Assembly: GCA_021158265.1 (NCBI GenBank)
Contig: JAGGUY010000001.1
Location: forward strand, 1-48,052
DNA from: Thermoprotei archaeon
Lineage (GTDB): Archaea; Thermoproteota; Thermoprotei_A; EX4484-217-1
Direction: 5' to 3'
DNA length: 48,052 bases
In this document: positions 1-48,052 of the stretch, piece after piece
Position numbering within the stretch: the first letter of the stretch is position 1
Layout of the letters: every line of letters starts with the position of its first letter
Position numbers and translations under genes: made by a program
The notes under the pieces: model-generated
What the model saw: the letters and a program-made list of their open reading frames with translations, nothing else
Database searches by the model: none
Told to the model about the DNA's origin: nothing

Positions 1-910
1 AAGCCTCATGAATTCTCCTAAGTTTTCCATCACCATGTCTTTCACTTAGCCATTTGAGCATAAGTGATGCCGCCTTAATTTCCCCTATAGGGTTTGCTAT
101 ACCTTTACCAGCAACGGTAACTGCTGTTCCATGTACTGGTTCGAAAGCTGCATAATTGTCGCCTATTTGTGCTGAACCGCAGAGACCCAGCCCCCCTACC
201 ACTCCCGCTACGAGATCTGAAAGTATGTCCCCGTAAAGATTGGGAGTGACCATTACGTCGAAAAGATGCGGTCTTTTTACAAGCTTATATGCTGCAGCAT
301 CAACTATTACTTCATCAGACTCTATGTTCGGGTATTCCCTAGCTATTTCGAAGAATATGTTTCTAAATAAACCATCCGATTCCTTCAAAATATTTGCTTT
401 ATGCACAACGGTAACTTTCTTCCTACCATATTTTCTAGCATATTCGAAAGCAAATCTAACTATTTTCTCAGTAGCCTCCCTAGTTATTATCCTATAGGTT
501 ACTGCTCCTTCGGGTATTTTCTCTTCAACACCAGAATATGCTCCTTCAGTATTTTCCCTAATAACAACAATGTCTAGTTCTTTAAGAGATATTCCTCTAT
601 AGCTTCTGAAGGGTCTAACGTTAGCATATAGACCAAGTTGCTTCCTTAACCACACATTCACGCTCCTATACGTTCCGGGGCCTAAAGGGGTAGCTATAGG
701 TCCTTTAATTAGGGCATGAGTTTTCCTGATAATGTCTAATGCTCCATCCTCTATGGTCTTTCCTGTTTCCTCATAGTATTTGAGGCCAGCATTTATCTTA
801 ATGTATTCAGCGTTAAAGCCTACTTCGTTCAGTAATCTTATTGCTTCTCTTACTATTTCAGGCCCTACACCATCTCCCTCAATAACAGCTACTTTGTACT
901 TTCCTCCCAT
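1..910 (-). CDS. leuB: 3-isopropylmalate / isocitrate / homoisocitrate dehydrogenase family, 3'-truncated by the window edge
   Basis: Not in the ORF track because there is no stop in the window. My reverse-strand translation starts at ATG complement(908..910): MGGKYKVAVIEGDGVGPEIV. In the same frame it contains NLYGDILSDLVAGVVGGLGL, the hallmark motif of beta-decarboxylating dehydrogenases. It lies directly downstream of leuD on the same strand. Confidence 0.85.
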   Translation of the reverse strand, partial: MGGKYKVAVIEGDGVGPEIVREAIRLLNEVGFNAEYIKINAGLKYYEETGKTIEDGALDIIRKTHALIKGPIATPLGPGTYRSVNVWLRKQLGLYANVRPFRSYRGISLKELDIVVIRENTEGAYSGVEEKIPEGAVTYRIITREATEKIVRFAFEYARKYGRKKVTVVHKANILKESDGLFRNIFFEIAREYPNIESDEVIVDAAAYKLVKRPHLFDVMVTPNLYGDILSDLVAGVVGGLGLCGSAQIGDNYAAFEPVHGTAVTVAGKGIANPIGEIKAASLMLKWLSERHGDGKLRRIHEA

Positions 911-1416
911 GGGAAAACACCATGTTTTCTGTAGTACTCTATTACGCCACCTTCAAGAACAATCTTCATGATTTCTCTGGGATACGGTTTAAACTTAAAC
1001 GTTAGGTTTTTACTTAAATTCTTAATTATGCCTTTCTCTAAATTAACTTCCATAATGTCTCCTTCATCTGTTTTATCATATACTTCCGGAGCTATAATTA
1101 CCGGTAGCCCTATGTTTATTGCGTTTCTGAAGAATATTCTAGCAAATGACTTAGCTACTACTGCTCCTACACCTGCAAGTTTAAGTAGTCTTGGTGCATG
1201 CTCTCTGCTTGACCCGTAACCGAAATTTCTACCTGCAACTATTATGTCTCCTTTCTTAACCTTCTTTGCGAATTCAGGGTTTAAGTCTATTAGAACATAC
1301 TGTACTAGTTCATTTAGATTTTGAGTTTTAAACTTGTATCTTCCAGGAATTATGTTATCCGTATTAACGTTATCTCCAAATTTCCAAACACGACCCCTAA
1401 TAACCATTTCTAACAT
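889..1416 (-). CDS. leuD: 3-isopropylmalate (or homoaconitate / methylmalate) dehydratase small subunit
   Basis: 175 aa, archaeal short LeuD type: VWKFGDNVNTDNIIPGRY, GRNFGYGSSREHAP. Adjacent to the large subunit. Confidence 0.85.
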   Translation of the reverse strand: MLEMVIRGRVWKFGDNVNTDNIIPGRYKFKTQNLNELVQYVLIDLNPEFAKKVKKGDIIVAGRNFGYGSSREHAPRLLKLAGVGAVVAKSFARIFFRNAINIGLPVIIAPEVYDKTDEGDIMEVNLEKGIIKNLSKNLTFKFKPYPREIMKIVLEGGVIEYYRKHGVFPWEESTK

Positions 1417-1431
1417 AACCCATAGATTGTT

Positions 1432-2691
1432 TTAGAAGAAATCTCTTGGATCAGAAAGTTTACCCTTAACCGCTGAAGCAGCTGCTGTAGCAGGTGAAAC
1501 CAAATATACTTTACTTGTTCTATCACCCATTCTTCCGGGGAAGTTTCTGTTAGATGTGGAAACAGCAATTTCTCCGGGTCCCAGGATACCCATGTGGGCT
1601 CCAACACATGGACCGCATGTTGGTGGACCTATTACACATCCTGCTTCTAAAAGTATGTTTGCAATACCGGACTTCAATATTTCACCATAAACTCTTTTTG
1701 ATGCTGGTATTGCTATGCATCTAACGTTTGGTGCGATCCTTTTTCCTTTAAGTATTTTTGCTGCAATATAGAAATCCTCGAATCTGCCATTAGTACATGA
1801 ACCTATAAATACTTGGTCTATTTCTAAGCCTTCAACTTCACTGATGGATTTCACATTATCTACGTTCGGAGGTACTGCAACTTGGGGTTCAAGATCCGTT
1901 ATGTCGTAATGTAGTGTTTCATAGTATTTTGTATCACTATCCGGTACTATCTTCTTTAATTCACCACTAACCCTGGGTTTGAGCCATTCAATAGTTTTCT
2001 CATCAACTGGTATTAGTCCGGCCTTAGCCCCCATTTCAACAACCATGTTTGTTAATGTCATTCTGGAATCAATGCTTAGCTCTTTAATTACTTTACCATG
2101 GAATTCTACTGCCATGTAATTTGCTCCATCGCTCCCTAAGGAACCTATTATATGCAATATTATGTCCTTACCCATTATCCATGGTTTCTTTTCTCCATCA
2201 ACAACTATCTTTAATGTTTCAGGAACCCTTAACCAAATCTTACCCGTAACCATCGCTATGGCGGCGTCTGTGCTTCCAACACCTGTAGCGAAAGCGCCGA
2301 AAGCACCGTGAGTTACTGTGTGGGAATCAGCTCCAATAACGACCATTCCAGGTTTTATGTGTCCGTTTTCCGGAAGTATTTGGTGGCATATGCCGTTTCC
2401 TACATCGTAAATTCTTATTCCATGTTTCTTAGCGAAAGCCCTCATAGTTTTATGAACTATTGACATACCAACTGCTGGGCTTGGTGCAGCATGGTCTATT
2501 ATGAAAACTACTTTGTTTTTATCGAATATTTTCTCTCTTTTCAGCTCTTCCTTCATAACATCTATTGCTAATAATGCTGTTCCATCATGCGCAAAAACAA
2601 GATCTACGTTCGCTATGATGAATTCTCCTGGTGAAACATTTTTTCCCGCAGCATGGGAAAGTATTTTCTCAGCCATTGTTTGTCCTGACAT
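1432..2691 (-). CDS. leuC: 3-isopropylmalate (or homoaconitate) dehydratase large subunit, aconitase family
   Basis: 419 aa. Aconitase-family Fe-S cluster motifs: IGADSHT, GSCTNGR, PTCGPCVG. Starts MAEKILS-like. Confidence 0.9.
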   Translation of the reverse strand: MSGQTMAEKILSHAAGKNVSPGEFIIANVDLVFAHDGTALLAIDVMKEELKREKIFDKNKVVFIIDHAAPSPAVGMSIVHKTMRAFAKKHGIRIYDVGNGICHQILPENGHIKPGMVVIGADSHTVTHGAFGAFATGVGSTDAAIAMVTGKIWLRVPETLKIVVDGEKKPWIMGKDIILHIIGSLGSDGANYMAVEFHGKVIKELSIDSRMTLTNMVVEMGAKAGLIPVDEKTIEWLKPRVSGELKKIVPDSDTKYYETLHYDITDLEPQVAVPPNVDNVKSISEVEGLEIDQVFIGSCTNGRFEDFYIAAKILKGKRIAPNVRCIAIPASKRVYGEILKSGIANILLEAGCVIGPPTCGPCVGAHMGILGPGEIAVSTSNRNFPGRMGDRTSKVYLVSPATAAASAVKGKLSDPRDFF

Positions 2692-4024
2692 TTTCTACGA
2701 GTCCTCTTAAATGCGCTGGTAAGCGGCTTCTGTATTTCTCAACAATTTCTGGTATATGTTTTTTAACTAACATGAACATTTCAATATCGGTTAAAGGCAT
2801 AGTTCTACCAGTCTTAAATATTTCGAGAATTTCCTCGTAAAGCTTGTTGAGTCTCGGATCATTCTTCAAACTAATCCATCCGTTAGATCCGAAAACAGAG
2901 GTTAGCCAATACATGATACCTGCTCTACCAGAATACGGTGTTATAGCTATAGTGTATGGTACACCTAGGACAGCGTTAGGATCGTATGGTAGGTATACCT
3001 GCGGATTCTTCATTAACCCGTCAATATGTATTCCAGCCTTAGTCCTAAAAGCATTAGCTCCAACTATTGGCTGAAACTCTGGAACATAGTATCCTATTTC
3101 TTCGAAGAACTTCTTGATTTTAGGTAGTACTTTTAAGTTCATACCGTCAGTTGTACCTTTAAGTTGTATGTAAAGTAAAGCCATAGCTTCTAACGGGCAA
3201 TTACCTGCTCTTTCACCTATCCCCAGGAGTGTACAGTTAGATAGTGATGCTCCAGCGAGCCACGCGGCCAAATGATTAGCTACAACAAGGTGGAAATCGT
3301 TATGTCCGTGGAATTCTATTTGCGAACTCGGAACACCTGCATCTTCTATTAAAGCCCTTATTATCCTAGGTATGCTTCTAGGTAAAGGTGCGTTTTCAAA
3401 AGGTAAACCAACACCTAACGTATCCGCTACCTTAATTATTACTTTCGAACCATATTTTTCAGCTAACCTTAACACTTTCCTTACGAAGGGAATTACGAAA
3501 CCGTAAATATCGGAGCGTGTAATATCCTCTAAAGTCATTCTAACTGTGAGACCTGATTTTAAAGCTTCCTCAATAACGGAGAGGAATTTTTCTTCAGCTC
3601 TCCTCCTATCTAAACGAAGCTTATAGTAAATATGGTAATCGGAAACTGAAGTTAAAATAACTGCTTCATCAAATTTGGCTTCCCAAACAAGTTTCAAATC
3701 GTTAAATGTTGCTCTTATCCAGGCAATAGGTTTGGGATAATCATAACCTAAATCCTTAATTCTACGAGCAATTTCCCTATCCTTATTTGTGTAAAGGAAG
3801 ATTTCAGAGCTATAAACAACACCTTTAGGTCCGCTAAGCTCATGAAGTAGCTCATAGATTTTAAGAGATTCTTCAACAGTAAATGGTCTCCAACCTTGCT
3901 GACCATCTCTTAAAGTAGTATCTGTAATGCGTATTTCATGTTTCAAAGCTTCAGTGCTAAATCTTGGAGGGAGCTTGAAGGGAAACAGATCTTCGAAGAG
4001 AACAGGGTTTTCGCCCATTAACAT
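2669..4024 (-). CDS. DRE-TIM 2-oxoacid:acetyl-CoA condensing enzyme (isopropylmalate / homocitrate / citramalate / Re-citrate synthase family); substrate unresolved
   Basis: 451 aa. Motifs ITDTTLRDGQQ, EFHGHNDFHLVVAN, GIGERAGNCPLE. No long C-terminal LeuA regulatory domain is apparent. First gene of the four-gene minus-strand cluster. Confidence 0.8.
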   Translation of the reverse strand: MLMGENPVLFEDLFPFKLPPRFSTEALKHEIRITDTTLRDGQQGWRPFTVEESLKIYELLHELSGPKGVVYSSEIFLYTNKDREIARRIKDLGYDYPKPIAWIRATFNDLKLVWEAKFDEAVILTSVSDYHIYYKLRLDRRRAEEKFLSVIEEALKSGLTVRMTLEDITRSDIYGFVIPFVRKVLRLAEKYGSKVIIKVADTLGVGLPFENAPLPRSIPRIIRALIEDAGVPSSQIEFHGHNDFHLVVANHLAAWLAGASLSNCTLLGIGERAGNCPLEAMALLYIQLKGTTDGMNLKVLPKIKKFFEEIGYYVPEFQPIVGANAFRTKAGIHIDGLMKNPQVYLPYDPNAVLGVPYTIAITPYSGRAGIMYWLTSVFGSNGWISLKNDPRLNKLYEEILEIFKTGRTMPLTDIEMFMLVKKHIPEIVEKYRSRLPAHLRGLVENVRTNNG

Positions 4025-4169
4025 CAGCGCCTCATGTTCTTGTGAAATGCTGGCCTATGAAGTATACTTAAGCTTTTCGAGAAATACAATGTACGATAAA
4101 CAGTACTTTTAAAGTGCGAAAAACGTACTTATAGATGCTCTAACGGTAAGAATAAATACTCTATTTAGC

Positions 4170-4802
4170 TCATGTTCCAAGTAGTGTTATTATAAAATAT
4201 GTTATTGATGAAATTAGCGGTACCGAAATATTGTCGTCAATAGTCCCTTGTCTTTCAAAAAGTGTGGCTAGAACTGCTAAAATTATTCCTATAGTGCCTA
4301 CTAGAATATAGCCTATTATAACTGTTGAAACGAGCATAGCTAAGCTTCCTATCCAATGCTTGCATCTCCTTTTACAAACCCTTGATCTCACAATACCTGT
4401 TATAGCATCGCCTACAGCCATGAAAAGCATTATTGCTGCACCAACATTTCTAGCATGCCAAAATATTAAGGAGAGTATGGCAAAACTTATTGTAAAGTAT
4501 ACTTCGCCTAGATTGTTTTCAAACTGAAACCAACCCATAATACTTCGTTTTACATGGTGAATGAGAAGAAGTACTGTAATAATTAGGCTGTACACAAAGA
4601 AGGCATAGGGTTCCCTGAAGATGTAAAGGTACATTAGTATTGCTGGTGTAGCTGATAAATGAATTATCTTCCTATTGACCCAAGGATTACTTAGCTTTTT
4701 AGTACCTAAGACAGCAGCACATATAACTATAGCTGCAGGAATAGCCACTACAAAATCATATATGAAGTCATGTATGTAAAATGGGGGCAAAGTAAAGTTC
4801 AT
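4170..4802 (-). CDS. polytopic membrane protein, possibly a CTP-dependent polyprenol (dolichol/phytol) kinase-like cytidylyltransferase-family protein
   Basis: 210 aa with about 6 hydrophobic segments. The AVGDAITGIVRS and ERQGTIDDNISVP segments resemble the family motifs, but the functional call is weak. Confidence 0.45.
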   Translation of the reverse strand: MNFTLPPFYIHDFIYDFVVAIPAAIVICAAVLGTKKLSNPWVNRKIIHLSATPAILMYLYIFREPYAFFVYSLIITVLLLIHHVKRSIMGWFQFENNLGEVYFTISFAILSLIFWHARNVGAAIMLFMAVGDAITGIVRSRVCKRRCKHWIGSLAMLVSTVIIGYILVGTIGIILAVLATLFERQGTIDDNISVPLISSITYFIITLLGT

Positions 4803-5090
4803 TTAAAACCACTAAAAACATTTAAAAACAAAGCCTTTTATAAACCTTACATTCAAAACATAGCTTTCTGTTTAAACGTTCAAACATCCGATCATAGTTT
4901 TCATTAACCATTTAAACCTTCAATACAAGTTCTATTTAGAACCATGGACCATGGCTATAGAGACTATTTAGTGAGTAATGGTGTTTCGGTTTCTTTAGCT
5001 ACTGAAGCAGAAACATTGAACTGTAGCTTTTCATATTGTTCTACTTTAGGCAATAATGTTTACAGTGTGGTGTGCTAATGTTTTTCATGA

Positions 5091-5265
5091 GTATGCGGGG
5101 TGGTAGGGGCTTTGCTTCAAGCCCCGCTGGATATAACGTAGATGGGAGCCTTGTGCCGTTGGGCTCGACCCTCACCCATGAACCTACGGGATGAACATCC
5201 TGGGGTGAGCCCTCCGGGCAAGGCGGGAACCAATGAAAACCCTATCACAATGAAACAAAAATATA
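5091..5265 (+). ncRNA. candidate structured RNA or RNA-like element, copy A of an unassigned paralogous pair (partner at 20410-20600, opposite strand)
   Basis: About 61% G+C by hand count over 5091-5230, against flanks of roughly 20-30% G+C. Three predicted hairpins (5095-5127, 5142-5179, 5183-5219) plus a terminal pairing GGUAGGG(5102-5108)/CCCUAUC(5240-5246) followed by ACA. Alignable along its length to the reverse complement of 20410-20600. Confidence 0.45.
5141..5184 (+). repeat. near-identical core of the inverted repeat pair (partner 20499-20543)
   Basis: gatgggagccttgtgccgttgggctcgaccctcacccatgaacc compared with the reverse complement of 20499-20543: 43 of 44 aligned bases identical, plus one single-base indel. 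Confidence 0.9.
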
Positions 5266-5571
5266 TGGAGCGATACGGTTTAAGGAAGCGGATACTTAGC
5301 ATTACTCTGGCTCTATTATTATGATTACCTTTGCTCTCCTTCCATGGTGTTTCTTTAGTTTTTCTTGAAGCTAAGCTTATTAAATTTGCCTCACAAACCT
5401 ACTCTACTTAGGAGCTGGGGGAATGAGGATAGAGGAACTATTTCTGGTTTTTGGGTCTCTATAGGTTTTTGCATGTTTCTTCTTGTTTTGAATGGTATTG
5501 GGTATGCTGATGTTGTGTGTCTTGAGGCGTGCTCGGTAAACTTATAGGTTCATAGTGCTTATGAGCTTATT

Positions 5572-5703
5572 GGCGACCCCTGGTTTCCGATACCCGCTCT
5601 ACTTAGCCGGGAAAAACCGTAATGAACCACCCTACGAAAACCGTAGGCGGGGAACAGTTAGAGTGGTCGCTAGAGTCTAGAGTTCGCCTCTTTATATGTT
5701 TTT
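5572..5703 (+). ncRNA. candidate small structured RNA, family unassigned
   Basis: G+C-rich island. Nested pairings: GCGACC(5573-5578)/GGUCGC(5665-5670), CCCGC(5593-5597)/GCGGG(5647-5651), and hairpin CUACG-aaaac-CGUAG (5632-5646). A TATA-like cttata lies at about 5541-5546, roughly 26 nt upstream. A T5 run at 5698-5703 lies downstream. Strand and ends are inferred only. Confidence 0.3.
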
Positions 5704-5940
5704 GGTCATCGGCTCATCCCTTTTAGTCCGCTTTTCGGTCAGGGTTTCATCCGTCATCAAGGCGAATGCCCCCAACTCCCAGCCAACCAGAGATGTGGGG
5801 CACTGTGGTTCGATGGATGCTCCGAAGGCCCCCGATCCAGATGCAAACCCAAGAAGGAATGAAGGGAAAGCCTGAGCCTACACTAATCATAAGCAGCCCA
5901 GGTAGCTAAAATATCTAAACTAACGGGCACGGGCAACCAC
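5704..5940. other. second G+C-rich structured island, strand and identity unassigned
   Basis: Local stems include GCCCC(5768-5772)/GGGGC(5797-5801), GGAU/AUCC around a CCGAAGG segment (about 5813-5847), and GUUCGCC(5683-5689)/GGCGAAU(5761-5767). No long ORF. The TATA-like element at 5955-5966 could drive the minus strand, and the T5 run within it could terminate the plus strand. Confidence 0.3.
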
Positions 5941-5954
5941 GTAATGATAAACAA

Positions 5955-5966
5955 CTTTTTATAAAT
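5955..5966 (+). promoter_or_regulatory. TATA-box candidate for the cysteine synthase gene
   Basis: ctttttataaat lies about 55-65 nt upstream of ATG 6021. A GGGGGTG Shine-Dalgarno-like element is at about 6003-6009. Confidence 0.4.
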
Positions 5967-6020
5967 CTTTATCCTCTAGAAGGATTGTAGATTCTGAAGG
6001 AAGGGGGTGTCTGTTCGTAA

Positions 6021-7037
6021 ATGTCGCTTCGTGTAGCTAATAATGTGCTTGAGCTTATAGGAAATACGCCAATGGTTAGATTAGCGAAAATAGATAAGAA
6101 CTATCCATTCGAAATATGGGCGAAATGCGAATTCATGAACCCAACTGGTAGTGTAAAGGATAGAATGGCCTACTATATAATTAAGGAAGCTGAAAAACAA
6201 GGTAAACTGAAACCCGGAATGACTATTTTAGTGCCAACAACAGGTAATACAGGAATAGCCTTTGCAGGATTAGGCGCATATATGGGCTACAAAATAGTAA
6301 TCGTAATGCCTGTGGAAATGAGCTACGAAAGAAAACTTCTCGACATGCTTTACGGCGCCGAACTAATCTACACTCCGGGGGGAGAAAGCGATGCTATGGG
6401 CGCCCTAGAATACGCTAGAAAACTAGCTAGAGAAAACCCCGAAAAATACTTCGTAGCGGAGCAATGGGATGACGAAGCCAACGTTAAAGGACATTACGAA
6501 ACAACGGGTAAGGAAATAATAGAACAGCTTGATCCAAAAGAAATAAGATTGTTTACAGCAGGCATAGGTACCGGAGGAACACTTGTAGGCGTAGGTAAAA
6601 GGCTCAAAGAAGCAAACCCGAACATTAAAGTTGTAGCTATGGAACCTGCTGAATGCCCAACAGCAGCATACTGGTTCTGGAAGAAAGGGAAGGCTTGGGG
6701 AAGACATGAAATAGAAGGTATAGGCGACGGATTCGTTCCAGTAATAATACAAAACCATGTAGACGTAATTGACGACTTCGTTCTTGTAAGTAGTGACGAA
6801 GCCATAGAAATGGCAAGGAAAATAGCTAGACTAGAAGGATTAGCCGTAGGTATATCGTCTGGAGCGAACGTCGTAGCAGCAATTAAAGCCGCAGAAAAAT
6901 TCAACATAAAAGACGGTAAAGTAGTAACAATGCTACCAGACTATGCTGCAAGATATTTCAGCACAAGACTCTTCCTTAAGAGAAGACTTACACCAGAAGA
7001 ACATAGAAGAATGCTTGAACTTGCACGTACGGACTAA
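6021..7037 (+). CDS. cysK: PLP-dependent cysteine synthase / O-acetyl(phospho)serine sulfhydrylase (fold type II)
   Basis: 338 aa. PLP-lysine motif NPTGSVKDRMA, glycine loop GIGTGGTLVG, and SSGANV. Confidence 0.85.
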   Translation: MSLRVANNVLELIGNTPMVRLAKIDKNYPFEIWAKCEFMNPTGSVKDRMAYYIIKEAEKQGKLKPGMTILVPTTGNTGIAFAGLGAYMGYKIVIVMPVEMSYERKLLDMLYGAELIYTPGGESDAMGALEYARKLARENPEKYFVAEQWDDEANVKGHYETTGKEIIEQLDPKEIRLFTAGIGTGGTLVGVGKRLKEANPNIKVVAMEPAECPTAAYWFWKKGKAWGRHEIEGIGDGFVPVIIQNHVDVIDDFVLVSSDEAIEMARKIARLEGLAVGISSGANVVAAIKAAEKFNIKDGKVVTMLPDYAARYFSTRLFLKRRLTPEEHRRMLELARTD

Positions 7038-7146
7038 ACAAACATTTTTCTCTCTTATTAATAAAGTTGATGTTTAATAGGCTTTCGATTTTAAGAAACC
7101 ATTTATAAGGTACTGTGTGCTCTAATTTTACTTGTGTAATATAGCC

Positions 7147-7848
7147 ATGGTAAAAAATCTTAAAATATATGTTGTTGTAGATAATGAAGGATATCCTGGA
7201 TTTCTGAATGACTGGGGATTAAGTATTTACTTAGTGACAGAATATTGGAGAGCTCTTTTTGACGCCAATACAAACCCATTAGTCCTCCAGTATAACCTAG
7301 AAAGGCTAGGGTTAAAACTGGAGGATCTTGACTTTGCGGTTTTAAGCCACCATCATAGAGACCATTACGGTGGATTTACATTAGTTGGTCTTAAAAAACC
7401 TTATCTTAAAGTCTTCACGCCGCCTGGAGGAGAGTATCTTAAAAGAGCCGGGCTCAGACCTATCATCATCAGAGAAACGGAAAGGGTAGCTCATGACGCT
7501 TACGTAATAAGTCCTTTGAAAGCCTGGGAGAACTTCTACGAAACATCATTAGCGGTTAAAGTTGAAGATAAGGGATTAGTGCTTTTAGTAGGGTGCTCTC
7601 ATCCAGGGGTGGTGAATATTGCTAGAAAGGCGCTTGAAGAACTTATGATGGAAAAACTTTTTCTAATTATAGGGGGTTTTCATGGACCACCGCCTTACAC
7701 TATAGATGAGTTAGCTAAATTTACAGATAAGATATGTCCAGCACACTGCAGCGGACTAGAAATTAAGGAGTATATTCAGTCAAAGTATCCTGAAAAGTAT
7801 TGTAAAGTTAGAACTGGAAAGGTAATAGACGTTAAAGATTTATCCTAA
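7147..7848 (+). CDS. MBL-fold metallo-hydrolase, COG1237 / MJ0301-like family
   Basis: HHHRDHYGG (HxHxDH) metal motif, N-terminal IYVVVDNEG and CSHPG. ORF-track start is TTG 7132; ATG 7147 (MVKNLKIY) is the more likely start. Confidence 0.75.
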   Translation: MVKNLKIYVVVDNEGYPGFLNDWGLSIYLVTEYWRALFDANTNPLVLQYNLERLGLKLEDLDFAVLSHHHRDHYGGFTLVGLKKPYLKVFTPPGGEYLKRAGLRPIIIRETERVAHDAYVISPLKAWENFYETSLAVKVEDKGLVLLVGCSHPGVVNIARKALEELMMEKLFLIIGGFHGPPPYTIDELAKFTDKICPAHCSGLEIKEYIQSKYPEKYCKVRTGKVIDVKDLS

Positions 7849-9826
7849 CTATTTCACCGATGCCGTCCTTCGGCCTATAGCCCGGGGTTTTATTTAATAT
7901 TTCTATGAATTCCCTTGAACGTAAATATTCTATGAATTCTTTGACAGGTTCTTCATTTAAGGCATCTAGAGATATTAGGAAGTCATATTCCTCCTCTCTT
8001 AAAGGTATAAATTCGAGACCATAAATTTCAGCAATAAATCTTAAACTCACGCCTACATCAGCTCTTCCGTATTTTACGGCTGAAGCAACGGCGAAGTGTG
8101 TTTTCGCTTCAATCCAGTAGCCATCAATTCTTCTTTTAATATCCTCAGCACTTACTCCTCTCTTCTCAGCTATTTTGCTAATTAAAATGTCTATGAGAAC
8201 CCTTGTTCCGGAACCCTTATTCCTATTTATGAACCTAACATTTTTGTCTATGATGTCCTCAAAACCTCTAATTTTATGAGGATTACCTTTGGGAATAATT
8301 ATTCCCTGTTCTCTAAAGTACCCCTTAACTAATACGGCATTTTTAACATTGTATTTTCTAATAAATGGAATGTTGTATTGGGCTGTTTCCGGGTCAAGTA
8401 GGTGTAGTCCAGCAATGTCTGCCTCACCTCTCTTTATCGCTAAAAGCCCTCCTAAAGACCCTATGTTCAACATTCTAACGGAAAACTTGTTTCTTAGCTT
8501 ATCAAGTATTTTCTCAAGAACTGGGCAGTGGCTACCGATAACTTCAAGGTCTGAACCGTAATTTTCGGAGAACAAGTAAACATTTACCTCACTATTTTCC
8601 TCTAGGAAGCTCGTATTTTCAGGGACTACTATGAAACCATCACTTCTTGTAAGCCTAGCTATACTCCCGCTATCACCACCTACAGGAAATGCTATCAGTT
8701 TTCCTCTACGTATTAGAGCTACGGGAACAAATGTTCTCCTACCTTTTTCTCCGAAAACTCTGAAGGGCAATACTGCTTTAACAACGCTTGTCTTTTTAGT
8801 TCTTAGTCCTGCAAGCTTCCTTATTATGGGCTTAACTATGAGGTTATAATTCATAAGGCATGAAACAGGATATCCCGGTAATCCGAAAACCAATTTATTA
8901 TTGATAATAGCTATTATTGTTGGTTTTCCAGGTTTAACATTTAATCCATGAACTATTACCCCTGGCGAACCAAGCTCATCTAACACACGATACATTAGAT
9001 CCCCTATACCTGCTGATGTACTTCCTGAAGTAATTATCACATCGTAATTCTTGAGAGCATAGGATAGGGTTTCTTTTATTTTCTCATAGGAATCAGGAAG
9101 TATCCCTATGATTTCGGGGTCGCCGCCATCTTCCAGAACTGAAGAATATAGTGTGTATGAGTTTACATCGTATATTTTACCGTAAGACAATGGTGTTCCG
9201 GGTTTTACGAGCTCGTTACCAGTGCTAAGAATAGCTACTTTTGGCTTCTTAAAAACAAGAACTCTACTTACGCCTACTGCGGCTAAGGCACCTATTATCT
9301 GGGGTGTAATTACGGTACCCTTATAGGCTATAACTTCACCTATCATAACGTCTGATGCTGTTTGCGAAATGTTTCCTCCGAGAGATACGGACTTAAACAC
9401 TTCAATAATGTTCTCACAAACTTTACGTGTGAATTCAACCATTACAACAGCATCAGCACCTGGAGGAATAGGGGCGCCAGTAGCTATTTCAACAGCCTCT
9501 CCCGATTCAACACTTATCTTGGGGATTTCACCTGCCTCCACTTTCCCTACAACTTTCAATCTTATAGGGTTATTTTCCCTAGCCCCAGCAACATCAATAC
9601 TTCTCACAGCATACCCATCAACAGTTGATCTATCGAAAGGTGGCGAATTAACCTTAGCAACAACGTTTTCCGCTAAAACCCTACCTAAGGCTCTTTCCAA
9701 ACTTACTTTCTCAACACCTAAGGGTTTAAGCCTAACATACCTGACTATCTTTTCTAAAGCTTCCTCGGGAGTTACAAGTTTATGGAAAATTTTCCTCTTG
9801 ATCTCCATAGTTTTAAGCCTCTTCAA
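7832..9826 (-). CDS. moeA: molybdopterin molybdenum/tungsten-transferase MoeA fused to a C-terminal periplasmic-binding-protein-like (oxyanion-binding type) domain
   Basis: 664 aa. MoeA signatures: PPFDRSTVDGYAV, TGAPIPPGADAVVMVE, ITSGSTSAG, KPGKPT, GLPGYPVS. These are followed by about 250 extra residues (GSHCPVLEKILDKL...GSGTRVL...) resembling a PBP-like domain. Confidence 0.85.
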   Translation of the reverse strand: MKRLKTMEIKRKIFHKLVTPEEALEKIVRYVRLKPLGVEKVSLERALGRVLAENVVAKVNSPPFDRSTVDGYAVRSIDVAGARENNPIRLKVVGKVEAGEIPKISVESGEAVEIATGAPIPPGADAVVMVEFTRKVCENIIEVFKSVSLGGNISQTASDVMIGEVIAYKGTVITPQIIGALAAVGVSRVLVFKKPKVAILSTGNELVKPGTPLSYGKIYDVNSYTLYSSVLEDGGDPEIIGILPDSYEKIKETLSYALKNYDVIITSGSTSAGIGDLMYRVLDELGSPGVIVHGLNVKPGKPTIIAIINNKLVFGLPGYPVSCLMNYNLIVKPIIRKLAGLRTKKTSVVKAVLPFRVFGEKGRRTFVPVALIRRGKLIAFPVGGDSGSIARLTRSDGFIVVPENTSFLEENSEVNVYLFSENYGSDLEVIGSHCPVLEKILDKLRNKFSVRMLNIGSLGGLLAIKRGEADIAGLHLLDPETAQYNIPFIRKYNVKNAVLVKGYFREQGIIIPKGNPHKIRGFEDIIDKNVRFINRNKGSGTRVLIDILISKIAEKRGVSAEDIKRRIDGYWIEAKTHFAVASAVKYGRADVGVSLRFIAEIYGLEFIPLREEEYDFLISLDALNEEPVKEFIEYLRSREFIEILNKTPGYRPKDGIGEIVRINL

Positions 9827-11153
9827 TTATTGGATTAGTTAAAATAACCTCTACGGTATCTCCTTCATCATATCCTTCAAGCTCCTCAGGGACAACAAGT
9901 ATGCCGTTTCCAACAATTAATGTTGAAAGAATACCTGAACCAGTAGTTATTAATGGCTCAACGAAAACTTCACCATTTCTTCTAAAAACTCTTACTCTGA
10001 CGTAGCCTCTAACTCCAGGCTCAACATATACTCTCCTAACAAGTTTACCTTTAACTTTAGGTTTAGGAGGACTTCTACTTCCATATAGTCTATAGTATAT
10101 GGGTTCGAAAATAGCTAATAACTCAGTATAGGCGGCTACAGGATATCCCGAAAGCATGAATACGGGTTTTCCATTAATGACCGCGACAGCTAAAGGTCTA
10201 CCGGGCTTAATAGCTACACCACGTATGAAAACTTCGGGACCAAGAGATTTCACAGCTTCAACAGTGAAATCCTTAAGCCCAACACTAGTACCTCCCGTTG
10301 TAAAAACGAAATCTACTTTCGAAAGATAAAATGCCACCTTATCTCTAATTACCTGTAGATTGTCAGGAACTATTTCGATATAGGGTACGTTAACACCTAG
10401 TTCTTCTAAAAATGCTTTCACAAGATACATTGTTGAGGAAACTATCTTGCCAGAGTTAACGTCGGAACCCAAAGGTACAAGTTCGTCCCCTACTCCTAAA
10501 ACTGAGGCTACGGGTTTCCTGTAAACCTTAACTTTAGCTATATTTAATGTTGCAAGAAGCCCTATATGCCACGGCCTAATAACCTCCCCCTTTCTAACAA
10601 TAACCTGGTCTTTCTTTACGTCTTCCCCTTTAAGCGAAACGTTGTCCCACATCGCAACGGGCTTTAAAATTTCGACTTCACCTTCAGAAACTTTTCGGGC
10701 ATGTTCAGCCATAACAACAGCGTCTGCACCTATAGGGAGGGGAGCACCCGTTGTTACCTCTACACACTCACCATGACCTATCACGTACTTTTCCGGGGGA
10801 TCACTTGTGTGCATGAAGCCCTTAATTTTTAAAACCACAGGGTTTGTTGTTGAAGCATCACTTACGTCCTCTGCTTTAACAGCAAAACCGTCAACAGCGC
10901 TCCTATTGTAGGGTGGGAAATCCTTCGTTGAAACAACATCTTCTGCTGAAACATATCCAAGAGAACTTAAAGTATCCCTTTCTACAGTTTCAAAAGCCAC
11001 ATTTACCGCTGAAGAAACTTTGAACACAACATCATCAGGACTAGTTAAGGTCCTCAAAAACTTGTACGTAGAGTTCACTCTTTCTCCCTGAAGATAGTTT
11101 CTTAAATAGCATAGGGGAAAAGCTTGGATATATAAGTGTTGACTTTGAAGCAA
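9813..11153 (-). CDS. moeA: molybdopterin molybdenum/tungsten-transferase MoeA, second stand-alone paralogue
   Basis: PPYNRSAVDGFAV, TGAPLPIGADAVVMAE, TTGGTSVG, KPGRPL, SGYPVAA. The true start is probably GTG complement(11076..11078), preceded by a GGGAG-like element and a ttatatat TATA-like box at about 11126-11138. The ORF-track start 11153 is the longest-ORF start. Confidence 0.85.
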   Translation of the reverse strand: MLQSQHLYIQAFPLCYLRNYLQGERVNSTYKFLRTLTSPDDVVFKVSSAVNVAFETVERDTLSSLGYVSAEDVVSTKDFPPYNRSAVDGFAVKAEDVSDASTTNPVVLKIKGFMHTSDPPEKYVIGHGECVEVTTGAPLPIGADAVVMAEHARKVSEGEVEILKPVAMWDNVSLKGEDVKKDQVIVRKGEVIRPWHIGLLATLNIAKVKVYRKPVASVLGVGDELVPLGSDVNSGKIVSSTMYLVKAFLEELGVNVPYIEIVPDNLQVIRDKVAFYLSKVDFVFTTGGTSVGLKDFTVEAVKSLGPEVFIRGVAIKPGRPLAVAVINGKPVFMLSGYPVAAYTELLAIFEPIYYRLYGSRSPPKPKVKGKLVRRVYVEPGVRGYVRVRVFRRNGEVFVEPLITTGSGILSTLIVGNGILVVPEELEGYDEGDTVEVILTNPIIEEA

Positions 11154-11198
11154 GGTGAGAGAATTAGTAAAGAAAGGGTTTAAAAAGTTTTAGCTAGG

Positions 11199-11456
11199 TT
11201 ATTTAGGTGCTTCAACAACCTCAACCGTCTTCCTACCAGCAGACCATGCAACAGCCTCTAAGATTATCAGTAAGGCTATTGTTCCGATGTGAGCGCCAAT
11301 GTCCGCGGGTACCTCAACAGCCTTGGATTCTGGAAACACTGGTGCTTCGGCATATCCCAACGAAATTATTGCCGTAGCCAATAGAAAGACTATTACCAGC
11401 CATATTATAAAGGTAACGTCTCTCTCCTTACCTTTTACTTCGTACTTTACTGACAA
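11199..11456 (-). CDS. small hypothetical membrane protein (2 predicted TM segments)
   Basis: 85-aa ORF with two hydrophobic stretches. No recognisable motif. Confidence 0.4.
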   Translation of the reverse strand: MSVKYEVKGKERDVTFIIWLVIVFLLATAIISLGYAEAPVFPESKAVEVPADIGAHIGTIALLIILEAVAWSAGRKTVEVVEAPK

Positions 11457-11595
11457 AAATCTTCACCAGTAATATATGCTCTTAAACTAAATATATAAAT
11501 TTTAACCAACAATGCTCTTGAAGATAGAAAAATTTTTTTATCTTAGAACAAAACATTAATAACGGAATTTATCACCTTAAGTTCGGGGTATTGTC

Positions 11596-13110
11596 ATGCA
11601 GAACGTAATAATAGACCTAATAAACTACATTGACGGTATTGTCTGGGGCCTCCCAATGATTATACTGCTAGTATCGACCGGTGTTACGTTAAGCATACTC
11701 GGCGGCTTCTACCAAATAAGAAAGTTCCCACTAGCTGTTAAAACAATTATGTGGAAGGGTAAGAGGGGAGCTGGAGAAGTACATCCATTCAAGATCTGGG
11801 CAATGGTCATGGGAGCTACCGTCGGCGTAGGTAACATCGCTGGTGCTTCAACAGCTGTACATCTAGGCGGTCCCGGTGCTGTCTTCTGGATGTGGATCTG
11901 CGCTATTCTAGGTATGGCTACAAAGTCCGCTGAAGTAACACTAAGTTTATGGTCTAGAAAAGTTCTCCCGGACGGAAGAATCGAAGGAGGAACACCATAC
12001 TATATTAAAAGAATACCTATCATCGGCCCTGCATTAGCTATACTATTCTCGCTGTTCGCATGGATTGCAGCTTTCGGTATAGGCAACATGGTGCAAGCTA
12101 ACAATGTAGCTCTCGGCGCAGAGTATGTAGCTAAGGCTTTAGGCTGGCCTGTTTTTGAAACAAGACTCGCAACAGGCATTATAATAACAATTGCTACCGC
12201 ACTAGTAGTCCTAGGAGGCATTAGAAGAATTGCCGAAGTCGCTAACTACATGGTGCCATTCATGGCAGCATGGTACATAATATTCGGCTTAGGACTATGG
12301 ATAATATATGGTTACAACTTCGGAGACACAATAGCGAAGATATTCACTTACGCATTCACACCAATGGCTGCTGCGGGAGGTTTAGCAGGCTGGAGCGTCT
12401 ATAACGCTATTAGATACGGTTTCGCAAGAGGACTATTCTCCAATGAGGCTGGTCTAGGTAGTGCACCAAACGCTTACGCATTCGCCGAATCAGACCACCC
12501 AGGAAGACAAGGATTCTACGGCATATTCGAAGTATTCATGGACACGATAGTCATATGCACCATAACAACAGTCGCAGATATTATAACAAAAGCCTACATT
12601 GAAAGACCGGATCTTTCAGGAGCAGCCCTAGCTATGGAAGCATTCTTCAGAGGTTACGGTATTTGGGCGCCTATAATCATGGGCATAGCTCTGGGCTTAT
12701 TCGCCTACACTACGATCCTAACATGGGAGTGGTATGGTGAAGTTAACTGGAGATATTTCTGGGTAGTAACATTAAAGCTACCTGAGAAACCGATGCTATG
12801 GATTTGGAGAGTTCTCTGGATAATACCATTAATTCCCGCTGCGGTTGCCGGATCACTCTTCGAAACATTCTGGACATTCTCAGACATGACTAATGGGCTT
12901 ATGGCCATTCCGAACTTGATCGCAGTGGTATACTTCGCTCCAGTAGCTCTTAAGCTAATCAAGGACTTCTATAGCAGACATGTGTATGAAACAGGAGAGG
13001 TAAGTGGGGGAGCAGCACCAGCAACGGAAGCTGTCAAGGAGTTCGTTAAGGACTTCATAAGGGCAATGTATACACCAACATATAAACTAATAACTGAAAA
13101 ACGCGCATAA
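11596..13110 (+). CDS. alanine/glycine:cation symporter (AGCS family)
   Basis: 504 aa, polytopic. Contains GGPGAVFWMW and FSNEAGLGSAP, both characteristic of sodium:alanine symporters. Confidence 0.9.
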   Translation: MQNVIIDLINYIDGIVWGLPMIILLVSTGVTLSILGGFYQIRKFPLAVKTIMWKGKRGAGEVHPFKIWAMVMGATVGVGNIAGASTAVHLGGPGAVFWMWICAILGMATKSAEVTLSLWSRKVLPDGRIEGGTPYYIKRIPIIGPALAILFSLFAWIAAFGIGNMVQANNVALGAEYVAKALGWPVFETRLATGIIITIATALVVLGGIRRIAEVANYMVPFMAAWYIIFGLGLWIIYGYNFGDTIAKIFTYAFTPMAAAGGLAGWSVYNAIRYGFARGLFSNEAGLGSAPNAYAFAESDHPGRQGFYGIFEVFMDTIVICTITTVADIITKAYIERPDLSGAALAMEAFFRGYGIWAPIIMGIALGLFAYTTILTWEWYGEVNWRYFWVVTLKLPEKPMLWIWRVLWIIPLIPAAVAGSLFETFWTFSDMTNGLMAIPNLIAVVYFAPVALKLIKDFYSRHVYETGEVSGGAAPATEAVKEFVKDFIRAMYTPTYKLITEKRA

Positions 13111-13153
13111 AACGATGAAGAGCTCATATAAACTTTTTCTTTAAATTTCTGTT

Positions 13154-13831
13154 TCACTTTCTAAACGAAGAACATTCAATTATGTTCTTTAAACACTCTG
13201 GCGGAACATACTTAGCAACCCTAATGCTATCTGAGGCAATGTATATTCTAAATCCTTTTCTTCTAAGACACTCAGCATCTACAACCAAAACTACAGCGTT
13301 TAATCCATGTCTTTTAGCTACTTCGCATGCATCCTCAACTTTCAAGGTTAAGTGCACATACTTTCTCCTCATAGGCTTAATACCCTCCATTAAAATTCTC
13401 TTCAAATCCTTATAAACCGTGCCATGATATAGTATTTTAGCATTAACATCTTCAGCATATTTTATATTCACATTTAGCATAATATTATGACCATACCGAG
13501 CCCTTATCTTACTATCCTTAATTTCGAATCTTCCTTTAGGATCAAGAATAGCTAAGGCTACTATGTGCTCCCTAGTAATCCACTGATAGTTTTCCTTACG
13601 ATACCAGTAATTTTTTATTCCAAAAACTAATTCGTCAATACTAACCCATCCTTCAGAATCCATTTTAACACGTATAGACTCAGGAGAATGGCGAAGAACG
13701 AAAGATAGAAGCTTACTTAGCCTAGTGCGCCTACGTGAATCTAAAAGCAGCAATGCTTTTCTACCGCAGTGAACGGGCTTTTCAACGTATTTACCACATA
13801 TGCTGCACTTATAAATGTCATTTGAAACCAA
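13154..13831 (-). CDS. kptA: RNA 2'-phosphotransferase Tpt1/KptA with an N-terminal Cys/His zinc-knuckle extension
   Basis: LSKLLSFVLRHSPESIRVKMDSEGWVSIDELV, RYGHN, LYHGT and YVHL are Tpt1 hallmarks. TTG start. The N-terminal YKCSICGKYVEKPVHCGRK is additional to the family core. Confidence 0.85.
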   Translation of the reverse strand: MVSNDIYKCSICGKYVEKPVHCGRKALLLLDSRRRTRLSKLLSFVLRHSPESIRVKMDSEGWVSIDELVFGIKNYWYRKENYQWITREHIVALAILDPKGRFEIKDSKIRARYGHNIMLNVNIKYAEDVNAKILYHGTVYKDLKRILMEGIKPMRRKYVHLTLKVEDACEVAKRHGLNAVVLVVDAECLRRKGFRIYIASDSIRVAKYVPPECLKNIIECSSFRK

Positions 13832-14018
13832 TTGGTTTCAATACCTCCAACCTGGCAGCACTATAAATGTTACTACAATTTCTCTGTAAAATCTTTTTGA
13901 TAGAAATAGGTAATGAACTTACGGCAACACATGAAATAAGCTCATTATGTTATGATTGTTGATTACGAAAAAATTTATTATAGTCTCAAAAACTATTTGA
14001 TGTTGGTGAAGAAAAAGT

Positions 14019-15653
14019 ATGAAAATGGCTAAGGCCATTTCGAAAACGGCAGCAATAGCTTTAGCAGTAATACTCATAATAGCTATAGTCGCTGGCGCAT
14101 ACTTAGCAATGCAACCTAAACCTACACCTACAGAAACCTCTCCAACAACTACAGCATCTTCTTCACCAACAACTACGACTCTAGCAGTAAAGAACCAAAT
14201 AGTAATAGGAGTTACCGATAAGGTTTCGGATCTAGACCCAGCTAACGCCTATGACTTCTTCACATGGGAGGTACTGCAAAACACTATGGAGGGACTAATG
14301 AAGTACAAGCCTGGAACAACAGAGCTAACATACGGTATAGCGGAGTCCTATGAAGTTAAGGAAGACGGTAAAGTATACATTTTCCATCTAAAGAAGAATC
14401 TGAAGTTCGCTGATGGAACACCATGTACTGCACATGATGTTGTAAGATCGATTAAGAGGGTTATGAAAATAAACGGTGATCCAGCATGGCTTGTTACTGA
14501 GTTCGTAGAGGATGTTGAAGCACTAGATGATTACACAGTAAAGTTTACGTTGAAAAAACCGGTATCGTACTTCCTAGCACTAGTAGCTACACCACCATAC
14601 TTCCCAGTACATCCAGCATATAAGCCAGACGAAATAGATAGTGACCAAACAGCAGGCGGTTTAGGACCATACAAGATTGTTAAGTGGGTTAGAGATCAAG
14701 AACTAGTTTTAGAAGCGAACCCATACTATCACGGTGAAAAGCCGAAGATAAAAACCGTAATTATAAGGTTCTACAAGGACGCAACAACACTAAGGCTAGC
14801 GCTTGAAAGAGGAGAAATAGATATTGCATGGAGAACCCTTAACCCAGCCGATATAGAAAGCCTAAAGAAGAACCCGAACTTCCAAGTAATTGAGGTTCCA
14901 GGAGCAGCCATAAGATACATCATAATCAACGTTAAAATGCCCGGAACAGATAATAAACTGGTTAGACAAGCGCTAGCAGCTGCAATAGATAGAGTAGATA
15001 TTTCACAAAGAGTATACCTAGGAACATGGACACCGCTTTATAGCTTAATACCTAAGGGTATGTGGAGTTACAAACCAGTTTTCAAGGAGAAGTATGGTGA
15101 AAGAGCAAATCTGGAGCTAGCCAAGAAGCTACTTAAAGAAGCAGGTTATAGCGAAGACAAGCCATTAGAAATAGAATTATGGTACACACCAACACACTAC
15201 GGTGATACAGAAAAGGACTTAGCAGCAGTACTTAAAGAGCAATTCGAAGCAACAGGAATGATTAAGGTAACAATAAAGAGCGCAGAATGGTCGCAATACC
15301 TTGACTTCGCAAGGAAAGGTGCAATGCAACTATCACTATTCGGATGGTATCCAGACTACATTGACCCCGACGATTACACAACACCATTCCTCCACAGTAA
15401 AGCGAACAAATGGACAGGTTCAGGATACGCTAATCCGAAGGTTGACGAATTGCTTGACGAAGCAGCTATCAAGCTAACTCCAGAAGAGAGAACACCATAC
15501 TATGAGCAAGTACAGGGGATATTAGCAGACGAGGTACCGATTATACCGCTAGTTCAGGGCAAACTCTTCGTAGCAGCTAAGAAGAACGTTGGAGGCATAA
15601 TACTGGATCCGACAATGCAGTTTAGATACTGGCTACTATACTGGAAAGAGTAA
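14019..15653 (+). CDS. ABC transporter substrate-binding protein, family 5 (oligo/dipeptide type)
   Basis: 544 aa. N-terminal membrane anchor followed by a Thr/Ser/Pro-rich linker (PTPTETSPTTTASSSPTTTT). The body is DppA/OppA-like. Confidence 0.9.
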   Translation: MKMAKAISKTAAIALAVILIIAIVAGAYLAMQPKPTPTETSPTTTASSSPTTTTLAVKNQIVIGVTDKVSDLDPANAYDFFTWEVLQNTMEGLMKYKPGTTELTYGIAESYEVKEDGKVYIFHLKKNLKFADGTPCTAHDVVRSIKRVMKINGDPAWLVTEFVEDVEALDDYTVKFTLKKPVSYFLALVATPPYFPVHPAYKPDEIDSDQTAGGLGPYKIVKWVRDQELVLEANPYYHGEKPKIKTVIIRFYKDATTLRLALERGEIDIAWRTLNPADIESLKKNPNFQVIEVPGAAIRYIIINVKMPGTDNKLVRQALAAAIDRVDISQRVYLGTWTPLYSLIPKGMWSYKPVFKEKYGERANLELAKKLLKEAGYSEDKPLEIELWYTPTHYGDTEKDLAAVLKEQFEATGMIKVTIKSAEWSQYLDFARKGAMQLSLFGWYPDYIDPDDYTTPFLHSKANKWTGSGYANPKVDELLDEAAIKLTPEERTPYYEQVQGILADEVPIIPLVQGKLFVAAKKNVGGIILDPTMQFRYWLLYWKE

Positions 15654-15757
15654 ATAAAACAAAACCAATTTAAACCATTTTTCCCTCACCCATAATGTCC
15701 CCGGAGGACTGTGTAACCAAATAGCACATCCCAATTTAAAGTAAAGGTAGATTGTAA

Positions 15758-16774
15758 ATGGCATCTCTAAGAACATACGTCATAGTAAGAACTTTAATGA
15801 CAATACCTATCGTTCTTATTCTACTTACGCTTGTTTTCATAATTCTACGTGTCATGCCCGGAGACCCCATAACCTCCATGGTAGGTATGAAAGCTCCACC
15901 TGAGTACATTGAAATGCTAAAGGAGAAAGCAGGGCTAAATAAACCGCTAATAATTCAGTACCTCGACTATCTCTTCGGCATTTTAAGAGGGGATTTCGGA
16001 AGATCTCTTATTTGGGGTGAACGTCCGGTTCTATATGAAATATTTGACCACCTACCTGCAACAATAGAGCTAACAATATTTGGCTTCGCAGTAAGCGTCA
16101 TCATAGGGTTAATTACGGGAACAATCGCAGGGGTAAGGAGTGGAACAAAAACAGATAATGCTCTCAGAATATACAGCATACTTGCCTACGCTACGTTTAT
16201 ACCATGGCTTGGAATGATGTTCCAACTTATTTTCGGTGTTTACCTTAAACTTCTCCCGATTAGTGGTAGGATAGAGCCGTCTCTCACAATAGATTGGAAA
16301 CCCGTAACAGGACTTTATGTTTTAGATGGAATACTTACAGGAAGGCTAGATATAACTATTGACGCGTTAAAACACTTGATACTTCCATCAATCACGCTAG
16401 GAATTGTTCTCTCCGGAGCATACACTAGACTTGTAAGAGCAAACATAATAGAGGTCCTAGGTCAAGACTTCGTAAGAGCAGCTAAAGCTAGAGGTCTCAG
16501 CGAAATAAAGGTTCTTAGGCATGTGCTTAAAAACGCATTTATACCCGTACTAACGATGATGGGATTACAGTTCGCAATACTTCTAACGGGAGCTGTACTT
16601 ACGGAAACAACGTTTTCATGGCCGGGTATGGGAACATTTCTTCTCGAAAGAATAAAGTATGTTGATTACACAACAATTCAGGGAACGATAGTTTTCTTTG
16701 CCCTCTTCGTTTCGATAGTCAATCTCGTTGTTGACATACTTTATGCGTTAATAGACCCCAGAATAAGGTATTGA
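15758..16774 (+). CDS. peptide ABC transporter permease (DppB/OppB type)
   Basis: 338 aa. Begins YVIVRTLMTIPIVLIL, has an EAA-like loop (FVRAAKARGLSE), and ends IDPRIRY. Confidence 0.9.
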   Translation: MASLRTYVIVRTLMTIPIVLILLTLVFIILRVMPGDPITSMVGMKAPPEYIEMLKEKAGLNKPLIIQYLDYLFGILRGDFGRSLIWGERPVLYEIFDHLPATIELTIFGFAVSVIIGLITGTIAGVRSGTKTDNALRIYSILAYATFIPWLGMMFQLIFGVYLKLLPISGRIEPSLTIDWKPVTGLYVLDGILTGRLDITIDALKHLILPSITLGIVLSGAYTRLVRANIIEVLGQDFVRAAKARGLSEIKVLRHVLKNAFIPVLTMMGLQFAILLTGAVLTETTFSWPGMGTFLLERIKYVDYTTIQGTIVFFALFVSIVNLVVDILYALIDPRIRY

Positions 16775-16786
16775 AGGAGTGATTGT

Positions 16787-17653
16787 ATGAACATAGTTAA
16801 TGCCATCCTAGAAAAACTTAAAACAATGGGTCTACTAAGAAACTCTAACGCACTCTTTAAGGCTGGAATAATAATAGTAGCGGGTATCATTATTCTTTCG
16901 GCACTAGCCCCATTATTAACGCCCTATAGCCCTATAGTTGGTACAGGTGATGAATTAGCACCACCGTCACTTAAGCACCCCATGGGAACTAATAATTTAG
17001 GCTACGACATGTTTTCAAGGGTACTATATGGTGCTCGAACGGTTCTCACAGTAGTTGTTTCTGCAACACTTCTCTCAATGGCTATAGGTGTACCTTTAGG
17101 TCTAATATCAGGTTACTATGGAGGTAAAGTAGATAGAGCAATATCTATCGTAATGGATAGCATGTACGCTTTCCCAAGCCTAATATTAGCATTAGCCATA
17201 GCCGCAGTATTGGGAGCAAGCTTAATTAACGCAATAATAGCTATAGCCGTAGTTTACGTACCAACATACTTCAGAATGGTTCGTGGACAAACACTCTCAA
17301 TAAAATCCCTACTATACGTTGAAGCAGCAAGAGCTCTAGGAGCTTCTGACTCAAGAATAATAACAAGGTATGTTTTCCCAAACCTCCTACCCACGGTTCT
17401 CGTAGTTTTCTCCATGAACATAGCTGACGCAATACTTACGGAAGCAGGACTAAGCTTTCTAGGCTTCAGCGTTCCACCACCAACACCTGATTGGGGCGCT
17501 GATCTTAGGGTTGGACACTCCTTTATGCTTGCTGGTTACTGGTGGCTCGTAGCATTCCCCGGACTTATGATCATGCTTTTAGCCACAGGATTCGCACTAA
17601 TAGGTGAAGGTTTAAGCGACATTTTAAACCCTAGAAGGGAGGCTGTAGGCTAA
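16787..17653 (+). CDS. peptide ABC transporter permease (DppC/OppC type)
   Basis: 288 aa. Contains YVEAARALGASDSRII and HPMGTNNLGYDMFSRVLYGAR. Confidence 0.9.
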   Translation: MNIVNAILEKLKTMGLLRNSNALFKAGIIIVAGIIILSALAPLLTPYSPIVGTGDELAPPSLKHPMGTNNLGYDMFSRVLYGARTVLTVVVSATLLSMAIGVPLGLISGYYGGKVDRAISIVMDSMYAFPSLILALAIAAVLGASLINAIIAIAVVYVPTYFRMVRGQTLSIKSLLYVEAARALGASDSRIITRYVFPNLLPTVLVVFSMNIADAILTEAGLSFLGFSVPPPTPDWGADLRVGHSFMLAGYWWLVAFPGLMIMLLATGFALIGEGLSDILNPRREAVG

Positions 17654-18603
17654 TGACGCTTCTCAAAATAAATAATTTGAAAGTATATTACTATACGAGA
17701 AGAGGTATTGTAAAAGCCGTAGATAATGTATCTTTAGCCATGAATAAGGGGGAAATGGTTGGGCTTGTAGGTGAAAGTGGGAGCGGAAAGTCCACATTAG
17801 GCCTTTCTATAATAAGAGTTTTACCTCCTCAAGCAAAAATCATTAGCGGATCCGTGATTTTCAACGGAACAGATCTTCTCAAGCTAAGCGAAAGGGAAAT
17901 GAGGAAAATTAGAGGTAAGGAAATAAGTATGGTATTTCAAGACCCACTAACAAGTCTTGACCCGCTTCAGAAAATAGGTGACCAAATAGTAGAAACAATA
18001 CTTGAACATGAACCTAACATTAGCAAGCAAGAAGCATACAATATGGCGAAAAAGGCGCTTCAGGAAGTCGGAATACCGCCGGATAGAATAGGCAACTACC
18101 CCCACCAACTATCTGGGGGGCAAAGGCAAAGAGTAATGATAGCTTTAGCTATGGTTCTAAAACCGAAGCTTATAATAGCTGATGAGCCAACAACAGCTCT
18201 CGACGTTATAGTTCAAGACAGAATAATGGAGCTTCTATCGGCTCTGAAGAAGGAATATGGAATGTCAATACTTTTCATAACACATGATTTAGCATTAGCT
18301 GCTGAAAGATCAGACAAAATAGCTGTAATGTACGCGGGGCATCTTTATGAATACGGTAGCTCAACTGACGTAGTAAATAAGCCTCTCCACCCATATACTG
18401 AAGGTCTTATAGAAAGCATACCCGATGTGTTTATGAGAAAAGAGATTAAAGAAATTCCAGGACAACCGCCTGATTTAACTAAGCCGCCTTCTGGGTGTAG
18501 ATTTCATCCGAGATGCCCCTATAGAATGCCTAAGTGTAGTAGAGAGGAGCCACCAATACTACAGGTTAATGGTAGGCTTGTAAAATGTTGGCTTTACAGC
18601 TAA
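17653..18603 (+). CDS. peptide ABC transporter ATP-binding protein (DppD/OppD type)
   Basis: Walker [10 protein letters not shown], signature LSGGQRQR, Walker [12 protein letters not shown]. The C-terminal oligopeptide-type Cys motif is [11 protein letters not shown]. Confidence 0.9.
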
Positions 18604-18623
18604 GCAAGAGGGTTTGATAAGGC

Positions 18624-19601
18624 ATGGTTCTTCTCTCAGTATCAAATCTTAAGAAATATTTTCCGCTACAGAAAAGCTTCATAGAGCGGGTGATTAGCAG
18701 AAGAAAACAGTATGTAAAAGCTGTGGACGGAATATCATTTATTATAAGAGAAGGCGAGGTCTTCTCCCTTGTTGGAGAATCCGGTTGCGGAAAGACAACC
18801 ACGGGAAGACTTATTGTAAGACTCGAAACCCCTGACTCAGGCAAAATAGTGTTTGATGGCAAAGATATAACCTTTGCTAAGGAGAAAGAGCTAAGGCCTC
18901 TTAGAAGGAAAATGCAAATAATTTTCCAGGACCCATATGCTTCACTTAATCCCAGAATGACGATTGGTGATGCTATAGCCGAACCCCTAATAATACATGG
19001 CATAGCTGATAAGAGGGAAGCTAGGGAAAAAGCCTTAGAAATGCTTGTGAACGTCGGATTAACTCCTCCTGAGCTTTTCTATAAGGCTTATCCACATCAA
19101 TTATCCGGGGGCCAGAGGCAAAGAGTAGTTATTGCTAGAGCAATGATTCTAAAACCCAAATTTATTGTAGCAGACGAGCCTGTTTCAATGATTGACGTTT
19201 CCCTTCGTGCTTCAATACTTAAGCTTCTCATGAAGTTCAAGAAGGACTTTAATTTAACAATGCTTTTCATAACACATGACTTAGCTGTTGCAAGGCTGAT
19301 TTCTGACGTAGTAGCAGTAATGTACCTTGGAAAAATAGTGGAGATAGCACCAGTAGACGAACTTGTCGAAAATCCGTTACATCCGTATACTAAGGCATTA
19401 CTTTCCTCGGTACCTACAATAGTACCCCAAATGAAGAGAGAAAAAATAATTCTTAAAGGCGATGTACCAAACCCCATAAACCCTCCTTCCGGATGCAGAC
19501 TGCATCCAAGATGCCCCTTAGCAATTGAGCGCTGTAGTAAGGAAGAACCTAAACTAAAATATGTTGGAAATAATCACTATGTAGCATGTCATTTACTTTG
19601 A
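18624..19601 (+). CDS. peptide ABC transporter ATP-binding protein (DppF/OppF type)
   Basis: [28 protein letters not shown] and PSGCRLHPRCP. Confidence 0.9.
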   Translation: MVLLSVSNLKKYFPLQKSFIERVISRRKQYVKAVDGISFIIREGEVFSLVGESGCGKTTTGRLIVRLETPDSGKIVFDGKDITFAKEKELRPLRRKMQIIFQDPYASLNPRMTIGDAIAEPLIIHGIADKREAREKALEMLVNVGLTPPELFYKAYPHQLSGGQRQRVVIARAMILKPKFIVADEPVSMIDVSLRASILKLLMKFKKDFNLTMLFITHDLAVARLISDVVAVMYLGKIVEIAPVDELVENPLHPYTKALLSSVPTIVPQMKREKIILKGDVPNPINPPSGCRLHPRCPLAIERCSKEEPKLKYVGNNHYVACHLL

Positions 19602-20386
19602 ACATTTAATGAAAACTCCTTAGCAACAATTAATCCGAGGAGAGTGACCACTACCCCTAAAATGCTTCCCTCAAGGCCAAATTTTCCTCCAGTAATTATA
19701 TCGTTAGATATATTATAGTTTAATGTGAAAAGAGAGTGCTTGTATTCATGACCACTTACTGGAAAGCCTAGCAATACTTGCGCATAATTCCAAAAGGCAT
19801 GGTATAGTACTGGATAAACTATGCTTCCCCCATAAACTACCATTACCGATAACAATATGCTGGCAAGAAATAGCTGAATAAATGAAATAATGTTGTAGCC
19901 AGGATTCGAGATGTGTAAGAGGGAAAAGAGAAGAGAAACAATAAATATCGATGTTCTTATCCCTAACGATTCAGAAAGCTTAAACAGAAGATATCCTCGA
20001 AAGATAGCTTCTTCGCCAAGAGAGGAAATAAGGATTATTATGAAATACATTATCAAGCTTGCTACGTGAAAATTGCTAACCATGCTAACCTTATATATCC
20101 TTAAGCATGTACCTAAGATTAATGCTAAGAATATAAGGGCGAAAGCTAAAAATGCTGAGAAAATAGCGTATGGAATCTTTATTGATGTTGAGAAACCGTA
20201 TTCTTCAAACTTTCTTCCCTCAGCCTTTACGAAAACGTATATTACAGTTAGCCAATAAGGAACTAAATATGCCTCATAAACTTCCTCTAAACCTATTATT
20301 TTCAAAATATGCACTATTAATGCTGAACCCAGAAATGTTACGATAAAGAAAAATAGGGAAACTACGGTGCTTTCGCTCTTATCCAC
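19589..20386 (-). CDS. CPBP family intramembrane glutamic endopeptidase (CAAX-protease-like)
   Basis: Polytopic. Motifs GEEAIFRGYL, SLLFSLLHISN and YHAFWNY. The ORF-track start at 20542 runs through the G+C-rich repeat element and is probably spurious. GTG complement(20384..20386) is proposed as the start. Confidence 0.75.
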   Translation of the reverse strand: MDKSESTVVSLFFFIVTFLGSALIVHILKIIGLEEVYEAYLVPYWLTVIYVFVKAEGRKFEEYGFSTSIKIPYAIFSAFLAFALIFLALILGTCLRIYKVSMVSNFHVASLIMYFIIILISSLGEEAIFRGYLLFKLSESLGIRTSIFIVSLLFSLLHISNPGYNIISFIQLFLASILLSVMVVYGGSIVYPVLYHAFWNYAQVLLGFPVSGHEYKHSLFTLNYNISNDIITGGKFGLEGSILGVVVTLLGLIVAKEFSLNVQSK

Positions 20387-20409
20387 GTAACACCTGTTTG
20401 TTCCTACTG

Positions 20410-20600
20410 CTTTATTTTGTTTGGAACTGTTGCATAGTGTGTCTGCGGTAGGGGCTTCCACTTCGCCTAGAGGGTTCACTTCACGGCTCATCCCTATGGG
20501 TTCATGGGTGGGGGTCGAGCCCAACGGCACAAGGGCTCCCATCCACGCTTACCCCCTTGCGGGCTCAGAGCAAAGCTCCCATCACCCGCATACCCGCGAG
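20410..20600 (-). ncRNA. candidate structured RNA or structured 5' leader, copy B of the unassigned paralogous pair
   Basis: G+C-rich island homologous, as reverse complement, to 5091-5265. Hairpins at 20559-20589, about 20500-20542 and 20466-20499. A well-placed TATA box lies about 28 nt upstream on the minus strand. The element ends about 25-55 nt before the proposed CPBP start codon. Confidence 0.5.
20499..20543 (-). repeat. near-identical core of the inverted repeat pair (partner 5141-5184)
   Basis: Reverse complement reads gatgggagcccttgtgccgttgggctcgacccccacccatgaacc. Confidence 0.9.
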
Positions 20601-20615
20601 AATCATTGACTCAGC

Positions 20616-20625
20616 ATATTATAAA
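20616..20625 (-). promoter_or_regulatory. TATA-box candidate driving copy B and/or the CPBP gene
   Basis: The minus strand reads tttataatat. Its centre is about 28 nt upstream of GUAUGCGGG, the homologous 5' end of both copies. Confidence 0.45.
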
Positions 20626-20691
20626 CGTATTGCTCGGAACAAAAAGATATAAAAGGACAATGAAAAGCTACAGTCTAAAGTTTCTGTTCTT

Positions 20692-21297
20692 TCATCGTTT
20701 GAAAAGGTTCTTTAACTCGTTATATTTTTTTAGATAATACTTACCTTTATTTGTAGCTCTATATAGACCTTTAACTCTCCTATCGCCATCTATTCTCTCT
20801 TCAATGATCATTTCCTTTTTCATTAGTTCCCTAAGATGCTTATTAAGCCATGGAGTGTTTGTTTTCAAAACGTATAGAAGCTTTGTTTTAGTAATTCCAT
20901 CCAATGAAGCTGAAATTATTTTAGCATAGATTTCATACTTGGAAATTTGAGGTCCAAGCTCTTTTACAACGAGGCTTCCATGCTTATATGTGAAACCGTA
21001 TTTTTCTATATTAGGTATTCTTTCGAACTTACTACTATTAATTATGTCGTTTAAGCTATTGTATGCTTTTAAAACCTTAGCACCATACCTTGTCATGTGG
21101 TATCTTTTCCTGCGATTCACTAAAACTCCCTTAATGAGCTTTCTCTTTATCATGAAGTTAACGTATTTCTGAACCTGCCTATAGTTCAAATTTGATTCTC
21201 TAAGTATTTGAGAAATAGAAGCGCCTGAAGCACATGTTTTAAGGATATCCATTACAATTTCTAAACTACTCCTTCGGCATCCTTTATAAGATGTCAT
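20692..21297 (-). CDS. transcriptional regulator with two winged-helix (ArnR1-like / HTH_45-like) domains
   Basis: 201 aa. Two similar segments: ILKTCASGASISQILRESNLNYRQVQKYVNFMIKRKLI and IISASLDGITKTKLLYVLKTNTPWLNKHLRELMKKEMI. Divergent from the methyl-transfer cluster. Confidence 0.65.
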   Translation of the reverse strand: MTSYKGCRRSSLEIVMDILKTCASGASISQILRESNLNYRQVQKYVNFMIKRKLIKGVLVNRRKRYHMTRYGAKVLKAYNSLNDIINSSKFERIPNIEKYGFTYKHGSLVVKELGPQISKYEIYAKIISASLDGITKTKLLYVLKTNTPWLNKHLRELMKKEMIIEERIDGDRRVKGLYRATNKGKYYLKKYNELKNLFKR

Positions 21298-21328
21298 ATT
21301 TAAACAAAACCGCTACTTTTAGGTAAAC

Positions 21329-21456
21329 TTACTGTTACAGTATTATTAAACGTTCCTATATAGCATTACTGTTTCTACAAGAACAAACCCATTTTTAAAC
21401 TTTGCCTCAATAATAGAACCAAATAAGGTTTATTTGTCGCGCAAAAATTTACTGTT
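21329..21456. promoter_or_regulatory. intergenic control region with three TTACTGTT repeats, one inside a TACTGT-T-ACAGTA palindrome
   Basis: TTACTGTT occurs at 21329-21336, 21366-21373 and 21449-21456. The palindrome tactgttacagta is at 21330-21342. The region lies between the divergent regulator gene and the core-MetE gene. Confidence 0.3.
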
Positions 21457-21471
21457 AATAGGTTATCGGAA

Positions 21472-22470
21472 GTGTTATTCGAAAAACTCGTTACAAGCCA
21501 TGTAGGCAGTTTTCCCCTAACACATAGCTGGGATAATGTTAAGAAAATATTTAAAGAACTTATCAATTTAGGCATAGATATTCCACCATATCCTCAAATG
21601 AGAAGTTTCATAGACATATATCTTGAACCATTAGCTAAAGCCGGAATAATTTCCCTGAAGGGTTCAAGATACTTTGCCGATGAAAAAATTCTCCGCGACA
21701 CTAAGCCTCCTACAGCTGAAATCCCTGAAGCAAAAATAGTCTCTGAAATCTCAGAGAAAATAGGGTTTAAGGGAATTCTTAGAGCACCCATAACTGGGCC
21801 ATTCACTCTATCTTCAAGAATATATTTTTCCGAAAGTACAAGCCTTTCAGCAACAGCTATGGCCAAAAAGGATCTTGTACTAAACTTTTTCGCAGAATAT
21901 GTTAGGTCTTTTGTGAAGCAAATGGTTAATTTAGGCTATAAATTCATCGTCATAGACGAGCCTATGCTTGCAAACATTATCGGACGAAGAATAATATTGT
22001 ATGGATATAGAGCTGAAGACATAGTAGAAGTTTATTCAAAAATTCTCGAACCAGCAAAGCATAAGGGTGTAATTAGGGGAACACATGTTTGCGGAAGACT
22101 CCCTAAGAGGCTCCCAGAAATACTTGCTGAAGTTGATGTTTTAGATGTTTTAAACCATGAATTTAAGGATTCTCCAGAGAACTTCGAGGTTTTCACCAAA
22201 GACTTGCTTGAAAAACACGATAAAATACTTAGCCCAGGAATAGTTAGCTCTAAAAGGCTTAGAGTTGAAAGTTTCGAGGAAACATACTCGTTACTCTCAA
22301 GAATTCTTAATAAGTTTGGAGAGAGAGCAAATATTATTTCAGCAGATTGCGGTTTCGGGGCTCTTAGGACAGGAGAAGTTACAGAAGAGGAAGCCTATGA
22401 AATAGCTAAGAAAAAGCTTGAGCTGATAGTTAAAGTTGTTAGGAAAGCTAATGAGGAGTTTAAAGGGTAA
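21472..22470 (+). CDS. single-domain (core) MetE-family homocysteine methyltransferase
   Basis: 332 aa, GTG start. MetE catalytic-domain motifs: HVGSFPLT, VIDEPML, a zinc site THVCG ... NHEF ... ADCGFG. The size matches archaeal core-MetE and not two-domain MetE. Confidence 0.8.
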   Translation: MLFEKLVTSHVGSFPLTHSWDNVKKIFKELINLGIDIPPYPQMRSFIDIYLEPLAKAGIISLKGSRYFADEKILRDTKPPTAEIPEAKIVSEISEKIGFKGILRAPITGPFTLSSRIYFSESTSLSATAMAKKDLVLNFFAEYVRSFVKQMVNLGYKFIVIDEPMLANIIGRRIILYGYRAEDIVEVYSKILEPAKHKGVIRGTHVCGRLPKRLPEILAEVDVLDVLNHEFKDSPENFEVFTKDLLEKHDKILSPGIVSSKRLRVESFEETYSLLSRILNKFGERANIISADCGFGALRTGEVTEEEAYEIAKKKLELIVKVVRKANEEFKG

Positions 22471-22471
22471 A

Positions 22472-24211
22472 ATGGTAAAGGTAACTGTTAAGCCTCAGAA
22501 TGTATCAGTAGATGTTAGTAAAGGAACATTGCTAATTGAAGCTATAAGAAAAGCTATTCCATGGTTTCCATCCCCATGCGGAGGCTTAGGTATTTGTGGT
22601 AAATGCAAAGTCAGAATAATTAAGGGGAAACTTAGTAAACCTACATCAAATGAGAAATTACTAAACATCTTACATGAAGGATTTAGATTAGCTTGCCAAA
22701 CAACAGTGTTTGATGACACTATTGTTGAAATATCTTATAGAGAACCTATAGCTTTCCCAACAATTTCGACTATTGAAATTAAAGTTCCTGTTAAACCGTG
22801 GATTTCTTGGAGGACCTTTGAATCCTCAAAATATTCTAAACAGTTCGACAAGTTTGTTCTTGAAGAAGTTGGTGCTAGGTATTTAAGCTATGCCGCAGCA
22901 AGGGAGTTAATTAACGTTAAACTAAATGGTAAAGCTACCATTATGGCTTATGGAGAAGCAGTCTATAGAGTTGATACATACCATTTTGAACCCTTAGGCT
23001 TAGCTGTTGACATTGGAACAACAAAAATAGCCGGATACCTTATTGATTTAAGTACAGGCACTACTTTAAATGAAGGATTTACGCTAAATCCCCAACTAAA
23101 ATACGGTGACGATATTGTTTCTAGAATGACCGTAGCCCTAATGGATAAGAGGAAGCTTTATGATATGAGAAACATTACTTTAAAATCAATTGAGGATTTG
23201 GCTAAGAAGCTGGCTTTAGAAGTGAAGAAACCTGTTACAAACATTACTGCTATATCTATTGTTGGAAACACTGCAATGCATCATATTCTTTTAGGGCTAG
23301 ACTTAAGTGGTATAGCATTTGCCCCCTATATTCCAAAAGAATCATCTCCAATAATCGAGTATGGAGGTAACTTAGGATTTAAAATCCTAAGAAGAACCAT
23401 GGTTTACATAGCCCCTGTTATTTCAGGATATGTTGGTGGAGATGCTGTTGCAACATTATTGACAATTCATTATTTAAATCCCAAACTACCCTCCTTAGTC
23501 ATTGATGTAGGTACGAATGCTGAAATAGGCTTATTTTTAAAGGACAAAATTGTTGTTGCTAGCGCGCCAGCGGGACCAGCAATCGAGGGTCATGTTACTT
23601 CAGGTTTAAAGGGGGTTCAAGGAGCAATATATGATGTTGAAGCTGAGAAAGTAGGCGATAATGTTAAGTTTAACGTAAAAGTTCTCGGTGAAACGGAGCC
23701 TTCAGGAATTAGTGGAAGTGGTGCAGTAAGTATCGTATCCGAACTTTTAAGAATAGGGGCAATTACGGCTACAGGCAAACTTAAAATAGGAAATTATGAT
23801 GAAAGAGGTGTAAGGTACGTTAAGATAGTTGATTCTAAGAAACCCATAGTATTTACTCAAACTGACATTAGGGAGATTCAGAAAGCTAAGTCAGCAATTC
23901 AAACTACATGGCAATTGATGCTTGAGGATGAAGGTCTATCTGAAGATGATTTAGAATCTGTTTTCATAGCCGGAACTTTTGGTTCGTATCTAAAACCCAT
24001 ACATGCCCAAAGGATAGGTCTCATACCTAAAGTGGATTTAGATAAGATATTCATTATCGGTAATGCTGCCGGAGCCGGAGCTAAGTTAATGTTGATAAAT
24101 GGGGAGGCTAGAAGGAAAGGTGAGGAAATAGCTCTTAAGGCTGAACACAGAGTTTACGCTTCTACTGATAGATTTAGAAAGTTATGGATTAAAAATTTAA
24201 ATTTCAAATAA
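22472..24211 (+). CDS. RACo-type reductive activator of corrinoid proteins (2Fe-2S ferredoxin domain plus ASKHA/DUF4445 ATPase domain)
   Basis: N-terminal plant-type ferredoxin motif PCGGLGICGKCKV...LACQT. ASKHA-like segments DIGTTKIAGYL, GNTAMHHILLGL and IDVGTNAEIG. ATG 22472 follows the upstream stop (22468-22470) by one base. The ORF-track start 22436 is probably too early. Confidence 0.8.
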   Translation: MVKVTVKPQNVSVDVSKGTLLIEAIRKAIPWFPSPCGGLGICGKCKVRIIKGKLSKPTSNEKLLNILHEGFRLACQTTVFDDTIVEISYREPIAFPTISTIEIKVPVKPWISWRTFESSKYSKQFDKFVLEEVGARYLSYAAARELINVKLNGKATIMAYGEAVYRVDTYHFEPLGLAVDIGTTKIAGYLIDLSTGTTLNEGFTLNPQLKYGDDIVSRMTVALMDKRKLYDMRNITLKSIEDLAKKLALEVKKPVTNITAISIVGNTAMHHILLGLDLSGIAFAPYIPKESSPIIEYGGNLGFKILRRTMVYIAPVISGYVGGDAVATLLTIHYLNPKLPSLVIDVGTNAEIGLFLKDKIVVASAPAGPAIEGHVTSGLKGVQGAIYDVEAEKVGDNVKFNVKVLGETEPSGISGSGAVSIVSELLRIGAITATGKLKIGNYDERGVRYVKIVDSKKPIVFTQTDIREIQKAKSAIQTTWQLMLEDEGLSEDDLESVFIAGTFGSYLKPIHAQRIGLIPKVDLDKIFIIGNAAGAGAKLMLINGEARRKGEEIALKAEHRVYASTDRFRKLWIKNLNFK

Positions 24212-24240
24212 AAACTACCGACTAAGCCTAGGAGAGGTGA

Positions 24241-25233
24241 TTGCGTGAAATGTTATTCTCAAGGGAACCTTTAAGACCATTTAGATTCAAGGTTCCTCAG
24301 AAAACGTTTAGAATAGGAAGTGTCATTTTTGGTGGAGAACCTGGAGAGAGACCTACCGTTCTTGTGGGTAGCATTTTTTACCTTGGGGACAAACTTGTTA
24401 TAAATCATGATGAAGGAGTTTTCGATAAGGAGAAAACGAAGGAAGCAATAAAGTATGCTGAAGAGGTAGCTGAGAAGTACTCTTTACCCTTAGCTATAGA
24501 CTTGGTTGCTTACTCTGAAAAAGCTATGGAAAACTATGTTCCATTTGTAGCTGAAGTAACGGAGGCACCGATATTTTTAGATGGTGTTGAGGAGAAGGCT
24601 AGGATTGCCGCGTACAAAATATCTCACGAAATAGGTATTACTGAAAGGGTTATTGGAAACGCAATATATACTCACTCAAAAGAGAGCGAACTAAACGCCT
24701 TAAAAGAGTATGAAATAAGGAACGTAGTACTTATGGCATTTGATGTAGCAAACCCTATGAAAAGCATGATGCCTAAGGATAGATTAGAAATTCTGAAAAA
24801 CCAGCTCATACCTAAAGCTGAGGAAGCACAAGTAAAACAGCCTTTAGTCGATGTAGTAGTTCTGGATCCAGCTTCAATAGCTATTAGTGCAGCATCGGTT
24901 TTGAAAATAAAGGAGGAAACGGGGTTACCTGTAGGTTGCGCACCAGCTAACGCCTTAGGTCCCGTTACTAAAGCAGCATTTGGTGTCGAAGGTATGAGCG
25001 GAATACATGGTGGAACGGCAGTTTTTCTCCAAATGTTTGGAACAGACTTCATATTCTACGGACCAATAAGAAGAATAAAGTATGTGGCGCCAGCAGTTGC
25101 AGTAGCTGATGCTTACCTAGCTTATCTAGCGAAATTCGAAGGAAAAAGGCCTCCTAAGAAGCATCCATTCAATACATTACTTAGGAAGCTTCAGAGAATG
25201 TTTACAGGAATTGAAGTATGGCAGCCAAAATAA
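24241..25233 (+). CDS. MtrH-like methyl-tetrahydro(methano)pterin:corrinoid methyltransferase
   Basis: 330 aa. FGGEPGERPTVLVGSIFY...GVFDKEK, GLPVGCAP and IFYGPIRRIKYVAPAVAVAD closely follow the MtrH pattern. TTG 24241 or ATG 24250 may be the start. Confidence 0.85.
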   Translation: MREMLFSREPLRPFRFKVPQKTFRIGSVIFGGEPGERPTVLVGSIFYLGDKLVINHDEGVFDKEKTKEAIKYAEEVAEKYSLPLAIDLVAYSEKAMENYVPFVAEVTEAPIFLDGVEEKARIAAYKISHEIGITERVIGNAIYTHSKESELNALKEYEIRNVVLMAFDVANPMKSMMPKDRLEILKNQLIPKAEEAQVKQPLVDVVVLDPASIAISAASVLKIKEETGLPVGCAPANALGPVTKAAFGVEGMSGIHGGTAVFLQMFGTDFIFYGPIRRIKYVAPAVAVADAYLAYLAKFEGKRPPKKHPFNTLLRKLQRMFTGIEVWQPK

Positions 25234-26099
25234 ATTATGAGAGAGTAGAAATCCTAAGTGAACTGATAGGTAAATTAGGATTAGAAACGATTTACTTTAT
25301 CGAAGAGAAAGATAAACAGCTAGAAGCTATGAGGAATCTTTATGCTAAAACAGGACATGTAGGTTATGTTTGTTTATTAGCTGTTTCAAATGCTCTAATA
25401 AGCTATAAGCTTTCGGTGAAAGGAGAAGAGTACTGGTTAACATTTTCTAAAGAACTTTCTAAAACAAAACCTTCACTAAATTACGCCTTAGAAAACATAG
25501 TTAGATTTCTTAGAAAACACAGATTAAATGTCATTAATTTGGAACAGAAAATCAATAGGTTAAGAAGGCTTTATTCATCAAACATAGTGCATAAAATCTT
25601 TAACAACCCTGAAGCCTATGCGAGAAACATAGTTAAACTTTGGAAGGATATAAGTGAAGCACTTCATACCGACCCTAAATCTAAGACCATAGTTTTCTCT
25701 ATCAAAATGTTTTACTATGCATACTATGCTTCAACAGATATTCGCATAAGATTGCCCATGGAAATACCTATACCTGTTGACTTCAGAGTTTCAATAATAA
25801 GTTTAACTTCAGGGTTATTACAATTTAAGCGCTCTATGATGTTCTCAGATAAAGTAAAACTACTTCTTAGTAAATATGGTGATGCTGTAAGAGAAGCCTG
25901 GAATGAAGTAAGTGAAAGAGCAAAAGTTCCTCCTCTGAACCTTGACGCCCTAATTTGGGTTTTTGGAAGAAACGTCACTCTTCAATGTTCTAAAGAGAAG
26001 ATTGTACGTAAAACATTCGAATACTTACGAGAACTCTTCGATAGAGAACCTGACACATTAATGAAGAAACTTGTTTATGAGTTCTTCAAATACTGCTAA
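25218..26099 (+). CDS. archaeal 8-oxoguanine DNA glycosylase/lyase (AGOG family)
   Basis: SNALISYKLSVKGEEYW, KTIVFSIKMFYYAY, EIPIPVDFRV and VPPLNLDALIWVFGR match the pattern I recall for Pyrobaculum AGOG. The start overlaps the mtrH-like stop by 16 nt. Confidence 0.85.
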   Translation: MAAKINYERVEILSELIGKLGLETIYFIEEKDKQLEAMRNLYAKTGHVGYVCLLAVSNALISYKLSVKGEEYWLTFSKELSKTKPSLNYALENIVRFLRKHRLNVINLEQKINRLRRLYSSNIVHKIFNNPEAYARNIVKLWKDISEALHTDPKSKTIVFSIKMFYYAYYASTDIRIRLPMEIPIPVDFRVSIISLTSGLLQFKRSMMFSDKVKLLLSKYGDAVREAWNEVSERAKVPPLNLDALIWVFGRNVTLQCSKEKIVRKTFEYLRELFDREPDTLMKKLVYEFFKYC

Positions 26100-26218
26100 T
26101 TGAATAGGATATTACATCTAGTAATATTTTTCATTACGCTAAACTATCCTATGTAATGTTATCATTAATATTTAAAAGCCTCTCACAGTCCATAATACGT
26201 TAAAAGGCTAATGGTGCA

Positions 26219-27358
26219 TTGGCTATGGTAGTGCCGGGGATTAAGTGCCAACCCATACCTCCATGTCCTAAGAGAATGCTCAATGGTCCATGTGGTGGTG
26301 TTAGAGAAGGCTATACATGTGAGGTTGATGGTAGAAGATGTGTATGGATTGATGCCTTTATAGAAGCTAAAAGAAGGGGTAATCTTAAGCCATTCACTGA
26401 AGTACTTCTTGATGCTAATTTTAAAGTTAGAGATTATAAGCCAAAAACAAGAGAACCAAAAAGTAAGGTCATGAAGCTCCTTTTAGAGAGAAAGTATATT
26501 TTAGCTTTTGAAGTTGAAACCGGAAGAAACATTGACTTAACAAGGTTTAAAGAACTTTCACGAGAACTTTCACCATATTATGATACTTTAACATTTACAG
26601 ACAATCCTGTGGGAAGCATAGAAATAGACCCTTTAGCTCCTGCAATAATTTCTCAAAACAATGGTGTTGAATCAATACTTCATGTTACATGTAAGAATAG
26701 AGATAGAGTTGCTTTAACATCCTACCTTATGGCAGCAGCTGCCGCAGGAATTAGAAACATAATAGCTGTTACAGGAGATTGGCCCTTCCTATCAGGAGCT
26801 AAATACATGTTTCCATCATTCGATTTAGATGCTGTAAGACTAATTTACTTAGCAAGACTTATGACGGATCTTCATGTTGATTTCTCAGGTAGAAGAATTG
26901 AAGGTAATCCTTTCTTCCATGTTTTTACAGCGTTTAATCCGCATTTTGCACCTTTAGAGCTGGAAGTGCTTAAGTTAATTAAGAAGATTAAAGCTGGAGC
27001 TGAGGCTGCATTTTCACAACCAATATATTCAGTATTAACTTGGAGGAAAGTTAAGAAGTATTTTAAAGAGTATGGTATTAAAGTACCCGTGGTTGTAGGG
27101 CTAATGCCTGTTAAATCTATTAAAATGGCTAAGGTTCTAATGAGAGAGTTAGGAATCCATATACCGGAGGAATATGTTAGGTTCTTAAATGGCAATAAGA
27201 GTTATGAGGAAATATACAGTTTTAATATTGAATATTTTAGAAAGCTTGCTGAAAACCTTATGGCAGAACATGATGGTATCAGCGGATTTCATGTGTTAAC
27301 ATTTGGAGATTTAAAGCTTGCAAGCGAGCTAGGTAGGTGTTTAAGGAAATTAAGATAG
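26219..27358 (+). CDS. methylenetetrahydrofolate(-like) reductase with fused N-terminal MetV-type Cys-rich domain (MetV-MetF fusion)
   Basis: N-terminus CPKRMLNGPCGG...C..C (MetV / MTHFR_C-type motif), followed by a MetF TIM-barrel-like body (TFTDNP, HVTCKNRDR, IIAVTGD). TTG 26219 or ATG 26225 may be the start. Confidence 0.75.
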   Translation: MAMVVPGIKCQPIPPCPKRMLNGPCGGVREGYTCEVDGRRCVWIDAFIEAKRRGNLKPFTEVLLDANFKVRDYKPKTREPKSKVMKLLLERKYILAFEVETGRNIDLTRFKELSRELSPYYDTLTFTDNPVGSIEIDPLAPAIISQNNGVESILHVTCKNRDRVALTSYLMAAAAAGIRNIIAVTGDWPFLSGAKYMFPSFDLDAVRLIYLARLMTDLHVDFSGRRIEGNPFFHVFTAFNPHFAPLELEVLKLIKKIKAGAEAAFSQPIYSVLTWRKVKKYFKEYGIKVPVVVGLMPVKSIKMAKVLMRELGIHIPEEYVRFLNGNKSYEEIYSFNIEYFRKLAENLMAEHDGISGFHVLTFGDLKLASELGRCLRKLR

Positions 27359-28321
27359 TAACAATGTGATTTCATAATCTAGCTTCTCAAGAAACTGATA
27401 TAGTTTTTCAAACGGTATTCTAGCCCCCGCAGCTAATGGATGACCTCCCCCAGACCCTTCAAATTCTAAAGCTATTCTTCTTAATAATATGTTTAAGTTT
27501 ATTCTCTTATCGGAGCATCTAATACTTAGAATCGCTATGTTCCTTTTAATTTCAATAGCCACACCTACAGGCTTTCCTAAATAGGCTTTAACATAAGTTG
27601 CTGCCCTAGTTAAACTACCTTTAGGGTTAATAACGTATGCTAAATTTTTTAATGCCTTAGCTTGCTTCTTAATATCTAACCTCATTTCTTCCTCGCTAAC
27701 CGATTCCATGAGAGCTCTCACAATAAGCTCGCTCATTTCGCTAGGAAGTCTATTTTCAGAAAGATGTTTCACTACCCTTCTTTTAAATTCATAGAGCTTT
27801 CGTGCACCCTCTAAGCCTTGGCTTAGAACTCCAGCTTCGAAATATATTGTTCTCTTATCCCAGTTTTCTAAAGTCTTTTTAACCCATGGTGTTTCATCGA
27901 GATAGTCCGATATAGCTCCATATATTGCAACCCTACTCATATCCTCGTCAAGAAGGTTTTCGAAGAACTTAAATGTTAACTCTGAGGTCGAAACTTTCTC
28001 GTCATGAACTATGTTCATAGGGAATTCTTTAAGCTTAATACTTAAGGGCTCAGGATGGTGATCAATATATGTTATTTCAACGCCTTTCCTAGATAAGTAT
28101 CCTATGAGCTTTAATAGATCTTCTAAATGTTTTTCGCTCAACGCAACATCAAGTATGAAAACTTTATTTTCATGTTTAACATTGTGAAGAAGATCTTCGT
28201 AAAGCCCTACAGGATGTGTGAAAAACACTTTCCCATTACCTTTAAGTGTAACTAGTGTTAATGCTGCTGAAACTATGCCATCAGCATCTCCATGGGCGAA
28301 AATTATTGCTGACAAAAACAA
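27350..28321 (-). CDS. DHH/DHHA1 family phosphoesterase (NrnA / RecJ-like)
   Basis: Motifs HGDADG, ILDVA, IDHHPE and GSGGGHPLAAG. Confidence 0.8.
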   Translation of the reverse strand: MFLSAIIFAHGDADGIVSAALTLVTLKGNGKVFFTHPVGLYEDLLHNVKHENKVFILDVALSEKHLEDLLKLIGYLSRKGVEITYIDHHPEPLSIKLKEFPMNIVHDEKVSTSELTFKFFENLLDEDMSRVAIYGAISDYLDETPWVKKTLENWDKRTIYFEAGVLSQGLEGARKLYEFKRRVVKHLSENRLPSEMSELIVRALMESVSEEEMRLDIKKQAKALKNLAYVINPKGSLTRAATYVKAYLGKPVGVAIEIKRNIAILSIRCSDKRINLNILLRRIALEFEGSGGGHPLAAGARIPFEKLYQFLEKLDYEITLLLS

Positions 28322-28438
28322 TCAGCCTACATTATAGCAATATGTTGTTAAGCGGTTTATAAGTTATTTCGGAATGGAACATTTGAAATTATGCTTAAAT
28401 ACCACTAGGATCTATCGTTTGGATAGGGTGTACAAACG

Positions 28439-29596
28439 GTGTCTCCGATAAAAGCTAATTTAGCTATCATAATTGCTGCCTTAGTGTTGGGGCTAATATT
28501 AGGGGCAAGTTTAACGTACTTTGCGGTACCATTAAAGGAAGGAACGACAACAACGTTAACTACTACGATAACTCTAAAACAAACCCCATCAACGATCATT
28601 AAAACTAAAACGGTTCTTGCAACAACAACCATTAAACCAGAATATCCCATTACAATTGTTGATGCCTTAGGCAGAATTGTTGTAATTAAAGAGGAACCCA
28701 AAAGGATAGTAACTTTATCTCCAGCTATAACAGAGGATGTTTTTGCCTTAGGTTTAGGTAAATATGTTGTAGGTGTTGATAGTTTTTCAAACTATCCGCC
28801 AGAGGTTATTAAGTTAAAGGATGAAGGGAGAATAGCTGATGTAGGAGGGTATTGGCAGCCTGATTTAGAGAAAATTGTTGAATTAAATCCTGACTTAATA
28901 CTCGCAGATGCTGGTGCTCATGCTAAACTTCGTGAAAAATTCATGGAGCTGGGATTAACTGTGGTTTATGTTAAGGGTGGTTCAGCAAGTTCATTAGAGG
29001 ATATACTGTCGGATTTAGGCTTAATAGCTCAAATATTTCATGTAGAGGAGAAGGCTGAAGAAGTTTCTAAGGAATTACTAGCACAAATACAAGATGTAGA
29101 AGAGAAACTAACTAGAGCTAATGCAACCAAGGTTAAGGTCCTAGTGCTTCTAGGTCCACCATCATGGGGCTACTGGAGTGCTGGTTCCGGAACATTCATT
29201 AATTACGTTATAAATGTTGCCGGAGGAGTGAATATCGCTGCAAAATATCATGGATGGGTTAAGCTAAGCTTAGAGGACATAGTTTCCGAAAACCCCGATG
29301 TAATAATTGTTTCCCTTATGGCTTCATCTGAGGAGGCTAAGAAAGTAATCGAAAACATAATGTCCTCAGAACTTGCCAGCACTAATGCTGTGAAAAAGGG
29401 GAATGTGTTTGTTCTTATAAACGAGGCAAACGATGTACTTATGAGGCCTGGTCCGCGAATCGTTGAAGCATCTAAGATCATGGCACAAATACTTCACAGT
29501 GAAGTTTTCGGCGAAATTTCGAGAAACGACGTTATTAAGCTAAGCCCTACGCTCTCTCATAACACTTATGTCGGTGAAAGTATAGCTATCGCATAG
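28439..29596 (+). CDS. ABC transporter substrate-binding protein, cluster A-II (BtuF/FhuD-like; cobalamin, siderophore or heme type)
   Basis: GTG start, N-terminal anchor, Thr-rich linker, then RIVTLSPAITEDVFALGL and PDLILA, typical of the PF01497-type fold. Confidence 0.75.
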   Translation: MSPIKANLAIIIAALVLGLILGASLTYFAVPLKEGTTTTLTTTITLKQTPSTIIKTKTVLATTTIKPEYPITIVDALGRIVVIKEEPKRIVTLSPAITEDVFALGLGKYVVGVDSFSNYPPEVIKLKDEGRIADVGGYWQPDLEKIVELNPDLILADAGAHAKLREKFMELGLTVVYVKGGSASSLEDILSDLGLIAQIFHVEEKAEEVSKELLAQIQDVEEKLTRANATKVKVLVLLGPPSWGYWSAGSGTFINYVINVAGGVNIAAKYHGWVKLSLEDIVSENPDVIIVSLMASSEEAKKVIENIMSSELASTNAVKKGNVFVLINEANDVLMRPGPRIVEASKIMAQILHSEVFGEISRNDVIKLSPTLSHNTYVGESIAIA

Positions 29597-29609
29597 GGTT
29601 TAAAGCACA

Positions 29610-30644
29610 ATGCATAACCTTAAGCATTATTTTAAGTCGAAGAAGAAGAAATTTTTTATTACACTCTCTCTTTTAATTATTTCTCTAGTATTTACACTAA
29701 TGGTTTCATTAAGTGTAGGTTCTCTAAGTATAAGTGTTGATAAAGTATTCTTAGCACTAACAGGTTCCTTACAAGATAAAAGGCTGTCTCACATAATTTT
29801 AGATATAAGGCTCTCGAGAACTTTAGCGTCAATCTTTATTGGAGCGTCTTTAGCTGTTTCAGGAGTTTTGATTCAGAGCGTCACTAGAAATGCCTTAGCC
29901 GAACCGTTTTTATTAGGGCTATCTTCTGGGGCATTAGCCTTTATGGCTTTAGCCATACTTATTATTCCATCAGCTATTTTATCAATACACTACATATCAG
30001 CTATTGCTTTTGTAGGGGCTTTAGCGGCTTTTGCCCTCACGTTAATGCTAAGCGAAGCTGTAGGGGGATCAGCTACGAGCCTTATACTTGCAGGTATTGC
30101 TGTAACTTCGGGGTTTTCGGGAATTTCTAGTTTATTAGCCTTCATAGTTCAGGCGAAACTTAACAGACCATTCCTAATTCTCCTCCTAGGGAGTTTAGCT
30201 CAAATCTTAAAAGCACAAGTAATAATGTTAGCTTCAGTTTTCACGGTAGGGTTTATTGCTTCCATAGCTCTAGCTAAGAGATTGAATGCGATAATGTTTG
30301 GTGATGAACATTCGCTTCAGTTAGGATATAATCCCAGAACAACAAGGCTTATTTCGTCCCTTCTTGCAGCGTTACTTACAAGCGTTAGCGTAGCGGTGGC
30401 CGGGATAATAGGCTTTATAGGGTTAGTGGTGCCTCATATAGCTAGGTTAATGATAGGGAACGATAATAGATTCGTAATTCCGCTTTCAGCACTCTTAGGC
30501 TCAATAATACTTTGCCTCTCAGATATTTCTGTAAGGTTGGCTTCTGAAGGTTTAGCTATAGGCGAAATACCTGTTGGAGCAGTAACTAGCGCATTAGGGG
30601 CTCCATTTTTTGCCTACCTATTAATGGCTAAGGTGAAATCCTAA
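29610..30644 (+). CDS. FecCD/BtuC family ABC permease
   Basis: 344 aa, about 9-10 TM segments. Contains LSRTLASIFIGASLAVSGVLIQSVTRNALAEPFLLG and GFIGLVVPHIAR. Confidence 0.9.
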   Translation: MHNLKHYFKSKKKKFFITLSLLIISLVFTLMVSLSVGSLSISVDKVFLALTGSLQDKRLSHIILDIRLSRTLASIFIGASLAVSGVLIQSVTRNALAEPFLLGLSSGALAFMALAILIIPSAILSIHYISAIAFVGALAAFALTLMLSEAVGGSATSLILAGIAVTSGFSGISSLLAFIVQAKLNRPFLILLLGSLAQILKAQVIMLASVFTVGFIASIALAKRLNAIMFGDEHSLQLGYNPRTTRLISSLLAALLTSVSVAVAGIIGFIGLVVPHIARLMIGNDNRFVIPLSALLGSIILCLSDISVRLASEGLAIGEIPVGAVTSALGAPFFAYLLMAKVKS

Positions 30645-31418
30645 ATGTTCTGTGTTAGTGTAGAAGAATTGGCTTTTAAATATAAGGGAGGGTTTGAGCT
30701 TGGAAAGGTGAGTTTGAGATTTTGCGAATCGGAAATTACAGCGGTATTGGGTCCTAACGGTGCTGGTAAGACTACTTTTCTTAAATGTCTAGCTAGAATT
30801 CTTAAACCCTTAGAAGGCGTTGTGTACATTGGCAATAAGGAACTATGGAGTTTAAGTTTAAATGAAGTAGCAAAAAGCATCGGTTTTTCAGAAGTAGAAG
30901 TACCTCAAGGATTCAATGTTAAAGTAGTAGACTTCATATCCACAAGTAGATATCCTCACATGAGAACTTTTTGGGAAACCGAGAATGATGTGGAACAAAT
31001 TATTGGGTCTATTAAGAGACTGAAGCTGGAAAGCTTATCTCAGAGAAAATTAGAGGAATTAAGTAGTGGGGAATTCCAAAGAGTAATCATAGCTAAAATC
31101 CTAGCAAAAAACCCTAAGATACTTCTTTTAGACGAGCCAACACTTCACTTAGACATAAAATATCAATTAGAAATTCTAAAGACTATAAGTGAAATAACCA
31201 AGGAGAAAAAATTAGTGACAATAATTACTCTTCACGATTTAAAATTGGCCTCACTATTTGCTGATAAAGTGGTTCTTTTGAAAAATGGCAAAGTAGTAGC
31301 TTTTGGCAAACCAAATGAAGTATTAACTCCGGAGAACATAGAAAGAGTTTACGAGGTAAAAGTAAAGGTTATAAGAGATAAGGAGGCAGGTATGATAATT
31401 ACGCCCTTAATTAAATAA
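30645..31418 (+). CDS. ABC transporter ATP-binding protein (BtuD/FepC type)
   Basis: Walker A GPNGAGKTT, signature LSSGEFQR, Walker B LLLDEPTLHLD. Confidence 0.9.
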   Translation: MFCVSVEELAFKYKGGFELGKVSLRFCESEITAVLGPNGAGKTTFLKCLARILKPLEGVVYIGNKELWSLSLNEVAKSIGFSEVEVPQGFNVKVVDFISTSRYPHMRTFWETENDVEQIIGSIKRLKLESLSQRKLEELSSGEFQRVIIAKILAKNPKILLLDEPTLHLDIKYQLEILKTISEITKEKKLVTIITLHDLKLASLFADKVVLLKNGKVVAFGKPNEVLTPENIERVYEVKVKVIRDKEAGMIITPLIK

Positions 31419-32142
31419 TCTTAGCTCCTATAAATGAAAGCTTAATGCTATTTAGCTTATTGAATTCTAAGAGTGCATCTTTAATCTTGTCTTTCTTAAT
31501 CAAATTGCTTATAATTATTAGGCGTTCATAATCGTCAACAGTGAAGTCATCCACCCTATACATTATAGCTGAGCACGTTGTAGTTATTACAGCGCTTATT
31601 AATCCCTGATTTGAGAAAATATCTAACGAAGAGATTATGTCCTTATGTGAGAAGAAGCAATGGGGTGAAGGATGAGTATGCGCCATAACATACGCTTTTA
31701 TGAACGGAATTCTAACCTTATCTATTTCTCCTTCAAGAAGAACACCTATTTTCTTAGGAATTATTAGTAGCATATACTCTACGTGTTTCATGTCAGTTAC
31801 TCTAGCTTTATCCTTAAGTAACGGTATAATATTGTTCATGAAAACTTCAAGAGCGCGTTCATACATGCTTCTCCATAATATTGCATGATGTGGTTCGTTC
31901 GAGAAAAACAATATTTTCAATCCCTCCTTAGGTGGGGGGAGTCTTCTATTTTTGAGAGCTTGAGGTATGTAGACAGTAACTTGTCCGCCATTCCAGCTAT
32001 GGTATTCGTAAAAATTTTCACTAATGTAAAAAGTGTTTAAACCATGTATTTCCATAAGATCCTCACAAAATGATATTATATTTCCAGCTATGGCTAACCA
32101 TTTTATACTCTTATTTTCAACTATGAAATTTTCCTTCTTCAT
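31411..32142 (-). CDS. JAMM/MPN+ motif protein with an uncharacterised ~110-aa N-terminal region
   Basis: HTHPSPHCFFSHKD fits HxHx7Sx2D exactly. The upstream GVLLEGE could supply the catalytic Glu. Confidence 0.55.
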   Translation of the reverse strand: MKKENFIVENKSIKWLAIAGNIISFCEDLMEIHGLNTFYISENFYEYHSWNGGQVTVYIPQALKNRRLPPPKEGLKILFFSNEPHHAILWRSMYERALEVFMNNIIPLLKDKARVTDMKHVEYMLLIIPKKIGVLLEGEIDKVRIPFIKAYVMAHTHPSPHCFFSHKDIISSLDIFSNQGLISAVITTTCSAIMYRVDDFTVDDYERLIIISNLIKKDKIKDALLEFNKLNSIKLSFIGAKII

Positions 32143-32155
32143 ACATTACCCATCT

Positions 32156-33319
32156 TCATAATGATTCTAGATATAGCTTCTTTATCTCCTCTCTTGTCGG
32201 AACCTTTGGATTATTATAGACTAATGGTCTCATGTAGTCAAGCACGTCATCTACAAACTTGCCGATGTCCTTCTCTGAGACACCAAAATCGCTAAGTCTA
32301 ACGTTTAAACCTATACTGTTTCTTAGCTTAAGTATATAATCATATACTGACATTGCTATGTATCTTTGAGGCATTGTTGTAACTTTTAATCCCATCACCT
32401 CGGCTATTTCTACAAAATCTTCTATTGCTGCGTCTAGCGTGAACTTAAGCCATGCTGGTAAAAGCGCCGCTAACCCCATACCGTGGTGTACTTTCTCGTA
32501 ATGCGCGCTTATGGGATGTTCCATAGCGTGACAAAGAGCTGTTCTGGACTGATCTATAGCTAAGCCTGCCATCATGCTCGCCCATAGGAGCCTCGTTCTT
32601 GCTTGAATGTTTATTCCTCTCTTAACTACTACCTCAATGTTTTCTACAATGTTCCTTATGGCTTCGGCTGCGAACATTCTGGCTAACCTATTCGTTCTCC
32701 TGCTAACATATGATTCGAGAGCATGAGCTAAAGCGTCAAAAGCTGTAGCAGCAGAGAGTGTTGGTGGTAGTGTAAGTGTTGTTTCTGGATCTAGAACGGC
32801 AACTTTGGGATAAATGAGTTTGCTGACAACAGAAACTTTCGCTTTTCTTTCTACATCTGTTATTACAGCGTACTTGTTGACTTCGCTCCCTGTACCGTGT
32901 GTTGTAGGTATTGCAACTATAGGGTAAGCTTCTGAAAACTCTTTCTTACCTCTCAAGTAATCAGTAAGTTTTCCTCCGGAAGCCAATGTTGCTGCTACAG
33001 CTTTTGCTGAATCAATTGCGCTACCTCCACCTAACCCTATGAAAAGGTCGCAACCGTTCTTCTCAGCGAAGGCAATGGCTCTTTCTACTTCATCTGATCT
33101 AGGATTTGATGAGATGTCTGTGAACATGCAGTATTTAAGCCCTGCTTTTTCTAAGCTTACACGCAAAGTACTATAGTATCCGTACTTTATCATTGAGCCT
33201 CCACGAGTCATTATAACCATGGCTTTAGCTCCGAGATTATCAATATGCTCATGGACTTTCGATAGAGAGCCTCTTTCAAATATTATCTTGGTGGGTAAGC
33301 TGAACTCTATACTAAACAT
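32156..33319 (-). CDS. iron-containing (group III) alcohol dehydrogenase
   Basis: 387 aa. Contains GLGGGSAIDSAKAV, PTTHGTGSE and the His-rich metal site HALESY...CHAMEHPISAHY. Confidence 0.85.
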   Translation of the reverse strand: MFSIEFSLPTKIIFERGSLSKVHEHIDNLGAKAMVIMTRGGSMIKYGYYSTLRVSLEKAGLKYCMFTDISSNPRSDEVERAIAFAEKNGCDLFIGLGGGSAIDSAKAVAATLASGGKLTDYLRGKKEFSEAYPIVAIPTTHGTGSEVNKYAVITDVERKAKVSVVSKLIYPKVAVLDPETTLTLPPTLSAATAFDALAHALESYVSRRTNRLARMFAAEAIRNIVENIEVVVKRGINIQARTRLLWASMMAGLAIDQSRTALCHAMEHPISAHYEKVHHGMGLAALLPAWLKFTLDAAIEDFVEIAEVMGLKVTTMPQRYIAMSVYDYILKLRNSIGLNVRLSDFGVSEKDIGKFVDDVLDYMRPLVYNNPKVPTREEIKKLYLESL

Positions 33320-33393
33320 AAAACAAATACACCGAAGATAGATAGATGTTTTAGGAGAATATTAATCTTATTCTTGCAATCTTGCTTTGAAAA

Positions 33394-34758
33394 TTAAATA
33401 GTTTTATTATAAGCTGTTATGGCTTTAACGAATTTTCCATATCCTCTTTCTATCTGAAGTTCTCTATCAAGAATTACTGGAGTTCCACGTATAATGACTG
33501 TAGTAGGCCATCCGTAGAGTTCCATACCCTCGTAAGGTGTCCACGGATTCTTATAATGTAGATCTTCGGCTTTTACTTTCTTTTTAAACTCAGGATCTAT
33601 TATTAGCATATCAGCATCCGCACCTACGGCTATTTTGCCTTTCATAGGTAATCCAAAAATCTTTGCCGGATTATACATGAGAACTTCTATGAGTCTTTTA
33701 AGTGATAGTATTCCCCTCTTAAATCCGTAAGTAAAAACTACCGGTAATAATGTTTCTACTCCAGCAACACCTCCCCAAGCTTTCCAAATGTCCTCCCATC
33801 CAACATCTTTTTCCTCCCTACTACCAGGCGCATGGTCTGTTGTAACAACATCTATTAGACCGTTTGAGAGTCCTTTCCACAGAGCCTCTACATGCTCCAT
33901 AGATCTAAGAGGAGGATTCATTTTAAGTAAGGGCCCCCATTTTTTAACGTCATCATATGTGAAGAGTAAGTGATGTATGCAAACTTCTCCAGTAATATCT
34001 AGTCCGTGGGTTTTAGCGTATTTTAAAACATCTACAGCGTAGCTTGTCGTTATATGGCATAAATGCAGCCTGCCGCCTGTATATTCTACGTATCCAAGCA
34101 GTTTTTCCATAGCAACCTTTTCAGCTATAGGTGATCTTGAGAGATGATGAATTACGGGATCCTTACGCCCCGTTTTCATAGCTTCACTAATTCCGTCCTC
34201 AAGTACTGCTTCATCTTCTGCATGAACTGTCACAAGAATATCAAGCTCTTTAGTTAACTTAAGCATTTTTATGAATACATCATCGGTCGCCATATAAGGT
34301 CGGCATGTAAACATTTTATAAGCTCTTATACCTCTTTTAACAAGCTCAGGTACATTGTTTATATTCTCAGATTTTATAAAGCCTCCCTGAATCGAAAAGT
34401 CTGTGAAAGCTTCTTTCTCGCCTACTTCTATGTAGTGATTTAGGATTTCAACATTGTCTATATGGGTGTCTAAAGGCATGACGATAACTGTAGTTACCCC
34501 TCCAAAAGCGGCTGCAAGAGTTCCGTGGTAAAAATCTTCTCTATGCTTAAACCTTGGATCATAAATGTGTGCATGAACATCTATTGCCCCGGGAAGAACA
34601 AGCTTACCCTTAGCATCTATTGTTATTTCGGAATGCTCACTTACTTCCTTAGAGATACTGACAATTTTTCCCTCCCTAACACCTATTTCCCCCTCAACAA
34701 CACCCGATAATAACGCTATTTTCGCATTGATAATTTTTAGGTCAAGACTTTTACTCAT
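33394..34758 (-). CDS. cyclic amidohydrolase (dihydropyrimidinase / hydantoinase / allantoinase / dihydroorotase family)
   Basis: 454 aa. Contains PGAIDVHAHIYDP, GTLAAAFGGVTTV, AYKMF (candidate carboxylated Lys), VHAEDE, LCHITT and TDHAP. Confidence 0.8.
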   Translation of the reverse strand: MSKSLDLKIINAKIALLSGVVEGEIGVREGKIVSISKEVSEHSEITIDAKGKLVLPGAIDVHAHIYDPRFKHREDFYHGTLAAAFGGVTTVIVMPLDTHIDNVEILNHYIEVGEKEAFTDFSIQGGFIKSENINNVPELVKRGIRAYKMFTCRPYMATDDVFIKMLKLTKELDILVTVHAEDEAVLEDGISEAMKTGRKDPVIHHLSRSPIAEKVAMEKLLGYVEYTGGRLHLCHITTSYAVDVLKYAKTHGLDITGEVCIHHLLFTYDDVKKWGPLLKMNPPLRSMEHVEALWKGLSNGLIDVVTTDHAPGSREEKDVGWEDIWKAWGGVAGVETLLPVVFTYGFKRGILSLKRLIEVLMYNPAKIFGLPMKGKIAVGADADMLIIDPEFKKKVKAEDLHYKNPWTPYEGMELYGWPTTVIIRGTPVILDRELQIERGYGKFVKAITAYNKTI

Positions 34759-34790
34759 GGTTAAACAAACCTCTACACTTCATTTATTAG

Positions 34791-36584
34791 CTATTGTTCA
34801 ACAAAAACATTTACCACACTGTTTTTCATAACATCGAATAGTCCTTTATCGAAAACTCTTAGTTCGGGAATAACTATTAACCCTAATATTGAAAGGGTCA
34901 TGTGCGGTTCGCTCAGTTTAGAACCTGCCTTTTTCGTTTCCTCAACGAGCCTATGAAGCTCTTCAGCAACTGCTTCCGCCGGTTTATCGCTTAAAATTCC
35001 GGCTACCGGAAGCTTAACTAAGGCTTTAACTGAGCCGTTTGCCACAAAGACTATTCCTCCACCTGTTTCAACTATTTTGTTTACAGCGTATGCCATGTCG
35101 TTTTCGTTCACTCCAACAACAAGTATGTTGTGGCTATCATGAGCTACTGATGAAGCTAGAGCCCCATATTTGAAACCAAATCCATGGACAAGCCCTAAAC
35201 CTACTTTTCCTTCTCCAGTGTATCGTTCAACCATAGCTATTTTCAAAACGTCTCTCTCAGCATCTGCAACAACTTCCCCATTAACCACCTTAACGTCCAT
35301 TACTAAATGTTTTGTAATTGCTTTGTTAGGAACAATGCCAATAACTCTTGCTTTAACCACTCCATTGTTTATGGGGGCTTTTAGCTTAAAATCTTCAGGT
35401 AGAATTTTTCTACGAATATTTATTGTACCGTAAAGGTACTTTGGTATTTTATACTCTTTAGGAGGTTTCCATAGGGATTTTCCATTCTCCGCTAGGAGTT
35501 TTCCTCCTACAAACACTTTCTCAATAGAAACTTTTTCGAGATTACCTAGAATTATGAAGTCTGCGAGTTTTCCTGGGGCTATTCCTCCTAGATCATCCTC
35601 TACTCTAAATCTACGTGCAACATTTATTGTCGCCATTTGGATGGCTTTTACTGGATCTAAGCCTAGCTCTATCGCTTTTCTAACAATGTAGTCCATATGT
35701 CCCTCATGGATTATATCGTAGGGGTTTCTATCGTCAGCTACGAACGTTAGCATGTGTGTGTCTATGCCGTAATCAAGTATTGCTCTGATCGTTTTATCTA
35801 GATCCCTCCATGCGCTTCCCTCCCTAAGCATTACATGCATTCCTAATCTTGCTTTCTCAACTATTTCCCATGCTTCAACACTTTCATGATCCGATGTTAT
35901 CCCTGCGGAAGCGTAAGCTACTAGATGTTTTCCTGAAAGAGCTGGAGCGTGACCATCAACTACTTTGTTTACGTTATGGGCTGAAGCGATCTTTTCGAGA
36001 ATATCGTCCCTTAAGTTTAGTAAGCCATGGAAATCCATTACCTCCCCTAAACCTATGGTTAAGGGGTTTTCTAGAAGCTCAGCTACTTCTTTAGCTCCTA
36101 AAACACCTCCTGTTGTGTCTTCAGGTGTTGCGGGAACGCATGATGGTACTTCAACGAAAATTCTTATGGGCGCCATTTTCGCTTCATTAAGAAAATATTC
36201 GATCCCTTTCTTTCCTAAGACATTAGCTATTTCATGGGGGTCTATGAAGACTCCTGTTGTCCCGTGCGGAAGAACTGCCTCTGAAAAGTGTAGGGGGGTA
36301 AGCATGCTACTCTCGATATGAATGTGGGCATCGAGAAAACCTGGAACTAAAACTTTACCCTTACAATCAATAACCTTAGTGTTAGATCCTATTGTATGTG
36401 AAGCATCAGAACCTACATAAGCTATTCTTTCACCTTTAACCGCAACATCTATTCCTTCAAGAATTTCGCCTGTGTAAACGTTAACTAAGGAAGCATCCTT
36501 AATGACAAGGTCTGCTTTATCCTTTCCCAAAGCAGTTGCTATTAATGCTCTCACAATTTCTCTGTAAAATCTTGTTACGTGCAT
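34791..36584 (-). CDS. ade: adenine deaminase
   Basis: 597 aa. PGFLDAHIHIESSMLTP and the overall two-domain length match the adenine deaminase (AdeC) family. Confidence 0.85.
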   Translation of the reverse strand: MHVTRFYREIVRALIATALGKDKADLVIKDASLVNVYTGEILEGIDVAVKGERIAYVGSDASHTIGSNTKVIDCKGKVLVPGFLDAHIHIESSMLTPLHFSEAVLPHGTTGVFIDPHEIANVLGKKGIEYFLNEAKMAPIRIFVEVPSCVPATPEDTTGGVLGAKEVAELLENPLTIGLGEVMDFHGLLNLRDDILEKIASAHNVNKVVDGHAPALSGKHLVAYASAGITSDHESVEAWEIVEKARLGMHVMLREGSAWRDLDKTIRAILDYGIDTHMLTFVADDRNPYDIIHEGHMDYIVRKAIELGLDPVKAIQMATINVARRFRVEDDLGGIAPGKLADFIILGNLEKVSIEKVFVGGKLLAENGKSLWKPPKEYKIPKYLYGTINIRRKILPEDFKLKAPINNGVVKARVIGIVPNKAITKHLVMDVKVVNGEVVADAERDVLKIAMVERYTGEGKVGLGLVHGFGFKYGALASSVAHDSHNILVVGVNENDMAYAVNKIVETGGGIVFVANGSVKALVKLPVAGILSDKPAEAVAEELHRLVEETKKAGSKLSEPHMTLSILGLIVIPELRVFDKGLFDVMKNSVVNVFVEQ

Positions 36585-36871
36585 TTCTGTAGCACCTTAG
36601 AAGGACAGATTATGTTAAGAAGTATCAATTGCTGTTCTTTTTAGACTAAATTTACCTTGCCCATATTTGAGTTTTATAGTTCATGAAACCGATGGTTTAG
36701 CTTACTGCTTAAGATAAATGCTTATTTAAAAGCTTATTGGAAAGAACAAGCATTTGAAATATTCATCTTTTAAAAATTCTCTTTAAACATGAACTTCCAA
36801 ACATTCTTAAAATGAACAATACATGGTTATTCAGCAAAATTATTTCCCATAATAGCATATCAGAAATATAG

Positions 36872-38278
36872 GTGGAAAATGCAATGGCGGACATTTACAT
36901 TCGAGGAGGTTTTATTATAACCGTTGATAGTGAACGTAGAATAATTAGAGACGGAGCAGTAGCTATAGAGAACGGAAAGATAATTGCTGTTGGTAAAAGG
37001 GAGGAGTTAGATAAGGACTTTAAAGAGCACTCTGAAAAGGTAATCGACGCGTCTAGAAAAATTGTTATGCCTGGACTTATAGATCTCCATGTTCACATGG
37101 CTCAGGCAATGATTAGGGGTATGGCACAGTATGTTAGACTTATTCCATGGCTTAAAGACTACGTTTGGCCTTTACAGGGAAATTACACTAAAGAGGATGG
37201 GAAAACAAGCGCTCTACTATGTATGATTGAAATGATAAAGTCCGGAACTACAACATTTCTCGAAGTCGGTTTATCAGGAAGATACGGTGTTGAAGGAATA
37301 GCTGAAGCATTAGAGAAAATAGGTATGAGAGGAGTTCTCGGAAGGCACGTAATGGATACTCCAGGATATGCTACCGAGGAAAATATTATCCATTCTGGTC
37401 TTGTAGAGACTAAAGAGGAAGGTATGAAGGAAGTTCTTTACATGTACCAACGCTGGCATGGTAAACACGGAAGAATATTTGTATGGTTCGCACCTAGAAC
37501 TCCGGGTGCTGTTTCCGTAGAAACTTATCGAGAAATTGTTGCTAAAGCTAAGGAGTTAGGAATAGGAATTACAATGCATTTAGCTGAAGTTAGAGAGGAT
37601 GTAGAGTACTTTAAAAAGAACTTCGGTATGAGACCAGTAGAGTTCGTTAAGTGGATAGGTATGGTTGGGTCAAACGTTGTTCTAGCACATGTCGTATGGG
37701 TTAATGATGAGGAGATAGGTATTCTAGCTAAAACAGGAACTCATGTAGCACATAACCCATCATGTAACATGAAATTAGGATCTGGACTAACACCTGTAGC
37801 TAAAATGCTTAGAGCAGGAGTTAATGTTGGATTAGGTTGTGATGGAGGACCAAGTAACGACAACTACGATATGATTGAGGAAATGAAGATAGCAGCTCTT
37901 GGACAATCACTAATAAACATGGATCCTGCAGTTATTACTGCGGAGAAAATAATAGAAATGGCTACTGTTAATGGTGCTAAAGCTCTAGGTTTAGAAAGAG
38001 AAATAGGATCAATAGAAGTAGGTAAAAAAGCAGACATAATACTCGTAGACTACTGGAAACCACACCTAATACCAATGTTTAACCCTATAACACACCTGGT
38101 ATATGCAGCCCAGGGACAGGATGTTGACACGGTAATTATAGATGGAAAAGTAGTCATGGAACATAGGAAAATACTAACCGTAGATGAAGAAAAGATTCTC
38201 GAAGAAGCTGAGAAAAGAGGATTTAACGTTATTAGAAGAGCAGGAATAAAACCAAAAATAAATTGGCCAGTAATCTAA
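36872..38278 (+). CDS. COG0402 amidohydrolase (MtaD 5'-methylthioadenosine/SAH deaminase, SsnA or guanine-deaminase-like)
   Basis: PGLIDLHVHMAQAMIRG...WL..YVWPL...EMIKSGTTTF, HLAE, HNPSCNMKLGSG and GCDG. GTG 36872 or ATG 36884 may be the start. Confidence 0.8.
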   Translation: MENAMADIYIRGGFIITVDSERRIIRDGAVAIENGKIIAVGKREELDKDFKEHSEKVIDASRKIVMPGLIDLHVHMAQAMIRGMAQYVRLIPWLKDYVWPLQGNYTKEDGKTSALLCMIEMIKSGTTTFLEVGLSGRYGVEGIAEALEKIGMRGVLGRHVMDTPGYATEENIIHSGLVETKEEGMKEVLYMYQRWHGKHGRIFVWFAPRTPGAVSVETYREIVAKAKELGIGITMHLAEVREDVEYFKKNFGMRPVEFVKWIGMVGSNVVLAHVVWVNDEEIGILAKTGTHVAHNPSCNMKLGSGLTPVAKMLRAGVNVGLGCDGGPSNDNYDMIEEMKIAALGQSLINMDPAVITAEKIIEMATVNGAKALGLEREIGSIEVGKKADIILVDYWKPHLIPMFNPITHLVYAAQGQDVDTVIIDGKVVMEHRKILTVDEEKILEEAEKRGFNVIRRAGIKPKINWPVI

Positions 38279-38281
38279 ACT

Positions 38282-39181
38282 TTACTTTAATGCTCTACCG
38301 CAGCATGGACAGAATACCCTATTACCTGTAAATTCGCAACCGCAGTAGGGGCATTTTCTTAAGCTTGTTTTAGCGAAAATGTTTCTTCTAATCCTATCAG
38401 GACTTTTCTCATATTTTTTAGCAATTATTACTGCACCTTCCATTAGAAGTACCATTGGTATGAAGAGTACGAAATCAGCTATAGGTCCTCCGTCAGGCGT
38501 TATTATTGCTGTAAGTATGAATAGGGCTACGTAGAAAATTCCTCTATTCTTAGTTATAATTGATGTATCTATAAATCCTAGTCTAACAAGAAGAACAAAG
38601 ATTACTGGGAAAGTGAAAGCTAAGCCTGTAAGTAATGTAACTACAAAAACGAGCCCATAGAAATCACTTACATATATTAGAGGTTGTGCTCCAACAATTG
38701 AATAGAAAGGTAATGATGCTCTTATTAGGAAAGGTACTAGCAAAAATAATCCGAAGAGTGAACCTACTGTGAAAAGCGCTCCAAAAGCCATTAAGTAGGG
38801 GTAGGCCATTTGTTTTTCATGGGGGTAAAGTGCGGGATCAACAAACTTATAAACTTCATAAACTATTACGGGCATGTTTATTATTACTCCTAAAATAAAG
38901 GATGATATGAGATACAGTTCTATAGGTGCCATAAACTTCATTCCTATAAGCTCTACACCTTGCGGTAAAGCATAAGCTCTTATGAAATCAAGAAGTACGG
39001 CTACAAGGGGTTTGTAGAGCATGAAAGGGTTTTCTAAGAAACTTAAGTCGCCAGGAATAATCATTAGTGCAAGTGTGGTTACTCCGACACTTATAGCTAT
39101 AACCTTTAATCTTTGCCTAAGTTCTTCCAAATGTTTTTCAACGGGCTGTTTTTCATTAGAAGAAGCCCTCTTTTCACCCAT
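38282..39181 (-). CDS. tatC: twin-arginine translocase subunit TatC with a C-terminal CxxC...CxxC zinc-ribbon tail
   Basis: 299 aa. HLEELRQRL start, six TM segments and the TPDGGPI motif. The tail is RKCPYCGCEFTGNRVFCPCCGRAL. Confidence 0.85.
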   Translation of the reverse strand: MGEKRASSNEKQPVEKHLEELRQRLKVIAISVGVTTLALMIIPGDLSFLENPFMLYKPLVAVLLDFIRAYALPQGVELIGMKFMAPIELYLISSFILGVIINMPVIVYEVYKFVDPALYPHEKQMAYPYLMAFGALFTVGSLFGLFLLVPFLIRASLPFYSIVGAQPLIYVSDFYGLVFVVTLLTGLAFTFPVIFVLLVRLGFIDTSIITKNRGIFYVALFILTAIITPDGGPIADFVLFIPMVLLMEGAVIIAKKYEKSPDRIRRNIFAKTSLRKCPYCGCEFTGNRVFCPCCGRALK

Positions 39182-39246
39182 GGAGAATCACTAGCGTATT
39201 CTTTGGAAGATTAAAAAAGTTATTTTACACTATGACTTATCTAAAC

Positions 39247-39531
39247 CTACTTTTTACTCTTAGTTTTCTCCATTATTTCCTGAAGTATTTGTTCTTTAGT
39301 TTTACCTTCTGTTTCTATACCTAAGCTCTTGGCTAGCTCAATTATTTTCTCATCGACGTTCTCCTCAGCCTTACTTTGGGGTTCCTCAAATATTCCCTTT
39401 GAAGCTTTTTCAAACTCTCTCTTAGCTTCACCTATTGCTCTAGCTAGTTGAGGCAGTTTCTGGGGACCCCAAAGTATTAGTAAACCTATAAATATTAGAA
39501 TAAGGATCCATTCCCATGATGTTATTACCAT
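39247..39531 (-). CDS. tatA: twin-arginine translocase subunit TatA/E
   Basis: 94 aa. One N-terminal TM segment followed by GPQKLPQLARAIGEAKREFEKA and an amphipathic helix. Confidence 0.8.
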   Translation of the reverse strand: MVITSWEWILILIFIGLLILWGPQKLPQLARAIGEAKREFEKASKGIFEEPQSKAEENVDEKIIELAKSLGIETEGKTKEQILQEIMEKTKSKK

Positions 39532-39649
39532 TTTTAAACTATTACCTCCCCTTATGTGCTCTAAGGCTATTTGTTAAGAAGTAGTTTATAAGTTTTTACA
39601 GAGCATATAGGGGTTAGTAAAAAAGTTTTGTTAAATATTTGTCAACATT

Positions 39650-41008
39650 TTAGCCTTTAGGTACAGGCTCTACTATACCATATACGAACCAGTCAATACT
39701 CCATAGCAGATCGTGGTCCGCTACTTCTCCAGGCTTAATCCTTACATTGCCCTCTTGGTCTATTATTCCTCCCCAGTCTGGAAACATTTCTGCCCAGAAG
39801 CTGCCGTTCCATGGATCCCAGTATTTCTGCTTTATAAGGTCTGTCTTAGATACTATAAGGTCTATTGCCCATTCCGGTACGCCTTTCTTCATAAGCTCTG
39901 TTCTCATGTCACCCCATTCCGGTGCCCAATAGTATGCTGCACCTATTCCTTTTCTCCACCCTTCAATAGTGTCTGCTCCATCACCCATTAGCCACCATAG
40001 ATCCATGCTTCTAGGTATCCCTGCTAGGTGGTATGCTAATATGTACTCGTACATTTTACCCCAATCTACTAATTGGCCCATTAGGTGGGCGTTTGGTCCA
40101 TAATCTATCATGCTGCTGTAGTGGCTGTAACTCCATACCTTCTTTCCTTGTGCTTGAAACTCTTCTGCGACCTGAAGTACTGCTGGCGAGTCTTCTGTGA
40201 ATGCGAGTACGTCCGCGTTGAACTGGTTTACTAGTGTTCTAGCGGCGTCAGCTGCTGCTGGCGGATCATACCATGAGTAGAGCCATTTAACATGTATTTC
40301 AACTTTCTTTAGGTCATCTGCTGATAGCTCTCCTCTCTTATATCTATGGTATAGGCCCTCCCAAATGCCTAGAACCCAGCTGTTAATGTGTCTTACTACT
40401 TCAGGTATGGGGTATGCTGCAACATATCCGAACTTAAGTGTTTTTGAAATTGCCCCGGCTACTACACCATTTAGGTAATATGTTTGGTAAAGTTCTGCGA
40501 AGTATGTTCCCATGTTTTCCCATCGTTTGTAGCCGGAGCAGTGCCAGAACCATATGTCTGGGTGCTTCTTTGCTGCTTCAAGGGTTGGGTCCATGTATCC
40601 GAAGCTTGTTGTAAATATTACTTTAGCTCCTTGGTCAATTAAGTTCTCTATTGCAGAGCCAACTTGTGCTTCAGGTACGCTTTCAACATATACTGTTTCT
40701 ATTTTGTCTCCGAAAACCTTCTGAACATATTCTCTACCAGCATTGTGAGCATAGGTCCATCCGTAGTCGCCTATTGGTCCAACATAGATAAATCCAACCT
40801 TTATCTTACCAGCTGCGGGAGTGGCTGTGACAGTTTTTGTTACTGTTGTTGGTGCTCCACCGGCGGTTACTGTTGTCGTTTCAGTAACTGTTTTTGTAAC
40901 CTCTTTTGCTGGTGCTGAAACGTATCCTCCTCCAAAACCGAGTGCCGCTCCAACAATAAGTCCTCCAATTAGGCCTTTAAGGAAGTCCCTCCTAGAAACT
41001 TCACCCAT
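39650..41008 (-). CDS. BMP-family (PnrA/Med-like) nucleoside ABC substrate-binding protein with a Tat signal
   Basis: N-terminus SRRDFLKG twin-arginine motif, Thr/Val-rich linker, then GFIYVGPIGDYGWTYAHN, typical of BMP lipoprotein-family binders. Confidence 0.85.
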   Translation of the reverse strand: MGEVSRRDFLKGLIGGLIVGAALGFGGGYVSAPAKEVTKTVTETTTVTAGGAPTTVTKTVTATPAAGKIKVGFIYVGPIGDYGWTYAHNAGREYVQKVFGDKIETVYVESVPEAQVGSAIENLIDQGAKVIFTTSFGYMDPTLEAAKKHPDIWFWHCSGYKRWENMGTYFAELYQTYYLNGVVAGAISKTLKFGYVAAYPIPEVVRHINSWVLGIWEGLYHRYKRGELSADDLKKVEIHVKWLYSWYDPPAAADAARTLVNQFNADVLAFTEDSPAVLQVAEEFQAQGKKVWSYSHYSSMIDYGPNAHLMGQLVDWGKMYEYILAYHLAGIPRSMDLWWLMGDGADTIEGWRKGIGAAYYWAPEWGDMRTELMKKGVPEWAIDLIVSKTDLIKQKYWDPWNGSFWAEMFPDWGGIIDQEGNVRIKPGEVADHDLLWSIDWFVYGIVEPVPKG

Positions 41009-41055
41009 ACAGAGAAACCCCCTTTTACACCATAATTTTGCCTTACATTCTTATT

Positions 41056-41075
41056 AAACCTTTGTAAAAAGGTTT
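41056..41075. promoter_or_regulatory. perfect 8-4-8 palindrome upstream of the BMP binding-protein gene
   Basis: aaaccttt-gtaa-aaaggttt lies about 50-65 nt upstream of start codon 41008. A GGGGGT SD-like element lies just before the ATG. Confidence 0.3.
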
Positions 41076-41180
41076 GCTACAGAGATTAAAAAGTCTTATT
41101 ATGAATATGTTAGTGAACACGTTAATCTTATAGTCCTTTCTCCACTTTAAGTTTAAAACAAATATATAAAAATATATGTT

Positions 41181-42152
41181 CTACTCTCTTGAGTAAGGTT
41201 TACCTAGAGCTTCTGGTGCTCCTATTCTCTTCCTTAAAGCTTCAATAGACATTATGGTTAGTATTATTATTGCTGAAATATGCGGTACAGCCTTAAGCAT
41301 AACCACAGTTGCTCCTCCAAAGTATCCTTGCAACCAGTAAAATAATGCTTCAAGTGCTCCGAAGAAGTATGCTCCTATAATTGCTCTCAGAGGATCCCAG
41401 AACGCGAAAATTACTAGTGCTATAGCTATCCATCCTCTACCTAAAATTACTGTTTCACCAGCTATTTGAGTAGCTATCTTTATTATTAAATATCCTCCTG
41501 CAACACCTGCTAAACCGCCGCCTATAATTGTTGTTATATATCTTAATCTGAAAACGTTTATTCCAGCAGCATCTGCTGCTGCTGGGTTCTCACCTACAGA
41601 TCTAATGTTTAGACCTGTTCTTGTTCTGTAAAATATGAACCATAGCAGTATTCCTAGGAATAATCCGAAATATGCCATAACATCTAAGCTGAAGAGGCTA
41701 CCTATTACTGGTATGTTGCTTAAACCTGGAATCTTTATTGAAGTAAACGCCGCCTTAATCTTAGGTATTTTGAGGAGCGCTTGCGGCCCTAGAATAACGT
41801 CTCTTGCGTATCCTCTGAAGGTAACCCCTATTCCTACTCCAAAAATGTAAATCGCTAATCCGCTTGCAAACTGGTTCAGCTTAAGAGATACTGTGGCGAA
41901 CGCATGCACTGTCGCTAAAGCTGCAGCAGCCACGAAAGCTGCTAATATGCCTAGCCAGGCATTTTCTGTAATTAGAGCAACTATAATAGCTACTGTAGCT
42001 CCTATCTCCATAAGTCCCTCTAAACCTAAGTTAACAACGCCTGCTCTTTCAGATAAGACCTCACCTAAAGTGGCTATTAGATAAACAGTACCTATTGTTA
42101 ATGCTTGTATTAGGAAGAGATTTATTAGGTCGAGATTCAACAGATATTTCAC
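41181..42152 (-). CDS. nucleoside/simple-sugar ABC transporter permease
   Basis: 323 aa, polytopic. Branched-chain/ribose-type permease pattern (GVVNLGLEGLM, RSVGENPAAADAAGINV). Confidence 0.85.
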   Translation of the reverse strand: MKYLLNLDLINLFLIQALTIGTVYLIATLGEVLSERAGVVNLGLEGLMEIGATVAIIVALITENAWLGILAAFVAAAALATVHAFATVSLKLNQFASGLAIYIFGVGIGVTFRGYARDVILGPQALLKIPKIKAAFTSIKIPGLSNIPVIGSLFSLDVMAYFGLFLGILLWFIFYRTRTGLNIRSVGENPAAADAAGINVFRLRYITTIIGGGLAGVAGGYLIIKIATQIAGETVILGRGWIAIALVIFAFWDPLRAIIGAYFFGALEALFYWLQGYFGGATVVMLKAVPHISAIIILTIMSIEALRKRIGAPEALGKPYSRE

Positions 42153-43303
42153 CTCTTAATTATTCTAACTCTGTAATGGACGAAGAAATCACCGATAACT
42201 AACAGTATAAATATTAGTCCTTCGAAACCTACTGAAACGTAATGTGATATTCTTAGCTCCTGCTGCATAACGTATGCTGATTGCGTTAGTATTCCGAAGA
42301 ATACTGAGACAAACAGTGCCGCTATAGGGTTAAGTCTTGAAAGCCATGCTGAAATTATCCCTGTATAGCCGTATCCTGGGGTTGCTATTTCGGGCGATAA
42401 TTTTAGTAGATCGGCTGTTAAGTTTACAAAGCCTCCTAGTCCAGCTATTCCTCCGCTAATGAACATTACTAGGAGTACAAGTTTTAAATAGTTGATTCCA
42501 GCATATTGTGCGGCTTTTTCACTTTCACCTACAATCCTTACTTCATATCCTAGAATGGTCTTTGTCGATAGGAACCATAATATAATTGCTATAATTATTG
42601 CCAATATCAATCCGGCATTAATGCCTATTACGGGCAATGTAGGCATTCTTGCAACTTCTGGAATGACAGGTGTCCCCTTAAATCCTGGGATAATGCTTAC
42701 ACCCTGCTCCTTAAGGTATGCTAAGTAGCGCTCTCTAAATGCCGGATTCGCCTCATTCCATGGACCGCCTGGTGAAACTAGATACCATATTATTTGTAGC
42801 GATATGAAGTTCATCATTAAAGTCACCAGTATCTCATTAACCTTCCATCTAGCCCTTAGAAACGCAGGAACCATAGCCCAAAGCCCTGCTGCTACAAAAG
42901 CTAGGAGCGCCATTAACGGCAAATATAAAGGACCAGGCAATTCAAAACCCGCCCAATACCATATCACAGGAATCATAGCCACAACAGCTCCTATCTCGAA
43001 TTGTCCTTCGCCACCAATGTTGTAGAATGCCATTCTAAACGGTAGTATTAGTGCTAATGAGGTGAACATTATCGGTATTGAAACTTCAATAGCATTACCT
43101 AACATTTCGGGATCTGTAACAACCCTACCTATTCTAGCGTAGGCCTCCATAGGGTTGATGCCTACGGCGAGAAAGATTATTCCGCCAAGCAGTATTCCTG
43201 CTATTGCGGAAACTATAGATACTAATGCAGGTATTGCTCTGGGGATTTCAAGTCTACGTTCAACCTTAATAGCATATCTTGTACCGGGGATTTTAATAGC
43301 CAT
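42149..43303 (-). CDS. nucleoside/simple-sugar ABC transporter permease
   Basis: 384 aa, polytopic. Contains FYNIGGEGQF and IVGESEKAAQYAGINY. Overlaps the downstream permease gene by 4 nt. Confidence 0.85.
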   Translation of the reverse strand: MAIKIPGTRYAIKVERRLEIPRAIPALVSIVSAIAGILLGGIIFLAVGINPMEAYARIGRVVTDPEMLGNAIEVSIPIMFTSLALILPFRMAFYNIGGEGQFEIGAVVAMIPVIWYWAGFELPGPLYLPLMALLAFVAAGLWAMVPAFLRARWKVNEILVTLMMNFISLQIIWYLVSPGGPWNEANPAFRERYLAYLKEQGVSIIPGFKGTPVIPEVARMPTLPVIGINAGLILAIIIAIILWFLSTKTILGYEVRIVGESEKAAQYAGINYLKLVLLVMFISGGIAGLGGFVNLTADLLKLSPEIATPGYGYTGIISAWLSRLNPIAALFVSVFFGILTQSAYVMQQELRISHYVSVGFEGLIFILLVIGDFFVHYRVRIIKR

Positions 43304-43322
43304 AACATCTCACCTTATAAAT

Positions 43323-44912
43323 TCATTGCGCTTTCTTTTCTGAGACTGTTTTTCTCAAAGCACCACCCATCATTAACCCTATTTCCTCAATGTTTGCTTC
43401 TTCAGCCTTAACCACGCCCATTATTTCACCATTATGAATAACGGCTATTCTGTCACTTAGCATTAGAATTTCCTCAAGATCCTCAGATATTAGAAGTACT
43501 CCTACGCCTCTATTTCTTTGCTCGATAAGAACCTTTCTAACGTATTCGGTAGCTCCAACATCAAGCCCTCTTGTCGGGTATACTGCAACTATTAATCTCG
43601 TTTTTCTTCCTGGTGTTTCAGCAAGCTCTCTTGCTAGAATAAGTCTTTGAAGGTTTCCGCCAGACAATGTTCTTGCTGGTGCGAAAATGCTTGAATACAT
43701 CATGTTTAGCTCTTTAGCTCTTTTCTTAGCGAATTCGAAAATGTATGGTAGATTAAGCACTATTTTATTTTTAACAAACGGAGGGTATCTATGATGTCTC
43801 ATTATCATGTTTTCCCATATTGTTAGATTAGGTGCTGTTCCAACGTATATTCTGCTTTCAGGGATATATGCTACTCCAAGTTCGAAAATTTTCTTAGGTG
43901 AAGTGTTTGTAACATCAACTCCCGCTATAACTACTTTACCTTTTTCTGCTTTCCTCATTCCAGTTATAACCTCAGCTAGTTCCTCTTGACCGCTTCCAGC
44001 AATGCCTGCTATTCCGAGAATTTCGCCAGGATAAACCTCTAGTGATACATTTTTAACTGCCATAACACCTTTGTCGCTTAAAGCGTAAAGTCCCTTTACT
44101 TTTAGAATCGGTTCTTCAGAAACTACTTTTCTAGGCTCCTTCTTTATCCTAAATAGGACTTCTCTACCAACCATCATTTTTGCTAAGTCAGCTAAACTTA
44201 CTTTCTTAGGGTCAACAGTTCCAACGACACGTCCCTTCCTAAGAACAGTTACTCTATCACAAAGCTCCTTTACTTCCTCTAGCTTATGAGATATGAAAAT
44301 TATCGACTTACCTTCCTCTCTCATCCTCTTTAAAGTACTGAAGAGCTCCCTTGTTTCCTGAGGGGTTAAAACTGTTGTTGGCTCATCAAGTATTAGGATG
44401 TTTGCCTTCCTAATCAACGCTTTCAAGAGCTCAACATATTGTCTTTCACCCATAGATAACTGCCATATCTTAGCTTTGGGATTAATTTTGAAACCATAGG
44501 TACTTGCTAGTTCAACTATCTTCTTTTCGGCTTCCTTCATTCTCAAAACCATTCCGAACTCTTTCAACCCCAAGATCACATTCTCAACAACCGTATGGGC
44601 CATTACCAGTTTGAAATGCTGAGGAACCATACCTATGCCTAGTTTAATAGCGTCCTTAGGTGATCTAATGTTAACCTTCCTGCCGTGAATGTAAATTTCC
44701 CCTGCATCAGCCTTATATACACCATATAGAATACTCATTAGCGTTGTTTTTCCAGCACCATTTTCTCCGAGGAGACCATGTATTTCGCCGGCTTTAACCT
44801 CAAAATCAACATGGTCTAACGCCAGAACCCCTGGGAATTGCTTAACAATGCCTTTCATCAGCACTGCTGGAGGTTTTTCTTCCGAAGCCACTGAGAAACC
44901 ACCCAGAATCAT
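43323..44912 (-). CDS. ABC transporter ATP-binding protein with duplicated ATPase domains (nucleoside/sugar type)
   Basis: 529 aa. Contains GENGAGKTT, LSMGERQ and ILILDEPT, then GIAGSGQ and LSGGNLQR. Confidence 0.9.
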   Translation of the reverse strand: MILGGFSVASEEKPPAVLMKGIVKQFPGVLALDHVDFEVKAGEIHGLLGENGAGKTTLMSILYGVYKADAGEIYIHGRKVNIRSPKDAIKLGIGMVPQHFKLVMAHTVVENVILGLKEFGMVLRMKEAEKKIVELASTYGFKINPKAKIWQLSMGERQYVELLKALIRKANILILDEPTTVLTPQETRELFSTLKRMREEGKSIIFISHKLEEVKELCDRVTVLRKGRVVGTVDPKKVSLADLAKMMVGREVLFRIKKEPRKVVSEEPILKVKGLYALSDKGVMAVKNVSLEVYPGEILGIAGIAGSGQEELAEVITGMRKAEKGKVVIAGVDVTNTSPKKIFELGVAYIPESRIYVGTAPNLTIWENMIMRHHRYPPFVKNKIVLNLPYIFEFAKKRAKELNMMYSSIFAPARTLSGGNLQRLILARELAETPGRKTRLIVAVYPTRGLDVGATEYVRKVLIEQRNRGVGVLLISEDLEEILMLSDRIAVIHNGEIMGVVKAEEANIEEIGLMMGGALRKTVSEKKAQ

Positions 44913-45168
44913 ACCTAGAAGTAATTAATTAAACTATACACTAAATCTTTAAGGCGTATATAAAAATCTTTCCAACAATCTAAGAAAAAGATTTTAAACC
45001 AACATAAACGACCTCCTTGAAATTGAACGATTAAAACCTCACTTGAAGGCTTCAGTGTGAAAATAGTAGGCAATGTTTAAATGAATAGAGAAAACATAAA
45101 TAATGAAGTAACATTGTTGATATTTTTAGTTGCAAATCCTAAGGAATATATTGCAATAAGAACTAATT

Positions 45169-46479
45169 ATGTCCCAAAACATTATATTCAAGTTGAGGTT
45201 AGAAGCATTGGTTTCATATGTTAAATATCTAAAATGTAGTAGATGTGGACATATATACTATCTTAATGAAAAACCAATCGTTTGTAAAAACAGAGATTTA
45301 GGAAGACTGGATATATTCTATGATTATGAAAAAATAAAGAATGTTATGACTAAGGAAGCTTTAGCGAAAAGACCATTTTATCAGTGGAGATATCGTGAAC
45401 TAATGCCTGTAAGCGATGATAAACACATTGTAACCTTAGGTGAAGGAGGAACACCCTTAATCAAAGCTAAAAGACTTGCAGAAAAATTCGGAGTAAGGAA
45501 TCTCTACTTAAAAGATGAAACAAGAAATCCGACAGGTAGTTTTAAGGATAGGGGAATGACCGTAGCGGTAAGTATGGCTCTAGAGTTCGGCTATAAAGTC
45601 ACAGTTACTGCGTCAAGTGGTAATGCAGCAGCAGCTTTAGCAGCATATAGTGCTAAAGCAGGTCTTGAAACATACGCTTTCGTTATTGAAGAAGCAGGCT
45701 ATGGTAAAGTAGCGCAACTACTCTTCTATGGTGCAAAAGTTTTCAGAGTTAAGGGGCTGGGTAAGGAGGATCCTACCGTTAAAATGATGAAAATGACCTA
45801 TGAGAAGTATGGATGGTATCCTAGCCCAAGCTTCGGACCCTATAATCCATACCAAATAGAGGGGCCTAAAGCAATATCTTACGAAATAGTTGAGCAACTA
45901 GGATGGAATACTCCAGACTGGGTAATTGTCCCTGTAGGAGCCGCTGCTTTACTAACAAGTGTTTGGAAAGGATTTAGAGACTTTAAAGAACTAGGGTTCA
46001 TCAATGACTTACCTCATTTAGTAGCGATACAGTCTACAGGCAATGCTCCATTTGTAAGGGCATGGAAGGAGAAAGCAGAACCCTTCAAAATTAAACCGTG
46101 GGATAAACCTGAAACAATAGCTACAGGACTTGAAGACCCATATCCATGGGATCATGATGGTGGTCTTAAGGCATTAAATGAAACCAAAGGTGTTGCTGAA
46201 GCGGTTCCTGACGAACTAATTTTGGAAGCAATGAAGCTACTAGCTAAATATGAAGGAATATTTGCTGAGCCTTCAGGTGTTGCAAGCCTTGCTGGATACA
46301 TGAAGCTTCTTGAAGATGGAGTAATCGATAAAGGAGACACGGCTGTTATTCTAATTACAGGTCATGGCTTAAAAGATCCAGACATAGTTAAGAAAGTTAG
46401 TGGCGATGCACCCGTAATAGAGCCAACATTAGAGAATTTTGAAAAGACCCTAAAGGAATTTTATGGTAAAACTAAGTAA
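45169..46479 (+). CDS. thrC: threonine synthase family PLP enzyme with an N-terminal zinc ribbon
   Basis: 436 aa. Contains KCSRCGH...VCKN, the PLP-lysine motif NPTGSFKDRG, SSGNAAAA and ITGHGLKD. Confidence 0.8.
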   Translation: MSQNIIFKLRLEALVSYVKYLKCSRCGHIYYLNEKPIVCKNRDLGRLDIFYDYEKIKNVMTKEALAKRPFYQWRYRELMPVSDDKHIVTLGEGGTPLIKAKRLAEKFGVRNLYLKDETRNPTGSFKDRGMTVAVSMALEFGYKVTVTASSGNAAAALAAYSAKAGLETYAFVIEEAGYGKVAQLLFYGAKVFRVKGLGKEDPTVKMMKMTYEKYGWYPSPSFGPYNPYQIEGPKAISYEIVEQLGWNTPDWVIVPVGAAALLTSVWKGFRDFKELGFINDLPHLVAIQSTGNAPFVRAWKEKAEPFKIKPWDKPETIATGLEDPYPWDHDGGLKALNETKGVAEAVPDELILEAMKLLAKYEGIFAEPSGVASLAGYMKLLEDGVIDKGDTAVILITGHGLKDPDIVKKVSGDAPVIEPTLENFEKTLKEFYGKTK

Positions 46480-46760
46480 ATAAAGGCGGAAGTAAGCAGT
46501 ATTCACCATCGTTTTTACTACACAGTTCTTCTCCATAACCTCTGCAAACACATAATTACCAATATTCATAAACGGTAGAATTTGGAAGATTCGCTGTGAG
46601 ATTTAATGTAAATATATAAAATATCACTATTGTGCTTCACAATAAAATCTTAGAGAACTATTTCAAAAAGCTTATAGTATTAATTAGGAACAAACACACT
46701 AATTTATTGATTAATACTTTAATTCTAAGGGAACAACATTATATTTTGGTGACAAAAAGT

Positions 46761-47804
46761 ATGGTTTTTCTAAGATCTGTTATAACAAATCTTGTCGGTA
46801 AAGATCTTATAACAACTCAGGAATGGACCGTAGAAGAGTTGAGAGCCACATTAGAAGTTGCTAGGGAGCTTAAGAGAATGTATTACTATTTGGGACCATC
46901 GAGGATGCCTGATTATCTTAAGAAGAAAGTGTTCATAATGCTATTTTATGCCCCATCGACAAGAACGAGGTCAGCCTTCGAAACGGCAATGGAGTTACTA
47001 GGCGGGCATGCTCAATATGTTGAAGCCAGAATGACTAGGATGGGTGAAGGAGAGGCGCTTAAAGACATTGCTAAAATGTATGAAATATTCGGTGACGCTG
47101 TTGGAATAAGAATTCTAGATAAGGCAATCGATTACAAGTATGGTGAAGGACATAAGGTGATTAGAGAATTTGCAAAACACGCTAATGTCCCGGTAATAAA
47201 CATGGCTGATGATCAAGAACATCCAACACAAGCTCTAGGAGACATTATGACAATGGAGGAGAAATTGGGTAACGTTAGAGGTAAAAAGTTTGTTATTATG
47301 TGGGGTTACGCTCCAGTAATTAGGGGTTATAGTAGCATACACGCAGACATGCTTATAGCTACAAGGTTCGGTATGGATGTTGTTGTAGCTCATCCACCAG
47401 GATTTGAACTTCCTGAAAAATATGTTGAGTGGGCCAAGCAGAACACTAAGGAATCCGGGGGCTCAATAGAGTTCGTTAACGATTATAGACGAGCACTTGA
47501 AGGAGCGCATGCAGTATTTCCAAGAAGCTGGTGTTCAAGAAAATTGGCTGAACTTGGTGCTTCAAAATTCGGCGAAGAAGAACTCAGAATATACCAGAAA
47601 TACCGTGATTGGAGACTTAAAATGGAAGACCTAGACTTAATGGATAAGCATGGAATAATAACGCATGTTCTCCCTGTACTTAGAGGCTATGAAGCAGACG
47701 ACGAAGTAATGGATTCGCCAAGGTCTGTAATATATGAGCAAGCAGAAAACAATATGTTCGCTAAAGCAGCAGTTCTCCTACTTACAATGGGAGGCTTAGT
47801 TTAA
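46761..47804 (+). CDS. non-canonical carbamoyltransferase, YgeW-like (substrate unassigned)
   Basis: Carbamoyl-phosphate motifs STRTRSAFE and HPTQALGD. The second-substrate regions are atypical: FPRSWCS replaces the OTC DxxxSMG loop, and HVLPVLRG replaces HCLP/HPLP. ATG 46761 is preferred over ORF-track start 46632, whose 43 extra codons cover AT-rich promoter-like DNA. Confidence 0.75.
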   Translation: MVFLRSVITNLVGKDLITTQEWTVEELRATLEVARELKRMYYYLGPSRMPDYLKKKVFIMLFYAPSTRTRSAFETAMELLGGHAQYVEARMTRMGEGEALKDIAKMYEIFGDAVGIRILDKAIDYKYGEGHKVIREFAKHANVPVINMADDQEHPTQALGDIMTMEEKLGNVRGKKFVIMWGYAPVIRGYSSIHADMLIATRFGMDVVVAHPPGFELPEKYVEWAKQNTKESGGSIEFVNDYRRALEGAHAVFPRSWCSRKLAELGASKFGEEELRIYQKYRDWRLKMEDLDLMDKHGIITHVLPVLRGYEADDEVMDSPRSVIYEQAENNMFAKAAVLLLTMGGLV

Positions 47805-47815
47805 ACCCTATCATA

Positions 47816-48052
47816 CTAAATAATTTTTAGAATCAGTATAACATATATCGTAAACATAGCTAATGAAAGAAGGAGAAGTGCCTTAACTAATGCTAAGTGC
47901 TTATCGCCTTTAATACTATAATGTAACATTTTTTGATCACCATGTTTTCTACGTGTAATAATCCAAATAGCTGTTGATATGCTTCCGAAAATTAAACCTA
48001 ATGCAAAAAATATGTAAGCTGTTCCAAAATAGCTTATAATATTATTTAGTGT
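47816..48052 (-). CDS. C-terminal part of a hypothetical membrane protein; the start lies beyond the window
   Basis: My reverse-strand translation is open from the window edge: TLNNIISYFGTAYIFFALGLIFGSISTAIWIITRRKHGDQ...AMFTIYVILILKII-stop. It has two hydrophobic segments and no family motif. Confidence 0.35.
   Translation of the reverse strand, partial: TLNNIISYFGTAYIFFALGLIFGSISTAIWIITRRKHGDQKMLHYSIKGDKHLALVKALLLLSLAMFTIYVILILKII

Follow-up and report, generated by a model that had tools for sequence, protein, structure and literature searches.

The two inverted, G+C-rich elements in the window (the whole 48,052-nt stretch of DNA analysed here) very probably descend from a tnpB gene's 3' end together with the adjoining transposon right end. 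Both copies would represent the last ~65 tnpB codons and the right end of a transposon of the IS607/IS200-IS605 superfamily. In intact elements, the sense transcript of this stretch folds into the omega-RNA (reRNA) scaffold bound by TnpB, and the ~16 nt after the right end serve as the guide. In place of the rest of tnpB stands a ~90-nt AT-rich arm whose TATA-like box lies ~25 nt upstream of the scaffold start. The result is a ~290-bp unit that looks like a stand-alone, PATE-like omega-RNA gene. At least four loci in one clade of thermophilic, uncultured Thermoproteota appear to have received the unit, by insertion or by being carried along. On balance, we favour the reading that the copies are tnpB-less omega-RNA/right-end modules which are still constrained as RNA today. 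From sequence we infer that the arm drives transcription, that the RNA folds as an omega-RNA and that a TnpB encoded elsewhere still uses it in trans. The identification removes a candidate "new structured RNA" and ties it to the well-understood TnpB omega-RNA/right-end class.

TnpB binds an RNA of ~150 nt that corresponds to the tnpB 3' end together with the right end and takes its guide from ~16 nt of flanking DNA (Karvelis et al. 2021, PMC8612924). Archaeal tnpB genes have sense-overlapping RNAs, called sotRNAs, at their 3' ends (PMC4615843). PATEs (palindrome-associated transposable elements) are gene-less derivatives of IS200/IS605 elements, often encoding omega-RNAs that are used in trans (Meers et al., PMC10055086).

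Extent of the copies and homology to tnpB

The initial annotation described two homologous copies in inverted orientation, and both are present, copy A on the plus strand (5091-5289) and copy B on the minus strand (20593-20396). BLASTN of the window against itself aligns them at 72% identity over 221 nt (E=6e-20), and each strand of the window has exactly one occurrence of the 21-mer TTGTGCCGTTGGGCTCGACCC, where shuffled sequences give an expectation of 0.00. The core, GATGGGAGCC(C)TTGTGCCGTTGGGCTCGACCC(T/C)CACCCATGAACC, is near-identical as claimed, with 44 of 45 positions identical, one mismatch and one single-base indel; among copies A, B and C, which share the arm, it is 98% identical, and other parts fall to 65-70%. 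The G+C of copy A, reported as about 61%, is 54% over 5091-5265 and 62% over 5094-5232, and the surroundings, put at 20-30%, are at ~31%. The end proposed at AAACAAAA proved to be no natural boundary; homology runs on to ...AGGAA(N)AAC, a right end common to both copies (A ~5289, B 20396), with GG next. Homology also begins ~85-100 nt further upstream than reported, within the AT-rich arm (A ~5008, B ~20686). The right-end motif, AGGAA(N)AAC before GG, is common to A, B, the further copies C and D described below and the plasmid pGE2 (GGGAGAAAC before GG). Table 1 lists the features.

Table 1. Coordinates of the features of copies A and B and of their surroundings in the window.
Feature	Position	Strand	Basis or remark
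Mosaic insertion with copy A, 981 nt	4959..5939		Absent from the orthologous intergenic region of relatives
AT-rich upstream arm, copy A	5008..5090	+	Homologous to arms of B and C (alignment)
Degenerate TATA-like box TTTACAGT	5059-5066	+	25 nt before GTATGCGGG; same spacing as TTTATAAT in copy B
G+C-rich body, copy A	5091..5231	+	tnpB 3'-end remnant, predicted omega-RNA scaffold; aligns with pGE2 tnpB codons ~365-429
H1, copy A	5095-5127	+	
Core, copy A	5141-5184	+	
Helix b, copy A	5149-5157/5217-5226	+	
Helix a, copy A	5161-5171/5202-5212	+	
A/C-rich tail and right end, copy A (...AAGGAAGC)	5232..5289	+	GG next at 5290-5291
T-rich stretch TTTCTTTAGTTTTTCTT	5350..5366	+	Candidate archaeal terminator for putative copy A transcript
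47-nt box	5678-5724	-	Inside G+C island 5570-5887
Second tnpB 3'-end remnant, translation MTDETLTEKRTKRDEPMTKNI then stop	5678..5757 (peptide 5757..5695)	-	Different tnpB family
CPBP/Rce1-like membrane protease gene	19589..20386	-	Real start GTG 20386, AGGTG upstream; directly downstream of copy B
Insertion consisting of all of copy B (arm, body, tail), 293 nt	20396..20688	-	Between HTH_45 stop codon and CPBP start
AT-rich upstream arm, copy B	20597..20688	-	Alignment with arms of other copies
TATA box TTTATAAT	20625..20618	-	25 nt before GTATGCGGG (20593)
G+C-rich body, copy B	20451..20593	-	Match to pGE2 tnpB 3' end, 71% over 148 nt
H1, copy B	20589..20559	-	
Core, copy B	20543..20499	-	
Helix b, copy B	20534..20526/20467..20458	-	
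Helix a, copy B	20522..20512/20494..20485	-	
Tail and right end, copy B (...GCAGTAGGAACAAAC)	20396..20450	-	Aligned with pGE2 ...GCGGTAGGGAGAAAC holding the tnpB stop TAG

A BLASTN search of both inserts against plasmid records (7.3 Gb) returned a single match, the Pyrococcus abyssi plasmid pGE2. For copy B the match has E=2e-8 and falls within a same-strand CDS annotated as TnpB; for the copy A core it falls there too, with 86% identity over 43 nt. Along its whole length the G+C-rich body corresponds to the stop region and last ~65 codons of the 429-aa tnpB, and in a multiple alignment it is collinear with pGE2 through H1 (GUGAUGGGAGC...GCUCC), the core, CCA.UGAA.CCAU, a long hairpin, ..AAGGUGGAA..CCCUACCGC and the tail. 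The pGE2 core GAUGGGAGCCCCGUGCCGUUGGGCUCGAC agrees with the window copies in 28 of 30 positions (counted manually from the alignment). The pGE2 stop codon falls within ...AAGCGGTAGGGAGAAAC before GG, and the copy B counterpart is ...AAGCAGTAGGAACAAAC. At the protein level, the translation of copy D, LKALWGDGSFAPSPVGLNVDGSPMPLGSTPAHEPIRIPKSLWARWKSL, is 62.5% identical over 48 aa to the C-terminus of pGE2 TnpB, and tblastn aligns DGSLVPLGSTLTHE of the copy A body with ADGSPVPLGSTATNE; all that is left of this C-terminus in copies A, B and C is DGS.VPLGST.THEP, and these copies have frameshifts. The parent element on pGE2 is an IS607-type arrangement, in which a serine recombinase gene (Resolvase, PF00239) is followed by an overlapping tnpB (PF07282).

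None of loci A-D is adjoined by a tnpB gene, and tblastn with two TnpB queries found no tnpB in the window besides a 21-aa remnant (5757..5695). A cognate full-length TnpB was not found in this lineage, the sole full-length relative being the one on the Pyrococcus plasmid. The upstream arms have no similarity to the left end of the pGE2 element, upstream of its recombinase and tnpB genes. The TATA box of copy B and the TATA-like box of copy A both end 25 nt before GUAUGCGGG, and the arm of copy A may act as a promoter. The T-rich stretch that follows copy A, where TTTCTTGAAG is also present in copy C, is a candidate archaeal terminator for a putative copy A transcript.

A 396-aa TnpB gene (PF07282), absent from the window, is found in related contigs L040-L042 at 1-966 on the minus strand, where it adjoins a PTS_2-RNA gene. 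Its product is 29% identical to pGE2 TnpB over residues 163-332.

As first reported, the element could be assigned to no known RNA family. Rfam gave 0 gathering-level matches in the window and nothing credible at E<=10 on either copy; a permissive threshold yielded nothing credible on copies C and D, and ARAGORN found 0 tRNAs in the window. Since the tnpB 3' end of pGE2 has no Rfam match either, the missing match of the copies is attributed to Rfam having no model for this omega-RNA. For the same reason, islands of this archaeal omega-RNA family will recur as orphans in scans of AT-rich thermophiles. The initial annotation read the element as a structured RNA, which would here mean an independent family of host small-RNA genes: a trans-acting regulatory RNA with no transposon tie. 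Such a gene would fit the G+C-rich islands in the ~31% G+C intergenic DNA of a thermophile, the TATA-like box upstream and the empty Rfam search, but it is largely refuted by the same-strand homology to the tnpB 3' end and right end of pGE2. Copy D keeps the TnpB reading frame, the window copies are missing at orthologous sites of close relatives and the contexts of the copies are unrelated, which leaves a host small RNA highly improbable.

Individual RNA classes were also considered and rejected. A box C/D or kink-turn motif does not fit the internal loop of H1, which is GAUG/GA with a 0-1 nt bulge, and GGUA/AA in copy A. For an H/ACA guide RNA there is no ACA after any stem, and Rfam snoRNA models reached only E>5. 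By eye, the defining features of RNase P are missing (a CR-I-like GAGGUGGAAGUCC is seen in copy D only), as are those of SRP helix 8, the hammerhead (GAUGAG...CGAAG) and a tRNA-like T-arm. Within the window, no complement of the apical loop was found as a target.

Insertion sites and copies in related genomes

The window is ordinary chromosome, carrying genes for leucine and lysine biosynthesis, molybdopterin (MoeA), ABC transporters and methyl transfer, and no integrase or transposase gene was found in its 48 kb. Its proteins cluster at 90% identity with those of 'Desulfurococcales archaeon ex4484_217_2', and metagenome contigs from hot springs and hydrothermal sites carry the locus as well. 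The ex4484_217_2 MAG group encodes a split reverse gyrase (10.1101/524215), which fits a thermophile.

Copy B is present in the window, in L024-26 and in L043 (relatives with CPBP proteins 92% and 86% identical). In five relatives (L027, L028, L029, L031 and L044), the site is empty, with 10-16 nt between HTH_45 and CPBP (...GATGAAAGGGAGTGTTACGTG...); their CPBP proteins are 78, 72, 66, 54 and 53% identical to that of the window. The target before insertion reads AAAG/GGAG. Copy B would thus have split a formerly adjacent HTH_45-CPBP pair and would now supply the sequence directly upstream of CPBP.

The position of copy B raises the question of a cis-regulatory leader, a riboswitch-like 5' UTR, of the CPBP protease (B) or of cysteine synthase (A). 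Between the end of copy B and the CPBP start codon there are 9 nt and no terminator, and in L043 the arm and tail (90%) are better conserved than the body, suggesting a promoter/leader role for CPBP. However, the CPBP orthologues at 78-53% identity lack the element and abut HTH_45, copy A lies 730 nt from the next gene, C precedes an opposite-strand tRNA gene and D precedes other non-coding sequence, so that a dedicated leader is even less probable than a host small RNA. Donation of a promoter or leader to CPBP by insert B, as a side effect, is plausible, given the 9-nt distance and the better conservation of arm and tail in L043. The copies thereby form a small data set on transposon ends that donate promoters or leaders to host genes, CPBP being an example.

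Copy A lies in a longer insertion. The distance from the PALP gene to the gene for a 210-aa membrane protein is 1219 nt in the window and 244 nt in L037/L038 and L040-L042. The closest relative has copy B and an empty copy A site (244 nt), and three more distant relatives likewise have 244 nt. The junctions read CATGGCTAT before AGAGAC... and ...GCAACCA before CGTAATGA.

These junctions coincide with short internal repeats: GGCTATAGAGACTATTT at 4953 recurs at 5427, and CGGGAAAAACCGTAATGA at 5608 recurs at 5930, the latter resembling the empty site TATGAAAACGTAATGA. The repeats may reflect stepwise or tandem insertions, and their statistics are weak. ATGAAA is an apparent target motif at both empty sites (A and B), which is suggestive and statistically weak.

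Further copies were sought in metagenomes with a degenerate core pattern, which retrieved five contigs: locus B again, L033, locus C (L032/L035) and locus D (L034). Locus C lies between a PIN-like gene and a tRNA-Val gene. The genomic contexts of the copies are unrelated. No more copies were found by nhmmer in 404 kb of related contigs; an exact-core scan of representative genomes gave only a chance match in a bacterial MAG, viral contigs scanned with core, H1 and 47-nt-box patterns gave chance matches only, and a phage collection gave no match. A protein search with a 72-aa ORF over copy C found no homologue and no words shared with database proteins.

Locus B has been damaged in a population variant (L033) and in a relative (L043). 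In L033 (locus B, Ga0190313), 41 nt of scaffold are deleted (~window 20573-20533) between two GATGGGAGC direct repeats, which takes out half of hairpin H1. In L043, a decayed copy B (B2, 1890-2095; CPBP 86% identical) has changed mostly from G/C to A/T: identity to the window is 74.5% in its body and 90% in arm and tail (arm 90.5%), with third codon positions of neighbouring genes at ~84%. B2 shows that the body decays quickly without constraint, and together with the 41-nt loss it indicates that locus B is dispensable in some lineages.

Several smaller features surround copies C and D. In L035, a tRNA-Val(GAC) gene (6513-6587, minus strand; Rfam 61.8 bits) adjoins copy C, and a weak box C/D sR5-like candidate lies nearby (6677-6734, plus strand; 26 bits, E=0.015). 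In L034, 32-nt inverted repeats at 2201-2232 and 2612-2643 (72% complementary, with an 18-nt core at 94%) flank a ~445-nt unit with copy D. The G+C-rich block UUGGCGACCCCUGGUUUCCGAUACCCGCUC is found in the window at 5568-5599 and in L034 at 2317-2286 (78% alike). Downstream of the copies, it follows D by 70 nt and A by ~280 nt, and its orientation relative to the copy is the same in both cases.

Insertion A holds a second remnant, which belongs to another tnpB family: 20 nt of it exactly match an L034 TnpB fragment at its stop region, and 13 of the remnant's 21 residues are identical to the C-terminus of that TnpB. Rfam gave no match on the G+C island around it (5570-5887). This second island is probably a tnpB 3' end with its omega-RNA/right end, on the minus strand and convergent with copy A. 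Kinship of the copies with this other, L034-type family was rejected, Smith-Waterman z being mostly <2.5 and not significant, and the idea that a left-terminal block (4959-5015) is the right-end terminus of an L034-type insertion sequence was unsupported.

A 91% identical 47-nt box occurs ~280 nt upstream of copy C (L035 6001-6047, L032 833-879), so that remnants of both tnpB families occur together at two of the four loci. The relatives of the L034 TnpB fragment (P0152-P0199) are all short (48 pieces of 67-193 aa, PF07282 C-terminal), and no full-length member is among them. The family may be largely degraded or split in these archaea; alternatively, the word-based search picked up fragments only.

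RNA structure and constraint on the copies

Three helices keep their pairing as the sequence changes. The outer stem of H1 is CCAGAG/CUCUGG in pGE2, GCGGGG/CCCCGC in A, GUGGGC/GCCCGC in C and AUGGGG/CCCCGU in D, with three pairs altered on both sides between pGE2 and copy A. The hairpin after the core is CCAUCUGGAU/AUCCAGAUGG in pGE2 versus CCAUAAGGAU/AUCCUUAUGG in D, a difference of two adjacent compensatory pairs. The long-range helix b (CCYUGUGCC with GGCRARGNRGG) is 100% paired in nine sequences while five of its eight pairs vary, with one C-G to U-A double change, and its strain-level substitutions are all U.G to C-G switches. Covariation was assessed on only ~12 sequences; H1, helix b and the pGE2/D hairpin are supported, and no full fold is claimed. 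MFE z-scores are weak (-1 to -1.5, with only D reaching -3.8) and alike on both strands, and the RNAalifold energies of the two strands are a near tie, the consensus fold shifting with the sequence set. The proposed structure has 47 unpaired cells on the complementary strand versus 9 on the sense strand, on which it was itself derived. Most likely, the sequence specifies a structured RNA on the proposed strand. The original proposal of a structured RNA gene thus survives as to likely structure, the helices keeping their pairing, but not as to a free-standing novel RNA gene, the body being a tnpB 3' end and right end.

Identity as an omega-RNA region would account for the G+C richness, the nucleotide-level conservation across frame shifts and the compensatory helix changes. 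The G+C richness itself follows from the need of a structured RNA in a thermophile for stable helices.

The open reading frames over the element, 5142..5324 (plus) and 19589..20542 (minus), are real, and their translations diverge as described. The accompanying claim that selection does not act on a protein is right for the present copies: frameshifts separate them, core substitutions in the open frame are 5 non-synonymous versus 1 synonymous (read by eye from variants), and Pfam has no match on any overlapping ORF. It is incomplete for the ancestor, which was protein-coding too, and 48 residues of copy D are still in the TnpB frame. One might read a small protein gene, or a genuine N-terminal extension of CPBP, from frames that are open across the core in several copies and from the 317-aa form of CPBP called in two assemblies. 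Yet the 1-nt indel shifts the frame between A and B, the core substitutions are mostly non-synonymous, the ORF has no Pfam match and shares no words with database proteins, and the extension into the element is not retained in L043; PF02517 homologues of CPBP have 264-272 aa. Of the readings weighed here, this one is the least credible.

Whether the modules are still constrained is a closer question. The copies could be inert relics, dead tnpB fragments that have no present RNA function, whose core reflects recent origin or gene conversion and whose G+C is inherited. This reading, which we consider possible but rather unlikely, draws on B2 decaying faster than synonymous sites, on the internal deletion in L033, on insertion A being a junkyard that also holds the second, unrelated tnpB 3' remnant, on the cognate TnpB not being found nearby and on the weak thermodynamic z-scores. 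Against it, the changes in helix b are all compatible with pairing, the 25-nt spacing from TATA to start is retained in both A and B, and the core remains at 44/45 identity although A, B and C diverged by ~30% after loss of tnpB. That this divergence postdates the loss follows from the non-tnpB arm that all three share. Core identity at such divergence, set beside the quick decay of the B2 body, speaks for selection that has continued, the simplest form being use in trans as omega-RNA. Part of the identity of the A and B cores could come from gene conversion inside one genome.

Comparison with known systems and possible function

The copies resemble the omega-RNA/reRNA of TnpB in their same-strand homology to the last ~65 tnpB codons and the right end, in being G+C-rich and probably structured, in the conservation of nucleotides across frame shifts and in the locus-specific sequence after the right end. 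They differ in that no tnpB ORF precedes them, an unrelated AT-rich arm with a TATA-like box standing in its place, and in being known here from sequence alone. PATEs are likewise short, protein-less units with an omega-RNA region at several loci (~290 bp here), present or absent among close relatives (empty B sites in L027-L031 and L044, empty A sites in L037-L042). Unlike PATEs, the nearest intact relative is of the IS607 type, with a serine recombinase and not a Y1 transposase, and copy A sits within a 981-nt mosaic and not in a clean unit. As to the ends, the right end matches pGE2 and the arm does not, and neither subterminal palindromes nor a common target motif were demonstrated.

G+C-rich non-coding RNA genes have reportedly been found in AT-rich hyperthermophiles. 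The copies share with these the G+C island (62%) in ~31% G+C intergenic DNA of a thermophilic archaeon; in contrast to such cellular genes at conserved loci, they are transposon-derived and polymorphic for insertion.

After the right end ...AAAC, the sequence is GGATACTTAGCATTAC in A, AGGTGTTACGTGGATA in B, GGTAGCAGAAGGTGAT in C, GGTAACCAGTTATAAA in D and GGTTCTCTTAAGATTA in pGE2, all different, which is compatible with a role of this locus-specific sequence as a putative guide. All the right ends are followed by GG, and IS607 reportedly prefers GG as its target; the GG and the copy B target site fit IS607 target choice in what is a tiny sample. Neither A nor B has conserved terminal hairpins or inverted repeats.

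A more far-reaching possibility is that the units are promoter-driven, stand-alone omega-RNA genes which are under selection and are used in trans by a TnpB, or by a TnpB-derived RNA-guided regulator, elsewhere in these genomes. We regard this as doubtful, at a lower probability than the inert relics. Each copy would then carry a different guide, that of copy B being the CPBP start region, and the family would exemplify, in archaea, an omega-RNA gene separated from the gene for its nuclease. The core, nearly identical in a Pyrococcus plasmid and in uncultured Thermoproteota and kept after the loss of tnpB, hints at trans-acting omega-RNAs.

Apart from the copies, positions 21472-27358 of the window hold a methyl-transfer cluster, with a Meth_synt_2 family protein, a RACo-type corrinoid activator, MtrH and MTHFR, which suggests methylotrophic or C1 metabolism in this uncultured archaeon.

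Follow-up and report, generated by a model that had tools for sequence, protein, structure and literature searches.

The window, by which is meant the whole stretch of 48,052 nucleotides that was analysed, contains a cluster of five co-directional open reading frames, all on the + strand, between positions 21472 and 27358. The first (ORF1, core-MetE; 21472..22470, 332 aa) encodes a single-barrel Zn-dependent homocysteine methyltransferase of the Pfam family Meth_synt_2. It is followed by a RACo/RamA-type ATP-dependent reductive activator of corrinoid proteins (22436..24211, 591 aa) with Fer2, Raco_middle and RACo_C_ter domains, a MtrH-family methyl-pterin:corrinoid methyltransferase (ORF3; 24241..25233, 330 aa; Pfam MtrH), an AGOG 8-oxoguanine DNA glycosylase (25218..26099, 293 aa; Pfam AGOG) and a MetV-MetF fusion (26219..27358, 379 aa; Pfam DUF5981/PF12225 plus MTHFR). 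The core-MetE and RACo genes overlap by 35 nt and a gap of 29 nt separates RACo from MtrH; the AGOG gene overlaps the MtrH stop codon (16-nt overlap) and ends 119 nt before MetV-MetF. These five identities had been proposed in an earlier note, which called for HMM searches on the products; the Pfam domain calls bore them out for all five, the expected domains being matched and no B12-binding domain being found in any of them. No prior description of such a gene arrangement was found in the literature.

Upstream, on the - strand, lies the gene for a two-winged-helix protein of the Sso10a/HTH_45 family (20692..21297, 201 aa; Pfam HTH_45, NCBIfam Sso10a_fam), whose divergent position is kept in the relatives L002-L005 and L008 and which is a candidate regulator of the cluster. 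In the 174-bp divergent promoter region between them (21298..21471), which is partly conserved in L002-L004, TTACTGTT occurs three times and a TATA-like AAGGTTTATTTG is conserved. The element TTACTGTT occurs 7 times in the window against 2.8 expected, with 3 of the 7 copies inside this region. Downstream, three genes on the + strand (28439..31418) encode a BtuF-, BtuC- and BtuD-like ABC importer (Pfam Peripla_BP_2, FecCD and ABC_tran). The top NCBIfam match of its permease was BtuC (197.8 bits, under the cut-off), other matches of the importer including BtuF, heme and F420-0 transporters. Homologues of BtuF and BtuC also adjoin core-MetE in L003, L004, L005 and L008, and the importer is a candidate for supplying the cluster with corrinoid from outside.

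The match of ORF1 to Meth_synt_2 scored 35.8 bits (cut-off 21), and the Pfam scan found no N-terminal domain apart from it. Its Zn site is intact: among 28 family members H205, C207 and C293 are invariant and the ligand E230 is conserved in at least 90%, and the equivalents of the homocysteine-binding residues, S13, Q42 and D162, are conserved in the family alignment. Foldseek searches with the AF2 model (pLDDT 96) returned MetE catalytic barrels as best matches (TMq 0.65-0.71), and matches of the family profile in the PDB were confined to the MetE catalytic domain. The family is small and found mostly in Desulfurococcales. MesA, MesB and MesC (PMC7857596) and the core-MetE of Dehalococcoides (PMC7005905) are likewise single MetE catalytic barrels without the folate-side domain, with Zn and homocysteine-binding residues conserved as they are here, and ORF1 shares with MesA and MesC a Gln at the Glu484 position. 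Identity to the PRK00957-type (methanogen/Asgard-type, MesA-like) enzyme is only about 28%, with scores far under all NCBIfam cut-offs, and the direct comparison with MesB, MesC and MesD consists of the fold match to 3rpd. In vitro, methylcobalamin serves the characterised core methionine synthases as methyl donor; in vivo, their donors are predicted to be corrinoid proteins (PMC7857596, PMC7005905), MtrA for MesA and CoFeSP for MesB and MesC. ORF1 is proposed to be a methyl-corrinoid:homocysteine methyltransferase, which would perform the MT2 step.

ORF1 could instead take the methyl group straight from methyl-pterin made by MetVF, either as the catalytic part of a split MetE or as a MetE-like enzyme sufficient in itself, with RACo and MtrH serving some other corrinoid enzyme. 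Most thermophilic or halophilic archaea are reported to have split MetE as their only methionine synthase, and many proteins once called core MetEs have been reassigned to it (PMC7857596); ORF1 also matches Meth_synt_1, if weakly. The halves of split MetE are typically adjacent (PMC7857596), however, and neither the window nor any of the 80 loci surveyed below has a second MetE-like gene adjoining core-MetE. In addition, ORF1 reached 61.9 bits with PRK04326, whose cut-off is 406, and fell far under the cut-offs of the other NCBIfam archaeal methionine synthase models, and the tight, repeated linkage of core-MetE to corrinoid protein and RACo would be left without explanation, so that we regard this possibility as very unlikely. 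It is extremely improbable that the substrate of ORF1 is some thiol besides homocysteine, as it would be for a MtaA/MtbA-like methylcobamide:thiol methyltransferase: weak sequence matches to the URO-D and MtaA/MtbA families and a TM of 0.68 between the model and the M. mazei MtaA-like structure 4ay7 point that way, but the best sequence and structure matches are all methionine synthases.

The RACo protein begins with a [2Fe-2S] ferredoxin domain, and its translation shows the motif C48-x5-C54-x2-C57...C87 and a DIGTT motif. Its Pfam scores were 39 (Fer2), 157 (Raco_middle) and 206 bits (RACo_C_ter), while in NCBIfam it matched AcsV at 296 and RamA at 146 bits, each under its cut-off. ORF3 matched Pfam MtrH at 190.8 bits and the NCBIfam "MtrH family protein" model at 286.5 bits (cut-off 287). 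The nearest named function in NCBIfam is MtgA, a methyl-Co(III) corrinoid:THF methyltransferase, and among solved structures the nearest are 8z9u, a MtrH, and 6sj8, the methylcorrinoid:THF methyltransferase of D. hafniense, the latter of a type known to exchange methyl groups with a separate B12-domain carrier. ORF3 is proposed to perform the MT1 step. MtrH-type enzymes are able to run in either direction, a property that we count against the explanation preferred below.

The AGOG product (221 bits in Pfam) is an intact DNA glycosylase: its alignment with 7olb shows that the Lys of ..SIKMF.. and the PIPVDFR Asp, which we take to be the catalytic residues, as in Pa-AGOG, are both retained. An AGOG gene lies near MtrH also in L003-5, L008, L010, L012 and L017; embedded in the operon, it is probably a passenger outside the methyl relay. 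The MetV-MetF fusion has a Cys-rich MetV-like domain at residues 12-64 followed by a methylene-pterin reductase part (MTHFR, 119-364), and it matches MTHFR structures in the PDB. It adjoins MtrH in L010, L012 and L017, in L084/L085 MtrH has an MTHFR-like gene as its partner, and the fusion is proposed to supply methyl-pterin to the cluster.

Co-occurrence of these genes was surveyed at 80 species-level loci, counting partners within 10 kb of core-MetE. RACo was found at 40/80, MtrH at 25/80, a MttB-type methyltransferase at 11/80 and a canonical corrinoid protein at 41/80; at least one corrinoid-system partner was present at 52 loci and none at the other 28, and MetVF was linked in only 3/80. 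The linkage which the earlier note had proposed to look for thus recurs in relatives. The order of the partner genes varies, at least seven arrangements being present, and this speaks for linkage under selection more than for synteny by descent; the clustering of corrinoid-system genes with core-MetE is not due to chance. Complete Thermogladius genomes have a bounded four-gene module of MtrH, RACo, corrinoid protein and core-MetE. L005 and L008 have no RACo nearby, which, like the 28 loci without partners and the rarity of linked MetVF, counts against the relay proposed below. In the sister clade of the L074 type, core-MetE and RACo lie inside shikimate-pathway genes, a context of amino-acid biosynthesis. 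The full gene set of the window together with a carrier is found in L010, L012 and L017, that of L012 being AGOG, MtrH, MetVF, RACo, corrinoid protein and core-MetE. One Pyrodictiaceae locus has exactly the gene set of the window plus a canonical carrier.

The carriers of relatives are canonical (B12-binding_2 plus B12-binding, 99-111 bits, with the DxHxxG motif), and their gene usually sits directly between core-MetE and RACo. In the window, Pfam scans of 29 ORFs, the five cluster products included, found no B12-binding domain, tblastn with nine corrinoid proteins from relatives gave a best E of 0.2, and a six-frame scan for DxHxxG...SxL...GG gave 0 hits; nor is there a carrier gene in an extension of about 5.5 kb to the left. 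The absence of a carrier gene from the cluster, as claimed in the earlier note, was thus confirmed across the window. One explanation would be that this lineage has no B12-domain protein dedicated to the task and that the substrate of the MtrH-like enzyme is cob(I)alamin, free or only loosely bound, or a corrinoid carried by core-MetE or MtrH, with core-MetE using methylcobalamin directly and RACo re-reducing the cofactor. Consistent with this, the closest relatives L003, L004, L005 and L008 have no carrier gene within 10 kb, a separate clade (L065, L070, L074, L077, L080) has adjacent core-MetE and RACo and again no carrier, a B12 importer-like system is conserved beside carrier-less clusters, and core methionine synthases use free methylcobalamin in vitro (PMC7005905). 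However, the Km of a core-MetE for free methylcobalamin, about 240 uM (PMC7005905), is far above plausible cellular levels, and in systems of this kind the genes for the modules commonly lie scattered over the genome (PMC5764234, PMC12478193), often with one carrier in common (PMC12478193). No extra domain or insertion was seen in the carrier-less proteins relative to carrier-linked orthologues. Characterised RACo/RamA enzymes, to our knowledge, work on protein-bound corrinoids, and since 28 of the 80 loci have no partner nearby at all, absence of the carrier in cis says little. We therefore consider a carrier-free route quite unlikely. Among the options left by the earlier note, a carrier encoded elsewhere is favoured and nothing points to a new mode of cofactor binding: most likely, the gene was lost from this cluster and kept by relatives, and a canonical MtgC/MtbC-type corrinoid protein is encoded elsewhere in the genome.

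The cluster could also serve methyl catabolism, the MtrH-like enzyme moving methyl groups off a methylated corrinoid protein, charged elsewhere by MttB- or URO-D-type enzymes, into the pterin pool for oxidation by MetVF, with core-MetE as a side outlet. MttB-type (11/80) or URO-D-type methyltransferases do accompany corrinoid protein, RACo and core-MetE in some relatives, and MtgA is the nearest named function of ORF3. Published reconstructions of similar archaeal mtrH-mttB-corrinoid protein-activase clusters read them as quaternary-amine demethylation, with MtrH feeding methyl groups into the pterin pool (PMC9723716). Against this, Pfam scans found no substrate-specific MT1 gene in the window, and clusters of the MtrH type and of the MttB type replace one another in relatives, core-MetE accompanying either and no surveyed locus having both. 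The alternation fits MtrH as one among several interchangeable methyl donors to the carrier, and since core-MetE is the constant acceptor gene in every version, methionine would be the common product. A catabolic role appears unlikely.

We thus consider it probable that the cluster specifies a multi-protein corrinoid-dependent methionine synthase organised like three-component methyltransferases of anaerobes, its carrier most likely encoded elsewhere and AGOG being a passenger. MetV-MetF would reduce methylene-pterin to methyl-pterin, and the MtrH-family enzyme (MT1) would move the methyl group onto a small carrier protein with its corrinoid in the Co(I) state. In core-MetE (MT2), a Zn-activated homocysteine thiolate would take it from methyl-Co(III) to give methionine; carrier lapsed to Co(II) would be re-reduced by RACo with ATP and its [2Fe-2S] cluster, and corrinoid would probably be imported by the adjacent BtuFCD-like transporter. 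What the analysis shows is which genes these are, that their catalytic residues and their linkage are conserved, and that relatives have the carrier; which way methyl flows, which pterin is used, how the proteins interact physically and where the carrier gene lies is what we infer in this scheme. The relay, already put forward in the earlier note, remains an inference which fits the linkage to RACo, MtrH and corrinoid protein and is well supported by comparative genomics, the Pyrodictiaceae locus included.

The same four functions (Zn-dependent homocysteine activation, methyl-pterin binding, B12 carrier and Co(II) reactivation) are combined in MetH, whereas here they lie on separate polypeptides; none of the MetH domains PF02574, PF00809, PF02310/PF02607 and PF02965 is encoded in the window, and reactivation would be ATP-driven by RACo instead of by SAM-dependent reductive methylation. 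To describe the cluster as a non-homologous analogue built of unrelated proteins, as had been done, was nevertheless an overstatement. MtrH is reported to be 26% identical to the methyl-THF-binding domain of MetH (Schroeder & Thauer, cited in PMC7005905). Pfam Pterin_bind is matched as well by P0400, one of the MtrH homologues, and the carrier of relatives matches the B12 module of MetH (147 bits to TIGR02082, positions 645-858). Only the homocysteine and repair modules are non-homologous replacements.

Methionine synthases of separate proteins are also known from Phaeobacter inhibens and Ruegeria pomeroyi (three-part split MetH/MtgBCDE with a RamA-like protein; PMC5764234, PMC12478193). In these, one protein methylates homocysteine and another is the pterin methyltransferase; besides them there are a small carrier of B12-cap and B12-binding domains, shared with MttB-family methyltransferases, and a Fer2 plus DUF4445 (RamA/RACo) activase, B12 being reactivated by RamA-like proteins (PMC5764234), and their genes are partly dispersed. 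They differ in having a MetH/BHMT-type homocysteine module (PF02574) where a MetE-type barrel (PF01717) is found here, and Pterin_bind (PF00809) in place of MtrH (PF02007); their hosts are bacteria and not an anaerobic hyperthermophilic (hot-spring) archaeon, and in the window the carrier gene is not in cis. The three-component systems (Desulfitobacterium MtgB/MtgC/MtgA with RamA, O-demethylases, methanogen methylamine systems) have MT1, corrinoid protein, MT2 and ATP-dependent activase in common with the proposed scheme, including a MtrH-family enzyme with a free-standing B12-domain carrier (6sj8), but their final acceptor is THF, H4MPT or coenzyme M, whereas here it would be homocysteine via a MetE-type MT2, and the proposed flow from methyl-pterin to carrier is the reverse of MtgA. 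In the methanogen Mtr complex (MtrA-H) a MtrH homologue likewise methylates a corrinoid from methyl-pterin, a pool that MesA is predicted to use; Pfam scans of the window found no other Mtr subunit families, the MtrA carrier is absent, and ORF3 scores 173.7 bits with the mtrH equivalog model, whose cut-off is 271.4.

The idea of a corrinoid-protein donor for core methionine synthases, suggested in the earlier note, had already been published (PMC7857596, PMC7005905), and the novelty here is the particular partner set around core-MetE: unlike the Mes families, the enzyme is linked, here or in relatives, to RACo, to a carrier of the MtgC/MtbC type that is dedicated to it, and to MtrH, MttB or URO-D modules that can stand in for one another. 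This set, with the B12 carrier of relatives, points to the most likely methyl source of this core-MetE family.

The five plus-strand genes that the earlier note had placed between 21472 and 27358 were found by ORF calling at exactly those positions, and each of the identities proposed for them was confirmed by Pfam and NCBIfam searches. They encode a core-MetE of 332 aa (ORF1, 21472-22470), a RACo of 591 aa (ORF2, 22436-24211), an MtrH-family protein of 330 aa (ORF3, 24241-25233), an AGOG of 293 aa (ORF4, 25218-26099) and a MetV-MetF fusion of 379 aa (ORF5, 26219-27358). ORF1 and ORF2 overlap by 35 nt and ORF3 and ORF4 by 16 nt; gaps of 29 nt and 119 nt separate ORF2 from ORF3 and ORF4 from ORF5. 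An independent metagenome contig of 11.5 kb (L001) has the cluster as well.

ORF1 belongs to the MetE catalytic-domain superfamily (Meth_synt_2) by sequence, fold and residues. The protein is a single barrel scoring 35.8 bits against Pfam PF01717 (cut-off 21), and the PDB matches of the core-MetE family profile were MetE C-terminal catalytic domains only (E = 3e-13). Its AlphaFold (AF2) model, with a pLDDT of 96, matched MetE catalytic barrels in Foldseek with TMq 0.65-0.71, followed by MesD (3rpd), URO-D and an MtaA-like methyltransferase. Of the zinc ligands, H205, C207 and C293 never vary across 28 aligned members and E230 is kept in at least 90%. S13, Q42 and D162 are also invariant and, when equated with MetE numbering by motif and alignment, appear to be the equivalents of the Ser, Glu/Gln and Asp that bind homocysteine in MetE and the Mes families. 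MesA and MesC have Gln at the Glu/Gln position, as core-MetE does at Q42 (PMC7857596). A methyltransferase acting on a thiol other than homocysteine is a very unlikely reading of ORF1.

The core-MetE family is small, well bounded, distinct and mostly from Desulfurococcales, with 155 homologues in the 90% database and, at E <= 1e-30, only 69 clusters (50% identity) among 1.84 billion representatives. Named members come from Thermogladius, Ignisphaera, Zestosphaera, Desulfurococcus, Staphylothermus and Desulfurococcaceae/Desulfurococcales MAGs, and the surveyed loci extend the list to Pyrodictiaceae and to two MAGs that carry the label Methanomethylicia. As a single barrel of 332 aa, ORF1 is not a two-domain MetE, and it scored 19.7 bits against TIGR01371 (cut-off 930). 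Three archaeal 'methionine synthase' NCBIfam models gave 60-67 bits, where the cut-offs are 258-406 (PRK04326, 61.9 vs 406; PRK00957, 66.8 vs 258; PRK06052, 60.4 vs 387). The nearest outgroup proteins of the family drift towards PRK00957, which we take to be the MesA type (methanogen core methionine synthase), and P0205, a bona fide PRK00957 member, is 28% identical to ORF1. In Price et al. (2021), membership of MesA was set at no less than 174 bits to METE_METTM, and less than 30% identity was the yardstick separating MesA to MesD (PMC7857596). ORF1 lies below the PRK00957 cut-off and no MtrA was found in the window. Since 28% identity is under that yardstick, core-MetE is placed as a separate family by NCBIfam scores and one comparison with a PRK00957-type protein. 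Co-occurrence with the CoFeSP (AcsC/AcsD) of the Wood-Ljungdahl pathway is taken as a mark of MesB and MesC (PMC7857596); neither AcsC nor AcsD was present in Pfam scans of the window. The MetE-type barrel could also belong to the catalytic half of a split MetE, or to a MetE using methyl-pterin directly, but we regard this as very unlikely. The halves of split MetE are normally adjacent (PMC7857596) and no second MetE-like gene was found in the window or beside core-MetE in 80 loci from relatives, which argues against a split enzyme.

ORF2 is assigned from its sequence to the RACo/RamA family, with an N-terminal [2Fe-2S] ferredoxin domain (Fer2, 39 bits), a middle domain (Raco_middle, 157 bits) and a C-terminal ASKHA ATPase domain (RACo_C_ter, 206 bits); the translation has four Cys (C48, C54, C57, C87) and a DIGTT motif. 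Because it scores below the AcsV and RamA equivalog cut-offs, it is taken as a family member and as an orthologue of neither. The predicted activity, in which ATP would drive the reduction of Co(II) in a protein-bound corrinoid, is suggested indirectly by the adjacency of a corrinoid protein gene in most relatives. ORF3 is likewise assigned to the MtrH family, both by the Pfam model (PF02007, 190.8 bits) and by matches to solved methyl-pterin:corrinoid methyltransferases (182 bits to 8z9u_B, 167 bits to 6sj8_A). It reached 173.7 bits against TIGR01114, the model of the Mtr-complex MtrH, vs a cut-off of 271.4, and no other Mtr subunit family appeared in Pfam scans of the window ORFs. ORF5 is a predicted methylene-pterin reductase of the MetV-MetF type, in which a Cys-rich MetV-like module (DUF5981/PF12225, 38.9 bits, residues 12-64; five Cys within the first 41 residues) precedes an MTHFR barrel (100.1 bits, residues 119-364).

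Species-representative genomes were scanned, yielding 80 core-MetE loci (L002-L081), and partners were sought by tblastn within 10 kb of core-MetE. At least one corrinoid-system partner was found in 52 loci and none in the other 28. RACo homologues were present in 40 of the 80, a carrier (a small corrinoid protein) in 41, MtrH homologues in 25, MttB-family methyltransferases in 11 and MetVF in three. At least seven gene orders were seen: MtrH> <RACo <CP core-MetE> (the Thermogladius type, CP being the carrier), core-MetE> <MttB <CP RACo>, core-MetE> CP> RACo>, core-MetE> RACo> CP> URO-D-like>, core-MetE> CP> MttB>, core-MetE> RACo> alone, and the core-MetE> RACo> MtrH> of the window. In complete Thermogladius genomes the four-gene module (MtrH, RACo, CP, core-MetE) is bounded by unrelated genes, and a Pyrodictiaceae locus (L012: AGOG, small gene, MtrH, MetVF, <RACo, <CP, core-MetE>) has the set of the window together with a carrier. 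Core-MetE identity among linked loci falls to about 40%, and a linkage that survives such divergence and rearrangement points to a functional unit. The survey indicates that core-MetE, CP and RACo are the constant core, and that the methyl-donor module varies (MtrH, MttB or URO-D type). Outside Desulfurococcales, no MetE-like neighbour of MtrH was found in L082 (Bathyarchaeia), L084 or L086, and a 328-aa neighbour in L084, tried as a core-MetE, proved unrelated (hhalign probability 1%). L084 (6308-7906) and L085 (122-1720), from another archaeal lineage, have a short (227 aa), weak MTHFR-like gene directly upstream of the MtrH homologue, and their neighbouring genes (aconitase, HMGL-like, adenine deaminase) echo those of the window.

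An MttB-superfamily methyltransferase and a corrinoid protein lie beside core-MetE in L013, L029, L034-L036, L038, L039, L044, L055, L064 and L073, for example at 10972-13067 of L035, where MttB has 478 aa; RACo joins in L035, L036, L038, L039, L044 and L064. These clusters suggest that homocysteine is methylated directly with the methyl group of a quaternary amine or methylamine, in a corrinoid-mediated counterpart to betaine-homocysteine methyltransferase. In a third type of cluster, seen in L030 (10980-14821), L051 (10995-14939), L027 and L057, core-MetE, RACo and the corrinoid protein are accompanied by a URO-D-family protein of 427-430 aa, which may be another methyl-donor module.

In many loci the 0.8-0.9 kb interval between core-MetE and RACo contains an ORF of 213-248 aa, and all nine of those tested were canonical corrinoid proteins with B12-binding_2 and B12-binding domains (99-111 bits) and DxHxxG, the base-off/His-on motif. 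Their top scores were to MtgC/MtbC-type corrinoid proteins, and they match the B12 module of MetH as well. No such protein was found in the window, in agreement with the statement of the earlier note that the five products lack a B12-binding domain: Pfam searches of these and the remaining ORFs (29 in the 48 kb) gave none, tblastn with nine corrinoid proteins from relatives gave a best E of 0.2, and a six-frame scan for DxHxxG...SxL...GG gave zero matches. The dedicated carrier of a three-component corrinoid system is thus missing within the window, and it is also missing from an extension of about 5.5 kb to the left, which holds LysW-type lysine biosynthesis genes. RACo and MtrH are only 29 nt apart, too close for the remains of a carrier gene to lie between them. 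On a neighbour-joining tree of core-MetE, the carrier is lacking in cis in the window clade (L001-L004, with core-MetE, RACo, MtrH and AGOG), in L005 and L008 (core-MetE, MtrH and AGOG, without RACo) and in a sister clade with core-MetE and RACo only (L065, L070, L074, L077, L080), and several other clades retain it. The window has a derived form of the system, carrier-less in cis. In L074 (8252-14694), as in L065 and L077, the two-gene unit lies among shikimate-pathway genes (shikimate dehydrogenase, GHMP-type kinase, DHQ synthase II), with no carrier or carrier-methylating enzyme (MT1) within 10 kb.

The absence could be explained either by a carrier gene elsewhere in the genome of the organism or by a system that works without one. 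The first is the simplest reading: in the bacterial split methionine synthase the modules are scattered and one carrier is common to several MttB-type enzymes (PMC5764234, PMC12478193), and 28 of the 80 loci lack any partner gene nearby. The second would have methionine made without a B12-binding-domain carrier in the window lineage and, independently, in the L074-type clade, which we consider doubtful; no extra domain or insertion was seen in the carrier-less proteins. Imported corrinoid held transiently on the MtrH-like protein and/or core-MetE, or shuttled free between them, is an equally doubtful detail of it, and it is just as improbable that RACo reactivates corrinoid outside any classical carrier. 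If true, this would be a minimal corrinoid methyltransferase system with a new type of RACo substrate. A 243-aa ORF at 31411-32142 (-), adjoining the Btu-like transporter and having no Pfam, NCBIfam or PDB match, was tried as a new corrinoid binder and rejected, as it carries a JAMM/MPN-like motif, HTHPSPHCFFSHKD (HxH-x7-S-xx-D); its counterpart in L003 is at 18775-19515 (-).

With the carrier probably encoded elsewhere, the cluster is likely to serve a corrinoid-dependent methionine synthase relay of five steps. MetV-MetF would form methyl-pterin, the MtrH-family enzyme would pass the methyl group onto the Co(I) carrier, and core-MetE would transfer it to zinc-activated homocysteine; carrier oxidized to Co(II) would be rescued by RACo with ATP and its [2Fe-2S] cluster, and the corrinoid would be supplied by a Btu-like system. 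In vitro, the core methionine synthases studied so far accept methylcobalamin as donor, with a very high Km (PMC7005905), and corrinoid proteins are the predicted donors in vivo (PMC7857596). The closest structures of ORF3 include 6sj8, an MtrH-family enzyme that works with a free-standing B12-domain carrier, and RamA-like proteins reactivate B12 for methionine synthases without the SAM-dependent domain (PMC5764234). A flow from methyl-pterin to the carrier through MtrH is inferred from the presence of MetVF, the lack of a substrate-specific MT1 in the window, and the exclusive occurrence of MtrH and MttB clusters, which are alternatives found together in none of the surveyed loci. A catabolic role of the cluster is unlikely in our view. 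In the Culexarchaeia study, mtrH-mttB-CP-activase clusters were assigned to quaternary-amine demethylation, and the main text makes no mention of MetE (PMC9723716).

The overall function would be that of MetH, and the earlier note had described the cluster as its non-homologous analogue. None of the MetH domains (PF02574, PF00809, PF02607/PF02310, PF02965) was found by Pfam in the scanned window proteins, so by membership the system is not MetH. By the scores and searches above it is also not a canonical or split MetE, an Mtr complex or a PRK00957-type core synthase. The proposed relay stood up, and a lack of homology is true only of the modules for homocysteine and for reactivation. MtrH is related to the pterin module of MetH, with 26% identity as cited in PMC7005905, and P0400, a homologue, matches both Pfam models. 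The carrier of the relatives is a homologue of the MetH B12 module. Neither the view of unrelated proteins nor the hint of a new carrier could be upheld. The system is a modular one of the corrinoid methyltransferase kind, with a MetE-type barrel as its acceptor module. Its closest functional match is the three-part split MetH/MtgBCDE with a RamA-like activase, and it is an archaeal counterpart of that system of marine bacteria, with different folds in two of the four modules.

The remaining gene of the cluster, AGOG (221 bits in Pfam), aligns with solved AGOG structures and has retained both presumed catalytic residues, Lys in the SIKMF stretch and Asp in PIPVDFR. The end of the MtrH gene and the AGOG start share 16 nt (25218-25233), and AGOG is also near MtrH in L003-5, L008, L010, L012 and L017. 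From its sequence it looks like a working DNA glycosylase translationally coupled to MtrH; we see no role for it in the methyl relay. Upstream, the 174-bp divergent promoter region (21298-21471) between core-MetE and an Sso10a/HTH_45 gene has three copies of TTACTGTT (21329, 21366, 21449), which occurs seven times in the whole window vs 2.8 expected, and a conserved TATA-like AAGGTTTATTTG. Both are partly conserved in L002-L004, and the repeats are a candidate operator for the divergent regulator. The divergently transcribed Sso10a/HTH_45 protein is also kept in the carrier-less clade, as is a Btu-like importer (BtuF/BtuC/ABC-ATPase) beside the clusters (28439-31418 in the window; L003, L004, L005, L008), whose substrate we infer to be corrinoid. 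No riboswitch or other RNA element matched Rfam at the gathering threshold in the whole window.

Other genes of the window were also noted. Homocitrate-synthase-like and aconitase large and small subunit genes (889-4024, -) continue in L089 (10001-16265) with Iso_dh, semialdehyde dehydrogenase, AA_kinase, LysW and LysX-like genes; together they resemble a lysine (or arginine) biosynthesis cluster of the AAA/LysW type, and the organism would therefore be biosynthetically capable. At 7832-11153 (-) two genes for MoeA-type molybdopterin molybdenum/tungsten transferases lie side by side, and one of them has a fused PBP_like solute-binding domain. A DHH/DHHA1 phosphoesterase gene, weakly RecJ-like (27350-28321, -), overlaps the convergent MetVF gene by 9 nt, and L003 and L004 have it in the corresponding place. 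A purine salvage neighbourhood is suggested by genes for an Fe-dependent alcohol dehydrogenase, two amidohydrolases and an adenine deaminase (32156-38278), after which come TatC and a nucleoside ABC transporter of the Bmp/PnrA type (38282-43303).

Neither MtrH nor RamA is mentioned by Price et al. (2021; PMC7857596), and for Berghuis et al. it was unclear what MtrH does in Ignisphaera and other non-methanogens (PMC6421429). A cluster of core-MetE, CP, RACo and MtrH was not described in the literature searched, in which subscription journals are thinly represented.

Which molecule donates the methyl group to core methionine synthases in the cell has been an open question since a methylcobalamin:homocysteine methyltransferase was found in methanogens. 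Published donor proposals (MtrA, CoFeSP) are based on phylogenetic distribution (PMC7857596). A distinct core-MetE family is now physically linked to a corrinoid protein, an activase and interchangeable donor modules, and the question becomes one of a concrete four-protein system open to reconstitution, encoded in Thermogladius genomes including T. calderae 1633. It also offers a candidate function for the 'orphan' MtrH genes of non-methanogenic archaea. Core-MetE genes carry the annotation 'cobalamin-independent methionine synthase', T. calderae 1633 being one example; contrary to this label, they probably impose on their hosts a need for B12 in making methionine, which would alter predictions of auxotrophy and cross-feeding among hot-spring and vent archaea.
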